DNA of 64,000 bases, from the NCBI RefSeq assembly GCF_030028105.1, contig NC_092380.1, positions 82,581,717 to 82,645,716 on the forward strand, read 5' to 3'. The notes beneath the pieces are model-generated. The model saw only the letters and a list, made by a program, of their open reading frames with translations. It ran no database searches and was not told where the DNA came from. A program made the translations under genes and the position numbers. This document shows, piece after piece, positions 1 through 64,000 of this stretch. Position 1 is the first letter of the stretch. Each line of letters starts with the position of its first letter. This stretch comes from Mobula birostris. Its lineage: Eukaryota.

Positions 1-247
1 TGTTTCTTTTAAAAACACAGTTAATGTTATTGTCAAAGTATTGAGATAATAGTAAGCCATCCAATCATGTATGACATCCAACTAACCAATCATAAATCAC
101 GTACAGCCCTCATTCACTTCCTATCAATATAGCTAAGAGTAGGTGTGATTGAAATTATCCTGGAGTTCTTCATCCACTGTGTTAGTTCAGTCTATACCAG
201 TTGTTAAATATCTCTGCAAAGAAAGTAAATGCAGATACATACATGAG

Positions 248-380
248 AAAATCTGCAGAAGCAGGAAATCCAAGCAACACACACAAAATGCTGGAGGGGC
301 TCAGCAGGCCAGGCAGCATCTATGGAAAAGAGTAAACAGTTGACATTTCGGGCCGAGACCTTTCATCAGGATTGGAGAAA
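248..380. repeat. Short interspersed repeat (acacaaaatgctggaggaactcagcaggccaggcagcatc family); related copies near 1909-2029, 21460-21640, 36500-36560, 44140-44230, 50120-50240, 54400-54470
   Basis: The same ~130 bp motif recurs in both orientations across the window; the family cannot be named with certainty by eye. Confidence 0.8.
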
Positions 381-764
381 AGGAGGAGAAGCACAGATAT
401 ACGTCCTAAAATGATGATTAGTAGTTTGAATTGAAGGCTCAGCCGGCTGTACGTCATATCGTATGCTCATGAGCCCATCTGATGCTGACCTCGGGTGTTG
501 CCTGTCTGGGATCTGAGCTTGCTTCCTGTGACCATGTGGGTTTTCCCCAGCCACTCCAGTCTCCTCTCATATCCTAAAACTCCACTGGTTTATTAACAAT
601 TATAAATCACTCCTAGTCTGGGTGGTGGTAGGAGATTGGATGAGGGGTGGGGAGAGGTAATGGCTATGTGAGAAGAAATAAATTACAGGGAAATAAGAGG
701 GATGATTCCCAAGTGCCGACATGGCTTGATGGGGTGAATAGTCTTCTGCAGTATAAGGAAATAT

Positions 765-1265
765 GGTGTCTCTGTGTCTGACCAACATGTTATTGCATTT
801 GTTACATTGATAGCTAGGAGGGCCATTTTGTTGAAGTCGAAGGATACAACAGCTCCCACTTTGTCACAATGGTTCTCTCAAGTGATGCTATGTCTTAGTT
901 TGGAGAAAATTAGAAGTCGAACCTTTGAATCTATGTTTGATTTTGAGAAAAGATGGAGTTCATTTCGTTATTATCATTTGAGTTAATTGATGGATTCTCC
1001 ACGATCTAACTGTAAGTTTTTTTTGGTGCTTTCTTTTTTACTGGCGGTTTGATGTTTATCTTTAGAAGCTTTATGTATGACGCATGGTCCTGGGGTTGAA
1101 CACCTAATGGGATTTTTCTTTTTTCCCCCACTTTTCTTGCTTAGTAGGGTTTTTTTTTCCCATCACAAAATCTTTTCAATCTTTATATAATGTTTTTTTT
1201 TGCGACATTGTAAGTGTTGTTTACTTCGATGTACTCGTGTTTATTTTGGAAAAAAATAATAAAAA
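765..1265 (+). mobile_element. L1/Tx1-like LINE 3' fragment
   Basis: ORF 774-986 (LSQWFSQVMLCLSLEKIR...FEKRWSSF) parallels the ORF2 C-terminus of the L1 at 27300-27480; it is followed by a T-rich 3' UTR and an A-rich tail. Confidence 0.65.
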
Positions 1266-1519
1266 GATTTGAAAAGAAAGGAAATATGAGACAATATGAA
1301 TGTCTATTTGTCTTCCTCGCAATGTTTATTTCTAAGTTCTATTTCAGATCAATCTTTTCTAAAATTTATTTATGTATTGTCTTCTCAAATATCACCATTC
1401 AACCAGAAACTTCCCAGTTGAAAAGCACAATTTCTTTAATTTGCTTAATCTTTTCTCATAATTTAGACTATTAGCTGAAATAACTAACTTGTAAATGTTT
1501 TCTTTTGTTTGTTCTTTTC

Positions 1520-2070
1520 AAGGATGTTGTTGGGATTGGAGGACCTGAGTTATAAGGAAAGATTAGATAGGTTATGACTTTATTCCTTGGATCATAGAAG
1601 ATTGAGGGGAGATTTGATAGAGATATACAAAATTATGAGGGGTATAGATAGGGTAAATGCAAGCAGGCTTTTTCCACTGAGGTCATGGGTTAAGGGTGAA
1701 AGGTGAAACATTTAAGGGGAACATGAGGGGAAGCTTCTTCACTCAGAGGGTCATGAGAGTGTGGAACGAGCTGCCAGTGCAAGTGGTGCACACGAGCTTA
1801 ATTTCAACATTTAAGAGAAGTTTTGATAGGATGGCAGGGGTATGGTGGTCTATAGTCCGGGTGCAGCTTGATGGGACTGGGCAGCTTAAATGGTTTGGCA
1901 TAGACTAGCAACACACACAAAAAAATGTCGACTGTACCTCTTCCTATAGATGCTGCCTAGCCTAATGCGTTCACCAGCATTTTTTGTGTGTGTTGCTTGA
2001 ATTTCCAGCATCTGCAGATTTCCTCGTGGTGGCATAGACTAGATGGGTCAAGGGGCTGTCTTTGTGTGTT
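1520..2070 (+). mobile_element. CR1-clade LINE 3' fragment, interrupted by an insertion at 1909-2029
   Basis: RGSFFTQRVMRVWNELP is the typical CR1 ORF2 C-terminus; near-identical segments occur at 6100-6430 and 17700-17960. Confidence 0.85.
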
Positions 2071-2119
2071 ACTTTTCTAATACTGTATAATTTATTCTAG
2101 CGATATTGTACCACAGCGT

Positions 2120-2770
2120 GCAATGATGGGAGAGTGGAGAACAGAGACTGCTGGGCATAGCTGGGATCTTTTATTACACTGGCTGCTTTGCAGAGGCCAT
2201 GAGAAGAGTAGACTGAGTTGATGGAGGGGAGGCAGGTTTCTGATGTGCTGATGTCTCTGAAGTCCAGAGAGGATACTTTCTAAGGTGCATCAATAAAAAT
2301 TGGTAAGGTTCAACAGGGACATGCCTCTTGAACAAGTAGAGGTGTTGGTGAGATGCCTTGACTGTGGTGTCAATGTGGTTGGACCAGGTCAGGCGATTGG
2401 TGATGTTCACTCCTGGGATCACGAAACTCTCAGCCTTCCTGATCACAACACCAGTGATGTATACCAGAGCAGGTGCAACAATCCTTTCCTGAAGCCAATG
2501 ACCTGTTCCTTTACTTTGTGGACGTTATTATGTCACTATGTCACTGAGCTCTCTATCTTCTCCCAGTACTCTAACCCATCATTATTTGAGATTCAGCCCA
2601 TTATGCCGGTATCATCTGCAAACTCATAGACAGAGCTAGAGCAGAATCTGGCCTCGCAGTCACGACTGTACAGGAAGTAGATCAGGGGACTGAGTACTCA
2701 GCCTGTGGGGCACCAGTATTGAGAGTGATCGTGGTTAAACATGTTGCTGCCCAACCTTACTGATTGCAGT
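2120..2770 (-). mobile_element. Rex1/Babar-like LINE fragment
   Basis: Minus-strand ORF GVNITNRLTWSNHIDTTVKASHQHLYLFKR resembles the RT C-terminus of the element at 3802-4470. Confidence 0.7.
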
Positions 2771-3589
2771 CTGGTGGTCAGGATTTTGGAATTAAATTGG
2801 ATCTAGTGTCTAAGCAAGTGGAGTTGAAGAGGATGTGAGGGCAATAAAATGGGACCTGTGAAGAATTAGGGTAAATGTGTGTTTGATGATTGGTGCAGAT
2901 TTGTCAGGCTGAAGGGCCTGTTTCTGTACTGTATGTTTCTGTGTTTCCCTGCCAGCACCATCAGTATTTGTAGCATTCCATCCCTCCTGGTCTCCACTCT
3001 GTCACTGACAATCTCTCTGTTTTCTTCACTGTTCCCCTTCTTTTTAATTTAAATCATACTTGTTTTATAATCTACCCTAGATTTGATGAAAAGTATTAAA
3101 TCTGTCCCTCTATTCACTGAAGTTCCAGCATTTGCTGAGTTTTTCTGGCATTTTCTGCTTGTTTTTTTTTGATTGATGATGGGGTAATTATTACCAGATA
3201 AATGTCCTGATTCATGGGGAATGCTGGTCAGTGAGTTATGGTGACAGGCCCAGGCAGTTTGCAGAAATTATAGGTGACTTTACACAGGATTAACAAACGT
3301 CTTACACTCAAACCCTTGCAATTTGACTTGTGGTTTTAGCCTCACCCTCCTTTGAGTTGGATGAGAAGCCCTGGGCTTCCTGTGGATATAGAACACTGCT
3401 CCTATTTTCCACTTTAATGTGTAGGCCCAAAACCTTGAATCCTGCTGAATTTCTTTGTCATGTTATTCACTGTTTCCAGGTCAAGTTCATTGGTAGAACA
3501 AGGCAAACACTGAAAAATGTTCAGAATTAATTAAAGGGAACTGGATCAGCCATGGTCTCTAATGAGCGGGCAGCTGGAGCTTTTCAAGA

Positions 3590-4483
3590 TTCAAGATTCA
3601 AAAAACTTTATTGTCATTCTAACCATACATCAGCTCTGCAGGGCAGAATGAGACAGCATTTCTCAGGGGCAGTGCAATCATAACGTAACAAATGCAACAC
3701 TAAATAATAAACATAACAATAAATAGTAAAACACAACAGCCACATGTCAGTTAAAATCAGTTATAAGTGTCCAGTGCAAGTTAAAAGTGTCCAAAGCAGA
3801 GTCAGGTGGAGCAGCTATTTAGCAGTCTGACTGCCTGTGGGAGGAAGCTGTTTAGTAGCCTTGTGGTTTTAGTTTTGATGCTCCTGTAATGTTTGCCTGA
3901 TGGCAGAAGAACAAACAGTTCAAGGAGAAGGTGTGAGGGGTCTTTAATGATGTAATGTGTCTTCTGGAGGCATTGACTCTGAAAGAGGTCTTGGACAGAA
4001 GGTAGGGAGACCCCAATAACCTTCTCTGCTCTCCTAACCACCCTCTGCAAGGCTTTTTTGTCGACAGCACTGCAGCTGGAGTACCAGGTTGTGATGCAAA
4101 AGGTCAGCACACTCTCAACCACGCCTCTGTAGAATGTAGTTAAGATGTTAGTGGGGAGTGATGCTTGTTTAAGCTTCCTCAGAAAGTGCAATCTCTGCTG
4201 GGCCTGTTTCACAATCCCAGTGGTGTTCCTGGACCAGGTGAGATTGTCTGAGATATGCACCCCAAGGAACTTGATGTTTTCCACTCTCTCCACTGTGGAG
4301 CCGCTGATGCTGAGGGGTGTGTACTCAGGCTGAGACCGTCTGAAATCGACGAACATCTCCTTGGTTTTGGTGACATTAGGCATCAAGTTGTTATCCCTGC
4401 ACCAGCTCTCTAGGTGTTTGACCTCCTCCCTGTACATAGTTTCATCATTTTTGCTGATGAGCCCCACCACTGTGGTATCATCT
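3590..4483 (-). mobile_element. Rex1/Babar-like LINE, 5'-truncated
   Basis: 222-aa ORF with WCRDNNLMPNVTKTKEMFVDFRR...FLGVHISDNLTW...AQQRLHFLRKL, plus a (tcttgaa)n-type tail near 3590. Confidence 0.85.
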
Positions 4484-4899
4484 GATGATCGTTGATTTCA
4501 GACGGTCTCAGCCTGAGCACACACCCCTCAGCATCAGCGGCTCCACAGTGGAGAGAGTGGAAAACATCAAGTTCCTTGGGGTGCAGATCTCGGACAATCT
4601 CACCTGGTCCAGGAACACCACTGGATGGAAAACTTTGACTGCTGGCAAATATCACCAATTTGAGCCTGGAGGCAATTGAGGTATACAAATCCATCAAGTT
4701 GTCATGGTGACAAAACTGCTCTAGCTCTGCCTCTGGCTTGGTGCTTTGGTTGGGCTTGTGAATTAGGAGCAGGAAAAGGCCACTTGGCTCCTCCTACCTT
4801 CCTCTTCTATTCAGTGAGATCCCCGTTTTTGCATGCCCTTTCATTCTCCTTGCCTTAATTAACAAATTTTAATGAGCATATTCTTCCTAAATCACAGAC

Positions 4900-6430
4900 T
4901 CCCCTCTCAATGGACCATAGTCAGGTATATAAAATCCTAAGAGGCATAAATCAGATGAATGATTACAGTCTTTTTGTTTTTCAGGAGAGGGGAGTCTATA
5001 TGTTTAAGGGCACTTTATCTAAATGCCCATAGTATTTGAAACAAGATTAGTGAATTTGTGGCACAGATCAGTACCAAAGCATATGACTTAATGGCCATTA
5101 CAGAAACCCGGCTGTAAGGTAGAGATGACTGGGATCTAAATATCCAAGGGTATCAGGTAATACGGAAAGATAGGCGGGAAGGCAGAGGAGGTGGAGTGGC
5201 GCTCCTGATTAAGGATGAGATCAGGGTGATTGTGAGAGACGATATAAGATCTACGGAGCAGAATGTTGAGTCTATCTGAGTAGAGATTAAGAATAGTAAA
5301 GGGACAAAATCACTGGTGGGAGTTGTCTATCGGCCACCTAATAAAAATATTGCAGTGGCGGAGGAGATTAACTAAGAAATAACGGAGGCTTGTAAGAATG
5401 GAATGGCAGTTGTCATGGGGAATTTTAACTTCCACGTAGATTGGGTGAATCAGATTGGTCAAGGAAGTTGATTTGGAAGAGGGGACTGAGCGTAGCGTAA
5501 CAAAATTTGCTGATGGCACTAAACTGAGTGGAAAAGCAAATTGTACAGAGGATGTGGAGAGTCTGCAGAGGGATAGAGATAGGTTAAGTGAGTGGGCCAA
5601 GGTCTGGCAGATGGAATACACCATTGGTAAATGTGAGATCATGCACTTTGGAAGGAATAATAGAACAGCAAATTATTATTTAAATAGTGAAAGATTGCAG
5701 CATGCTGTTGTGCAGAGGGACTGGGGAGTGCTTGTGCAGGAATTGCAAAAAGTTGGCTTGCAGGTACAACAAGTTATTAAGAAGGCAAACTGAATGTTGG
5801 CCTTCATTGCTAGAGGGATTGAATTCAAAAGCAGGGAGGTCATGCTGTAACTGTACAGGGTACTGGTGAGGCCACGCCTGAAGTATTGTGTGCAGTTCTG
5901 GTCTCCATACTTGAGGACGGATATACTGGCTTTGGAGGCAGTGCAGAGGAGGTTCACCAGGTTGATTCCAGGGATGAAGGGGTTAACCTATGAGGAGAGA
6001 TTGAGTCCCTGGGACTCTCTGGAGTTCAGAAGAATGAGAGGGGATCTTATAGAAACATAGAAAATTTTGAAAGGGATAGATAAGATAGAAGTAGGAAAGT
6101 TGTTTTCATTGGTAGGTGAGACTAGAACTAGGGGACATTGCCTCAAGATTCAGGGGAGAAGATTTAGGACGGAGATGAGGAGAAACTGTTTTTCCCAGTG
6201 AGTGGTGAATCTGTGGAATTCTCTGCCCAGGGAAGCAGTTGAGGCTTCTTCACTAAATATATTTAAGAAACAATTAGATAGGTTTTTACATAGTAAGGGA
6301 ATTAAGGGTTATGGGGGAAAAGGCAGGTAGATGGAGCTGAGCTTACGGACAGATCAGCCATGATCTTATTGAATGGCAGGGCAGGCTCAATGGGCCGGAT
6401 GGCCTACTCCTGCTCCTATATCTTGTGTTC
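4900..6430 (+). mobile_element. Degenerate CR1 LINE with internal deletion
   Basis: Endonuclease remnant (VYRPP, GNFN at about 5320-5430) is joined to KFADGTKL...LQRDRDRLSEWAKVWQM and VQFWSPY...RGDLIET. Confidence 0.9.
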
Positions 6431-8445
6431 TTGTATGTTTAAGGTGGGAGGTAAAGGATTTAAAAGGGACCTGAGAGGCATATTTTTTCACACTGAAGGT
6501 AGTGAGTGTATGGAATGAGCTACCAGAGAAAACAATAGGCACGAGTACAATTACAATGCTTAGGCTATTTAGGAATTTGAGGGATACAGGGCAAATGCAG
6601 GCAAATGGGACTAACTCGGCTGACAGTTTGGTCAACATGGACGGATTGGGCCCAAAGGCCTGTTTTTGTGCTGTGTAACTCTGTGGTGCTATGAACTGAA
6701 CCTTGCTGGTGTTCGCTGATCCTGGGGTTACCTTCTGCAGTTGTCCAGCTCCTAACATCCTGCCGGTTGTGCTGCTGTGGTCTGTCTATGAGTTAGTGTG
6801 AACCACCAGACTGCATGCAGCAAAAAAGGATCTGCTCACAACCTTGATTATCCTCTGAAGGCTCATACTGTGGTGGACTTTTCCACTGTTCCCAAATGTC
6901 TCCGATGATCAGACATATTTGAAAGCAATTTGAAGCATAGTTAAACAATATAAACAAACTCACTTAATGCCAAATTTAACATGCAAATTAAATAGAAATG
7001 TTACTGATAATTAAAATAAAATTAGAAAAATGCACTTACCTGAAATGGATTTGGCTCCATCAGGCAACACTGAATGAAACATACCCGGTCTCAGTTAGGC
7101 ATTATTAAAAACCACTCCTTTACCTCATAGTTGGGCCAGAGGTGAACGTGATCTCCATTATGATCTGTACTTCCATCTGCAGCGCAACCTGATGCATTGT
7201 TCCTCATCATAATTCACGATAGTTCCATGAAAATCGCAGACCTGTTACTGAGAGTTTACCTCCCTGTCCCCCAGTAGCCTGCCCTCACCCTGCATGTTAT
7301 TGCTCAGTCCCAATCCCATGCCAGATTCCACGTGGATGTACACTAATACAGCGCACTGGTTATTGAAATCAAGATAGCACATGGGATGCCATTCCCTGCA
7401 GAAAGTGGCATACCATTGATCAATCGAAGCAACAGTCAGTAGACATCAGTGAGAAACGAGTCAGCAAGCAAATGATGAATGCTGATGGGCCTCTTCCTCC
7501 TGCCAAGCATGCATCCAGCTGAACACACTGTACTTTTAGCAGGAGATTGAACACCAGTTTGGCAGCAGTTGCATGAAAGAGATCTTACAGACTGATTGTC
7601 AACATGATAACTAATTCAATATGCATACTGATAGCAAATTAGACTCAATTTGGCACTTTCTGAGCTCACACAGCAGATGCTGCGTAGCTGGATTTTGGAC
7701 CCACTCTATTGTATATCAACAATTTAATATCTGTGACCATTTCATCTTACTTAAAATATACTTAAGCCACTACTTAAAGCAGATGGTTCATGTAATATGA
7801 TTGCTGTAAGATACCAAGATTTCAAGTTTATAACCATGGAAAGAATGTAGAGGCAGACTTAGGTTAGAAAGAACAGAGGAGAAAGCAATTATTTGTATTA
7901 AATTGCGGATGTCACAATTCAAGAGGAGGAATAGTTATTGTAATTTCTGCCAGAACAGGATAAGTCATGACTGGGAGGAGCAGTGAGCAAAGGACTACTG
8001 TTGATAATGAAATAACAATGGTACCAGAGAAATGGCTGCAAATTACAGAGGGGAAAATGCATGGAGGTACTAGTGTGGAGGTGTACCACTGGCACTTTCT
8101 TGACTGTGCAGTCCCATATTATCTTTCATGAATTTGTATCCTGCATAAGGAAATGGTTAATCCTTCATTAACTTCTGTCTACTTAAGGAGTTTATCTTCA
8201 AAGTCTGGATAAGTCAATTTTCTAATCTGGCACAATTACTTAATTGATCCTCGAACTCTCTTTAAAAGGTCTTTATTGATATCTCAGCTGTTCTTCTATG
8301 GACAATTTCTGAACAACGCATTTGCTGACAGCTGATGTTAGCAGATCAATAGAAGAGCACTGGACTTCCATAAATGTGACAATTTATTTAAAATAAAGCT
8401 TTGTTAATATGCACGAGAGGCCTTTTGTTAATACCAACGTCTAAG

Positions 8446-8508
8446 TGAATAACACAATGAGCTTTAACTTTGAACCATGTGAATCTTCAGACAATTGTGG
8501 TGAAAGAG
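8446..8508 (+). pseudogene. Candidate small upstream exon of the ELF5-like pseudogene
   Basis: AG at 8444-8445 and GT at 8509 bound a 63-nt, phase 1-1, open exon (NNTMSFNFEPCESSDNCGER). It splices in frame to the phase-1 acceptor at 10678. Sequence similarity to ELF5 is weak. Confidence 0.3.
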
Positions 8509-8904
8509 GTAAATTAAACTTCAGAAACTGAAAAGATTTCTCTAGTGATGCCCTCCAGCCAGAAGACTGCAAGATGTGAATTTTTAGCTGCTTATGTTGT
8601 TCTGAGTATAATCTTATGGGCATGTGCAATTATTATAAACAATGTTATTCTTATTTTTTCAAGGTTCAAAGGTTCATTTCATTGTCAATGTATGCATGTC
8701 CAATACCACTCCGATATTTTTGTCTTCTATGGAAAGACCATGGGAGTTGATGAAAGAAGAGACATCAAGTTCCCCCGTCATGGAAAAGAATAAGAAATAA
8801 AGTTTGCGGAACCCAAAATCATACCACCACCCCCCCCCAGGAATAAAAAGCATCAACAGACAATCCCGGACCCCCTTACTCTCAGAAAAAATATTTAATT
8901 TATA

Positions 8905-10170
8905 TGTAGGGTTCTCAGTAATATTAACTGTAATGTTAACTGTTAAGGCTAACAAAATGGCTTCTCTGTAGTGTTGCATGAAATGGTTTCTCTGTAATGT
9001 TAACTGATGAGGTAATGTTTCTCTGTAGCTGCGATGTTTGGGTTAAAGTTACAGATAACAGGGAACTAACAAATGATGACCTGTTATGCTATCTTGTATG
9101 GTGGGAACCGGGAGAAGGAGTTCGCGGGCTTTTCGATGAGGCAAGCAAAGAGAAAGGGAGAGTGCGGGAGCTGCTGGTGTTTCCTGGACAGCGGATACTG
9201 GAATTCGACGGTTCGGATGCTGTCAGAGGTTCGGAGGTCGATTGTGGACTGATCGGGAAGGCGTGAGCTCCAACGAATTATATTTTGTGCACAAGACTGA
9301 TAAACGTACTGAGTGGCGCCTTTGCGTTACTTGTTTCTACTAACCACACCACCTAAAAGAGTTATGAAGTGTAATTATTTAATTGTAAATTATGTACTGT
9401 CTGATATTTTACGTTGTGGGTTTGTACCAGGATGCATTATACAGCATCTACGCAAACGTAGACACAGTTTGGCGGGCAGACGGCAGTTTCCCCTAGATGA
9501 ATGGGAGCTGTGTGTAACATTTGTGGGTGCTCGTCCAGCGATTCAATTCTCTGGATGCTGTGTGATCACTCTGTTTAAAGTACAGTTGTGATGGCGACAG
9601 CTGCGTTTTGGTATGCGGCTGTGGGGGTGCAAGTGAGCAATGCGTGCGTGTTGAGGGGGGTGGAGACTAATATATTAGATGAAGTATTAGTTCAAGGTTT
9701 GAGTATGGTTGAGCTGTTGGCAAAGTGGAAATTGTATCGCGAAACTTTGATTTTGAGACGAGCACAGGCTTAGTGCTAGTGCAGACAAGCGAGGACATAC
9801 AAGGGGCGGGGTTGCCAGAGGTGATTGGCGTCCCAGGGGAGGCGGGACCATGGCGTCTGCAAATTGTTGGGGACGGAGGGGCCGGAGCGGCCGGAGCTCA
9901 GCGAGGAGCTCAGGATGAGGGAGATTTTGGGGTACGAGTTCTCTCGGTACTGAGGGATGAAGGGAAAGAGTGGTCAGATTTGGAAAATTTGGTTAGTTCC
10001 CGTCCCCTAGCGAAAGGCAAGGGTTCCAAGTTGGCATCTGCCATTCCCTCCCTGGCGAGAAAGGCAGAGGAGCCCCACCAGAAGATAAGAATTTTCTCTG
10101 GGATAACACCTAGCCCCGAAGGTGAGGAGGATTATGAGACATGGGTAGAGCAAACGTTGCTGCTCTTTGT
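8905..10170 (+). mobile_element. Gypsy/Ty3 LTR retrotransposon remnant (probable 5' LTR plus truncated PNMA-like gag)
   Basis: TG(8905)...CA(9464)-bounded segment, then a PBS-like tggcgggcag at 9470. Frameshifted gag follows, ending in KIRIFSGITPSPEGEEDYETWVEQ, the PNMA-domain signature (LRIFSG...EE.FE.W.EQ). Confidence 0.7.
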
Positions 10171-10677
10171 TACATATACAAAGTCTAATTAATACCTTTG
10201 GATCACATTATCTTACATAATAACTTAAAAAACCCCTTGTTAACATTGTCACTAAGTCCCAAGTAAGATATGAATCATGCATTTGTTTTAGAATTTTTTG
10301 TTTGCCATTTTGAGGAATATCAGAAATCCCTAGAGCTGATCTGAAAGGTAGGGGATAAGGCTAAGCTGGCTGTCAAGGGACACCTTGGTGAGAGGGGTTG
10401 CTTGAATGTACCACTGTAAGCTGTGCTACTGTAGACCATGCCAGTGGAGCACAGGGCACTTTGTATGTCTTGTGGCTGGATGTGGGGCTGTCATGGGTAG
10501 TGGTTGCAAGTGGTCACCTAAAGTCAGAATGATTTGGCAATTAGTCTTCAGAGCAAAGCACAAATAAACATTTAAGTGTGATCCAACATTGAATTTGTGG
10601 GAAGAATTTTATAATAACTAGAAAATAAAGTATATACTGTAGGTAAGCAAATTTCTTATTTCTGCTTTCTTCTGAAG

Positions 10678-10870
10678 GTTTGCAAAGTGAGTACCTCTAG
10701 GAAATTATTCATGATCTTCTGTCTCCCAAGGAAAGCAGCAGCATTTTGGTATGTGAAGATGGAAAAAAAGGAATATTCCAAGTTGTGAATTCTGATTCTC
10801 TGGCCAAGCCCTGGGGTCAAAGGAAAAAGAATGAGCGCCTGCCCCATGAAAAACTCAGCAGAGCATTGAG
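10678..10870 (+). pseudogene. ELF5: ELF5-like ETS-domain exon with premature stop
   Basis: Acceptor tttcttctgaag|, donor GAG|gtaaca. Translation [64 protein letters not shown] aligns to ELF5 [69 protein letters not shown] at 10698-10700 replaces the invariant Trp. Confidence 0.9.
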
Positions 10871-10885
10871 GTAACATTGTGCATC

Positions 10886-11135
10886 AGAGTACCAGCTACG
10901 TAGGTTCAATTCCTGCTGCTGTTTGTAAGGGGTTTGTACGTTCTCCCCATGACCTCGCGGGTTTTCTCCGGGTGCTCCGGTTTCCTCCCACATTCCAAAG
11001 ACGTTGGTAGGTTAACTTGTCATTATAAATTGTCCCATGATTAGGCTAGGATTAAACTGGGTGATTGCTGGGTGTCGTGGGTCAAAGGGTCTGAAGGGTC
11101 TACTCTGTGTCGTAGATCAATAAAAAAAAATTTAA
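10886..11135 (+). mobile_element. V-SINE/HE1-like SINE
   Basis: Core gggttttctccgggtgctccggtttcctcccacattccaaagac with an A-tail; related copies near 20870-21075, 50870-51070 and 52210-52380. Confidence 0.75.
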
Positions 11136-11138
11136 ATC

Positions 11139-12428
11139 TGACATTGAGATAACATCGAGGTAACATTGTGCATCTGTCATTGAGGTAACAATGTGAATCT
11201 GTCATTGAAGTAACAGTGTGTTTGTCATTGAGGTAACATGCATCTGTCATTGAGGTAACAGTGTGCGTCTGTCATTGAGGTAACAGTGTGCGTCTGTCAT
11301 TGAGGTAATGTTGTGTGTCTGACATTGAGGTAACAGTGTGCACCTGACATTGAGGTAACGTGCGTCTGTTGTTGAGGTAACAGTGTGCATCTCATATTGA
11401 GGTAACAGTGTGCGTCTGTCATTGAGGTAACAGTGTGTGTCTGTCGTTGAGGTAACTGTACGTCTGTCATTGAGGTAACAGTGTGCGTCTGTCATTGAGG
11501 TAATGTGTGTCTGACATTGAGGTAACAGTGTGCACCTGACATTGAGGTAACGTGCGTCTGTTGTTGAGGTAACAGTGTGCATCTCATATTGAGGTAACAG
11601 TGTGCGTCTGACATTGAGGTAACAGTGTGTGTCTGTCGTTGAGGTAACTGTGCGTCTGACATTGAGGTAACAGTGTGTGTCTGTCATTGAGATAACAGTG
11701 TGCATCTCATATTGAGGTACCATTGAGCATCTGTCATTGAGGTAACGTTGTGTTTCTGATATTGAGGTAACATTGTACTTCTGACATTGAGGTAACAGTG
11801 TGCATCTGACATTGAGGTAACAGTGTGCATCTGACATTGAGGTAACAGTGTGCATCTGACATTGAGGTAACTGTGTGTCTGTCACTGAGGTAACATTGTG
11901 CGTCTGACAATGAGGTAACATTGAGTGTCTGACATTGAGATAACAGTGTGCATCTCATATTGAGGTACCATTGAGCATCTGTCATTGAGATAACGTTGTG
12001 TTTCTGACATTGAGGTAACATTGTGCTTCTGTCGTTGAGGTAACAATGTGAATCTGTCATTGAAATAACAGTGTGTCTGTCATTGAGGTAACGTGCATCT
12101 GACATTGAGGTAACAGTGTGCAACTGACATTGAGGTAACGTTGTGCGTCTGTTGTTGAGGTAACTGTGCATCTCATATTGAGGTAACATTGAGCGTCTGT
12201 CGTTGAGGTAACGTGTTTCTGACATTGAGGTAACAGTGTGCGTCTGACATTGACGTAACAGTGTGTGTCTGTCGTTGAGGTAACTGTGCGTCTGACATTG
12301 AGGTAACAGTGTGTGTCTGTCATTGAGGTAACATTGTGCGTCTGTCGTTGAGGTAACAATGTGAATCTGACATTGAAGTAACAGTGCATCTGTCATTGAG
12401 GTAACGTTGTGTGTCTGACATTGAAGTA
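11139..12428. repeat. Minisatellite, ~25-bp unit CATTGAGGTAACAGTGTGCGTCTGT, about 54 units
   Basis: Directly visible tandem array; units hand-counted. The long Cys/Thr-rich minus-strand ORFs here are repeat artefacts. Confidence 0.98.
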
Positions 12429-13039
12429 TGTTAAAAGGAGAGCATTAAGCTTCCCTTAATCTATTCATTGATGTAGTAAAATGTGAACAGAGTCAATTAA
12501 ACATCAGCTATGTTTTTGAGCCAGAAACAACTTACCTCATGAGTAAATATACACAGTAAACAATTATATATGTGTTTGGCATTATGGGAATAGTTTGACT
12601 TCCAGAATAATTCCAGATTGGCATGAAAGTTTCTGTGAATCATGTTGGTAGACACCTGGTATATAATAATGGTGAAAAGATTCTGTGAAATGGTTGCCTG
12701 TGGAAAACAGATGGTGTAGTGTTTGAACAGGGGAATTGAAAGAAAAAAATTCTCAAGTATAGTTAATGATGGGCAGTGGATATGTAAGTAAAAACAACAG
12801 TGCCATAGATGTTGTGCAAACCCATGTTTCATGTGTTAATTGAGTTCTTGCTGCAATTCCTTTGCAGTTATGGAGCACCCAGGAACCTCATATTAATTAA
12901 TGTCAATTAATTAACTTCAGGTTTATGTGTGCTTCATAACTGCAACTGGTAGGTTATCAACGTCAATAACACTTGATTTTCATGTTTAGCAGAGGGATCT
13001 AATTATTCAGAGGTTACTTCATTTTATTTTGCTTTTCAG

Positions 13040-13124
13040 GCATTATTTGAAAACAGGGATTCTGGAATGGGTGGATAAAAGATGAGTGTATAAATTTGGA
13101 AAGAATGCATATAGCTGGAGATAA
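13040..13124 (+). pseudogene. ELF5: ELF5-like terminal coding exon with premature stop
   Basis: Acceptor ttttgcttttcag|g completes the split Arg codon (AG|G). Translation [26 protein letters not shown] matches ELF5 [26 protein letters not shown]. TGA at 13083-13085; natural-position TAA at 13122-13124. Confidence 0.9.
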
Positions 13125-15239
13125 AAACTTTCATTCACTCATCAATTAAAATCCTATTGATTGAAAATAGGAATCATTCTACAATACACCAGTAAATTCT
13201 TCAGACCCGGGAATATCTTTGGTCAATAATCAATATAATTTAACAATATAATCAGAGTCCTATTAAATATCAAACCACTGTATTAAATGTATTTTTAAAA
13301 ATTATACAACAAGTCTGTAGCAAGTAATTCAATTGCATTGCTTTTGTTGTAAATAACTTTGTAACTGCTCTGTGGAGCCAATGCACAAGTGATCAAAATC
13401 CATGATCTACATCAACCTCTAGCTATCATTTGTTTGTGTGTATAGATTTCCAGCTATTTATCTCTATTACATTGACCTACATAGAGCACAGTGCAGAAAT
13501 AAGCAAGTTATTTGTCCCTCTTCCTATCCTTCCTCACCCATCAGTTTACTCCTCGAGTCTTTTCTTAACTGTACGCTTGTTTAATTTTTTCTACTTTCAT
13601 GTTCACTTGGCTGTGAATTCCATGTTTTCACCACACCATGTTTTCTTCTGACTTTCCTCTCTCAATGGCCTCTGTCTTTTTTCTTTTTCTCCCAGAGATG
13701 CTTTCTCTTTACTTTCTTTAACAATTCGATGATCATAATTCAACTCTACCCAAATCTTTCTGATTTAAAGACATACATCAATATCATCTGACAACATTAT
13801 GTACACAGTGTAATTATATAGAGTAGCATTTTATTTGTTTTACTGAGGGAATTTGCCTAGCATTTTATAGGAATGTGCAAACTATTTTCTAACGATGGCT
13901 GAAAATTACTGTTGATGATGTTGCTATTTTACCAAGTCATTTTATGCGGTGAGTGCTTCTGCTAAGGTACTGCAATGACGAAAGTTATAACAACGTCTGC
14001 TGCACCAGGCCACTGAAATAATAAACCACCAGTTTCAGTCTGTTATTTTCTTTTTTTTTGTATCTGTTTCTTCTTGCAATGTTCAAATTATATATGGAAA
14101 CACTGAACTTAGATATGGACACTGAAAGTACAACATGCCAGGAACAAAGAGCTTCCACTATGAGTGTAACAAAGCTCAATACATTGCTTACATTTGTAAC
14201 TATACTGTGGAAATTGTGATAATAAAATAAATTTTCTCACATAATTCAAATGATCAGTTTTGCTATGATAGATTTTCTTCATTTGATATATTAATAATTA
14301 TAATTATAAATTAGGTACATTGAAGCTGAAAATACACAGACTGAGGAGAACCAGCCAAATGTGGTTGAGTTAGTGGGGTCAGTGTATCTGAAAACATAAT
14401 TGAAATAGATATTTCAGCCAACATTTCATTTTCTATCATTGAAAGAGAAATCCGATCTATATCTTACCACCATTCTTTCAACTGGAGCTTTAAATCATTT
14501 TATATATTTTTTAGTGGTAAATTATTGATTGATTTCAGTGTTATTAATTGAGATGGCATCTACGTGTCTCAGCCTTTGTTGGGCCAAGTTCTTCCTGACT
14601 TCTTTGGGCAAAGTGTCTCTTGATTTCTTCCTAAAGAAATTTTGAATTCCTTTTAGCTCCTCAGAAGAGAAATGTGTTGTTTACATACGATCTTAAGCTC
14701 TAACCTTGCTGTCCTTCGCCCCTCTTTAGAATCATCAATATCCTAAAAAACATCCTGAACCATGTGCATGTGAGCGAATTGAAACAAAATTTAGAAACGT
14801 TCTCCTCAGAAGCTTGCCTTGTCTAACATACAGGAAGATTAGAGTGACTTAGTCTGGGAGGTAACTGAGGAAAGTAGTCTAGGTAACCCTGCATGAGAGT
14901 GAAGGGAATTTACTGAGTGCGACCAGAAGTGTCCCACTTTGAGTGAAGCAACTGACCCTGTATTACTGGTTCAACTCCCCACTGGTGTCACAAAGCCAGG
15001 CAACTTTCAAAAATCTCCTTAAATTGTGTCGCTGGACATTGCATTTATAGACAACAATTTTTAACGTTCTTTTGCTTCAGGCATGGAGCCCATTGCAGAT
15101 TCTTGATGGAGACACTATTTGACTGACTGAAGATATAATAAACATCGCTGCGGATCCAAAATAAGCGGCCATTAATTGCCTAAAGCAAGAGAATACCTCA
15201 CGTGGAGGGTCTCCCCCTGACACTCCCATGCTATTACTC

Positions 15240-16530
15240 TTGGAATCACTTTGAATCAGGTTTGATATCACTGGCACATGTCGTGAAATTTGCTGTTTTG
15301 TGGCAGCTGTACAGTGCACTACATAATAATAACAATAAAAACTATAAATTACAATAAATAACAATAATAAAATTAAACAAGCAGTGAAAAAGAGAGGAAA
15401 AATACAGAGGTAGTTTTCATAGTGTTCTCCACATACCAACTGCTATCGTCCCAATCTTCACCTCCCCCAGCTTGCACCTTTCACCAGCTCCCCAGTCACC
15501 ATGGACTCACCTTCACTACTGGGCAGGTGAGAAGGGTTCTCGGGAAACTCAGACACGGCAAAGCACTGGGATTGGAGGGTGAGAACCCCAAGGTCCTGAA
15601 GGAGTGTGCTGAGCAGCTGTGTGGAGTTCTCCAGAGCATTTTCAGTCTGAGTCTCAGCCTGGAAAGGGTCCCGACCAGGTGGAAAACACGTGTGGTCAAA
15701 GTACCCAAGAAGGGCCAACCAAAAGTCTTGAATGACTACCGTCCAGTGACCCTGACCCTGATCACACATTGTGAAGACCTGAGAGAGGCTGGTCCTGGCT
15801 TACCTCTGACCCCTGGTCAGGTCAGCCCTCCATCCCCTGCAGTTTGTCTACCAGGAGCACACTGGAGTTGAATTGGAGAACTCAGGGAAAGAAAGCAAGT
15901 TGTTTTGTTTATGTCTCCCCTCTTGCTGTGAAAGGGTGACACCTCTCTGTCCCTTTATTAGGGAGAGAGGGAGAGCCTGTGGCATGTTGAATTGTTGGAT
16001 GAATGATTAGTTTTTGTTGTATTGCAGATCACGGTCTTTCTTGGGGACTTTGCTATTGCTTGCTTAGTGGGTGGAGGGTGCTGATTTTTTTTTGTTGAAG
16101 CAAGAGGGGTGGGGAATATCATTGCTTTGCTGCTGCTTGTATGTGGGAGGGAGAGTGGGGGGGTGCTTTAGAGTTCTAATGTTTTCCTGTCACTCATTCT
16201 TTGGGGCACTCTTCTGTTTTCATGGATGTTTGCGAAGAACAAGAATTTTAGGTTATACATTGTATACGTTCTCTGATATTCAATGGAACCATTGAAATTA
16301 TAATTATATCACACCACTTAAATCCTGACCCGGATCTGGGCCGTACCCTCCAAATATCCAGACCTGCATCTCGGTTTTTTTGCACTATCTTACTTTCCAT
16401 TTTTCTATTTTCTATTTATGATTTATAATTCAATTTTTTAATATTTACTATCTATTTGTAATCCAGGGAGCGGGAAGCACAGAATCAAATATCGCTATGA
16501 TGATTGTACGTTCTAGTATCAATTGATGGC
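15240..16530. mobile_element. Cluster of Rex1/Babar-like LINE fragments and 3' ends
   Basis: RT fragment GKALGLEG.NPKVLKECAEQLCGV...PKVLNDYRPVTLT at 15422-15860 (+). The flanking 3'-UTR-type repeats recur at 34690-35060 and 56770-57150. Confidence 0.75.
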
Positions 16531-17244
16531 GACAATGGAGTATGAAGTATAAATGTTGAAAACATGGTGTGTAAATTTGGAATTAAATATTGGACAGAAT
16601 CTGAAAGGAAAAGAGAGAGACTTCCTTATTCAGCATCTGTTTTGTCAGATTTAAGTTCAGGCTGCATTTTAACTGTTCCTACAATGCACCATTTGTGTTT
16701 GTTAAGCATGTGTGAAGGCAAACAATTTTCACCTCATTATATGGCTAAGTATGACCGTTTGTTTAGGATGCAAGGCACTGCATCTGCTGCCAGTGCCCAA
16801 AATTGAAAAGGCAGGGTGCTACTGTTACTTCCAAGTTATCGTCATGAGAAGGTCCATCTGAGAGAGTTCTCTGAAGAAGCATTCTGTGATTGAAAGGTCT
16901 CAGAGAAAATGATAATCAAATCAATATTTTATTCTGGAGGAGTTATTTCTACTTTATTTGTATGATAATATTGCCTAACTGATATGTACGTCTTACTTTC
17001 TATAGGATCGTGAAAATATTTGGGATGGAATGAAGCCATTTATCAGAAGTAAAAAGTAACTTAACTTCCTTGCTCAGGCAGTCATATCACAAACAGTGTT
17101 GGCCACCTCCTACCCGTGCAACAAACCAATCTCTCAAGGCTTACTTTTACCTCTGCTATTCAGTCCATTGGATTTATACTGATTATCCTTGAGCAGGACA
17201 CTATAAAAAAGACTGATATGATGACTAAAATCATAAAATCAATG

Positions 17245-17962
17245 GCAGGATACTTGGTAGTGTGGAGGAGCAGAGGGATCTGGGGGTACATGTCCACAAA
17301 TCCCTGAAAGTTGCCTCACAGGTGGATAGGGTAGTTAAGAAAGCTTATGGGGTGTTAGCTTTCATAAGTCGAGGGATAGAGTTTAAGAGTCGCGATGTAA
17401 TGATGCAGCTCTATAAAACTCTGGTTAGACCACACTTGGAGTACTGTGTCCAGTTCTGGTCGCCTTACTAGAGGAAAGATATGGAAGCATTGGAAAGGGT
17501 ACAGAGGAAATTTACCAGAATGCTGCCTGGTTTAGAGAGCATGCATTATGATCAGAGATTAAGGGAGCTAGGGCTTTACTCTTTGGAGAGAAGGAAGATG
17601 AGAGGAGACATGATAGAGGTGTACAAGATAATAAGAGGAATAGATAGAGTGGATAGCCAGTGCCTCTTCCCCAGGGCACCACTGCTCAATACAAGAGGAC
17701 ATGGCTTTAAGGTAAGGGGTGGGAAGTTCAAGGGGGATATTCGAGGAAGGTTTTTTACTCAGAGAGTGGTTGGTGTGTGGAATGAACTGCCTGAGTCAGT
17801 GGTGGAGGCAGATACATTAGTGAAGTTTAAGAGACTACTAGACAGGTATATGGAGGAATTTAAGGTGGGGGCTTATATGGGAGGCAGTGTTTGAGGGTCA
17901 GCACAACATTGTGGGCTGAAGGGCCTGTACTGCGCTGTACTATTCTATGTTCTATGTTCTAT
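17245..17962 (+). mobile_element. CR1 LINE, 5'-truncated
   Basis: EEQRDLGVHVH...YKTLVRPHLEYCVQFWSP...RGRFFTQRVVGVWNELP with a (ttctatg)n tail. Confidence 0.92.
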
Positions 17963-19721
17963 AAACTGGTCCTTGAAGTTTCATTCTTACAGCTCTATGT
18001 AGCTGCATGTATTGTTGGTGATCCTTCCCATTCCCATCAGTTCTGCCCAGGTCTTTAATTACTGAACAGCTGTGTGTTCTAAACATTTTATCAGGAGGAG
18101 TTTTACAGATTCCTTGCCAATCTTTCTTTTTCAGAGGAATGCTAATTTTCTGGCTTGTACATTGAAGTTGCCTTGGAGGATCAGTTTATCTCCCTCTGGG
18201 CCCTAAGATAAGTTCTTTCAAGGCTAGAGTAGGCCTTATTCTTAGCTTCCAGTGTTGGGGCGGATGTGTTGATGACTGTGGCGTGCTGGTTCAGCATCAC
18301 AGTAAGCTGGAGTGTCACTAGACATTGCCTCCCCAGAGGGGAGTCACTGAGCTGCCAGACCAGCTCATTCTTGCAAACTAAACACAGCCCACGAAGGGAA
18401 TGCACCTTTCCCATTCTGCTCTTATAGAGTTTTTTTCTTTGAGCTGGCGATGTTACTGATAATGACTCGTTCAGGGTGATGATGTCAATCTTGCAGCCAT
18501 AACAGAAGAGCGCCATTCAGATTTGTCATTATTGGAAGTGTCCCTTGGGTTCCAGACTTTCAGGTCTGGAACATTATGATAAGGAGTGGAAGTAGCTCAA
18601 GTGCAATTTCTTTCATAGGGGGATTGTCTTGCACCTTAGATATCATACCCAGAGAGGCAAGGGGAGCCAAGATGTCCAGAGATTAAAGATTAAAAGAATT
18701 CAAAATGCATTTATCATCAATGTATATGTGCAGAAAACAACCCTGAGATACATCTTTTCCACAGAGCCACAAAACAAAGACATTAAACCTCCCTGTGTAA
18801 AAAGAAACAAACTGCACAAACAACAAAACATCACCCCCTCCCCTCCCAACACATAAGAAAATGACAAATCACACAAATGCCAACAGGAACATCAACTACC
18901 CCCACGTGCAAAAAAAATCAAATTGTGCAAACGGCAACAAGAACATTAACAACACTCATGTGCAAAAAAGAAACAAATCATGCAAATGGCAACAAGGAAG
19001 TATGTGAGACATCATGGAAAATAAAACACAAAATTGAAAGAGTCCATGTTCATTTTGGCTCAGTGTTTGTTAGTTCGATCCATAAATTGCAAGCCCAGAA
19101 CTCCAGTACCAGCCTCCAGCAGCAACAATGGAAAGAGAGAGAGACCATTTAAACGAAGGGACCTTCGCACAGGAGCAGCGAGAGAGAAAGCGACACATGC
19201 AGACACCTCTCTCCGACAGCAAGAGCAGGAGGCTGGCAGACAGTACTGAACACTCACTTGCCTTGATGCTTCAATCTTCCCTGACACTTTGGATGACAAG
19301 ATCAGTGAGAAATGAAGTTGATCATGGGCTCACACCCCATCTCTAAGCTTCTTGGCCTCGAGGCCACCTGCCTGTCAGAACCTTCTCAGAGACAGAAAAG
19401 TGCCAAATCGCCCAATTGGCTTGAAAACACACCATTAAACTGTAGATCGCAGGCTCCAACAGTACCAGAGCCACATTTAAAAGAAAAAGAAGACATAAAA
19501 GATATGAAAGAAACCATTACATGTACCACCTAGAGAATGTCACCCATGATAGTGTTGTTTGCTGGCGCCATCTTCTTCTGGAATATGGTTTATTCAATAA
19601 ACAAATACATACATGGACACACTTTGTAGGCGTTTGTCAGCACGTAAGCACTTTCTCTATCTCTCTTCTCTTAAACACATACACACACACACACACACAG
19701 TATATTGTGTGTTTATATGCA

Positions 19722-20530
19722 GTGGATTCTGGTTAATTGAGACACATCAGGACCAATACGTTTGCCCCAATTAAGTGGCTGCCCCAATTAGCTGAAATTT
19801 CATGGAAATACGGTACTGTGCAAATGTTTTAGGCACATATAAAAAAGGCTATAAAGTGAAGATGATTTCAAAAGTAATGAAATGAAATGTTTCTAAATAT
19901 CAAAAAAATTACCATCAAGAGCAATAAACATAAAAAACTAAATCAAATCAATATTTGGTGTAATCACCCTTTATCATTAAAACTGCATCAATTCTCTTAG
20001 GTACACTGTTGTGCAGTCTTATAAGAAAATTGGCTGGTAGGTTGTTCCAAGATGCTTGTATACTGCTGTGTTCTTTTGATTGACCATAAATGAATAAAAT
20101 TAGTGCAGACGCCTCGTGCAGGTAATGGACGGCTTTCATACAATGTTTTTGATGATTGCATCCTCCAAATCTTCATGTTTATTGTAACATGCAAGGTGAT
20201 TGTTGATAGCTTCAAATATTTTTGTAGTTGCTAAGTAGTTGAAGCAGTGAAACCGTTTCATTTTCACTCCCAGCCCGAATGCTTGACATCGCTGTCAGCA
20301 AAACAGTTCTGAATTATTTCTTGGCTACTGTCAGTGACAAAATTCACTGCTTTTTGAACATAAGCACATGCGACTGACATGATTTAAAAACTGTTGGTTC
20401 TAAACACAGTGTGCTGTAACGGCCATGCAAGTGCACATGACGGACTCTGGTTAGAAACTGTTCAGCAAGTCTCCTGTCCCAATTAAGTAGCATAGTGTCC
20501 CAAATAAATGAAGGGAATCTCAGTAATTTC
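19722..20530. mobile_element. Pogo/Tigger-like non-autonomous DNA transposon with a nested Tc1-like fragment
   Basis: Terminal cagtggattctggttaattg is shared with the copy at about 58947; internal sequence is shared with 60050-60320; a Tc1-type end tactgtgcaaatg...aggcac lies at about 19814. Confidence 0.6.
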
Positions 20531-22889
20531 TTGATTAGTTTTTGTTATGTAAGAGTTGTCCATTGGTTTTAAATATATACATACACATACACACACACAC
20601 ACACGGCACACAGATTATGCACACCATATATGTGTTTACACACTCAGAAACACAGCACAGTTACCCTTGCCCTATATTTTCTCTTGATTTATATCTCTTT
20701 TTGATCCATCCTACTCTTGATTCTCCCCATTCCTGAATGTATTGTCCTTCAGAGTAATCCTGATCTCTCATCTTTTCCAATCCCTCTCTGTCCTCCTTCC
20801 TCTAACCATATGTCCTGACAGTGTACATGTGTACAGTTGATTGACAATAAACTGAACTCGAATTTGAATTCCAGCATCTGTAGGATCTCTCGTGATGTCT
20901 GTAAGGAGTTTGTATGTTTTCCCTGTGACTGCACGGATTTCCTCTGGGCGATCAGGTTTTCTCACACATTCCAGAGGCATTCGAGTTGGTAGGTCAGTGG
21001 GACACATGCATAACTGGGCAGTGCAGGCTTGTTGGGATGAAAGAGCCTGTTACTGTGCTGTATCGCAAAAATAAAAGCCCCTGCCTCTGATCCCATCCAC
21101 TTACTCTGTTCCCTCTAAGACTCTAACCTGTTCCTTTGCATTTTATTCCATAGATACCTTCCCAACTCTCCCTCCCGTCATTCTCCATCTACTGTTTGCT
21201 CAGCCTATTGCTTAGTGCAGACTCCCCAGCCTTCTCACAGAAGGCTTCAGGAGAAACTGCAGCGCCATCTAGTGCTGCTTGATGTAACTGGTTCCTCAGG
21301 GCTATGGGGGAGGGTATGTGGGTGCTGGCTTGTGATTTCCTATTCACTGGAGATGCAGATATACCTTGTGGGGATGGGAGCATCTCACACAGTCACCATC
21401 TTTCAAAAGATAATTTGATGTGCTCAAATGAATGTTCAAGCTCAGAAGAACACTGTCTGGAGTTTGCAAACTCAAGATATTCTACAGATGCTGGAAATCT
21501 TGAGCCATACATAGAAAATCAACCTGCTGAAGGGCCTTGTCTAGAAATATTGACAGTTTATTTCCCTCCAGAGATGCTGCCTGACCTGCTGAGTTCCTCC
21601 AGCATTTTGAGTATGTGGAGCTTGCACATTTTCCCTCCCACTGCATGAGCTGCCTCCTATTTCTGGCACAGAACTGGACATTAATTGGCTCCTGTACATT
21701 GCACCAGTGTGCAGGGGTGTGGTGGGATTTTGGAGGATGCAGAAATTGATGGGAGTATGGGGACAATAAAATGAGCTAGGGCGGGATTGGTCTGAAAATG
21801 GGTGCTTGCTGGGCAGCAGTAAACCAAAGGGTCTGTTTCCTTGCTGCGTCATTCTATGACTCTGGAGCACCATGGAAAGGCTCTTCTCGGACCACATCTC
21901 ACAGACAGTCTGGAAAAAACCCAAGCACCAGGAGCTGCAGGGTGCAAATAGCATATCGATTGTTCTGAAACCAATTGTAATTGCCATGTGTGATGTGATG
22001 GCATTTCTACCAGAAAACATAGGATTGACAGGAGTGACCAGAAGGCCTATGAGCTAACTAACCACAGCAAAGGGGATTGTTGAATTAGGTTTATGGGCAC
22101 CTGAAAGCAACGATCCTGCAGTACAAGGATTCCAATGAATTGCTAGCTGTCAGGACATTATATTCAAGCCCATGGAGTTGGCAAAGGACAAATACGAGGG
22201 AGCATCATTTTAAGGTGATTGTATGGGTGTTGGGGGGGGGGAAGAGTTCAAGAGATAAGTACTTTTTACACAGAGAGTGGTGGCTTTGTAGAACGCTCTG
22301 CCAGAAGTGGTTGTGGAGGCAAATGCATTAGGGACATTTAAGAATCCCTTAGATAGGTACATGGAAGATAGTAAAATAGAGAGCTATATTGTTGTGTGAA
22401 GAAAGTCACTGGAGAAAAGTACTGATAGATATGAAGCAGCCTCTTCATTCAACAAAACTAGTTACAGCAGGCACCATATTGAGACGCTTTTGGTGGAAAG
22501 GTCTGCCTGGCCCACACTACCTGATATTTTATATCAAAGGACAATTCCATATTTTCAATGCATCCACAATGCTTTCTTTGGAACTACACACAAGCTTTAC
22601 ATGTCCTGATTCACACCCATACCATAGACATCTAAGTAAGCTTTAATCAGCATTGTCTGGTCTGTGATTCAAGGCTTTTTGGAACCTATTGCTCAGCGCT
22701 GCATTTTAAATTAAGTCTACAATCTATACTCAGATTTGAAGATTGATGGCTGAAGTTATTTGCTAGGTGTGCAAACCCAAAAATCGCTCTAACAAGCTAC
22801 TGTATGTTGGAGAGAATGTTTGGATTGACCTTAGAGTGGGGTAAAAGGTTTGGCACAAAATCATAGGTCAAAAGGCCTGTAGAGTACTG

Positions 22890-23900
22890 TAATGCTCTAA
22901 GTTTTACACTCTATGTTCTAAACGCAGTGCCTTGACTGATGAAAACCAGCATGCTAAACACTCTGTCTTCTTGTATAGCTGCTTTCTGTGAACTGTGCAC
23001 TTGTGTTCCCAGGTCCCTCTGTTCCACAGCACGTGTAACTGCCTTGCTTTCCACATTTCTATAGCTCTTTGTTTTGACTGACCAAAGTGCATCACCTCAC
23101 ACTTATTCAAATTGAAATCCATTTGCCATTCCTCAGCTCATTTCCCTAACTAATCGAGATCTTTTCGCTATTCATTGTAACCTGCTTCACCATCAACAAG
23201 TCCTCCTAATTTAGTGTCATCAGCAAACTTGCTTATCATGCTATGTACATTCATATCTAAATGATTTACATACATAATTAATAACAAGGGTACCAACATT
23301 GACCCCTAAGACACTGCACTAGTCACAGGCCTCTGGTTGGAGAATTGACCTTCAGCTATCACCCTCTTCTTCCTATCTTTGAGCCAATTTTGAGTCCATC
23401 TTGTTAGCTCCCCATGAACCTAACTTTCCAGATCAGCCTGCCATGCAAGACTTCATCAAAAGCCTTACTAAAGTGCATGGAGACAAAATCCACTGCTCTA
23501 CCTTCATCTATCCCTGTAGGTACCTTTGAAAAAATAGTCAGACATGACCTCCTATGCACAAAACCATGTTAACTAATTCTGACCAGGCTTTGACTATTCA
23601 AATGATCTTGTCTCTCAGAATCTGCTCCAGTAACTTCTCTATGACTGGTCAGCTCATCAGCTTGTAGATCCCTGACCTGTTAGAGCTATACTTCTTAAAC
23701 AATAAAACAACAGTCTTCTGGAACTTGCCACCAGCCAACAGAGAAGCAATTGTCTCTACATAGGCCTCTGTGATTTCTTACTTGGCCTTCCATAAGTTTG
23801 AGGGGTGCGCTTGTTCAGGCCCTGTAGATTTGCCCACCTTAGTGCACTTCAAATCAACAGATACCTCCTTCCTCATAAGAGGCATATGTTCCAAGACCTC
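22890..23900 (-). mobile_element. Degenerate CR1 LINE
   Basis: Minus-strand MDFNLNKCEVMHFG; RT motif KFADDTKL encoded around 23210-23230. Confidence 0.8.
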
Positions 23901-24959
23901 ACTACTTATTGCCCTCATCTTTTTTGGCATCAATTTTATTTTTGTTAATAAACTCTGACGAAGAAATACACATTAAAAAATCTCAGCCATCACCTGTGGC
24001 TCCGCACACAAGCAGCCATGAGAGGACCTAATTCTCCCTAGTTACCCTTTTACTATTAATATAATTGCAGAACCTATTGCGATTATCTTTAACCTTTTCT
24101 GTCAAATCTATTTCATACTCTCTTTTTACCCTCCTAATTTCCCTCGTGTGGTCTTAAATTTTTTTATATTCATTGAGGGATTCATTCATAGCCCTCTGCC
24201 ATCAGACACCCAAATTCCAGCCATACTGAGGACCATGAACAGGGATGGCCTTATCAAAGGCAAAGAAACAACTAGTGCTCACTGGAAGGAGTTCTTGAAA
24301 TTACCCATGGCTCCAGCCTACAGCAAAATGTTTGGTCAGTCCTTGCCACAAGACTAAAGTCAAAAAGAGCACCTGATATGACAAGCAACAGGGCCCCAAG
24401 AGCATATTTTATCCCAGGATACGTCCATTTGCCAGGAGCACTCTGTAAATCCCTGGAGGAAGGCACCACCTCCCAGACCACGCACTCACCTGTACTGCTA
24501 AACAGCACCTGCTCCACCTGTGGCCCCGTCACTCACCTTAGAACACACCAAACTGAAGGAAAAGTAACTCAACCCAATTTTTAGCAACTGGGAAAGAAAG
24601 TTTGAGGGACAAGCTCCAAAGAAATGCTGTGAAGTTCAATTAATCCACAAGGTGGCAGCATCATGCAGGTGGACAACCAAAGAAGGTGTGTTACTGCACT
24701 AAATAAGAGTGAAGAAGGCTGAGAAATTTGGGGGAATGGGTGAGTGGAGAATTGGGTATGAAATAATAATTAACAATAAATTACAGATTTATCAAATTCT
24801 AACTATAAATATTATACTTATATTTATATTATACTTATAAAGATTTATTGTAAAGTAGCAAAAATATTAAAAAAATTAAATAAAACTAAATGTAAAATAC
24901 TAATGAAGATTCCAGCAGCCATGTAAAGATTTACTGTGAGAGAAAACTGTCATGCATAA

Positions 24960-25154
24960 TTGCATTTACGGTTTGAGTATGTGGTTAAACCTGACCACTA
25001 GTTTAGAGTGACAAGCCAAAGAGGCAGGGCACCACATCAGCTGCCAAAGTACAAGCCTGAAGAAGAGAGAGAGAGTTCCTGTTATTTCAGAGTTAACCTC
25101 ATGGTCTGAAACAGGTGGAAGACCTCGCTGAAAAACACATTCTGCAAGACAAAG
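24960..25154 (+). promoter_or_regulatory. RAG1: Candidate RAG1 promoter and non-coding exon 1
   Basis: Unique sequence with RUNX motifs (TGTGGTT 24980, ACCACA 25031), E-boxes (CAGCTG 25038, CAGGTG 25112) and donor AAG|gtacta at 25155 (alternative gtaagt at 25235). It lies ~6.1 kb from the coding-exon acceptor. Motif-based only. Confidence 0.35.
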
Positions 25155-25664
25155 GTACTATAGGAAATGGCACTTCTATTTACACAGTGTGTAATGACTT
25201 TTCATTTGGTGCAGAACTATGATTGAATTTTTGTGTAAGTTTACTTATTTTTAGTATCTTAGCTGCACTGAGCTTATCTAAATGTTATCAAAACTATAGC
25301 CATAGCATGCAAACATTGCATACTGTATGTTATAATATCAAATAAACTCTAAGTCTAATTTCCCCCATGACATTTAACTTTCTGAGCATATTGAAACCTG
25401 CTAAAAGAGTAATAAAATATTCTATTCGGCAAGAGAGTAAAGAATTGTACCAAATATTACTCACAATCAATTTTATTGATTTTACATTTTGATGTTTTGA
25501 AATTTGAATATTTTAAAATATATATGCTATGAAATAGATTTTTCTTTAAATTTTCATATGGCTCCTTTGCTAAGCAGAGTAAGGCTGGATTTAGGATAAT
25601 GTTGCATTTTATATTATATTTTACATTAGGAAGAGCTCTTTCATTAAAATGACCTCCCTTTTAA

Positions 25665-27865
25665 AATAGTTAATAATCAATTCACTTACCTTGGTATTAC
25701 AGTAACAAGGAACATTAAGAATCTTTTTCGAGAAAATTTTGCCAATCTTCTAAATTCTACAAAACAGAACCTGACACAGTGGTCACCCTTGTCCATGTCT
25801 CTGGTAGGTCGAATTAATGTTATTAAAATGTATATCTTTCCTAAATTTTTGTATTTATTTCAATCCTTACCAATTCTTATTTCTAAAGCTTTTTTTGATG
25901 CGTTAGATTCTATTATTTCGTCCTATCTATGGAAGGGCAAATGTTCCAGACTTAATAAAGCTCACCTTCAAAAATCTAAAAAGGAAGGTAGTATGTCTCT
26001 GCCTAATTTTTGTTTATATTATTGGGCAGCCAATATTCGTTGTCTTATTTTTTGGTCTTTCTTCCATAAACAATCTGACTGCCCAAAATTGGTGGTAATG
26101 GAGCTGAATTCTAGTAAGGATCTTTCCATCTCTGCACTTCCTTGTCATTTGCCTAGACTAATTGTTGATCCTCTTATTAGACATACTCTGAGAACATGGG
26201 CTTAGTTCAGAAAATATAATGGCCTTCATGGTTTCTCTCTCCCTAGCCCTATTTTACACAATCATCTTTTCCTACCTTCTATGTGGGATTCAACATTTCA
26301 TGATTGGTACAGAAAGGGCATTAGATCTTTTCATAGGTAATAGTTTGCAACTTTTCAACAACTGTCTGTAAAGTTTAACCTATCTAATACTCATTTCTTT
26401 AGATATCTTCAAATTAGACATTTCATTAATAATAATAGGCATCCATTAGTCTCGTGAGACCATGGATTTGCGCCTTGGAAGGTTTCCAGGGCGCAGGCCT
26501 GGGCAAGGTTGTATGGAAGACCAGTAGTTGCCCATGCTGCAAGTCTCCCCTCTTCACGACACTGATGTTATCCAAGGGAAGGGCATTAGGACCCATACAA
26601 CTTGGCACTGGTGTCGTCACAGAGCAATGTGTGGTTAAGTGCCTTGCTCAAGGACACATACGCTGCCTCAGCCAAGGCTTGAACTAGCGACCTTCAAATC
26701 GCTAGACAAATGCCTTAACCACTTGGCCACGTGCCAACACATTTCATTAACCCTTTAATATCAATCTTTCCTGAGATGCCTGAGAAAAATGTTGTGGAAC
26801 TGTTTCCTTGTATTAACCCATTGGGTAAAGGTTTAATATCTGCTATTCGGGATAAGTTAGTGATCTTGAGGCATGCCCCCTTCGATAAAATTAGAACTGC
26901 CTGGGAGCATGATTTAAATATTTCCCTATCTGATGCGGTTTGGGATTCAATTCTTAAGTCAGTTAACTCAACCTCTTTATGTGCTCGCCACTGCCTTTTG
27001 CAGTTTAAGGTTGTACACATGGCTCATATGTCGAAAACTAAATTATCATGGTTTTACCCTGACATTAGTCCCCATGTTTGATAAGTGTAAAGGGGGCGAG
27101 GCTTCTCTTATCCATATGTACTGGGCCCGTCCAAGTCTAGAGAAATTCTGGTGAGAAGTTTTTTCAACTCTATCCCATATTCTTAATTGCCACTTAGAAC
27201 CTAACCCTCTGATTGCTCTTTTTGGCACCTTGGGTGAAGCAGACATGCGCTGGAGTCCAACTAAACGTAAAACATTTTCTTTTGCTTCTCTTTTGGCTAG
27301 ACGGTTACTTCTTCTTAGGTGGAGAGATGCTGCCCCACCCACTCACGCTCAATGACTTAGTGATATTGTGTCCTGCTTAGACCTTGAAAAGATTCATTGT
27401 TCACTTCTTAATTCGGACATAAAGTTTCATAAGGTGTGGGGACCTTTTCTTGAATACTTTCATAGCTCCTCTTTAGATTAAGTTTATCCTTTTTTTTGTA
27501 CTACAATCCCTTACTTTCAGCTTTTTTTCCTGTAAGTTTTATGGTTTTTTGCTGTGAATTACATTATAGTTTTGGTAGTCAGCATTATATTTTCTTTTTT
27601 TATATATGTATTACAGCTCTGTGGGGTTGATTACTCTGATTAATTTTTCTTTTACACATAGAAGTGGTTGGCCTGGGGTTTTATAGCGGGAGGGTGGGGA
27701 GGGCACTAACTTTATATGATTTTACTTTGGGTGCTTTTTCCTCATTGTTATGAATTATATATTGGATATGTTTGTTTTGCACAGTATAAATCTCCATTTT
27801 GTTTCTGGTTTTTTTCTGTTGCTATATTGTAGAAATGCATAAAAAATTAATAAAAGAAAAAAAAG
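25665..27865 (+). mobile_element. L1/Tx1-like LINE, 5'-truncated
   Basis: SMSLVGRINVIKMYIFPKFLYLFQSLP...LPNFCLYYWAA and HMYWARPSLEKFW are L1 ORF2 C-terminal motifs; A-rich tail at about 27840-27865. Confidence 0.9.
26430..26738 (-). mobile_element. tRNA-derived CORE-like SINE inserted in the L1; second truncated copy at about 56075-56320
   Basis: Minus-strand A box tggccaagtgg, B box gttcaagcc, core ccttgagcaaggcacttaac and (ATT)n tail. 12-bp TSD acatttcattaa at 26418-26429 and 26739-26750. Confidence 0.85.
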
Positions 27866-29299
27866 AAAGAGCCCTGATAAAAATAAAGAGAGGAGGTATG
27901 GAGCATTTCCTGGATAATGAGGAATTAAGTTGTTTTTGTGAAATGGTGGAATGTGTTTCTATGAAATTTACTCCAGATGACTAATTCTTGAGGGAATGTA
28001 CAGAACTATATTAAATTTTTAAAACTATGCTGCTGACAGCTGTGTCACAACATCTTCAGTGTTTGAAAATTTTATAAAGTCCAAATCCATTAACATTAAC
28101 CTCAAATGTTGAAAATATTAATGTTTTGAAATAGCATTTGTTAAAAATGGCAAGAACATCTATAAACCAATCGACATTTCTGCTATCAGCACTAGACTTC
28201 TGAATGCAGTAAATAATTTGTACTGCTTTCTAAACTGAGCACTTTTTACATTGAGTCTCTCTGTTTTTCATAAATAGCACGGCAAGTATTACAAAACTTC
28301 ATGGTGTTTTTGTACTGGCTAGTTGGTGCAATTCTATCATTCTGCATCCTAAGCTTTATCCAGCTATTTAGCTGATATTTAGGCTGGTATCAGTGCAGAA
28401 TATTACATAATTTACCAAAAGACACCGATGAATCACAACCAGCATTTTCTTCAATTGTCCTTCGTCTACATTCAGTAGGTATATGGTTACAGTACAAAAT
28501 TGCTACTACTTTAGAGACAATATAGAAATACATTGTGTCTACAGCTTTGGAATACATGACATCAGTAACTGATAGTGTGTCTGTCTCATTACACAAATTA
28601 GGCTTTCTATGCTTTATCTCAAAGAGGATAATGAATAAATATTATAAGTTCGATCATTTGTATAGATTTCTGTTATTTTAGTGGAAAATATTTTACCAAT
28701 CCAACAATTACAGTTGTTAACAATTTTGAGACAATCTAAAACCTATCAACTTTAATCTTTGGCTTTCACTTCTTTGCTAAAGACTCTAGTCTGTAGTGGA
28801 CTTAGTTGTGTGATGAATTGATTTCATTGGGTGGACATTATTGATGTGTAATTGTAAACCACTTGCAGATAGAAATGAGGTTCCATTTTTCAATCTGTGA
28901 CTGTTCTTCGGTAGTGTTGCTTGATGTTCCAAATAGAGGCAATTTCTGTAAATTGAAGTGAATTGCACTTTCTCTTAACTCCAGTGTATTCTCTCAAACT
29001 TGACAAATAGCTATTTATTGTCATTTCTGTATCTGCCCTCAGTCTACATATTCATTGAAATTTGTATCTGTGACGCTGTTGCTTCTTCTACTCTATAGAC
29101 TTCAATTTTGCTAACAAGTCTGAGAGGTGAACAGAATAATTAAATTAACAGGTTAATTGAAGGATTGCTTTTCCTTTTGAAGATCTACCCTCGCTATTAC
29201 GTCAACTAAAAAAAACCTCAATAAATGTAACGGAGCATGATTTGGTGAACTCTGCACTGTCTTTCCTTTATTACCCCATATTATATTCAAATCCTGCTA

Positions 29300-30816
29300 C
29301 AGGTTTCCCCCGCCATCCGAAGGTAGAGCATTCCTATGAAACGGTTCGTAAGCCGGAATGTCGTAAAGCGAAGAAGCAATTACCATTTATTTATATGGGA
29401 AAATTTTGTGAGGGTTCGCAGACCCAAACTACCAAATCATGCCAAATAACACATAAAACCTAAAATAACAGTAACATATAGCAAAAGCAGGAATGATATG
29501 ATAAACGCACAGCTTATATAAAGTGGAAATACTTTTCCACAACCATTGCCTGCACTGTTCTCCGTAGCGAAAATCTCACGCAAGTGCTCTCAGCAGAAAG
29601 TCTCACGCAAGCGCTGTTGGCAAAAACACGGCGCAAGCGCTCTCCAGTAACCTTTAAGCCATGAAACTGTCAAATCATACCAAATAACATGTAAAAATAC
29701 ACAGCCTATATAAAGTAGAAATAATGTATGTACAGTGTAGTATCACTTACCAGAATTGGGAAAGCGCGGAGCACGCTGATGGCAGTGTATTAGACTGAGT
29801 CGTCGCAGGTTGGGGTGGTGCAGTGGCCCCCACCCTCCGGGCAGCGAACCGATACCGATCCGCAAAGCATGCAGGGGTACAGCGGTAGCTGGGAGGCACA
29901 CAGCACATCTTTAAGAAAAAAGCCGAAATAAACATGCTAATTAATTAGGTGCTGCCCAGCACGTAATTGTCGGCCCAGATCAGTGCCAATTGCCGATTGC
30001 ATCGCCTCTGATCTGGGGCGACAATTACGTGTCGGGCTGCACTTAATTAATTAGCATGTTTATTTCGGCTTTTTTCTTAAGGATGTGCTGTGTGTCTCCC
30101 GACTACTGCTGCATTCTCTGCGAATCGGTATCTGTCCGCAGCCTGGGTGTTGGGGTGGTGGGACACTGGGGTGTCATCTCGTCGTCTGTTTCCATTAGAG
30201 CAGGCAGCTCATCTTCTCCTATGACTTCCCGCCTCGATGTAGAAGGTCGAGGTTCATCGTCTGCTGTAGCTGATGTGGAAGGCTTTCAAACCATCCTGCA
30301 AATATCCCTTAAACTGACATACCCTTTCAAAATTAAAGTCGTACTTTATCATTACTCATTCGGTTTCGATTGTTATCCTTTCCTCTTCCAATTGCATCAG
30401 CTCTTCATCTATCAGTTCTTGGTCATGGGATGCCAAAACTGCTTCAAAATCGTCTTCATCAGCTTCCACAAGCCAAACTCACTTAGTCCTTACTTCGTTC
30501 ACCACGATCAAAATGCTTAATTATGTCTAGTTTTACGCTAAGTGTAACACCCTTATGAGCTCTTTCAGGCTTTTCCGATACCATAACATTGATCTTGCTA
30601 ACGGCTGCTCACAGGCACGTGTTTAGGCAATGCTGGCGAGAATGCGTTCTGAATCCGGGGGAGAGTGGCTGCTCAGGGCGCGCGCTGATTTTTTTTGTGT
30701 GCTGCTTTTTTCGTAACAGTGAAAGCACCTTCTGTTAGCGAAAACAGGTACTAATGTAGGTCTTTCGTAACAGTGAGGTTTCGTAAAGTGAACGTTTGAA
30801 AAGCGGGGGACACCTG
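29300..30816. mobile_element. Pogo/Tigger-like non-autonomous element with a palindromic core, in the RAG1 5' intron
   Basis: TA-flanked imperfect TIRs caggtttcccccgc / gcgggggacacctg; internal inverted arms about 29821-29983 and 30008-30168. Confidence 0.75.
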
Positions 30817-31259
30817 TATTTTTCTCCTGGCTTATTTTTTTAAAGACAATTTTATCACCAAGGCTAGGCTTGTCATTTTCAGATTCACCCTTCTCCCATT
30901 TTTGAACACAAGTTTATCATTTTCAATTCTTCCTTGGTCATCAAAAAAACCTTGGAGATAAACATAATGTAACTTAGTCGAAGGAGACAGAGTGTAAGAG
31001 GCTGTTTTGCGGTCTGACAGAGTGACTTACTTAACTCTGCAAATTCCTGCCATGTAGAGTATGCTATATTTAACTTCCTTATATTGGATGAGGTTAGAAT
31101 AACATTGAAATTAAAAGCACAATGTTAGGCTTTGAATTAGAATGTAGGTATTTTAAATTAAACTATGATTAAAACAGACTGTCTTAAATTAATAGCATAA
31201 AGAATGATCCTGTTTTAATCAATATCCACTTTTATGTCTCTATTAGATATCACTTTCTA

Positions 31260-34200
31260 ATGGAAATGGAGGTGCCTATGCAAATTATACCAGAATACTT
31301 CAAGAACTCAGAAGCAAGGCCAGCAATAAATGTCCAAACAGAAGCCAAGATTTCAACAGAAAAGGCTTTTGAGTCACAGGCTGTTCTGCCTGTCTGTGGT
31401 GTGATGTGGCAAATGACTCCTCCTCAGATCAAGCCACAGGGAGCTATGTCTTTAGAAACATTGCCCTTGGACAAGAAGACTTTGGAAGATAAGTCCCTGG
31501 AGAAAACGCCTTTAGATGTCAGCCTCCCCAAAGCCAAGTTCTATGACCATATGCAAATGGAAACAAAATCTTTAGAAGATCACATGTTAAAATTACAAAA
31601 TCTCTGCCGCATGTGTGGAGTTTCCTTTAATACTAACAGTTATGACATGAAGTACCCAGTCAATGGCCCTGTTGATCATGTCACACAAGAGGTTCTTAAG
31701 AAAATGGGGCATGGAAACAGTTTTTGGCCAGAACTCATCCACAAGACATTTAATATAGATGTCACGACAGATTCAGAAGCCAGACATCCCACCCACTTCT
31801 GCCATAGTTGTTGGCGGATTGTCATTCAGACAATCAACAATCCAACTAATGAAGATGCATTCTTTCCCGTAAGCACAATTGTTCAGTGGAAACCACACTC
31901 CAGTTTTTGCAATGTTTGCAACTCTGCAAGTGGAACACGTAAACGCAAAGTTCTCAAACTGAGTGCACCAGGCACCAAGAAGCCTAAAGTAACAGTTGAT
32001 GTGCCTATCAAATCAAGAGTTATTAAAAGAAAAGATAAAATAAATTCAACAAGTATCTTACTGGCTAAAAAGATTGTGAACTGCAAGAAGATGCATCTAA
32101 GTTCAAAAGTCCTTCTGCATGATTATCCCAATAACTTTATTCAGTCAGTGTCATGCCAGGTTTGTGAACATTTATTAGTTGACCCTGTGCAGTCACTGTG
32201 CAAGCATCTCTTCTGCAGAACATGCATCCTCAAATGTACTACAGTACTTGGAAAATTTTGTCCAGTTTGCAGGTTTCCATGTGATCCTGCAGAGTTTAAA
32301 AGTCCAGTGAAATCATTCATAAGTGTTCTCAATTCATTAGTTCTAAAATGTCCTGTGGAAGCCTGTGAAAAAGAAGTAAGATTTGGTGAATATCCCAAAC
32401 ACACCCAGAATCACAAAAAAACAAGAATGTCACAGAGCTATTCACCAATAAACAAAGGTGGCCGGCCTAGGCAACATTTGCTCTCTCTAACTCGCAGGGC
32501 TCAAAAACATCGTCTACGAGATCTCAAACTTCAGGTTAAGGCATTTGCAGAAAAGGAGGAAGGTGGTGATGTGAAGTCAGTATGCCTTACTCTGTTGTTG
32601 CTGGCATTGAGAGCTGGAAATGAGCATAGACGAGCAGATGAACTGGAAGCTCTCATGCAAGGTCATGGATCAGGGCTGAAGCCAGGAGTCTGCCTTGCCA
32701 TTAGGATTAGTACGTTTCTGAGTTGCAGTCAGTATCATAAAATGTATAGGACGGTCAAAGCAGCAACTGGGAAGCAGATATTCCAACCACTGCATGCACT
32801 CCGGAATACAGAGAAAACATTGTTGCCAGGTTATTATTCATTTGAATGGGAGCCTCCTCTTGCAAGTGTCTCCACCAACACTGAAGTGGGAATAATAGAT
32901 GGTACATGTGGCTGGGCACAATGCATTGACGATTACCCATTGGAAACAATTTCGAGAAGATTTAGGTACGATGTGGCGATTGTTTCAGCACTGAAGGATC
33001 TTGAGGATCATATTTTGGAAGGTTTAAAACTCAAAAATATAGATGAGTATGTGGGTGGACCTTTCACTGTAGTAATCAAAGAATCTTGTGATGGAATGGG
33101 AGATGTTAGTGAAAAACATGGATGTGGTCCTTCAGTTCCAGAAAAGGCAGTGAGGTATTCATTTACAATCATGAGTATAAGTGTTGCGAATGAAAATAAT
33201 GAGAAGGTGAAAGTATTTGAAGAGCTGAAGCCAAATTCTGAATTGTGCTGCAAGCCTCTTTGCTTGATGCTGGCAGATGAATCTGACCATGAAACTTTGA
33301 CGGCAATATTGGGTCCACTAATCACAGAAAGGGAAGCAATGAAACACAGTGACTTAATCCTTGAAATTGCAGATATACCTAGATCCTTCCAGATTGTCTT
33401 TAGAGGCACAGGGTATGATGAGAAGCTGGTTCGTGAAGTCGAAGGCCTTGAAGCCTCAGGCTCTACGTACGTGTGTACGTTATGTGATTGCACTCGAAGT
33501 GACGCTTCACAAAATCTGATCTTTCATTCTATAACAAGGAGCCACGAAGAGAACTTAGAGCGCTATGAAATTTGGCGCACAAATCCATATCATGAGACAG
33601 CTGAACAGTTACGCGACAGAGTGAAAGGGGTTTCAGCAAAAGCATTCATTGAAACACTGCCCTCCATAGATGCTTTGCATTGTGATATTGGGAACGCAAC
33701 AGAGTTCTTCAAGCTGTTCCAGGATGAGATTGGGGAGGTGCACAAAAATCCCAATCCACCTAAGGAGGAAAAGAAAAGGTGGCAAGCAATGCTCGATAAA
33801 CATCTAAGAAAAAAGATGAACCTGAAACCGGTCATGAGGATGAATGGAAACTTTGCAAGGAAACTAATGACTAATGAGACTGTGGAAGCAGTTTGTGAAC
33901 TGATTCCCTCCGAAGAAAGACGAGAGATTCTCAGGGAGCTGATGCATCTTTACACTCTTATGAAACCTGTGTGGCGATCCACATTCCCATTCAGAGAGTG
34001 CCCTGAACTTCTTTGTCAATACAGCTTTCATTCCCAGAGATTTGCAGAACTGCTTCATACAGAGTTCAAGTACAGGTACGATGGCAAGATCACCAACTAC
34101 CTTCATAAGACTTTGGCTCATGTCCCTGAGATCATTGAAAGGGATGGCTCTATTGGGGCATGGGCAAGTGAAGGAAATGAATCAGGCAACAAACTCTTTC

Positions 34201-34412
34201 GGCGTTTCAGAAAAATGAATGCAAGGCAGTCTAAGAGCTATGAGTTGGAAGATATTCTGAAGCACCACTGGCTGTATACTTCAAAGTATTTACAGAGGTT
34301 TATGGATGTGAACAATGAATTGCAAAATGAACCAGATCCATTTGTACCAGAAGAATTAATCAGCCAACATGATCCAATAAATTCAATAGATGATGATTCC
34401 CTTTATTTTTAA
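31260..34412 (+). CDS. RAG1: Recombination activating gene 1, 1050 aa, single coding exon
   Basis: CRMC...CHSC zinc region, RING ([24 protein letters not shown]...CPVC), nonamer-binding [21 protein letters not shown], catalytic CDGMGD, GTGYDEK and SEGNESGN. Acceptor tctctattag| at 31246, 13 nt before the ATG. Confidence 0.99.
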
Positions 34413-37400
34413 GTTGAGTTCCTGAATTTGAAGTTGGTTCTAAGTCTTTTTAACCACAGGAGACGGAACAGTCTGTAATGTGGTGGCTTATTGTGGCCAT
34501 ATCTGGGAGACAGAGTTGATGTTGAAGACGTCCCAGAGGTGTGATTAAGAGAATAGGATCAGTGTATGATGGGCAAGGTCAGCTGATAAACATATGTATT
34601 AGCTGTAATCGAAGCAGGAAGTGATCACAAATCAGTGAGTCTTTCTGTATTTGGATTTTGTTTGGTAATCATAGAAAGCAGGAACTTTGGTTAGATTCTC
34701 TGCCTGAAAGATGAGGTAATTTTTCAATGAAGGAGAGATAGCTCTCTTTCCCTCATTAGTGAGAGAGAGAGCCCGTTGGGATGTTGAAGTGTTAGGATGG
34801 ACAGTCGTTTTTGATGTCATGGTCTCTGGGGGTTTGCTATTGCTTGGGTTGGGGGGTGGCTGATGCTTTTGCTGAAGTAAGTGGGGGGGGGGAGTGTAGA
34901 TGCTTTTTCTGCCGCTTGTGCGTGGGTGGGGCTTTGGTGTTCTAATGTTTTCCTGTCATTCATTCTTTGTTTTTGTTTCTCTCTTGTGGATGTCTTCGAA
35001 GAGAAAGGATTTCAGGTTGTATACTGTATACATCCTTAGTTATTAAGTTGAACCATTGAACTATTCATGTTTTATTTCCTGAGTGCTAAATTAAAATATT
35101 TCAAAATCAACCAAACATGTTTATTGTTGGAAGGATAATGATGATGATCCTCAGTGCTGGTTGATTGACACCACAAAAGTCCATGGTGATGTACTGTATT
35201 ATGATGCTTCTCTGAATAGGTGTCCTTATTTCCTTGACAAAAATGTATTTGGCTGCTTTTAAATTTTATGTTATTATTTCATAATGAAAATGGAAGATAA
35301 ATGCAGCCAGTGATTACTGCAGCCAATACTAATCCAATGGCTCAAAGTGATCCTTCCCATCAGGAGAGCATAAAGACCTATGAAAGCATGGGGAGCACTG
35401 ATAGAGTTTCACCATTGTCCAGCTCAGCATTGAGAAATGACTACTTCCAACACTCAGGCCTCTTGCTTCAACATGTGCTGTTTCCATAGCACTGGGTCTG
35501 GGTCCCAAAATAGGCAGCAGCAAGTTTGATTCTCCTAAGTTTTTATATATAGTTTTGCTGTTAATTTCTGATACCATTCTTGGAACATTTTGTTTCATTG
35601 TTATTAACTTCGTAGGAGATCTGCTAGTGTTTTTATGTGTAAAATTGTTTTTTTTTGTAGTTTATATCATACTTTGTATAGATATTACATTGCAACATTA
35701 TTTTTGCCTCTGGACACTTTTCTTTTAAAATGACAACCAGCACCTACAGTTAAATAATTTCTGGTTCTGAAAGCTGAGCTACACTTCTATTAGTAGGCTT
35801 TTACGAACACAATAAATTGCAGACAGCATATACCATTAGCATGTTTGGAGATATGGCAAAGAGCTTTTAAAAATTTGGTCATGTGTGATAAATGTCCTAA
35901 CATCTAAATATAAAAGAAAATCACATCTTGTAATGTCAGAGGAATAGAGTTAGGCCCAGAATACAAATATAGTGTGTCACAAATACTTTATTTACTTAGT
36001 AGAGAATTCTTTTCTTAGTGCCAGTGTATTTTCCTTCGATTACTCTGAAAAGAAATATAAACGTACCAGATCCCAAAAAATAAATATTAGCACATTCATG
36101 TTTAACCATGTCCTGCAATGTAAAATCAAGAACTAACTGAATACAACCATTGGAGTCTTCAGATAGGTGGTCATCATTGTAGTATATTGGCATCAAAAAG
36201 CTGGAAGGAGGCTCTTACAAGTAATGTGCACACAAGTTAATGTTATTGCTCTATTGAAGGACTGAAAGAATGTGATTAAGGGAAAAAAAAACAAATATCC
36301 TTTATTGCATGAGGACAATGCAAATTTTAATTGTTCTCAGCTGAAATCTGATTTGGTAATGGGCAATACACATGGTTCCCTTTAGGTAGTTTGTATTTTA
36401 TGACAAATGTAATTCATTAATTTTGTTAAAGTAATGGATAATCTCGCATTGATAAACTTTTTCGGAGAATACGGAGCTGTAATGCAGGATTTTGACTCAA
36501 AATATCAACAACTCCTTTCCTACCACAGAAGTTGCTTGACTTGCTGAGTTTCTCCAGCAGCTTGTCTGTTGCTCTTTTTTAAAGACACATATGGAATTTA
36601 TATTTATTTTGTTGAATACAGTGCTCATAAGAGCCACGGCAATTAGATGTAATTGTAGTGCTGTCTGTAGTGTTAGTTTATCATCTCTGTTTTTAGCATT
36701 TCGCTCGGATACAAAGCAAATTTTGCAATTAATCAATATTCAATAGGTCAAAAACGGTTTTCAATGTTAATTAATAGGATCAGTGTTTATTCACAGCATC
36801 TATTTATCTAAAGGTCGTAGAAGATGTTAGGCAGCTCATAAAAAAGACAAAAAGTTCTGGAGTTACCCTGCAGGTCATTCATTATCTGTTATGAGAGAAA
36901 TTGAGTAAATGTCTCGAGTTGAATATCCTTCATTATCATTTTGTGGATTATTGCAGCTCGTGGAGGATGTTATGATGAACGTGCCTCAGCATGCATTTTG
37001 AAAATTCTGTGTATTGAAATGTATTCTGTCAAAATTTGCTCTGGTTTTTTAAAATAAAGATTTCAAACTTTCAAATAGTTGTTTATGAGTAATTTGTAAC
37101 TTACAGCACCAATGATGTATTCGGCATTTCTACAATTCAAGTGGTGTTTTGTGACTGAGAAAGTTGGCTGCAGAAAACAGAATGACATCTATACCTCAGA
37201 TCCCTTAGACTCGCAGAGGTCTTATTTGTTATGTCCTGAACAGAATTTGCTTAGGGTCTCATTTCACTGCGACTGGTGACCTACAATTGCTGTTCCCTTA
37301 CTGCTATGTGCTGTCTGTTGCATCAAAATATTAGTTGGATCCAATACCCATGTTCGGAAAAGAAGACAATCACAAAGCAGGGATAGTGAGCGTGGGGAAC

Positions 37401-40400
37401 ATTAAATGGGACAGTGAATCCAGGAAGAATGCTCCTTCACTACTGCTGTGTGAATCTATCACAAAATGACCTAGGTTAGGAATTCATTACGCAACTTTTA
37501 ATTAATTCAAAGCTTGCACTTTACTGTCTCTACCCAAATATTAACATAACTATGTTGACCTCAGGCCAACAATTTATGTTATGAATGCTATTGTTCCCTT
37601 TGTTCCAATACTCACTCAGATCACCACTCCAATTTATTATGCAATGGGATCTCCCATTAGCCAAATGATTGATCCTTCTTACCCCTGCTCCTGGCATGGT
37701 GGGGGGAAGGTCTTCCTTCCAATAGTTAGTCTCCAGGCTTCTTGCTGTTTCCCCTCATTCCTATTCTCTTTCCTTACCAGTTCAAAATGTTGTGTTTTGA
37801 TTCTGGTCTATCTGGCTAATGTGTGTCAGATTCAGTTTATAGTCTTCTTACAAGTAATGGCTTGTATTAATGCCTTTTTCTTTGTTCTCCCTGAATCAGA
37901 GCGGTTGAGACAGATCAGCCAGTTCCTAGATTCAGGTTACCTCAGGTCACAGACAGAGCATGCACATTCTTAAACATGAATGTTCTATCTTATCAAAGAA
38001 ACATCACTAATTCTTATTTGGATATTACCTCTAGTTATCAGTAGGTTATAAGTAGGGACCTCATTGTGTCCACTTTTAAGTGGTGTGTTCCAGCTATTCC
38101 TAACTGCAACCTGTCAACAAAATAGAGGTTGCAGATCAGTCTCACAAAATGGCAACCTCCATTCCTTCCACCACATGGCAAGAATAAAGACATTTGACTT
38201 GTCTACTTCCACTGTCTTTGACTTATTTCATTTAGATGTTTTCTTCCATATTTTTCATGCATGTTTCTTGAGAATTTTCTAGCAATCACCTTAAGCACTT
38301 CAAGTTAGATGATTCAATACTTAGTTCAACTTGAACAAACATGAAGGATATTTGCTCTATTCCTTTGTTCCTTTAATGACAAATTCTGCAGTTAGGATCA
38401 GGAGTGTCTGATTAAACTATTGGTCTTGTAATTTAAAGGTCTGGATTAAATAAAAGACAAGCCCCAATAATGATAAACATGAAGCTAACAGGTTGATGTA
38501 AATACACAACGGTTTACTAATAACTGCTCTACATGTCTTATCTGGCCTTTGAAGTAGCCTGGGAAGAAATTTGGACTGGATTAGCTGGATCCTTCAGACA
38601 CAGCTGCCAAAGTGGATATCTGATAGGTCTGCAGAGGCAGTTAATACACCAGGATGAGGGCTAAACCAAACTGACCTCATCCTCATCAATCTACATGTTA
38701 CTGATCTTTCTGCCCGTGACTTCCAGACAGTTCTTGTAGCGACAAAGTCTCATTTGCACACTGAAGAGACCATTCTGTTGATGGTAGACTATGAGAAGAT
38801 AAAAGCAGAACTAAGCTATTCAGCCTCTCTTGTCTACTCGGTCATTCAATGATATCATGGATAAACCTATACCTCAGTGTTACTCCCCTGCACTGACTTC
38901 AGATTCCTTGATTCATTTAACATCTAAACATTCATTGATCTCCATATTAAATATTCTCAGTGACTGAACTTCAACAGTTATACTGTGACTGGAAAAACTT
39001 CCAGTACCTACAATGAGTAACAACAAAGGTCCAGTGATATACTTCCACATCAGGTTGGGGAGTGATTTGAAGAGAACCTACAAATGACCGTGTTTCCTTT
39101 CAACCTGCTGCCTTAACCTTGTTATGAGGTGCTGTCAGAGCAGACTGGGTGAGCTACTGCAGTGCAGGGCATTTTGAAGATGGTACATGCCTGTCACAAT
39201 ATCAGCAATGGAGGGAACAATTGTTTTGAGTGGTTGATGGGATGTCAATCAAATGGGCCACCGAATACATTGATTTTCTTGAGGGTTGTGGCACTGCACA
39301 CATCCAGGCATGTAGAGTATTCCATCGCACTCCTGATGTGTGCTTAGTAAATGGAAGAATGCTTGCTTAGTGCCAGGAGGTAAGCTACTAGTAGAGTTAA
39401 GCAACACAGAAGCAGGCCCATTAGCTCAACTTGTCCATGCTGACCAAGTTGCCTATTTGAGCTAGTCCCATATGTCCCGCTAAACCCTTACTATCCCTGT
39501 CCAAATGTCTCTTACACCTTATAATTATATCTGCCTCTATCATTTCCAGTGGCAGCTTGTTTCATACACCCACCAACCTCTGAAAAATAAACCCCTCAGG
39601 TCACCATTAAATTCTTCCCCTCTCACTTTAAACTGGTACCCTGTAGTTTTAGACACCTCTATCCCGTGAAAGAGACTGTTACTAACACCACATAAAGATT
39701 CTAAAAGACCTGACTTGCTAGATTTTCTGCACATACTATTCTTTGCAGTTTTCATCATGATTTGGAAGTGTAATGATTAGAAAAGGTTTGAATTTGGTGA
39801 TTAAAAAATTCAAACAATCAACAAAGGGCAATACAAATTGAGTTGTGAATATTAGGCTTGGAGATGTGGGATGATGGAATAAAATTATTAATTGTAGTCT
39901 TCCTTGGAAAGCAAGGAACATTTTAAAGTTAAAGAAAGAGGCTTATGCTTGCCCCAGATTATTCAGTCTCTGACTTGCTCTTACATCTCTACTTCAGGTT
40001 GTTTTCTGATTGATGATGGCCCCCAGTGTATTGATGATGAGAAATCTGGTGATGGTAATGCCAGTTTTTGTCAATGGTGGGTACTTAGAGTCTTGGATGG
40101 TCAGTGTCTGGTCCTTCTATGCCATGAATGGCTCTTGCCACTTATCCCAAGTGTTGTCTAGATTTGCTGCAGTTATAGATTGCCTTGTGTGATGATGAGT
40201 TGTGAATGGTGAAATCATCAGCAACATTTCCTCTTCTGACCTAATGTTGAAAGAATGGTCACTGATGAAAGAGATGATGATGGTTAAACCTAGCGTATAG
40301 TCCTGAGGAACGCTGGCAGTTATGTCCTAAGGTGGGCTGATCCTACAACCTAAAACATTTTTCTTTTTGTGAGGTATGACTCCAACTTCATGAGTGTTTT

Positions 40401-40879
40401 ACTAGTTATTTTTGATGCTGCATTCTGTTAAATTCTGTCTTAACAGCAAGAACAGTAGCTCTCAGCTTGCCTCAGGAATTCAGAAAATTGGCCCATGTTT
40501 GGACCAAGGTTGTATGAGGTCCGGTGTTGAGTGGTTTTGGCAGGACCCAAACTGGGTATCATTCAATAGGGTGCTGGTGTGTAAGTGCCACTTGATAGGA
40601 TTGTTGACGACAGCTTCCATCACATTGCTGGTGACTGAATGTAGAGTACGTAGGTGGTAATTAGCTGGGCTGGAATTGATCTGTTCTTTGTGAAGAGAGA
40701 AATACCCTGGCAATTGTTCACAACATTGCAGAGATGCCAGAGTTATAACTGCCCAGGAATATACTGTAGCTACTTGGAGCATAGGTCTTCGGTGTTACAA
40801 CTGAGATGTTGAATGGTCCATAGCTTTTGCTGTATCTGTGCTCTCAGCCATTTCTCGGAGTGAATTGAATTGGGGAAGA

Positions 40880-43110
40880 TACGGTGTGTACAAAAGGGAT
40901 GAGGGGGTACAAAATCCTTGCAGGCAAATTTGCTAAAGCTGTTTGGGAGGGTTTAAACTAGCTTGGCAGGGCAATGGGACCCAGAGTGATAGTGCTGAGG
41001 ATGAGGTAGTTAGCTTATAAACAAAGGTAATCTGTAATGAGACTCCCAGAAAGGAGAGGCTGATGACAGCGTAGAATTGCAGTTAACAGGATGAGTGGCA
41101 ATGGAAAAGGCAGACAATATTGAAAAGGGTGAATACAGGACTGAAGATGTTGAATGAGCAGTATATAGAATAAGGCAGTTTAACTTGTAGCACAGTGACA
41201 GATTGGCATGTATGATGTTGTAGTTATCACTGAATCATGGCTGTAAGAAGATTATAGCTGGGAGCTTAGTGTCCGAGGATACACATTGTATCGAAAGGAC
41301 AGCAGGTAGGCAAAGGGGGTGACGTGGCTCTGTTAGTAAATAAATGAATCAAATCATTAGAAAGAGGTGGCATAGGGTTGGAAGGTATTGAATCATTGTG
41401 GGTAGAGCTAATGAACTGCAAGGGTAAAAAGACCCTGATGGGAGTTATATACAGACCCCAAACAGCAGTAAGGATGTGGTCTACAAATTACAACGGGAGA
41501 TAGAAAATGCATGCCAAAAGGGCAACATTACAATAGCCATGGGGAACTTTGATGTGTAGGTAGATTGGGAAAATCAGGTTGGTGCTGGAGAATGAATTTC
41601 TAGAACGCCTATGAGATGGCCTTTTAGAGCAGCTTGTGATTGAGCCCACTAGAGTAGCAAATATTCTGGATTGTGTGTTGTGCAATGAATCAGAAATGAT
41701 TAGAGAGCTTAAGGTAAAAGAACCTTTAGGGGAAGCGATCATAATATGATCGAATTCACCCTGAAATTTGAGAAGGAGAAGCTAACGTCAGATGTATCAG
41801 TATTACAGTGGAGTAAAGGGAATTACAGAGGCATGAGAGAGGAGTTGGCAGAAATTGAATGGAAAACAACACTGGCAGGGATGATGGCAGAAAGGCAATC
41901 GCTGGAATTTCTGGAAGCAATTCAGAAGGCACAGGATATATACATATCAAAAAGGAAGAAGTATTCTAAAGGCAAGATGACACAACCATGGCTATAAGAG
42001 CAGTCAAAGCCAACATACAAGCCAAAGAGAAGGCATATAATAGAACAATAATTAGTGAGAAGTTAGAGAATTGGGGAACTTTTAAAAATCAACAGGAGGC
42101 AACTAAAAAAGTCATTAAGAAATAAAAGATGGAAGATGAAAGTAAGCCAGCCAATAATATTAAAGAGGATACCAAAAGATTCTTCAGATACAGTACTTAA
42201 AGCGAGGTAAGAGAGGATTTCAGACCACTGGAAAATGATGCTGGAGAGCTAGTAATGGGGGTTAAGGAAATGGTGGACAAACTGTCAACTGATGGACTTA
42301 GACAGATTAGGAAAATGGACAAATAAATAGCAGATGGAATACAGTGTTGGGAAGTGTATGGTCATGCACTTTGGTAGAAAAAATTTCTATTTTCTAAATG
42401 GAAAGAATATACAAAAAACAGAGGCACAAAGGAACTTGGGAGTCCTTGTGCAGGATTCCCTAAAGATTGATTTGCAGGTTGATGAGGAAGGCAAATGCAA
42501 TGTTAGCATTTATTTCAAGAGCACTAGAATATAAAAGCAATGATGTAATGTTGGGACTTTATATAGCGCCGGTGAAGACTCACTTGGAGTATTGTGAAAC
42601 TGGAGAGGGTTCAAAGGACGTTCACAAAAATGATTCCAGGATTGAATGGCTTGTCATATGAAGAGCGTTTGATGGCTCTGGGCCTGTATTCACTAGATTT
42701 CAGAAGAATGAGGTGTGATCTCATTGAAACCTATTGAATGGCAAAAGGCCTTGATAGAGTGGATGTGGAGAGAAGATGTCTCCTGTGGTGGGAGAGCCCA
42801 CAACCAGAGTACACAGCATCAGAATAGAGGGGCATCCTTTTAGAATGGAGGTGAGGGGAATTTCTTTAGACAGAGAGTGGTGAATCTGTGGAATTCTTTG
42901 CTACAGGCAGCTGTGGATGTCAAGGCTTTATGTATACTTAAGGCAGAGGTTAATAGATTCTTGATTGGTCAGGGAATGAAGGAATATGGGGAGAAGGCAG
43001 GAGACTGGATCCGAGAGGAAAATTGAATCAGCCATGATGAAATGGCAGAACAGACTTGATGGGCCAAATGGCCTAATTCTGTTCCTACATCTTATGGTTT
43101 TATGGTCTTA
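40880..43110 (+). mobile_element. Degenerate CR1 LINE in the RAG1-RAG2 intergenic region
   Basis: Endonuclease remnants (GVIYRP, NILDCVLCN), internal deletion, then QMEYSVGKCMVMHFG and the CR1 3' end. Confidence 0.85.
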
Positions 43111-46100
43111 TGGTTATGTGATGGGAGCATGTTGAATTAGGATCTTGGTCTTCCTGTTTTTACGATATACTTCAGTAAATAATTCTGGTTTAAGATGGCG
43201 CTGGTGAAGCTCAGTGACTACTTACTGGTGGCAGACAAAACAAGAAATAGGACTAACACTTTTTCTTGTAAAGTCTATGGTAAACCATCACCACAAGCAA
43301 TGGTGAGGTGAGTGCAGGCGAGGCTGAATCTCGGGTCGAGGCACACGGGTGCAAGGCAAAGTCGAGGTGACCGTCGAGGCATGTTTGAGGCAAAGTCATC
43401 GTGAGTGGAGTGGAGCCTTCATTCATTTAATGTTTTGTAAAATACACATTCCTGAAATCCTTTATTTTCTAATACAGTCTTGAGGCCCATCCATCTAAAC
43501 TGAGAGCGAGGTTACATTGAACTAAGCACCAGGCTGATTTGGAAATCTCTGGTACAGGCTGAAATGTGGTGGCAGGGTTCAGGCATGACACATATCAATG
43601 TGACACCACCTGTGTCCTAGTGCGGGGAGCAACCTGATGTTTGGATGATTTAAACGCTAGGCCAGATGGATTGAAGGGGCAGAATGACGGGACAAGAGGG
43701 AAGGGTCGGGCTGGTTCTGCTTGCTGCTCTGTGACACTTACTTGGTTCTGTGCTGAACTGAGTCTGGGGCTGTGGCCTGCACTGGCTGCTCCAGGCTCCA
43801 TGTCTGAGGGTTCCACGACATTTATTTGGTGCTGTGCTGAACTGAGGCCGTGGGCCTGCTCTGACTGCTCCAGGCCACGTGTCTATGGACTCACTTTTGT
43901 TCTGAATGCTATTTGCTTATTTCTATTGCTTGCACTTTTTTTTTCCTCTGCACAACGGGTGTTTGATGGTCTTTTTTTATGGGTTCTTATGAGTTTCTTT
44001 GTGGCTGTCTGTAAGGAAATGAATCCCAAGGATGTATATTGTATTCATACTTTAATAATAAAAATGTACTCTGAACTTTGAACTTTGAAATAATTTAGAG
44101 CTCAGCCAATTTGACTGAAGTTTTATGACTTTCAAATAAGCACAGAAAATGCTGGAACTACTCAAAAATCAAGTCACACCTGTGAAAAGAAAAACAAAGT
44201 TAATGTTTCACATTGGAGACTCTTTTGGAATTTCATCAGAGGAACATCTTCATCTGCTCAAGAAAGCTTGTTATTTTTCAGCTCTACAGCCTCTTGTTTT
44301 GCTGGAATAATATTAAAGTTGTAATGAGTAGCCTTCTATGGAATGGAACAAGGACACTCACATCAAAGGCAGTCTTGCCCGAAGGGGCTTTGAATTTCTT
44401 CTTCTATTACTTACTGGTTGCTCCTGTTCTTGATAATCTCTCATCTTTAGCTCTAGTGGGGTTAGCTCTTTGGGCTAAAGGTTGTTTTGGTTAGCCATGG
44501 TTATCAACTAGCTGCTGGACCTTTTGTGATTTTCTATACATCTTCTGTTCATTAGATTATTTGCAATATTTTTGCTGGACTTCTAGATATAAGCTTGTTT
44601 AACATATTGTGCATGTGCAGAAACTTTCTCTAACTAAATATTGGGAAGTTTGACTGCTTGGTCCCCTCTATATGCCCTGTGCCTTGACCACTGACTCTAT
44701 CTTCTGGAATCTCTCCTGGTATTATATTCAACTCAAAGATTAATTCCTGACCACATCCCTGCTTTCCTCTCTCAGTTCCTCAACTGCTGAAACTCTGATT
44801 CGAACTCCTGTTATGACGTGACCTTTTCAATGCATCGTGATCATCTTAATCCATTATGTCTGTGCTCATCGAATGTCTCAATTTAAAATAATCACCCTTG
44901 TTTTGCTTTCATATCTTACTGGCCTATAATTCTTCAAGATATATGTGCTCCTACAATTGTGATCTTTTGCACATCCCCAGTATCAATTCCACCTCAATGT
45001 GTAAGAATGCATTTAGATTCCAAGTCACTTGGCTCCGGAAAGCTCTCCCTAAACCTCTCCCCCTCTCCTTGTTTTTGTTTGTTTGTCACCTTCCAAAATG
45101 CTCTAGATAATGGCATGAATTGAATGCTGGCAAATGTAGCACTGCTGCTTTATAAGTGGAAGAATGTGAAATTATTCACTTTGGTAGGGAAAAACAAAGG
45201 CAGATTTATTTCAAAGGCTTGAAATACAAAGGGACCTGTAAATCTTGTACACCTGTGACTGAAAGTAAACATGCAGGTGCAGCAAGCTGTTAAGAAGAGA
45301 ACTAGTGTGTTGCCTTTCATTGGCTTTGAGGTTTTGTGACCACACCTGGAGTATTGCACACAGTTTTTTGTCTCTTTACCTAAGAACGATATAGAAGGAG
45401 CACCATAAAGGTTTACTAAATTTATTCCTGGGATGGTGAGGCAGTTGTATGAAGAGACATTTGGTTGATTACATTTACACTCAGAAGAATTTAAAAGAAT
45501 GAGAGGGTGTCTCATTGAAATTAACAGGTCTTGACAGATGGGACACAGGGAAGGTAATTCCTATGGCTCAAGAGAGGGGTCTACAACTTGAGGTCACACT
45601 CAAAATGCATAGTAAATATCTAGGATTGAGATGAGAAACTTCTTCACTTGGAGGCTGGTGAACCTAAGGCATTGTCATCCACAGGAGAATATGATATGAA
45701 TATGCCATTACTGAAGAAAGAAACTGACAGATTTCTAGATACAAAGGAATGAGAGATTGCAGGAATATGGTATTGAGATAGAAAATCAAATTAATGGGAT
45801 TAGCGTAGATGGACAAATGTGTTGATGCGGATGTGGTAGACTGAATATTTTGATCTTCTTCGTCTAGTTGTTTGTTAAACCTACTATTTTGGCCAAGTTT
45901 TTTTGTCATCTTCCCTTACATTTCGTTCCATGGCTTAGTGTTAACTTTTTTTTGGAATGGGGCTTTGTTGGTGTGTTATGTCAGATTATTGTTATGATAG
46001 TATAAGGAGAATTATTTTGAACAAGACAAACAACTTAAATTAAATATCCAAATAATCTCCATAGAAAAGCTTTTAATAACGCAAGATATTTGGCAGAGAA

Positions 46101-47335
46101 GCTCATGGAAGGAATTCCAGATCTTAAGTGCAAGGATGCCAATGCTGGAATAATCAAAATCAGAGATGCTGGATTTTTAAATATGCGCAGAACTATTGGG
46201 AATCTTTGGAATGTTGTATTATCAGTGGAAATTACGAAATGAGAGAAGGTGCTGCCAAGGAAAGATTTGGAAGTGAAGATCAGACACTTAAAATTGAGTG
46301 GTTGTTAGACTAGGAAACCAAAATAGGTTAGTGATCACATGTGGTAGGTGAATGTGTCTTGACCTAAGTCAGGATTTGGCATGGGAGTTTATTACGTATG
46401 AATGCTGTTAGATCGTAGGGATAAGACATTAAGTATCGTACTTGCTAGTATTGAGATTGGCAATACTAAACACATGAACATGTCTGGAGAGAATTTAGAA
46501 AACTGTAACACAGCAATTATAACTGGAAACTATTAGAAATGAATCTTCGGGATGTATATCCAAGACAGATGGAGCAAGGGAATGAACGGAAAGTTGAGAT
46601 TCATCACATTCCAGTAGATGACCGATTTTCTGAGCTTTATGTAACCTTACACTCTCCATTGAATTCTGAGTATCAGAGCTTTCAGTAAATGAAATTTATT
46701 GTGTCGATCTTTAAAAGTCTCAATTCAAAGGGTAATTATCATTTTTATTTCTAGGTAACATTAACACCACAGAAGTAAAGTTAATAATCATTGAATTAAC
46801 AAGCAGAGCAATAAAATGAAATTTGTAATCAGTTTCTTTAAAAATCCATTTCTGCATCAAATGTTGCATTCAAGGCAATAACACCAAAGAAACACTAAAG
46901 CTAACATTACAAAATAGCTTATGATCAAACAATAAAAAAACTTCTTGGTCTTCCATACATCATTTAAATGTTGGATCTTATTACACAAAAGGTTTTATTG
47001 CATTTTAATGTATTTTACTGTGTTTTATAGTATTTTGAGCACCTTTGGCAATTTAGTTTAGTAGTCTCATTTGAGTAAATGGTGTCTTTTGTTAAATCAG
47101 ATAATTTATATTTATGTTCAAAAAGAAAGAACTTAGACATTGTTATCAGTAAATGATAAGAAGCTAATTCAGGTTGCTGGTTGCTGCCTTTGCATTCCAG
47201 AAAATAATGCTTGTTACTTTTGTAGGGTAGCAAACCTAAATAACCTAAAAATCAGTATGCTGAGATATGAACATTAAGAATGCTATTTTTTCATAAATTT
47301 CTAAACATAGAATTAATTATACATTTCTAACAATT

Positions 47336-48895
47336 TTAATCAAACAGTCTCTTCAGAAAGCTCTTCTTCATTGGCACCCTTTTCAGTGTTGCCGGTGACT
47401 TCTTACGGGGGGATTTTATTGGCGTTCGCTTTATCTGCTTTGTCTTGAGTGGAGTTTTAATTCCTCTGTCAATATAATGTTCATTGCAAAAGTACTTTAT
47501 GTTCTCCTGAGAAAACTGAATCAGCTGCATTTCTGTGAGATTCATGCACTGAGCGTGTACCCAGTGTCCATCATCACCTGCATTCGAGCAGAAGATCATT
47601 GCAGGTTTATTGAGTTCTGTAGAGTAATAAGGCACCCAGATCTTAATGTTCATATTGCAGTTGGCACTGCATTTAATCCAATAACCTTCTTCATCAGCAT
47701 CATCCGTGTTTTCCACATCATCAGAGGGATCTGCTTCCACATCAAAGCGAAATTCTTCCGAATCTTCAAATGTGCTGTATTCCTCAGGATCAGTAAAGGA
47801 TTCCTGGCTGGCAGACATCTGGCTTTCTTCTTTAGGCTGTCCAAAATTTGCAATGTAGAAGTAGTGTGCAATTGGTGTATCTTGTTTCGTTTCTCCAGGA
47901 ATTCCTATTAACACTGCACTACTTCCCATATCACTGCCAAACCAGGTTTTGCTTGCTTTGATATCATTAGTCCATGCTGGGGGTTCTTTTTCCAAAATCT
48001 GAATGTTATTATTCTCCAGAATGACAGTGTTACAAATCATCCGCTTCTGACTCTCAGATTCATAGCCACCAACAATGATGAACTCATCTGTGCCAGCCTG
48101 GGTCACGATTGCACTTGATACAGAGATACCTCCATGTAGTATTGTACATTTCACACTTGGATGAATGTCTGAAAGATCTACTTTTAGACTAAGCAATCTT
48201 GCAGGACGATTATTGTTTTTAATAGAATGACCACCTAATATGTAGATGGTTTCAAGTTTTGAAATGGCAACATGGAATGAAAAGCCCTCTTCTATTTCTG
48301 GAATTACGTGGGATGTGCAATGGCCGGTATTCATATCAATCAGAAATACCTCAGGTGAACAATCCACCAGGCTATTCCAGTTTTCTGTAGTTCTTTGTCC
48401 AGGAGCCTGGTACGATCTACCACCAAACAGGGCACATATAGTTTCTCCCTTGTCCTGAATCACATTGATGGTGTGGCCATATCTTCCACTGGGAACATCT
48501 CCTGTTAGTTTCTTTTCAGTGCATTGAAGAGACGTTCGCTTTTTGGCAGCATTGTCATAAACCATCATGACATAAAGTGTATTAGGCAGCTCGTTATTTG
48601 GAGTTCTCCCACCATGAATGAGGTAAGAAAGGCTTCCTGCCTCTGAGGGATCTGAGTAATGAGTTACTGCAGGCCGACGCAGTGGTGGGAGATAGCATGA
48701 TTCAGATGAAAATGAAACAGGTTTAAGTTTCAGCTGGTGACTCTTGAGATGAAGAAGGAAAACACCTGTGTTGCAGGATCTTTTAGGCCATCCTTTCTGT
48801 CCAAAAAGAAAGATTTCACTATGAAAATTCATTAAGGAGAATCCTGGGTGTATAAGGTTGGTATTGCTGTTCTCGGAAACCAATTGCAGGGTCAT
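47336..48895 (-). CDS. RAG2: Recombination activating gene 2, 519 aa
   Basis: MTLQLVS...HPGFSLMNF...FGQKGWPKRSC kelch core, acidic hinge (FEDSEEF), PHD (GYWIKC...PAMIFC...GHWVHAQC...YFCNEH) and C-terminal KKSFLKRLFD. A splice acceptor (tttcctttcaaag|) at 48921 puts the track's ATG at 48949 in the intron; the real ATG is 48895. Confidence 0.98.
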   Translation of the reverse strand: MTLQLVSENSNTNLIHPGFSLMNFHSEIFLFGQKGWPKRSCNTGVFLLHLKSHQLKLKPVSFSSESCYLPPLRRPAVTHYSDPSEAGSLSYLIHGGRTPNNELPNTLYVMMVYDNAAKKRTSLQCTEKKLTGDVPSGRYGHTINVIQDKGETICALFGGRSYQAPGQRTTENWNSLVDCSPEVFLIDMNTGHCTSHVIPEIEEGFSFHVAISKLETIYILGGHSIKNNNRPARLLSLKVDLSDIHPSVKCTILHGGISVSSAIVTQAGTDEFIIVGGYESESQKRMICNTVILENNNIQILEKEPPAWTNDIKASKTWFGSDMGSSAVLIGIPGETKQDTPIAHYFYIANFGQPKEESQMSASQESFTDPEEYSTFEDSEEFRFDVEADPSDDVENTDDADEEGYWIKCSANCNMNIKIWVPYYSTELNKPAMIFCSNAGDDGHWVHAQCMNLTEMQLIQFSQENIKYFCNEHYIDRGIKTPLKTKQIKRTPIKSPRKKSPATLKRVPMKKSFLKRLFD

Positions 48896-49289
48896 TGCTG
48901 CAGTAGAAAGCTGGCTGGACCTTTGAAAGGAAACTGAATACAAAATCATGTTAGAAATGAAAAGAAAATAAAGACCGCAATAATGCAGAACTGACCATGT
49001 ACAGACATTGCTATTAATCTATCATTTTTACAATAAGCCAATAATCAGTGCAACTTACTTTAAAACTGAATTATTTTGGGTTCATGATTTATTCATGAAA
49101 ACATTTGCAAAATGACCTTTTAACAAATAGTTATTGTATTCCACATTGTTAAATTCACTTTCCATAAATCTTCGTTCTGCCAACTCCATACCTTTTGAAT
49201 TCTAGCTAATGTTTTTTTTCTCTGTTTTAAAGTGTCATTCTTTTATTGAAACATCACTGGGAAGATATACAGATGATTTTTCAATCTCT

Positions 49290-50600
49290 GGAGCCCAGTG
49301 TGGTTTGAAAGTGCATCATCTGGAGATAATGGCCTAGAATTCATGGAAGCAATGAAGGCTGGAATAGGTAGAAAGGTCTGGAAGATGGAGATCGTTGCTA
49401 GACATTCCCAGCCATTATAGGAAGCAACTCCTGTGAGAGGAGTGAAAAGAACTGTAGCCAAAATGTGGGATTGAAATTGCAAAGGGAGCTGGAAAGGGCT
49501 TGTAATAAGGGTAATGTCACAATTGTAATGGGGAACTTCAATATGCAAGGGGACTGGGAAAATCAGATTGGTGTCAGATCGCAAGAGAGGGAATTTGTTG
49601 AATGTCTACAAAATTGCTTTTTAGAGCAGCTTGTGCTTGAGCCTGCTAGGGGAAAGGCTATCTTAGATTGGGTGTTGTGTAATAACCCTGACTTTGTTAG
49701 TCAGCTTAACGTAAAGGAACCCTTCAAAGGCAGTGGTCATAATATGATTGAATTCATACTGCAATTTGAGAGGGAGAAGCATAAGTCACTTGTATCAGTA
49801 TCGCAATGGAGTAAAGGGAATTACAAGGTGTGAGAGAGGAGCTTGCCCAGGTGGATTGGAGGGGGATGCTTATGGGAACAGAGATGGCTGAAGTTTCTGG
49901 GAATAGTTTCCAAGGCTCAGGATAGATATATCCCACTGAAGAAGTTGTTCTCATATGACAAGGGTAGGTAACCATGGCTGACAAGGGAAGTTAAGGGCTG
50001 CATAAAAGCCAAGGAAAGGGCATATAAGATTTAAAAGGGAGTGGGAAGTTGGATGATTAGAAAACTTTAAAAATCCAACAAAGGCAGCTAAAAAAAAACT
50101 ATAAGAAGGGAAAAGAACGAGAAAATCTGCAGATGCTGGAAATCCAAGAAAGACACACAAAATGCTGGAGGAACTCAGCAGGCCAGGCAGCATCTATGGA
50201 AAAAAATAGCTGACGTTTTGGGCCGAGACCCTACAGCAGAACGTTGAGTCCTTTTACACATTGTCTGTCAATGATTTAAATAATGGAATTGATAGCTTTG
50301 TGGCAAAGTTTGCAGATTGTATGAAGATGGGTGGAGGGATAGGTAGTTCTGAGGAACACCACTAGGTAGAGCCTGTGGTATGCTCTGTCACAGTCTGTGA
50401 TGGAGGCCAAGTCCGTGCGTATATTCAAGGAAGCTGATAGATTCCTGATTGGTTGGGACATCAATGGATATGGTGAGAGGGCAGGTGTGTGATGTTGAAT
50501 GGGATCCGGGATCAGCCATGATGAAATAATGGAGCGGGCTTGAAGGGCTGAATGGCCTAATTCTGCTCCTATGTCTTACGGTCTCGTGGTCTAACAGAAG
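49290..50600 (+). mobile_element. Degenerate CR1 LINE in the RAG2 5' intron
   Basis: IVMGNFNMQGDW...AILDWVLCN...GHNMIEF endonuclease remnant followed by the CR1 3' end. Confidence 0.8.
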
Positions 50601-52530
50601 TTAGCTTGATCAGGAGAAATGAGAATTAATTGTGGTGTGGTAAATTGGAATGAAATTTTCCAGAAGATTGGGTAAATTAATCCGAAAGAAAAGTTAAGTG
50701 ATGGCTGGCTTTAGTCCAGAGCTATTTTGTGGTTTGATCAGGACCCAGGAGGAGCTGTGTATTTATTGTCTGCTTGGGACTAAAAGCTAGCAGGGTACTA
50801 ATAAGTTTATAAACCCATTTTAAATTTTATTCTATTTAGAGGTACAGCACAGTAACAGGCTCTTCTCCTCCAATGAGCACCCGGCACCCAATTACATCTA
50901 TGTGATCAACTAACTCTCTAACCTGTGTATCCTTGGAATGTGGGAGGAAACTGGAGCACCCGGAGGAAACCAACATAATCATAGGGAGAATGTACAAATT
51001 CCTTATGGACAGTGGTAGAGTTGTACCCAGGTGACCGGTGCAGAAACAGCATTACGCCAGCAGCTACACTATCATGCTGCCCCTGCTTATGTGAAATGCA
51101 AAGTCAACCTATTGGTATTAAACTTTGAAAAATCCATAAATTCAGATTGGCTTTGCTTTAACATCTGCAGCCCTGATCTCTTTAATGTTGTTTCTAAAGG
51201 TCTCATTTGGCAACTTTATTTTAATATTGCTTCAATCAGGATAAGCATGCCATAGTTGATGCTTGCGCGGTTAACATTATTCTAGGGCTACACTCATTTT
51301 ATTCAAACCTTACCAGGGCACAGCTGTTATCAGCTCTTTTGGCCATTGACAATCTTAGTTATGAATTCTTTTTGTTATGGAGCCTAATGCGAACATTTAA
51401 ACATCCACCAGCTAATAGCTGAAGCCAGAACCTAGTTTCAAAACTTGAGTGTAACATTATTCATCTAACCAGCATCTGACGTGAGGAAAAGCTGTGAGCC
51501 GACTACTCTGTCATCCTTTCAACCTTTGTGCTGCTTGTGTCATGGGGGGAATTGTATACTCTCCTTTAATGACTTTCCTTCCCAGCCTAAATGAGATGGA
51601 TTGCCCTCCTTTCTTTCCTATATTAAATATCTAAAGGTCCCACTCTTGCCTCCACCTTAGCTTCCTTTGAGGAACTATTTATGATTCCCTGCCCTTCCTC
51701 AATATGCTATCCTTAATGACAATCTTGCTGCTGATGTAAGTTTACCTCTCCAACACCTTGCTCAACCCATGCTCTGTGTTATCGGCCTGCTTTCTGGCAT
51801 CCAATTCTGGATTACTGTGCGTGGGAAAACCAAAATTATTATCTTCAATTCCTACAACAAGCTCCATTCCTGACCAGCTGATTTTATCTTCCTGTCTGGT
51901 TAGTGTGAAACTGACTCCAATTTTCCTAATTTTGTTTTAGGACGGGTGACCACAGCCATTATCAATACTCTTCAGAGATTGTCTGCCTGGCTTTAGTGAT
52001 TGCATAACCAAGACTTGTGATCTGCACCAGCTGCTCATACGACCATCCACCACCTGCTCCCATGGCCTCACAGGACCCTGATTAGGGGGCTAAGCTGGTG
52101 CTACACCTTGCCCAAGAGTGAGCTGCAGGCTAATGGAGTGAAGGAGCACCTTACACCTCCTTTGGTAGGGATGTACTTCCACCCAGTGTAGCAGTTGGTG
52201 CGACGCTATGAAAGCTTGGGGTGTCAGAGTTCGGAGTTCAATGGTGCTCTATTTTCCTCCCACAATCCAAATATGTACCGGTAAATTGTCTAGTAATAAA
52301 GCTAGGGTTAAATAGTTGGGTAGCTTGGCAGTGCAGCTCATTGGGTTGGAAGGGCCCGTTCCACGTTGTATTTAATAAATCTCTATAAGGTTATCCCTCA
52401 TTCTCCTGCGCTCCAAGGAGTAAAGACCTAACCTGGACAAACTCTCCCTATAACTACAGCCTGCTAGTACTGTCATAATTCACTTAAATCCTTTTTGTGC
52501 TTTTTCCAGTCCAACCTCATCTCTCCTGTA

Positions 52531-53252
52531 GAGGTTGAGTACCCCTTATCCGAAACCCAAAACCTTTTTGAGTGCTGACGCGACTTCACAAATGGAAATT
52601 CCACAAGGTACTGGGAAGGTTCCCCGGCAATGCACAGGTCTCTGCGCACCACAAACAGTTCTGAGAAGTGACCTCACATTTGTAATGAGGAGAAGGTAAT
52701 GAAAAACAGAGAAAAACGCTGCATAAAGTGAAAAATGAAGACCTCAATTGTGTATTGAAAGAATGGATTCATCAGCATCGGAGTGAATATATGCTGCTTA
52801 GTGGTACGGTGATTATGAAACAAGTAAAGATCTATCATGACAAACTGAAAATGGAAGGTAATTGTGAATACAGGTTTCAGAGTTGTATATGGATGCATGC
52901 TTTGATAATAAATGAACCTTAGAATATTCAGCAGGCTGGTTGCAGAGATTTAAGAAAAGGCACGGCATTGAAGTTTTAAAGATTTGTGGTGATAAAGCGT
53001 CTGCTGATCGTGAAGCAGCAGAGAAATTCATTGATGAGTTTGCCAAGATGAAAATCTAACACACTGAACAGTTGCATCACATTTGTGCGATTAACTAGTG
53101 TAAGACAAAGACTGCTTACTGGTAGCAGTAAATTCAGAGTTGGAAATGATGGCGATCCCAAGCTATCTCGTTATTTATTCCAAACTCCGAAAAAATCCTA
53201 AATTCGAAACACCTTCAACTCCAAGCATTTCAGATAAGGGGTACTCAACTTA
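52531..53252 (+). mobile_element. Pogo/Tigger DNA transposon, internally deleted
   Basis: TIRs ggttgagtaccccttatc / gataaggggtactcaact with TA flanks. CENP-B-type HTH remnant LKEWIHQHRSE...AGWLQRFKKRHGI...GDKASAD. Confidence 0.85.
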
Positions 53253-53366
53253 TAATGGGTTTGGCCTCACCATTGACTTATACAACAATATAATGCTCCT
53301 AAAAACCTTTTTCACCACCCATAACGACACTTTCAATGCTCTGTGTACTTGTATAGTCCTATACTC

Positions 53367-53990
53367 AGTGGCCACTTTATTAGGTACACCTGAGTATCTG
53401 CTTGTTAATGCGAATATCTAATCAGCCAGTCACGTGGCATAACTCAATGTACAAAAACATGCAGACATGGTCTGGAAGTTTGGTTATGGTTCAGACCAAA
53501 CTTTAGAATGGGGAAGAAATGTGACCTAAGTGATTTTGACTGTGGAGTGAAAGTTGGTGCCAAAGGGGAGGGTTTGAGTATCTCAGAAACTGCAAACTTC
53601 CTGGGATTTTCATGCACAACAGTCTCTGGAGCAGGTTTTCCCAATCTGGGGTCCATGGACTCCTTGCTTAATGGTAGGGGTCCGTGACATAAAAGAATTT
53701 GGGAACCCCTGCTCTAGTGTTTACAGAGAATGATGCAAAAAAAATGACACACATTCAGTAATGGGCAGGTCTGTGGGCAAAAATGCCTTGTTAACAATAG
53801 AGGTCAGAGAAGAATGGCCAGACTGGTTCAAGCTGACAGGAATGCAACAGTAACTCAAATAATCATGTGTTATAACAGCGGTGTGCAGAAGAACATCACT
53901 CAGCACATTGACACGAAGTGGATGTGCTATGGCTGGAAAAGATCATGAAATCACTCTGTAACCACTTTATTAGGTACAGGAGGTATATTA
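53367..53990. mobile_element. Tc1-like remnant with a nested ~80-bp hAT MITE (53632-53711)
   Basis: Tc1-type end cagtggccactttattaggtacacc. The MITE (caggttttccc...gggaacccctg) is flanked by ctctggag / ctctagtg. Confidence 0.65.
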
Positions 53991-54589
53991 CACTGCTCCA
54001 TTACATTCCCTAGTTTCCTCCCTCACTGAATGTTTTGAATTGTAGGTAACTCCGTTCGTGTGTTTTTTAAAAAAAAACTATTAATACCCTGAAATGGAAA
54101 ATTTCATCAACTTTTGATCAATTTCTACCCTTTTGTCATGTCCATGTGAATCCATTTCCTGCTCTTTTCTTCCTTTCCTCAAGTTCTTGATCTGCATGTC
54201 TCTTAAAATGTGGTTGACTAGTATGTACTCTTTCCTGTAGCTTTATAACATAACAAAATCAGTTCGAAAGATTGAGTTTCTCCCTCCATCCGCAGAGAAA
54301 GTTGACCTGGTAATCATTTCCAGTATTTTCAGTGTATTTTCTTTAGTTTCAATTATTTTCTTTTGCTTTAAAAAATACTGCAGATACTGTAATTTGGAAA
54401 TCTGAAAAAGCAGAAAAGGCTGGAAATACTGGGCAGGTCAGATGACATCTCTGGAGAGCGTTTAAGGTCGACCCAGCGCTTTTACATTTTTCGTTTAGTT
54501 TGCACAGATTTTATAGTTACAAAGTTTTGCATACAAATAATGTTACAGAGACTTTAAATTACGCTCAGGTTTCCTTCCCTACTTTATAT

Positions 54590-54789
54590 TTGCTTCCGGA
54601 ACTAAATCTGATAATATGTTTTCCTGGCGGACACAATTCCGATTAAAAAAAGGACCACGCTACCTGATGGGATTCGTAGTTTATTTTGTTGATGTTGGGA
54701 ATGGTCTATATCTCCCGGCAGGTATCGCGCCAGAATTTGGCGTTGCCAGGGCCGCGGAGTAGGAAGCGGACGCTATAAATGTCGGACCA
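54590..54789 (+). promoter_or_regulatory. IFTAP: CpG-rich promoter and non-coding first exon, probable NWC/IFTAP (C11orf74)
   Basis: 16 CpGs in about 225 bp; ZNF143-type motif ACTACGAATCCCA (minus strand, 54668-54680); second TTCCCA core at about 54695-54705; ETS CTTCCGG at 54593; donor CCA|gtgagt at 54790. The position upstream of the RAG2 CDS matches the mammalian layout. No IFTAP coding exon was found in the window. Confidence 0.65.
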
Positions 54790-57700
54790 GTGAGTAAACT
54801 TGGTTGAAGCGGCGGCTTTGAAGTTAATCAGCACTGTAAAATGACCGCTTGATTTACTCTGGTAACGCAATTTAGTTTGGTTAGTTCCCTAACGCAGAAC
54901 AACTTCTGATCTATTTTATGTTTGCAAGGGTTTAGGTGCCTGTGGCCTCTGATGCACTCCATAAGCTTGTCTCTCCTCATCCATTCGTAAACCATGCTCA
55001 CTGACCCGCAGTCATCTGGTCATCTGGTGCTGGCAGATCCACACTCTCAGCAGAGAGGAGGCTAAGCGTGATTACAACCAAAATACTACAGAATACTCTT
55101 CATCGATTTGCACAAAATGGGTGGATTCCTTAATAGAAAATATATTATAGAAGTACAATAAGAAAATGTTGATAGCTTTTTAAAGATTGATATTCCCCCA
55201 AAACAATATTTGTTTACTTACATGATTAAAAAAAGAATTGTTGGAAAGCTTGAAATGCTAAAAGGTTTTAATTGAATTGGTATAATTAGCTACACGCTTT
55301 CTTTTGGGGAGACATTGCTGAGCTGCCATTTGGATACAATCCTTCAGGTTTAACCACATGCAAAAAAGGAAGCTGGAATATGCCGGGCACTTGTTAAGAG
55401 GTGGTGGACTGCAGAAATTGTTATTGGAAGGAATGATAGAAGGAACGAGGGAAAGAGGAAGGCAGTGAACCACTTGGTACGATAATGTGAGGCAATGGAC
55501 TGGGTTGAGTTCTGCTGATGCCAGAAAAAGAGCGCAAGATGGAAGATGATGGAGGTGCATAGCTGCCAATCCCGGACTCGGGACGGCACCCACTGACTGA
55601 GTGACAATATTATTTATGCAAAAGTCCATTATGAGAATTCTGCAGGACTTTAATGAGATTGACAATATGTGTTTTCTGTGTATGTCTTACTACTAAGTGT
55701 CTGTCCTGGGTCAGGTGTAGGATATTGGTCTTCGACTTGAGGTTGTGAGTTCAGATACATCTCCTGACACTTCAGCAGTTCAGCTGGAGCCTCAATGCTA
55801 CTGTCTCAGTTATAATATTTGAATTTGTAGGATCCAATTGGCTTAATTAGTTCCATGGTCAACAAAGAGCTGCTATTGACCGCTTACTGCTTATAAATCC
55901 TTCAATAACCTGAAGTTGGGTTGGAAAATGGGGAAAATAAATGTTTTTAATTTTGTATTTATATGTAATATCCCATAGTTGTTTAGTGAATTGGAAGCAA
56001 AAGCATACAATGTTGCCCCTCAATATTGCCATTTGATTTATGTGGTATTAAGATAGTTGTACCCTTAAACCCCATATGAATTTTTTTAAGGCATCCGTTA
56101 GTCTTGCGAGACCATGGATCTGCACCTGGAAAGTCTTTACTCTCCAGGACACAGGCCTGGGCAAGGTTGTATGGAAGACCAGCAGTTGCCCATGCTGCAA
56201 GTCTCCCCTCTCCACTACACCAATGTTGTCCAAGGGAAGGGCATTAGGACCTATACAGCTTGGCAGCAGTGTTGTCGCAGAGCAATGTGTGATTAAGTGC
56301 CTTGCTCAAGGACACAATGAATACTTAAGCTAAGTCACACTACAAGGCACAAGCATATTTAAAATTTTAGTTTCACAGCTAATGTTTTGGTGAGTTAAAG
56401 CAGAACTTAGTGTTTTTACATGATTCTTGTGTTCAGTGAAGTTGACATGCTATGCCGTTAAAGTAATTCTATTCAGTCACACTTGATATCTTGTTATGCC
56501 AAAATGAGACATGCTCTAGAGTCAACAATGAGAAACCTCTGCTGTCGTCGTGATGAAAAGAAATTATTTTTATTTAAATGTCAGTTGGTGGCATTTTTTC
56601 CTATGGTTTCGATCGAACCTTCAGCGCCAATTTGTTACTTTTTAACATCAGTCTTTGAACATAGCGGCACTATATTGATAAAGAAATATTGAAACCAATT
56701 TTGTTATAATTATATAATGGTAAATGTGGTAAATTTAGTATCATTTTAACATTAACATTATTTAGGCTTGGAATCAGAATCGTGTTTAATGTCACTGGCA
56801 TATGTCATGACATTTGTTTTGTGGCACAGTACAGTGCAATTGATAACAAACTATAGATTGCTATAAGAAATATACATACAGACTTTGAATAAGTAGTGCA
56901 AAAAGAGAGCATAAGTAGTGAGGTAGTGTTCAAAGGTTACTTCATTGTTCATTTGGAAATCTGATAGTGGAGAAGAAGCTGTTCCTAAAACTTTGAGTGT
57001 GTGTCTTCAGGCTCCTGAATTCTAAAGTTCTCTAAATGGACATTCTAAATGGACATTGAACCCATGAACATATTGCATTGTACTAGTGCCGCTAAGTTAA
57101 CAAATTTCACGATATATGCCTGTGATATTAAACTTGATTCTGATTCTTGTATCTCCTCCCTGATGGTAGCAATGAAAAGAGGGCATGCCCTGGGTGATGG
57201 GGATTCTTAATGATGGATGTGAGCTTTTTGAAGCTTCAGCTTTTGAAGGAATCCTTGATGCTGCAATATTCTTTACTTAAAATTATATCTAATTTGGTTT
57301 CTACTTACAGAAAGCCTCGCTACTTTTTATAAAATCTTTCAGGGTCTTTGCTGTTTTTCCTTGCAGAAAACCCACTGCATACAGTAGAACGTTTTCTTTG
57401 CACAGTTATGTTTAGCTCATGGACATGGATTTAAGGTAATTGAGCAAAGGATTGTAAATGAATTGAGGAATTAACGTTTTGTGAATAGCATAGACGCATT
57501 GAGCCCACTTCTAATTTGTTAATTTCTACATTTCAATGAACAGTGCTTGAATTGCCCAAGTAATACTCAAAATGTAAATAACTTTCGGACTTCATCAAGG
57601 AATGTGGAAAGTCTCTGCCTACGTGCAGTTGTCCTTTTCTTTGACTTATTCTCTCTCTCTTCTTTACTAAATGTATTTAAAGCTAACTTAGCTTTTCCTC

Positions 57701-58294
57701 AGTAAGATGACAATTGGGAATTTCAGACTTTCATTCAGCATCTTTTCTCATTTTGTACTTTCTTTCAATAAAGCTACTGTTGATCCATTTGAATTTGATT
57801 GGGTATTTTAACATGTAATAGTTTAGCATATGGACCTTCACTGCCCATAGATGTAGATATATTGAATGCATACTGCTAATATGATGCTCAGCTGTACTTG
57901 GCTACAAAAGAAATTACTTCTCACAACAACACGCGATAATTGAGTTGTCTGTTTTTCTTTTCAGTTTATAGCTTTGCAGATGTTAACATTTCCTTTTAAC
58001 CTTAAAATTAAGATATAATTATTCTTTTCTTTATTTTAACGAAGAAAATTACTGCAATAGAGAAAAATATAGAGACTGGCTATTATTTAAATCACTTGGC
58101 ATCACTTAACACTTTTCCCAAACCTCAAATAGCATAACAAATAACTCAAGAAGCACTAGTTTAGATAAAAACGTATGTTCTGTATTAAGTATTGTAAATC
58201 TACTTTACATACAAGACAGCTGTTAATTAGCACAACTACTGTGACAAAGTGTATGCCTGCCTTTAATATGAATATAATACCAAAATAATATTAC

Positions 58295-58500
58295 CTGTAT
58301 AGTGCAAATAGTTGCAGAGACTGGAATTGCTTGCAGAATTAGAATTTGCCGAACACCTGGTAAATATGTAGCATTCGGTCAATGTAGAGTGTCTCTGAGA
58401 GCATTTACAGCTGGTGCAAATGATTCCAAGCGCTTCCTTGATGACAGCAAATGCTAGTGAACAGCAGATGCTTCAATGACGTGGTATATTTCAAATGTGC
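58295..58500 (-). promoter_or_regulatory. RAG2: Candidate RAG2 lymphoid promoter and non-coding exon 1
   Basis: Minus-strand donor CAG|gtaata (exon end 58295) next to a dense E-box cluster (58354, 58408, 58417, 58448, 58465, 58492) in unique DNA. Motif-based only. Confidence 0.4.
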
Positions 58501-59129
58501 AAGATATTAAATGCGTTTATGTATACATTACTTTATAACTAATATCTAATCTTGTTCTTTATTTGTACTTATTATCTCCTGATTCCCTTTGTGCAACTGT
58601 CTTAATATTAAATCTCATTCTGAATTAAGATGCATCTAAAACAGTGGGTGTTAAATTAACTGTGCTTATGTTCATAACATCAGTAAAAACTGCAAAGAAT
58701 TAGTTAAATCAGCACACCACAGTTGTTGAATTTTAGTAGTGAATAATGTCAATGACATTTATTCTGGACTAAGAATCAATTTGCCCATTTCAGATGTCAC
58801 CCACAACAGTGGTTCTGCTCCCTCAAATTTCTACTCTGTAAAACAGCCTCATCAAATAGAAGATATATTTTAAAAGGTTTTAAAAAATTTCTCAGTTACC
58901 GTAATTCTGCTTGAAGTTACTAGTGCTGAAAAGGTTGGTGAACTCAGTGGATTCCGGTTAATTCGACACATCAGGGCCAGTACATTTTGGCCTAATTAAG
59001 TAGCTGCCCCTGTGAGCTGAAGTGTCATGGAAGTACTAAAAAGGTATTTTTTTAAAAAAAGCCAAGCTACCATTTAAATGAGGAATTTGAAGAGATTTGG
59101 TTTGTCAATTAAAACACTTGAGAACTTAT

Positions 59130-59670
59130 ATCGATGTGCCATGGAGAGCTTTCTGACAGGCTGCATCACTCTCTAGTATTTGGGGCGGGGGGCGTGTGCT
59201 GGTTTGCTACTGCACAGGACCGAAAGAAGCTACAGAAAGTTGTAAAGTTAGTCAGCTCCATCTTGGGTCCTTGCCTTCGTATTATCCAAGATATCTACAA
59301 GGAGCAGTGCCTCAGAAAGGCAGCGCCCATTATTAAGGAGCCCTATCACCCAGGACATGTCCTCCTTTTATTGTTACCATCAGGAATGAAGTACAGAATC
59401 CTGAAGGCACACACTCAGCGATTTAGGAGCAGCTTCTTCCCCCCTGCCATCTGATTCCTAAATGGACATTGAATCAATAAACACTACCTTTGTTCTTAAA
59501 GAATATTATTTCTGTTTTGCACTATTTTAACCTATTAAATATACGTATATACTTACTGTAATTGATTTACTTTTTTTTCATTCTATAATATCATGTGTCG
59601 CATTGTACTGCTGCTGCTAAGTTAACAAATTTCATGACACATGCTGGTGATAATAAACCTAATTCTGAAA
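59130..59670 (+). mobile_element. Rex1/Babar-like LINE 3' fragment
   Basis: AQDRKKLQKVVK...HPGHVLLLLLPSGMKYRILKAHTQRFRSSFFPPAI matches the C-terminus of the 3802-4470 element. Confidence 0.85.
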
Positions 59671-59775
59671 TTATGTATTTAAATGAAATACAGAACAAAT
59701 TAGAACACTTACCAATACAGGACTATAAAACTTTATTAGTTCCTAATAGTTATTGACAGAGGAATTCATCTAGAC

Positions 59776-60050
59776 CAGTGGTCCCCAACCTCTGGGCCGC
59801 GAAGCATGCAGCGGTGCAGCGGTAGCCGGAGCACACCCAGCACACCTTTAAGAAAAAAGCCGAAATAAACAAGCTAATTAGGTACTGCCCGGCATGTAAA
59901 TGTCGGCCCAGATCAGAGGCGTCTAATTAATTAGCTTGTTTATTTAGACTTTTTTCTCAAAGATATGCTGGGTGTGCTCCAGCTACCACTGCACCCCTGT
60001 ACGCTTCGCGGATTGGTATCGGTCTGCGGCCTGGAGGTTAGGGACCACTG
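59776..60050. mobile_element. hAT/Charlie-type MITE nested in a Tigger-like element
   Basis: TIRs cagtggtccccaacc / ggttagggaccactg; 8-bp TSD atctagac / atctagag (NTCTAGAN hAT consensus). Confidence 0.85.
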
Positions 60051-60330
60051 ATCTAGAGTATGCTGCTGTGTTCTTTTGATCGACTGTAAATGAACAAAAT
60101 CAGTGCAGACATCTAGTACAAATAGGAGATTGCTTTCATGGAATGCTTTCAATGATTGTATCCTCCAACTCTTCATTTTCATTATAACATTCAAGATGGT
60201 TGCAGATACCTTCAAATTCTCTTAACTTATTGAAGTAGTGAAATCGTTTCATTTTCACTCCTAGCTTTTTCCAGCATCTCCAAGTCTGAATGCTTGAAAC
60301 CACAGCGAGCAAAACAGTTCTGAATTGTCT

Positions 60331-61200
60331 TAAGACCATAAGACAAAGGAGCAGAAGTCGGCCATTCGGCCCATCGAGTCTGCTCCGCCATTTTATCATG
60401 AGCTGATCTATTCCCACATTTAGTCCCACTCCCCTGCCTTCTCACTATAACCTTTTATGCCCTGGCTACTCAGATACCTATCAATCTCTGCCTTAAATAC
60501 ACCCAATGACTTGGTCTCCACCGCTGCCCGTGGCAACAAATTCCATAGATTCGCCACCCTCTGACTAAAAAAATTTCTTCGCATTTCTGTTCTGAATGGG
60601 CACCCTTCAATCCTTAAGTCGTGCCCTCTCGTACTAGACCCCCCCATCATGGGAAACAACTTTGCCACATCCACTCTGTCCATGCCTTTCAACATTCGAA
60701 ATGTTTCTATGAGGTCTCCCCTCACTCTTCTAAACTCCAAGGAATACAGTCCAAGAGCGGACAAACATTCCCCATATGTTAACCCTCTCATTCCCGGAAT
60801 CATTCTAGTGAATCTTCTCTGTACCCTCTCCAACGTCAGCACATCTTTTCTTAAATAAGACCAAAACTGCCCACAGTACTCCAAGTGAGGTCTCACCAGC
60901 GCCTTATAGAGCCTCAACATCACATCCCTGCTCCAATACTCTATTCCTCTAGAAATGAATGCCAACATTGCATTCGCCTTCTTCACTACTGACTCAACCT
61001 GGAGGTTAACCTTAAGGGTATCCTGTCCGAGGACTCCCAAGTCCCGTTGCATCTCAGAACTTTGAATTCTTTCCCCATTTAAATAATAGTCTGCCTGTTT
61101 ATTTCTTCCGCCAAAGTGCATAACCATACACTTTCCAACATTGTATTTCATTTGCCACTTCTTTGCCCATTCTTCCAATCTATCCAAGTCTCTCTGCAGA
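60331..61200 (-). mobile_element. CR1 LINE, 5'-truncated, well preserved
   Basis: 265-aa ORF LQRDLDRLEEWAKKWQMKYNVGKC...RRNFFSQRVANLWNLLP with a (cttatggt)n tail. Confidence 0.93.
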
Positions 61201-63766
61201 GAATAATGAGCCAACACCCAGGTGTGTTAAGCAGGAGGGAAGAAACAGATGATATAATTGATGATCCATTTACATTAGCAGAAATGGTGAGAGCAATAAA
61301 GGGATCGAGACCAACCTCCCCAGGGAAAGATCTGATATGCTCCGTGATGCTAAAAAATCTAGGAGAAGGAGCGCTCTTGAAGTTGCTGCATTTTTATAAC
61401 AGAGTGTGGGAGGAGGGAAGATTACCAAGTGCATGGAAGGAAGCAGTAGTAATTCCAATAAGGAAGCCTGGCAAGGATCTGTCAAAACCCACTAGCTACA
61501 GACCAATTGCATTAACATCAAGTATATGTAAGATAATGGAAAGGATGATAACAGAAAGGTTATCATATGAGCTTGAGAAAAGGGGAATGCTGGCAAGTTA
61601 TCAGAGTGGTTTTAGAAAGGGAAGGAATTCCATGGACTCAGTGATTATGTTAGAGACTGAAATAAGGAAGGCCGAGGCAAATAGAGAGTCAGTAGTGGCA
61701 GTGTTCTTTGACATTGAAAAAACCTATGATATGATGTGGAAGGAAGGATTATTAATTAAACTGCACAAGATGGGGGTTGGTGGGAGAGTTTTTAATTGGA
61801 TTAAAGATTTTTTGCTTGGTAGAAAAATTCAAGTTTGGATTGGATCAGAATTATCAAAACAGTACATAGTGGAAAATGGCACACCTCAAGGTAGTGTGAT
61901 TAGCACGTTACTTTTCATCATTATGATCATTGATGTCTTCACAAAGGTACCAGTGGATATAGGTAGGTCACTGTTTGCGGATGATGGGGCCTTGTGGAAA
62001 AGAGGCAGGAACATGGACCATATAATCAGGAAACTACAAGAAGCAATTGATGAAGTGGTGGAGTGGGGTTATGATTGGGGATGTAGATTTTCAGTAGATA
62101 AAACTCAAACTGTATTTTTTTACCAGGAAAAGGGTTGAGGTAGGGAAGAAGTTAAGGATGTATGGGGTTGAATTAGAAAGGGTTGCATCATTTAAATTTC
62201 TGGGAGTTATATTTGATTCAGGATTAACATGGGCAGACCATATCAGGAAAGTTGAGGAGAAATGTAAAAAAGTATTAAATATGATGAGATGTTTGACTGG
62301 TAGGGAATGGGGAGCAAGTTGTTCAGCTTTGAAGAGAATGTATGTGGCTTTAGTAAGATCTGTATTGGATTATGGAAATATAGTATATGGATCAGCAGCT
62401 AGGTCTCTTATAAGGAAACTGGATGTGATTCAGGCTCAGGCCTTGAGAGTGTGCAGTGGGGCTTTTAAAATGTCACCAGTGTCAGCCCTACAGGTAGAAA
62501 TGGAAATAGTGCCTTTGGAACTAAGAAGGATGCAACTGATGGCAAGCTACTGGGCTAACTTGCAGGGGCACAATGATTCTCACCCTACTAAAGGAGTGTT
62601 GCAGGAGTGCTGGGAAAATGGGAGGTTTCAGAGGGATACCTTTAGTCGGGTAGGGAATGATATCGCGAAAGAATGTGGAGTATTTGATCTGAGGATAAGT
62701 CCTTCAGTAGTTTATCCGGCTGTAGCTCCATGGAAGCTTGTATGGCCTGACATAGACTGGCATTTGTTAGAGGTAAAAAGGAAAGAAAGATATAAAACAG
62801 ATTTGGTAAATGCATTTAACTGTCATGTGATGGAAAAGTATAGTGATTATACTCACATTTATATGGATGGTGCGAAGGAACCTGAAACAGGAGTGACAGG
62901 GTTTGGGGTGGTAATACCAGCAAAAGAAATTGGAATCAGCAGAAGAACATCTAATAAGTTAGGGGTGTTTACAGTGAGGTGCTGGCAGTGTTGGTTGCGT
63001 TGCAATGGGTGCAGAAAGCCAGACAAGCCAAAGCATTGATATGTTCAGATTCATCCTCAGTTCTAGCAAGTTTAAGGTCTTTTCACACAAACAGTCGGCA
63101 AGATGTACTTTATGAAGTCCTTCAGTTAGTTACAAGAATTGCAAATCAGGGAGGTCAGGTAAAATTTCTGTGGGTTCCAGCACATGTAGGGGTGAAGGGG
63201 AATGAGAGGGTGGATGAGTTGGCAAAGAGGGCGTTAAAGAAAGAAAATGTGGAAATGCACATTAGTATCGGTAAAGCAGAGGTTAAGTGTGTAATCTGGG
63301 AAAAAGTCAACCGAATGTGGCAAGAAAGATGGGACAGGGAGGGGAAAGGGAGGCATTTATATCAAGTACAAAAGAGTGTTGCAGTTACTAGGGTAGGTAA
63401 TGGAAACAGAAGAGAGGAAATTGTGTGTACTAGGTTAAGGCTGGGGCATTGTGCATTAAACAAAACATTGAAAATGATAGGGAAACACCAGACAGGATTG
63501 TGTGAGGAATGTCAGGAAGAGGAGTCAGTAGAACATGTAGTTTTGTGTTGCAGGAAGTATGGGATACAGAGAGAGATGATGAGAAATAAATTAAGGGAGT
63601 TGGAGATGCAGGAATTCACATTAAAAGGGTTGCTGGACATGGGTGAGAGAGCACAAGTCCGGGTATTTTTAGCGTTTTTAAGGGGTACAGGGTTTTTTTT
63701 ATAGAATATGACGAATAAACAGGAGTAGGATACTAGGATGGTCAAAGATGGGAGGGTGAAGTGTAG

Positions 63767-63805
<39 letters not shown>

Positions 63806-64000
63806 TGTGTGCGCGTGCGCACGCACGATTGGGTGAAGGGATTTAGAATGTATGTCTAGTGCACATTCTGGAGCAGAGGGTGGCGGTAATGCACCATTAA
63901 GTTGGATGCCAACTGCCGTAAAACAAGATACAGACAGACAGACTCTCTGTTTCCTCAGCACTACCGGCCCCTCCACCTATCTTTGTATCGTCAGCAAACT
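61201..64000 (+). mobile_element. I/Nimb-clade LINE with RT and RNase H, 5'-truncated
   Basis: YRPIALTS, FFDIEKTYD, GTPQGS and FADD (RT); YMDG, SDS and WVPAHVGVKGNERVD (RNase H); C-terminal CEEC...EHVVLCC. Only two single-base frameshifts; 3' UTR contains (GT)n. Confidence 0.88.

Follow-up and report, generated by a model that had tools for sequence, protein, structure and literature searches.

We found that the only ELF5 copy detected in the Mobula birostris assembly is a broken remnant upstream of RAG1, a unitary, intron-containing pseudogene. With high confidence, we read it as an old loss within the myliobatiform rays, in which the PNT exon was likely deleted and a long terminal repeat (LTR) likely kept one surviving exon spliced. 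The remnant was detected in the window, the whole stretch of 64,000 nucleotides that was analysed (contig NC_092380.1, positions 82,581,717 to 82,645,716), and consists of two exons:

10678..10870, + strand: ELF5 pseudo-exon A, first two-thirds of the ETS domain (acceptor ...TTCTGAAG/GT, donor TTGAG/GTAAC)
13040..13124, + strand: ELF5 pseudo-exon B, end of the ETS domain (acceptor ...CTTTTCAG/GCAT)

Together, the two exons reconstruct a full ETS frame with canonical splice sites and an Arg codon split as AG/G, as an earlier note on this DNA had described, and an intron of 2.2 kb, bounded by GT and AG and placed where the family has it, separates them. Pfam Ets matched exon A (E = 5e-12), and a profile of 16 ELF5 proteins scored 78 bits on exon A and 38 bits on exon B, with a runner-up of 2.7 bits in 464 kb; the ETS match of the two exons is far beyond chance. 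The frame is not open, and the Trp core of the domain is destroyed at its first Trp by a stop (TAG, 10698-10700) and at its second by a change to Cys. Compared with four cartilaginous-fish orthologues, exon A has also lost one Leu codon and carries 15 more residue changes, and exon B in the assembled sequence carries a TGA (13083-13085) together with Tyr>Leu, Arg>Trp, Arg>Lys and Gly>Ser. The natural stop site of exon B lies at 13122-13124 (TAA), where three of the four orthologues terminate (GWR). Of 86 orthologues whose ETS domain is complete, a motif filter removed 17; of the 55 columns conserved at >=95% in the other 69, the remnant breaks 13, compared with 0-3 in each of the 69. Both stops and the missing codon reported in the earlier note were found in the frame, and two of its substitutions were only partly damage. 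In YYY>HYL, the Tyr>Leu change is a lesion but the His is not, since all four cartilaginous-fish ELF5s have HYY; in AKMW>AKPW, the Pro is damage but the ancestral residue was not Met, as the ancestral motif is A[KR]LW and the change is Leu>Pro. Assembly error as the source of the TAG was ruled out, because position 10699 reads the same in a contig of organism B and in one from run X9 (organism A), and the codon loss recurs in both, in agreement with the view that these are not sequencing errors. A retrocopy was likewise ruled out by the retained intron and the single DNA match per exon.

The assignment to ELF5 was supported by structure, phylogeny and diagnostic residues. The closest solved structure is ELF5 (1wwx, E = 9e-17; ELF3, 2.5e-9; EHF, 3e-8). 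In an ETS tree of 28 rows that included EHF and ELF3 (20 database proteins chosen from ~125 and eight from this genome), the remnant fell inside the ELF5 clade (100/100) and among the cartilaginous-fish ELF5s (97/98), with a weak sister pairing to Pristis (sawfish; 72/82). Forcing it into EHF/ELF3 cost 16 log-likelihood units, which in the AU test was not enough for rejection (p = 0.064), and its terminal branch measured 0.37 versus 0.06-0.12 in four intact cartilaginous-fish ELF5s. The remnant carries SRALR, KTGILE and no Gly after ERVD, as in ELF5, whereas EHF and ELF3 have SRAMR, KREILE and ERVDGRR, the ELF5 form being one residue shorter. Its intron lies within the Arg codon after helix 3, identical in position to those of EHF and ELF3 in this genome, and hence both the choice of ELF5 over EHF or ELF3 and the ESE-family intron position after KLSRAL-R, as first proposed from the sequence, were borne out. 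The four cartilaginous-fish ELF5s (Callorhinchus, P0001; Heptranchias, P0002; Pristiophorus, P0003; Pristis, P0004) are full-length predicted proteins, and the remnant resembles them in its EYL and HY motifs and its GWR end, with 72% identity to Pristis ELF5 over 89 ETS columns. It differs from all four in its two stops, lost codon and lack of a PNT exon, and has 22 residues absent from every one of them, whereas each intact protein has 5-8 private residues. Intact cartilaginous-fish ELF5s (P0001-P0004, P0085 and P0086) are mostly named 'ETS homologous factor' (EHF) in the database, while the tree puts them in ELF5. Database names thus mask orthology here, with intact shark and sawfish ELF5 proteins filed as EHF.

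We further searched the assembly (4.0 Gb, 4715 contigs) for other copies, using genome searches that score the best candidates only. The Ets family search gave 46 matches from 66 candidates, with none of ELF5 type among the best 30 of the 46, which were translated; the other 16 are the ELF5 remnant locus and partial matches. Callorhinchus and Pristis ELF5 queries returned 41 matches from 56 candidates and 48 from 75, respectively. Among the scored candidates, ESE-class exons occurred only in ELF3 (C4), EHF (C13, 46.2 Mb) and the remnant locus, and the ETS exons of EHF and ELF3, each a gene of its own in this genome, are unbroken. DNA searches with exon A and exon B each recovered the window locus alone, so that both are single-copy. 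No second ELF5 copy was therefore found among scored candidates of the 4.0-Gb assembly by family, protein or DNA search, which upholds one half of the lineage-specific unitary loss suggested in the earlier note: the loss is unitary, but it is likely not specific to the species, as most exon A lesions predate the split from organism D (see below). Separately, the Ets matches include five tandem ETS1/ETV2-like copies ~150 kb apart at C9, 129.6-130.25 Mb (L024-L028), four with altered residues (SRCLR, LDVYQF) and three identical over the translated stretch; this array either expanded recently by segmental duplication or was created in assembly.

The surviving parts of ELF5 are the two ETS exons only. 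A PNT-family search of the assembly yielded 16 matches from 34 candidates, 11 of them strong and none at the remnant locus, and the strong matches were assigned by their places to other ETS genes. The Pristis ELF5 query does recover the PNT exons of EHF and ELF3 (47% and 32% identity). KBTBD4 lies upstream of exon A, and over the 40.7 kb between them the PNT profile reached at best 0.8 bits (10 shuffles, <=3.0; EHF control, 88.6), and tblastn for PNT did no better than 8 shuffles. Nothing resembling 5' exons rose above shuffled controls in the 200 kb upstream, the window, the 100 kb downstream or the 200 kb upstream of EHF, and 264 kb of this sequence contain 0 N. The 5' exons were likely deleted rather than decayed. 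A split of ELF5 by rearrangement, with its PNT half near EHF, was rejected, as the 200 kb upstream of EHF hold no trace of it.

Downstream of the remnant, the window contains both RAG genes:

31188/31260..34412, + strand: RAG1, intact neighbouring gene with a single coding exon
47336-49018, - strand: RAG2, intact, single coding exon, convergent with RAG1

The RAG1 start is 18,136 bases past exon B, matching the ~18 kb given earlier, and the RAG1 protein is 98.6% identical to that of Mobula hypostoma and 95% identical to those of Hemitrygon and Hypanus, in keeping with a myliobatiform host of the manta/devil type (Mobula). ELF5 adjoins EHF in tetrapods. In this genome EHF is 36 Mb from the remnant, and catalase (C13, 49.4 Mb) and a link-domain gene (C13, 47.3 Mb) are both near EHF, 33-36 Mb from the remnant. 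Accession numbering is taken to follow gene order. Elephant-shark ELF5 (XP_007885831) is four numbers away from the 'shark RAG2' (XP_007885835) named in a preprint (bioRxiv 10.1101/100735), which, if numbering does reflect gene order, suggests that ELF5 beside the RAG genes is the old arrangement and the RAG-side position ancestral. Other elements of the neighbourhood are a prestin-like SLC26 gene ~95 kb upstream (C13:82494994-82497366, L055:3278-5650), with one 791-codon open frame and apparently no introns, also seen in three related rays; a gene 120 kb upstream that we provisionally take to be ABTB2-like; and a LINE-like reverse transcriptase/RNase H element (61083-63704) in three frameshifted pieces, classed from its translation. 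APIP was discarded as a synteny marker, with just six matches, all on other contigs.

These results also bear on whether the remnant might be a partial ELF5 copy that died here while a working ELF5 persists elsewhere, absent from the assembly or overlooked by the searches. Such a partial copy could consist of 3' exons alone, as observed, and the distant EHF has a satellite array of >120 kb (C13:45990001-46117000) ~75 kb upstream of its PNT exon, the place of ELF5 in tetrapods, as well as 200 N in the 200-kb stretch upstream of it. We nevertheless regard a dead duplicate as most improbable, since family, protein and DNA searches recovered no second ETS or PNT exon, the 200 kb upstream of EHF yielded nothing, the elephant-shark accession order suggests that the RAG-side position is ancestral, and no ELF5 protein is listed for three annotated relatives.

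To place the lesions in order, relatives were compared on 10200-10900 in four of 24 runs, representing organisms A (run X9), B, D and E. Organism B, a close relative, differs by 14 changes in ~700 bases, with a single contig spanning the whole stretch; it keeps the TAG, has Glu at the Val of the window and shows its own Asn>Lys. The more distant organisms D and E have 26 and 36 changes, respectively, and their site readings come from the difference rows listed, beyond which there are 15 further rows, mostly of organism E. Both read TGG at the stop site, Arg for the Gly of the window, Leu for its Pro and Glu for its Val. Their gap counts (27 = 2 + 25 in D; 26 = 1 + 25 in E) allow no restored codon, so D and E share the codon loss, and their sole T>G changes are intronic, so both retain Trp>Cys. 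With one unseen A>G left in its tally, organism D also retains Phe>Ile, Met>Leu, Thr>Pro and Tyr>His. The exon A stop is therefore late, and of the 17 lesions in exon A, 12-13 are shared with organism D and predate the D/E split. As D and E have TGG at the stop site but already show Trp>Cys and the missing codon, the gene likely ceased to function long before the TAG arose, and the loss is probably order-wide rather than confined to Mobula birostris.

Since the D/E split, the window lineage has changed at 4 of 150 amino-acid-changing sites (2.7%) versus 10 of 441 intron sites (2.3%; Fisher p = 0.76), a neutral-like pattern on the branch that the earlier note had singled out for a rate check, although the counts are small. 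A dN/dS-like ratio of 0.2 was rejected on this lineage (p = 0.005), as was 0.1 (p = 0.0004). Across exon A of organisms A, B and D, we counted 5 synonymous versus 5 amino-acid-changing differences, a synonymous excess over neutrality (p = 0.036). Organism D has two private synonymous changes and 0 (at most 1) private amino-acid changes versus 1.7 expected (p = 0.18), and some constraint may be left over in this organism. Such observations are relevant to the possibility that most rays kept a working, though rapidly evolving, ELF5 and that it died only on the Mobula side (A, B), through stops and the loss of the PNT exon, an account that partly overlaps the old-loss reading. It fits the intact splice sites, the TGG, Arg and Leu of D and E at sites damaged in the window, and the two private synonymous changes of D without a listed private amino-acid change. 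We consider it improbable, however, because D and E already lack the helix 1 codon and carry Trp>Cys, D also has Phe>Ile, Met>Leu, Thr>Pro and Tyr>His, with most of these columns conserved at >=95% in 69 orthologues, and the annotations of three relatives list no such protein.

The old-loss reading was next compared with a rough clock, in which a neutral change of 7-11% reaches back three to five times as far as the D/E split; this points to a loss on the myliobatiform stem. Consistent with a stem loss, Hypanus, Hemitrygon and Mobula were without an ELF5-type protein among 84 matches plus the best 120 of 214, a result at the level of annotations, not genomes, and RAG1 proteins of all three are present in the same protein collection. 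Galeomorph sharks, skates and teleosts likewise contributed no ELF5-type protein to the same match listings, and the only ray-finned fish with one among the matches listed were Polypterus and Erpetoichthys. Repeated ELF5 loss across fish groups is possible.

The sequence around exon A contains further features that relate to its transcription:

8930..10160, + strand: Ty3/Gypsy-like retrotransposon fragment, high-copy, in sense orientation (donor 10121/GTGAGG)
10890..11130 (ends approximate), + strand: SINE-like insert with A-tail, between the exon A donor and the minisatellite
11152..12428, + strand: minisatellite of 52 copies of a 25-nt unit that reproduces the junction at the exon A splice donor (41 GAGGTAAC copies)
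15081..15252 (3' end provisional), + strand: cryptic downstream exon, unique sequence (acceptor ...TTTTGCTTCAG/GCATGG)

The retrotransposon fragment comprises a likely LTR ending ...TGTAACA at 9519, followed by a stretch resembling a primer-binding site, and a truncated PNMA-like gag (atlas lead score 0.84; no Pfam match) with its frame broken near 9710. Copies of the element amounted to 2626 candidates, of which the best 40 were scored (77-85% identity). When four copies are compared, the branch leading to this one measures 7-8%, about the level of decay, so that the insertion and the ELF5 loss appear roughly coeval. The insert at 10890..11130, which we take to be SINE-like, also has its start in organisms B and D, and organisms D and E have an extra minisatellite unit directly behind the exon A donor.

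Run X9 contributed three contigs, one intronic and two that cease to follow the window at the exon A borders and continue as loose ends. The loose ends are exact matches to 10088-10117 and 15082-15111 (0 of 100 shuffles), and the joints run from the donor CCGAAG/GTGAGG (10121) to 10678 and from 10870 to the acceptor TTTTGCTTCAG/GCATGG (15081), all with GT-AG borders. The 10870^13040 junction that had been proposed was not the one seen: exon B is skipped in the one contig with a downstream joint, which runs from 10870 to 15081. The joined forms 10121^10678 and 10870^15081 have no copy in the assembly and, with both joints on GT-AG borders, are best read as splicing. These joints come from one run labelled 'RNA? 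(probably DNA)', at depth 4-7 and on separate contigs, and none of the 24 runs is recorded as RNA; the locus appears to be transcribed and spliced. A contig of X9 extends at least 224 letters before the 10121 joint. An origin of the cryptic acceptor by duplication of the exon B acceptor was dismissed, with a 20-nt match only (E = 0.15). Near the cryptic exon, AATAAA occurs at 15137, 15334, 15353 and 15366. Splicing from the gag donor keeps the reading frame of the ETS exon, but the TAG comes up within seven codons and the gag frame is already interrupted further upstream, so the product here is likely an LTR-driven non-coding RNA.

Selection on such a product would offer another explanation, again overlapping in part with the old-loss reading: an LTR-driven RNA toward RAG1, or a Gag-ETS fusion in relatives free of the TAG, would have been co-opted. 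The canonical joints in X9, the in-frame gag donor, splice sites that outlasted roughly 7-11% neutral change, and the position of the RNA on the RAG1 strand, 16 kb upstream of that gene, would all suit this idea. Yet in-frame joining has a one-in-three chance, the TAG and the broken gag frame interrupt any fusion here, exon A changes at intron speed (5.2% vs. 6.1%), several AATAAA motifs follow the cryptic exon, and the joints come from one run only. Co-option is accordingly judged very unlikely. A bolder version, in which a retrotransposon took over the 5' end so that ELF5 was replaced by a Gag-ETS fusion in the TGG rays and by a selected non-coding RNA into the RAG1 locus in Mobula, strikes us as equally hard to credit; if it were true, a ray order would feed its young uterine milk without the mammalian milk-gland regulator.

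Under the old-loss reading, ELF5 would have lost its function in a myliobatiform ancestor and its 5' exons with PNT, likely by deletion, and the ETS exons would have decayed neutrally after the loss of function; the insertion, the 5' deletion and the relaxation of selection may have come in any order. The sense LTR element would drive low-level transcription using the exon A splice sites. The remnant would yield no transcription factor protein, and EHF and ELF3 may cover the epithelial roles of ELF5. LTR-promoted chimeric transcripts and transcribed pseudogenes are of a known kind, and the remnant resembles them in its upstream sense LTR, its donor within gag and the joining of a host exon. 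It departs from usual LTR chimeras in that the host exon comes from a dead transcription-factor gene beside RAG1 and the transcript start is putative. The type of event, a unitary pseudogene with an LTR-linked residual transcript, is thus ordinary, and the interest lies in the gene.

Loss of an ETS factor from a whole lineage has a parallel in ETV2, which is reported to be deleted in birds (PMC10992995). Bird ETV2 and ray ELF5 are both conserved ETS regulators that are essential in mammals and have no working gene in another vertebrate lineage; ray ELF5 differs in leaving a recognisable remnant with a readable order of lesions and one exon still spliced. No report of ELF5 loss in rays was found in the openly accessible literature covered, and an ELF5 pseudogene in rays is apparently unreported.

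In the mouse, ELF5 is essential for the placenta and for stem cells of the trophoblast (PMC9166831); in the mammary gland it supports the differentiation of alveoli (PMC8998991), and myliobatiform rays feed their embryos lipid uterine milk (PMC10015161). The remnant makes the order of lesions readable across living rays. If the loss is order-wide, the secretory tissue for uterine milk would have evolved, and would work, without ELF5, and these rays would test directly whether the regulator used by mammals is recruited again when maternal feeding evolves convergently.

What the first reader, a model, noticed from the sequence alone, without database searches (positions are those of the whole stretch)
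10864..12428. Minisatellite built from the gene's own splice donor: ~54 tandem copies of the exon/intron junction
Seen: the true junction reads CATTGAG|GTAACATTGTGCATC (10864-10885) and the array unit is CATTGAGGTAACA(G/T)TGTG(C/T)(A/G)TCTG(T/A). The 18-mer gaggtaacattgtgcatc is identical at 10868 and 11157. Removing the SINE at 10886-11135 rejoins gtgcatc|tgacattgag, a perfect unit, so the array starts at the junction itself. About 43 of about 54 units keep GAG|GTAA. Inference: the intron carries dozens of competing 5' splice sites and U1-binding decoys within 1.6 kb, most of which would shift frame or add stops. The expansion may have caused, or followed, the gene's inactivation. A satellite seeded by a splice site is unusual.
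Basis: partly seen in the sequence, partly recalled or inferred. Interest (0 to 1): 0.8.

Follow-up and report, generated by a model that had tools for sequence, protein, structure and literature searches.

The report
Splice-donor minisatellite in a dead ray gene
A ray's defunct ELF5-type gene carries about 54 tandem copies of its own exon/intron junction in its last intron; this is a real and neatly traceable example of an already known kind of repeat and probably has no function.

Summary
A 25-bp minisatellite lies at 11139-12428 (Tandem Repeats Finder: 52.4 copies). One further unit sits at the junction itself, 10864-10885, cut off from the rest by a 253-bp SINE. 44 copies keep GAGGTAA.

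The exon is the first Ets-domain exon of an ELF5 orthologue lying upstream of RAG1 in a myliobatiform ray. The intact orthologues in a sawfish (Pristis) and a shark (Heptranchias) have the same junction, CAYTGAG|GTAACA, once and no array. So the array was born from the junction in the ray lineage. Its right edge is a second ancestral ATTGAGGTA motif, which lies 210 bp downstream in Pristis; the 184 bp in between are missing in the ray. This fits the known models of minisatellite birth from short direct repeats.

The gene is dead in several ways:
- two nonsense codons;
- 23 non-synonymous against 6 synonymous changes on its own branch;
- no 5' exons, because about 9.5 kb present in Pristis is absent.

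Minisatellites whose first unit spans an exon/intron boundary are a described class (human F7, IFI6, CBS, LMNB2, PDGFA). In the examples whose transcripts were analysed, only the most upstream donors are used. Nothing supports the array as the cause of inactivation. The order of events stays open because no closer relatives' DNA could be fetched. This is a new member of a known kind.

The parts
2781..2814 (.). Apparent breakpoint of a roughly 9.5-kb loss that removed the promoter-proximal block and exons 1-3 (start codon, PNT domain, linker) of the ELF5 orthologue
   Evidence: A colinear blastn chain links window 51-2781 to Pristis L002 880-9144, and window 2814-10882 to L002 18652-25608. tblastn with residues 1-150 of the shark and sawfish proteins finds nothing in the window. 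The blocks just left of the breakpoint are only 68-74% identical and may be transposon copies, so this is an inference.
10678..10870 (+). Pseudo-exon: first Ets-domain exon of the ELF5 orthologue. TAG at 10698-10700 replaces the Trp of LWEF, the second conserved Trp is Cys, and one codon is deleted
   Evidence: Pfam Ets E = 5e-12. The closest solved structure is ELF5 at 9e-17. The exon is aligned to shark and sawfish exons of 196 nt.
10864..10885 (+). First array unit: the last 7 nt of the exon (CATTGAG) plus intron +1 to +15, including the authentic donor GAG|GTAACA
   Evidence: It is identical to the Pristis junction through intron position +12.
10871..13039 (+). Last intron, 2169 bp: GT...polypyrimidine tract...CAG. 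It comprises 1305 bp of array, 253 bp of SINE and 611 bp of unique sequence
   Evidence: The unique part is orthologous to the Pristis intron at 84% identity.
10886..11138 (+). 5'-truncated SINE-like insertion that splits unit 1 after its 22nd base. It has a B-box-like GGTTCAATTCC and an A-rich tail
   Evidence: Partial copies lie at window 50930-51005 and 20893-20994 and at Pristis L002 32467-32579 and 19653-19763. ARAGORN finds no tRNA. Removing it restores a perfect unit.
11139..12428 (+). Main body of the 25-bp minisatellite, about 53 units. It contains higher-order blocks: an 8-unit, 192-bp near-duplicate (11298-11492 against 11493-11684), three identical units at 11785-11859, and a 3-unit motif that recurs at 11142, 12008 and 12321
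12419..12428 (+). Terminal partial unit CATTGAAGTA, orthologous to the second ancestral motif AATTGAGGTA of the sawfish intron (L002 25800-25809)
   Evidence: Alignment A2, the blastn block window 12414-12747 = L002 25794-26126.
13040..13124 (+). Pseudo-exon: last Ets-domain exon. TGA at 13083-13085 replaces the Leu of RRLMYKF. TAA at 13122-13124 is the normal batoid stop, shared with Pristis

Best explanation
This is a lineage-specific intronic minisatellite (25 bp, about 54 units). It was born from the single-copy 5' splice junction of the last intron of an ELF5 orthologue that lies upstream of RAG1 in a myliobatiform ray.

Shown:
- Sawfish and shark carry the same junction once, with no array.
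- The array's left edge is the junction.
- Its right edge is a second ancestral ATTGAGGTA motif.
- The 184 bp that separate the two motifs in the sawfish are missing in the ray. They are partly shared with the shark, so they are ancestral.

Inferred: loss of those 184 bp put the two 9-bp motifs 25 bp apart. That made a 1.4-copy direct repeat, which replication slippage or unequal exchange then expanded. Expansion went first unit by unit and later in multi-unit blocks. Methylated-CpG decay produced the CG/CA/TG variants, and a SINE later landed in unit 1.

The host gene is dead: its 5' half is absent, it has two nonsense codons, and it evolves at the neutral rate. So the roughly 45 donor-like copies are most likely inert fossils, and the array is a neutral by-product with no function. 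It probably expanded after the gene lost constraint rather than killing it.
For: The array and its statistics.

Host exon is an Ets domain, closest to ELF5.

Synteny of the ETS gene with RAG1 on the same strand: seen in the shark. In the window RAG1 is at 31260-34412.

Single-copy junction and no tandem repeat in the orthologous intron: shark and sawfish. Junction alignment A1.

Colinear flanks: window 10400-10882 = L002 25115-25608 and window 12414-12747 = L002 25794-26126. Alignment of the last unit to the sawfish second motif.

The missing 184 bp are ancestral, because shark 22422-22918 aligns to L002 25304-25787.

A junction-plus-downstream chimera predicts the unit at 23 of 25 positions, against 21-22 of 25 for a contiguous 25-mer.

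Pseudogene status:
- stops;
- ray branch 23 non-synonymous / 6 synonymous against sawfish branch 5 / 9, Fisher p = 0.008;
- at least 29 of 279 polarised changes on the ray branch, against a neutral intron distance of K = 0.186 for both branches together;
- 5' exons absent;
- no annotated orthologue from Mobula, Hypanus or Hemitrygon among hits listed down to the EHF paralogues.

Variation within units sits at positions 1-2, 13-14, 19-20 (CG 26, CA 21, TG 11) and 25. The other 18 positions differ from the consensus by about 3%.

Precedent: in F7, IFI6, CBS and LMNB2 only the upstream-most donors of such arrays are used, and the source reports a similar situation for PDGFA (PMC1557585).

Birth models from flanking 5-10 bp direct repeats, with an incomplete terminal unit: PMC3389668, citing Haber & Louis 1998 and Taylor & Breden 2000.
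Against: - No species closer than the sawfish could be examined. The order of the 184-bp loss, the array's birth, the stops and the 5' deletion is therefore inferred, not observed.
- Concerted evolution can reset divergence between units, so a young-looking array may have an old origin.
- The chimera model beats the contiguous model by only 1-2 positions out of 25.
- The 5' deletion rests on a colinear chain whose blocks nearest the breakpoint are only 68-74% identical and may be transposon copies.
- Transcription of the remnant was not tested.
- Locus specificity was tested only in this window, two orthologous loci, a metagenome scan and a protein-space search, not in the host genome.
Confidence: 0.75

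Rival explanations
1. The array came first and helped kill the gene. Dozens of donors identical to the authentic one diverted splicing, and every diverted product carries the in-frame TAA and loses the end of the Ets domain. Selection on the coding sequence was then lost.
For: 29 decoys share the full 9-mer of the authentic donor, and that donor is only moderate: U1 duplex -6.6 against -14.0 kcal/mol for the consensus. Any downstream donor includes the TAA at 10872-10874. Intact orthologues lack the array and the only arrayed copy is dead. That correlation rests on one arrayed copy and two array-less orthologues.
Against: Functional human genes tolerate such arrays of 5 to 26 donor copies and use only the first one to three donors (PMC1557585). 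The exons have evolved at about the neutral rate over the whole branch since the sawfish split, while the stable positions of the units differ from the consensus by only about 3%. The loss of the 5' half is a sufficient cause on its own.
Confidence: 0.1
2. The array is a dispersed satellite, or the internal repeat of a mobile element, that happened to land beside the exon.
For: Minisatellites often derive from transposable elements (PMC3389668). A SINE sits inside the array, and the region is rich in transposons.
Against: Both edges of the array fall on ancestral single-copy sequence that is colinear with the sawfish intron. The unit is 21-23 of 25 identical to that sequence. The unit shows no similarity to the SINE. 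It does not occur elsewhere in the 64-kb window or in the two orthologous loci. The translated array has no relative among 5.8 billion protein clusters.
Confidence: 0.03
3. Assembly artefact: the copy number or arrangement of the array is mis-assembled.
For: Tandem arrays are prone to collapse or expansion in assemblies, and no reads could be examined.
Against: The units are heterogeneous, with a reproducible higher-order pattern and unique flanks on both sides. The array falls exactly where 184 bp of ancestral sequence are missing. There are no Ns in the window.
Confidence: 0.04
4. The array has been co-opted. It could be a cluster of U1-binding sites acting on a non-coding transcript upstream of RAG1, or a regulatory or recombination-prone element of the RAG locus.
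For: It lies about 19 kb upstream of RAG1. The donor core TTGAGGTAAC is the best-kept part of the unit, with each position unchanged in at least 48 of 53 units. The array's CpG observed/expected ratio is 0.57, against 0.30 for the window.
Against: Positions outside the donor core (15-18 and 21-24) are kept almost as well. The variable positions are explained by CpG decay and by subfamily structure. Sawfish and shark have no such array. There is no Rfam match and no excess secondary structure, z = +0.96.
Confidence: 0.03

Closest known systems
Human F7 intron 7 minisatellite (37 bp, 5-9 copies)
   Same: The first monomer spans the exon/intron boundary (4 nt of exon plus 33 nt of intron). The authentic donor is therefore followed by identical pseudo-donors in tandem (PMC1557585).
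   Different: F7 is a functional gene with few, polymorphic copies, and only the most upstream site is used. Here there are about 54 diverged 25-bp units with 7 nt of exon. The host is a pseudogene, and a SINE separates unit 1 from the rest.
Human IFI6 (6-16) intron 2 minisatellite
   Same: It is a many-copy array: the authentic donor is followed by 25 pseudo-sites reiterating the junction (PMC1557585 citing Turri et al. 1995).
   Different: The gene is functional, and the two nearest pseudo-sites are used constitutively and add residues. Here any downstream donor brings in a stop, and use of the sites is unknown.
CBS intron 13, LMNB2 and PDGFA intron 4 boundary-spanning minisatellites
   Same: They belong to the same class: the first monomer spans an exon/intron boundary (PMC1557585).
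   Different: CBS has 15-20 repeats, LMNB2 has 10-15 repeats of 100 bp, and PDGFA has 16-18 repeats of 81 bp. All are in functional human genes.
Minisatellite birth models (Haber & Louis 1998; Taylor & Breden 2000)
   Same: The array is bounded by two copies of a 9-bp direct repeat (ATTGAGGTA) that exist as single copies in the sawfish. It also ends in an incomplete unit. Both features are predicted by these models (PMC3389668).
   Different: The ancestral motifs are 210 bp apart, not 25. An extra 184-bp loss is therefore needed, either before or after the first duplication.
ELF5 (ESE-2), epithelium-specific ETS factor
   Same: The two remaining exons encode the Ets domain. The best matches are the ELF5 structure and ELF5 proteins. 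The intron position after SRAL-R is shared with the shark and sawfish orthologues.
   Different: The gene is not intact: it has two nonsense codons, both conserved Trp residues are lost, no PNT or 5' exons are present, and the substitution pattern is neutral.

Membership tests
Minisatellite whose first monomer spans an exon/intron boundary (F7 / IFI6 class) | Head-to-tail array of a 10-100 bp unit | tested here: met
   Period 25, 52.4 copies, score 1364. Units are listed.
Minisatellite whose first monomer spans an exon/intron boundary (F7 / IFI6 class) | The first monomer contains the last exon bases and the authentic 5' splice site | tested here: met
   The unit at 10864-10885 is CATTGAG|GTAACATTGTGCATC. 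The exon end is fixed by the Ets-domain reading frame and by the orthologous exon ends in shark and sawfish.
Minisatellite whose first monomer spans an exon/intron boundary (F7 / IFI6 class) | The donor sequence is reiterated in the intron | tested here: met
   44 copies of GAGGTAA. 30 copies of GAGGTAACA, counting the authentic site.
Minisatellite whose first monomer spans an exon/intron boundary (F7 / IFI6 class) | The host transcript is spliced at the most upstream donor or donors | not testable with these tools
   No RNA data are available. The host is a pseudogene without its 5' exons.
Minisatellite whose first monomer spans an exon/intron boundary (F7 / IFI6 class) | Copy number varies between alleles (VNTR) | not testable with these tools
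   Only one haplotype is in hand.
Minisatellite born from flanking short direct repeats (Haber-Louis / Taylor-Breden) | 5-10 bp direct repeats bound the array and pre-exist as single copies | tested here: met
   ATTGAGGTA occurs at L002 25591 and 25801 in the sawfish. Those two sites correspond to the array's left and right edges.
Minisatellite born from flanking short direct repeats (Haber-Louis / Taylor-Breden) | Incomplete terminal unit | tested here: met
   A 10-nt stub, CATTGAAGTA, lies at 12419-12428.
Minisatellite born from flanking short direct repeats (Haber-Louis / Taylor-Breden) | The ancestral spacing of the direct repeats equals the unit length | tested here: not met
   The spacing is 210 bp in the sawfish against a 25-bp unit. 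An additional 184-bp loss is required.
Unitary pseudogene of ELF5 | Orthologous position (synteny) with an intact gene in relatives | tested here: met
   In the shark the gene lies immediately upstream of RAG1 on the same strand. The window is colinear with the sawfish locus.
Unitary pseudogene of ELF5 | Disabling lesions and relaxed constraint | tested here: met
   TAG at 10698 and TGA at 13083. 23 non-synonymous / 6 synonymous changes on the ray branch against 5 / 9 on the sawfish branch, p = 0.008. The 5' exons are absent.
Unitary pseudogene of ELF5 | No intact copy elsewhere in the same genome | tested here: inconclusive
   No ELF5-type protein from Mobula, Hypanus or Hemitrygon appears among the listed hits. 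The host genome itself could not be searched.

The most novel reading that the evidence does not exclude
The array arose while ELF5 was still active in the ancestor of these rays. Decoy splicing into an immediate stop codon then drove the loss of a conserved epithelial transcription factor. That would be a natural case of a boundary-spanning minisatellite killing its host gene. It would also supply a 54-donor natural substrate for testing how the splicing machinery chooses among identical 5' splice sites.
Probability: 0.08. Interest if true: 0.6.

Novelty: new member of a known kind. Interest (0 to 1): 0.3.

Why it matters
Boundary-spanning minisatellites have served as natural models for 5' splice-site choice. 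The examples cited in the paper read here (PMC1557585) are all human genes with 5 to 26 donor copies. This one has about twice the copies of the largest of them. Its origin can be read directly from outgroups: one junction and one downstream 9-bp motif in the sawfish became the edges of the array in the ray. That gives a clean, datable illustration of how a minisatellite is born from short direct repeats.

It also marks ELF5 as lost in at least one ray lineage, next to the RAG locus.

Because the host gene is dead, the array probably has no consequence for the animal. Its value is as an example, and as a possible substrate for minigene tests.

Tried and rejected
- Closer relatives. I looked up the RAG1 loci of Mobula hypostoma and Hemitrygon akajei and the window's own assembly. 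No DNA was returned because the assembly files are too large. The array is in any case about 19 kb from RAG1, beyond the 10-kb flank limit.
- Array open reading frame. The array's long minus-strand ORF (224 aa) has no relative among 5.8 billion protein clusters. It is an artefact of repetition, not a gene.
- Metagenome scan. An exact 22-mer of the unit had no match in the metagenome contigs.
- RNA families. Rfam gave no match anywhere in the window.
- tRNA head. ARAGORN found no tRNA in the SINE.
- Hairpin-driven slippage. Single-stranded DNA folding of 150 nt of the array is no more stable than shuffles, z = +0.96.
- Regex hunts for the downstream Ets exon failed. tblastn with ELF5 proteins found it.
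- A third premature stop was rejected. TAA at 13122-13124 is the normal stop, shared with the sawfish.
- Selection on the donor core was rejected. Other unit positions are conserved equally well.
- MaxEntScan could not be run because its model files are absent. U1 duplex energies were used as a proxy.
- The IFI6 paper by Turri et al. 1995 is not held in the library. It is cited only through PMC1557585.
Full report
**1. What is there**

Tandem Repeats Finder reports one dominant array in the window. It lies at 11152-12428, with period 25, 52.4 copies, 79% matches, score 1364 and consensus ACATTGAGGTAACAGTGTGCGTCTG. The 24-mer unit with up to three mismatches is found 28 times. All of these are on the + strand between 10864 and 12417, against none expected from shuffles.

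The 18-mer GAGGTAACATTGTGCATC occurs exactly twice, at 10868 and 11157. GAGGTAA occurs 44 times in 10864-12428. The full 9-mer of the authentic donor, GAGGTAACA, occurs 30 times.

Unit-by-unit parsing gives about 54 units. Most are 25 nt, with subfamilies of 23 and 22 nt, and the array ends in a 10-nt stub.

**2. The junction is a real splice junction of an ELF5-type gene**

Region 10701-10871 matches the Pfam Ets domain at positions 6-60 of 81, E = 5e-12. Its best solved relative is ELF5/ESE-2 (9e-17), ahead of ELF3 and EHF. tblastn with ELF5 proteins found the remaining Ets exon at 13040-13124.

The intron is 10871-13039, 2169 bp, with GT at its start and a polypyrimidine tract plus CAG at its end. 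Of this, 1305 bp are array, 253 bp are SINE and 611 bp are unique.

**3. Where the window comes from**

The window holds RAG1 (31260-34412, +) and RAG2 (47336-48949, -). Its RAG1 protein is 98.6% identical to that of Mobula hypostoma and 95.2% identical to those of Hemitrygon and Hypanus. It sits on a 118-Mb contig of assembly GCA_030028105.1. The window therefore comes from a myliobatiform ray close to Mobula.

**4. Orthologues give the ancestral state**

The shark Heptranchias perlo has an intact 259-aa gene with PNT and Ets domains immediately upstream of RAG1 on the same strand (locus L001). The sawfish Pristis pectinata, which is a batoid, has an intact 243-aa orthologue (locus L002). NCBI names both 'ETS homologous factor'. 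Their best non-chondrichthyan matches, however, are ELF5 proteins (about 1e-80), well ahead of EHF proteins (about 1e-53).

Both species have the intron at the same codon position. The junctions read:
- GCACTGAG|GTAACAATGCGCTTCT in the shark;
- GCATTGAG|GTAACATTGTGCGACT in the sawfish.

The sawfish junction is identical to the ray's through intron position +12. Neither intron contains a tandem array. The unit, made of seven exon bases plus the start of the intron, therefore exists as a single copy in the outgroups. The exon part encodes the conserved Ala-Leu-Arg. The array was copied from the junction in the ray lineage, not the other way round.

**5. How it was probably seeded**

The ray and sawfish sequences are colinear on both sides of the array. 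Window 10400-10882 matches L002 25115-25608, and window 12414-12747 matches L002 25794-26126. The sawfish segment in between is absent from the ray. It is partly shared with the shark, so it is ancestral.

Just after that segment the sawfish has ...GTTGCATCTAAAATTGAGGTATATTAAAAGG. This aligns to the ray's last unit plus stub...TGTGTCTGACATTGAAGTATGTTAAAAGG. The ancestral intron therefore carried two ATTGAGGTA motifs 210 bp apart: the donor itself and a donor-like copy.

Joining the sawfish junction through +13 to the TCTAA that precedes the second motif requires a 184-bp loss. This predicts the ray unit at 23 of 25 positions. A contiguous 25-mer taken from the junction predicts 21-22 of 25.

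My inference is that this loss put the two 9-bp motifs 25 bp apart, and that slippage or unequal exchange then expanded the 1.4-copy repeat. The reverse order is not excluded: duplication first, then loss of the 184 bp by exchange between a unit and the downstream motif.

Both features match published birth models: a sequence flanked by 5-10 bp direct repeats, and an incomplete terminal unit (PMC3389668, citing Haber & Louis 1998 and Taylor & Breden 2000).

**6. Later history of the array**

Variation is concentrated at unit positions 1-2, 13-14, 19-20 and 25. Position 19-20 reads CG in 26 units, CA in 21 and TG in 11. That is the signature of methylated-CpG decay. The sawfish has CG there, so the A in the junction unit is derived.

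The remaining 18 positions differ from the consensus by about 3%. The donor core is not kept better than positions 15-18 or 21-24.

Blocks of units have been copied:
- an 8-unit, 192-bp near-duplicate (11298-11492 against 11493-11684);
- three identical units at 11785-11859;
- a three-unit motif that recurs at 11142, 12008 and 12321.

A 5'-truncated SINE has copies elsewhere in the window and in the sawfish locus. It inserted into unit 1 after the array existed.

**7.

There are two premature stops. TAG at 10698-10700 replaces the Trp of LWEF, and TGA at 13083-13085 replaces a Leu. The second conserved Trp is Cys, and one codon is deleted. The TAA at 13122-13124 is the normal batoid stop, shared with the sawfish.

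With the shark as outgroup, the ray branch carries 23 non-synonymous and 6 synonymous changes in 94 codons. The sawfish branch carries 5 and 9 (Fisher p = 0.008). The ray branch has at least 29 changes in 279 nt, or 10%. The neutral intron distance between ray and sawfish is K = 0.186 for both branches together. The exons have therefore drifted at about the neutral rate for roughly the whole time since the split.

The 5' exons are also missing. The colinear chain jumps from L002 9144 to L002 18652 across window 2781-2814. That skips the promoter-proximal block, exon 1, the PNT exon and exon 3. tblastn with the N-terminal 150 residues finds nothing in the window.

No ELF5-type protein from Mobula, Hypanus or Hemitrygon appears in a list that reaches down to the EHF paralogues.

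**8. Do the donors matter?**

The unit donor pairs with U1 over six base pairs (AG|GUAA). The computed duplex energy is -6.6 kcal/mol, against -14.0 for the consensus. It is the same 9-mer that the intact shark and sawfish genes have at their annotated junction, so it is competent in sequence.

Any downstream donor would carry the in-frame TAA at 10872-10874 into the message.

In the known cases only the most upstream one to three donors are used. This is reported for F7, IFI6, CBS and LMNB2, with a similar situation for PDGFA (PMC1557585). Here there is no promoter or first exon within reach. I therefore regard the copies as inert.

Because the stable unit positions are only about 3% diverged while the exons show about 10% neutral drift, the present array looks younger than the loss of constraint. 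Homogenisation between units could hide an older origin, so the order is not settled.

**9. Specificity and artefacts**

The unit is absent from:
- the rest of the window;
- both orthologous loci;
- the metagenome contigs.

Its translation has no relative in protein space. The host genome itself could not be searched and no reads could be examined, so locus specificity and assembly correctness remain to be shown.

There is no Rfam match and no excess secondary structure.

**10. Verdict**

It is not a new kind of thing. It is a large, well-resolved new member of the class of minisatellites whose first monomer spans an exon/intron boundary, and it sits in a unitary ELF5 pseudogene beside the RAG locus of a ray. 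The claim that it caused the gene's death is unsupported and, on balance, unlikely.

Noticed in passing
window 31260-34412 (+) and 47336-48949 (-): The window holds the RAG locus. RAG1 has an intact 1050-aa ORF and RAG2 an intact 537-aa ORF. They are convergently oriented and about 13 kb apart. RAG1 is 98.6% identical to that of Mobula hypostoma.
   Followed up: partly
window 2781-2814; Pristis L002 9145-18651: About 9.5 kb of the sawfish locus has no counterpart in the ray. It holds the promoter-proximal block, exon 1, the PNT exon and exon 3 of the ELF5 orthologue. Only the two Ets-domain exons survive in the ray.
   Followed up: partly
L001 (Heptranchias perlo) and L002 (Pristis pectinata): NCBI names the shark and sawfish proteins 'ETS homologous factor'. 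Their best matches outside cartilaginous fishes are ELF5 (about 1e-80), not EHF (about 1e-53). They look like ELF5 orthologues that have been misnamed.
   Followed up: partly
protein search: Among cartilaginous fishes only Heptranchias, Pristiophorus, Callorhinchus and Pristis gave an ELF5-type protein. None came from skates, stingrays, mantas or galeomorph sharks. ELF5 may have been lost more than once in this group, or it may simply be unannotated.
   Followed up: no
L002 26127-26500: The sawfish intron has about 375 bp that are absent from the ray at window 12747/12750. This is either an insertion in the sawfish or a second small loss in the ray.
   Followed up: no
window 61116-63704 (+); also 60420-61217 (-), 3802-4470 (-), 17481-17894 (+), 5455-5793 (+): There are non-LTR retrotransposon remains. 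One is a long element with reverse-transcriptase and RNase H domains (Pfam E = 5e-32 and 1.5e-9). Several shorter ORFs look like fragments of the same kind but were not confirmed by a domain match. The gap between the ELF5 remnant and RAG1 is about twice as long as in the shark.
   Followed up: partly
window 11247-12396 (-): The array's reverse strand carries open reading frames of 224, 220 and 110 aa. They exist only because the unit lacks stops in those frames. They have no homologues.
   Followed up: yes
window 18864-18996, 43733-43884, 63770-63811: Other small tandem repeats are present: 54 bp x 2.4, 79 bp x 1.9 and (TG)21. None is related to the 25-bp unit.
   Followed up: no
window 11139-12428: The array's CpG observed/expected ratio is 0.57, against 0.30 for the whole window. 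This fits a fairly young or frequently renewed array whose units still carry the ancestral CG.
   Followed up: partly
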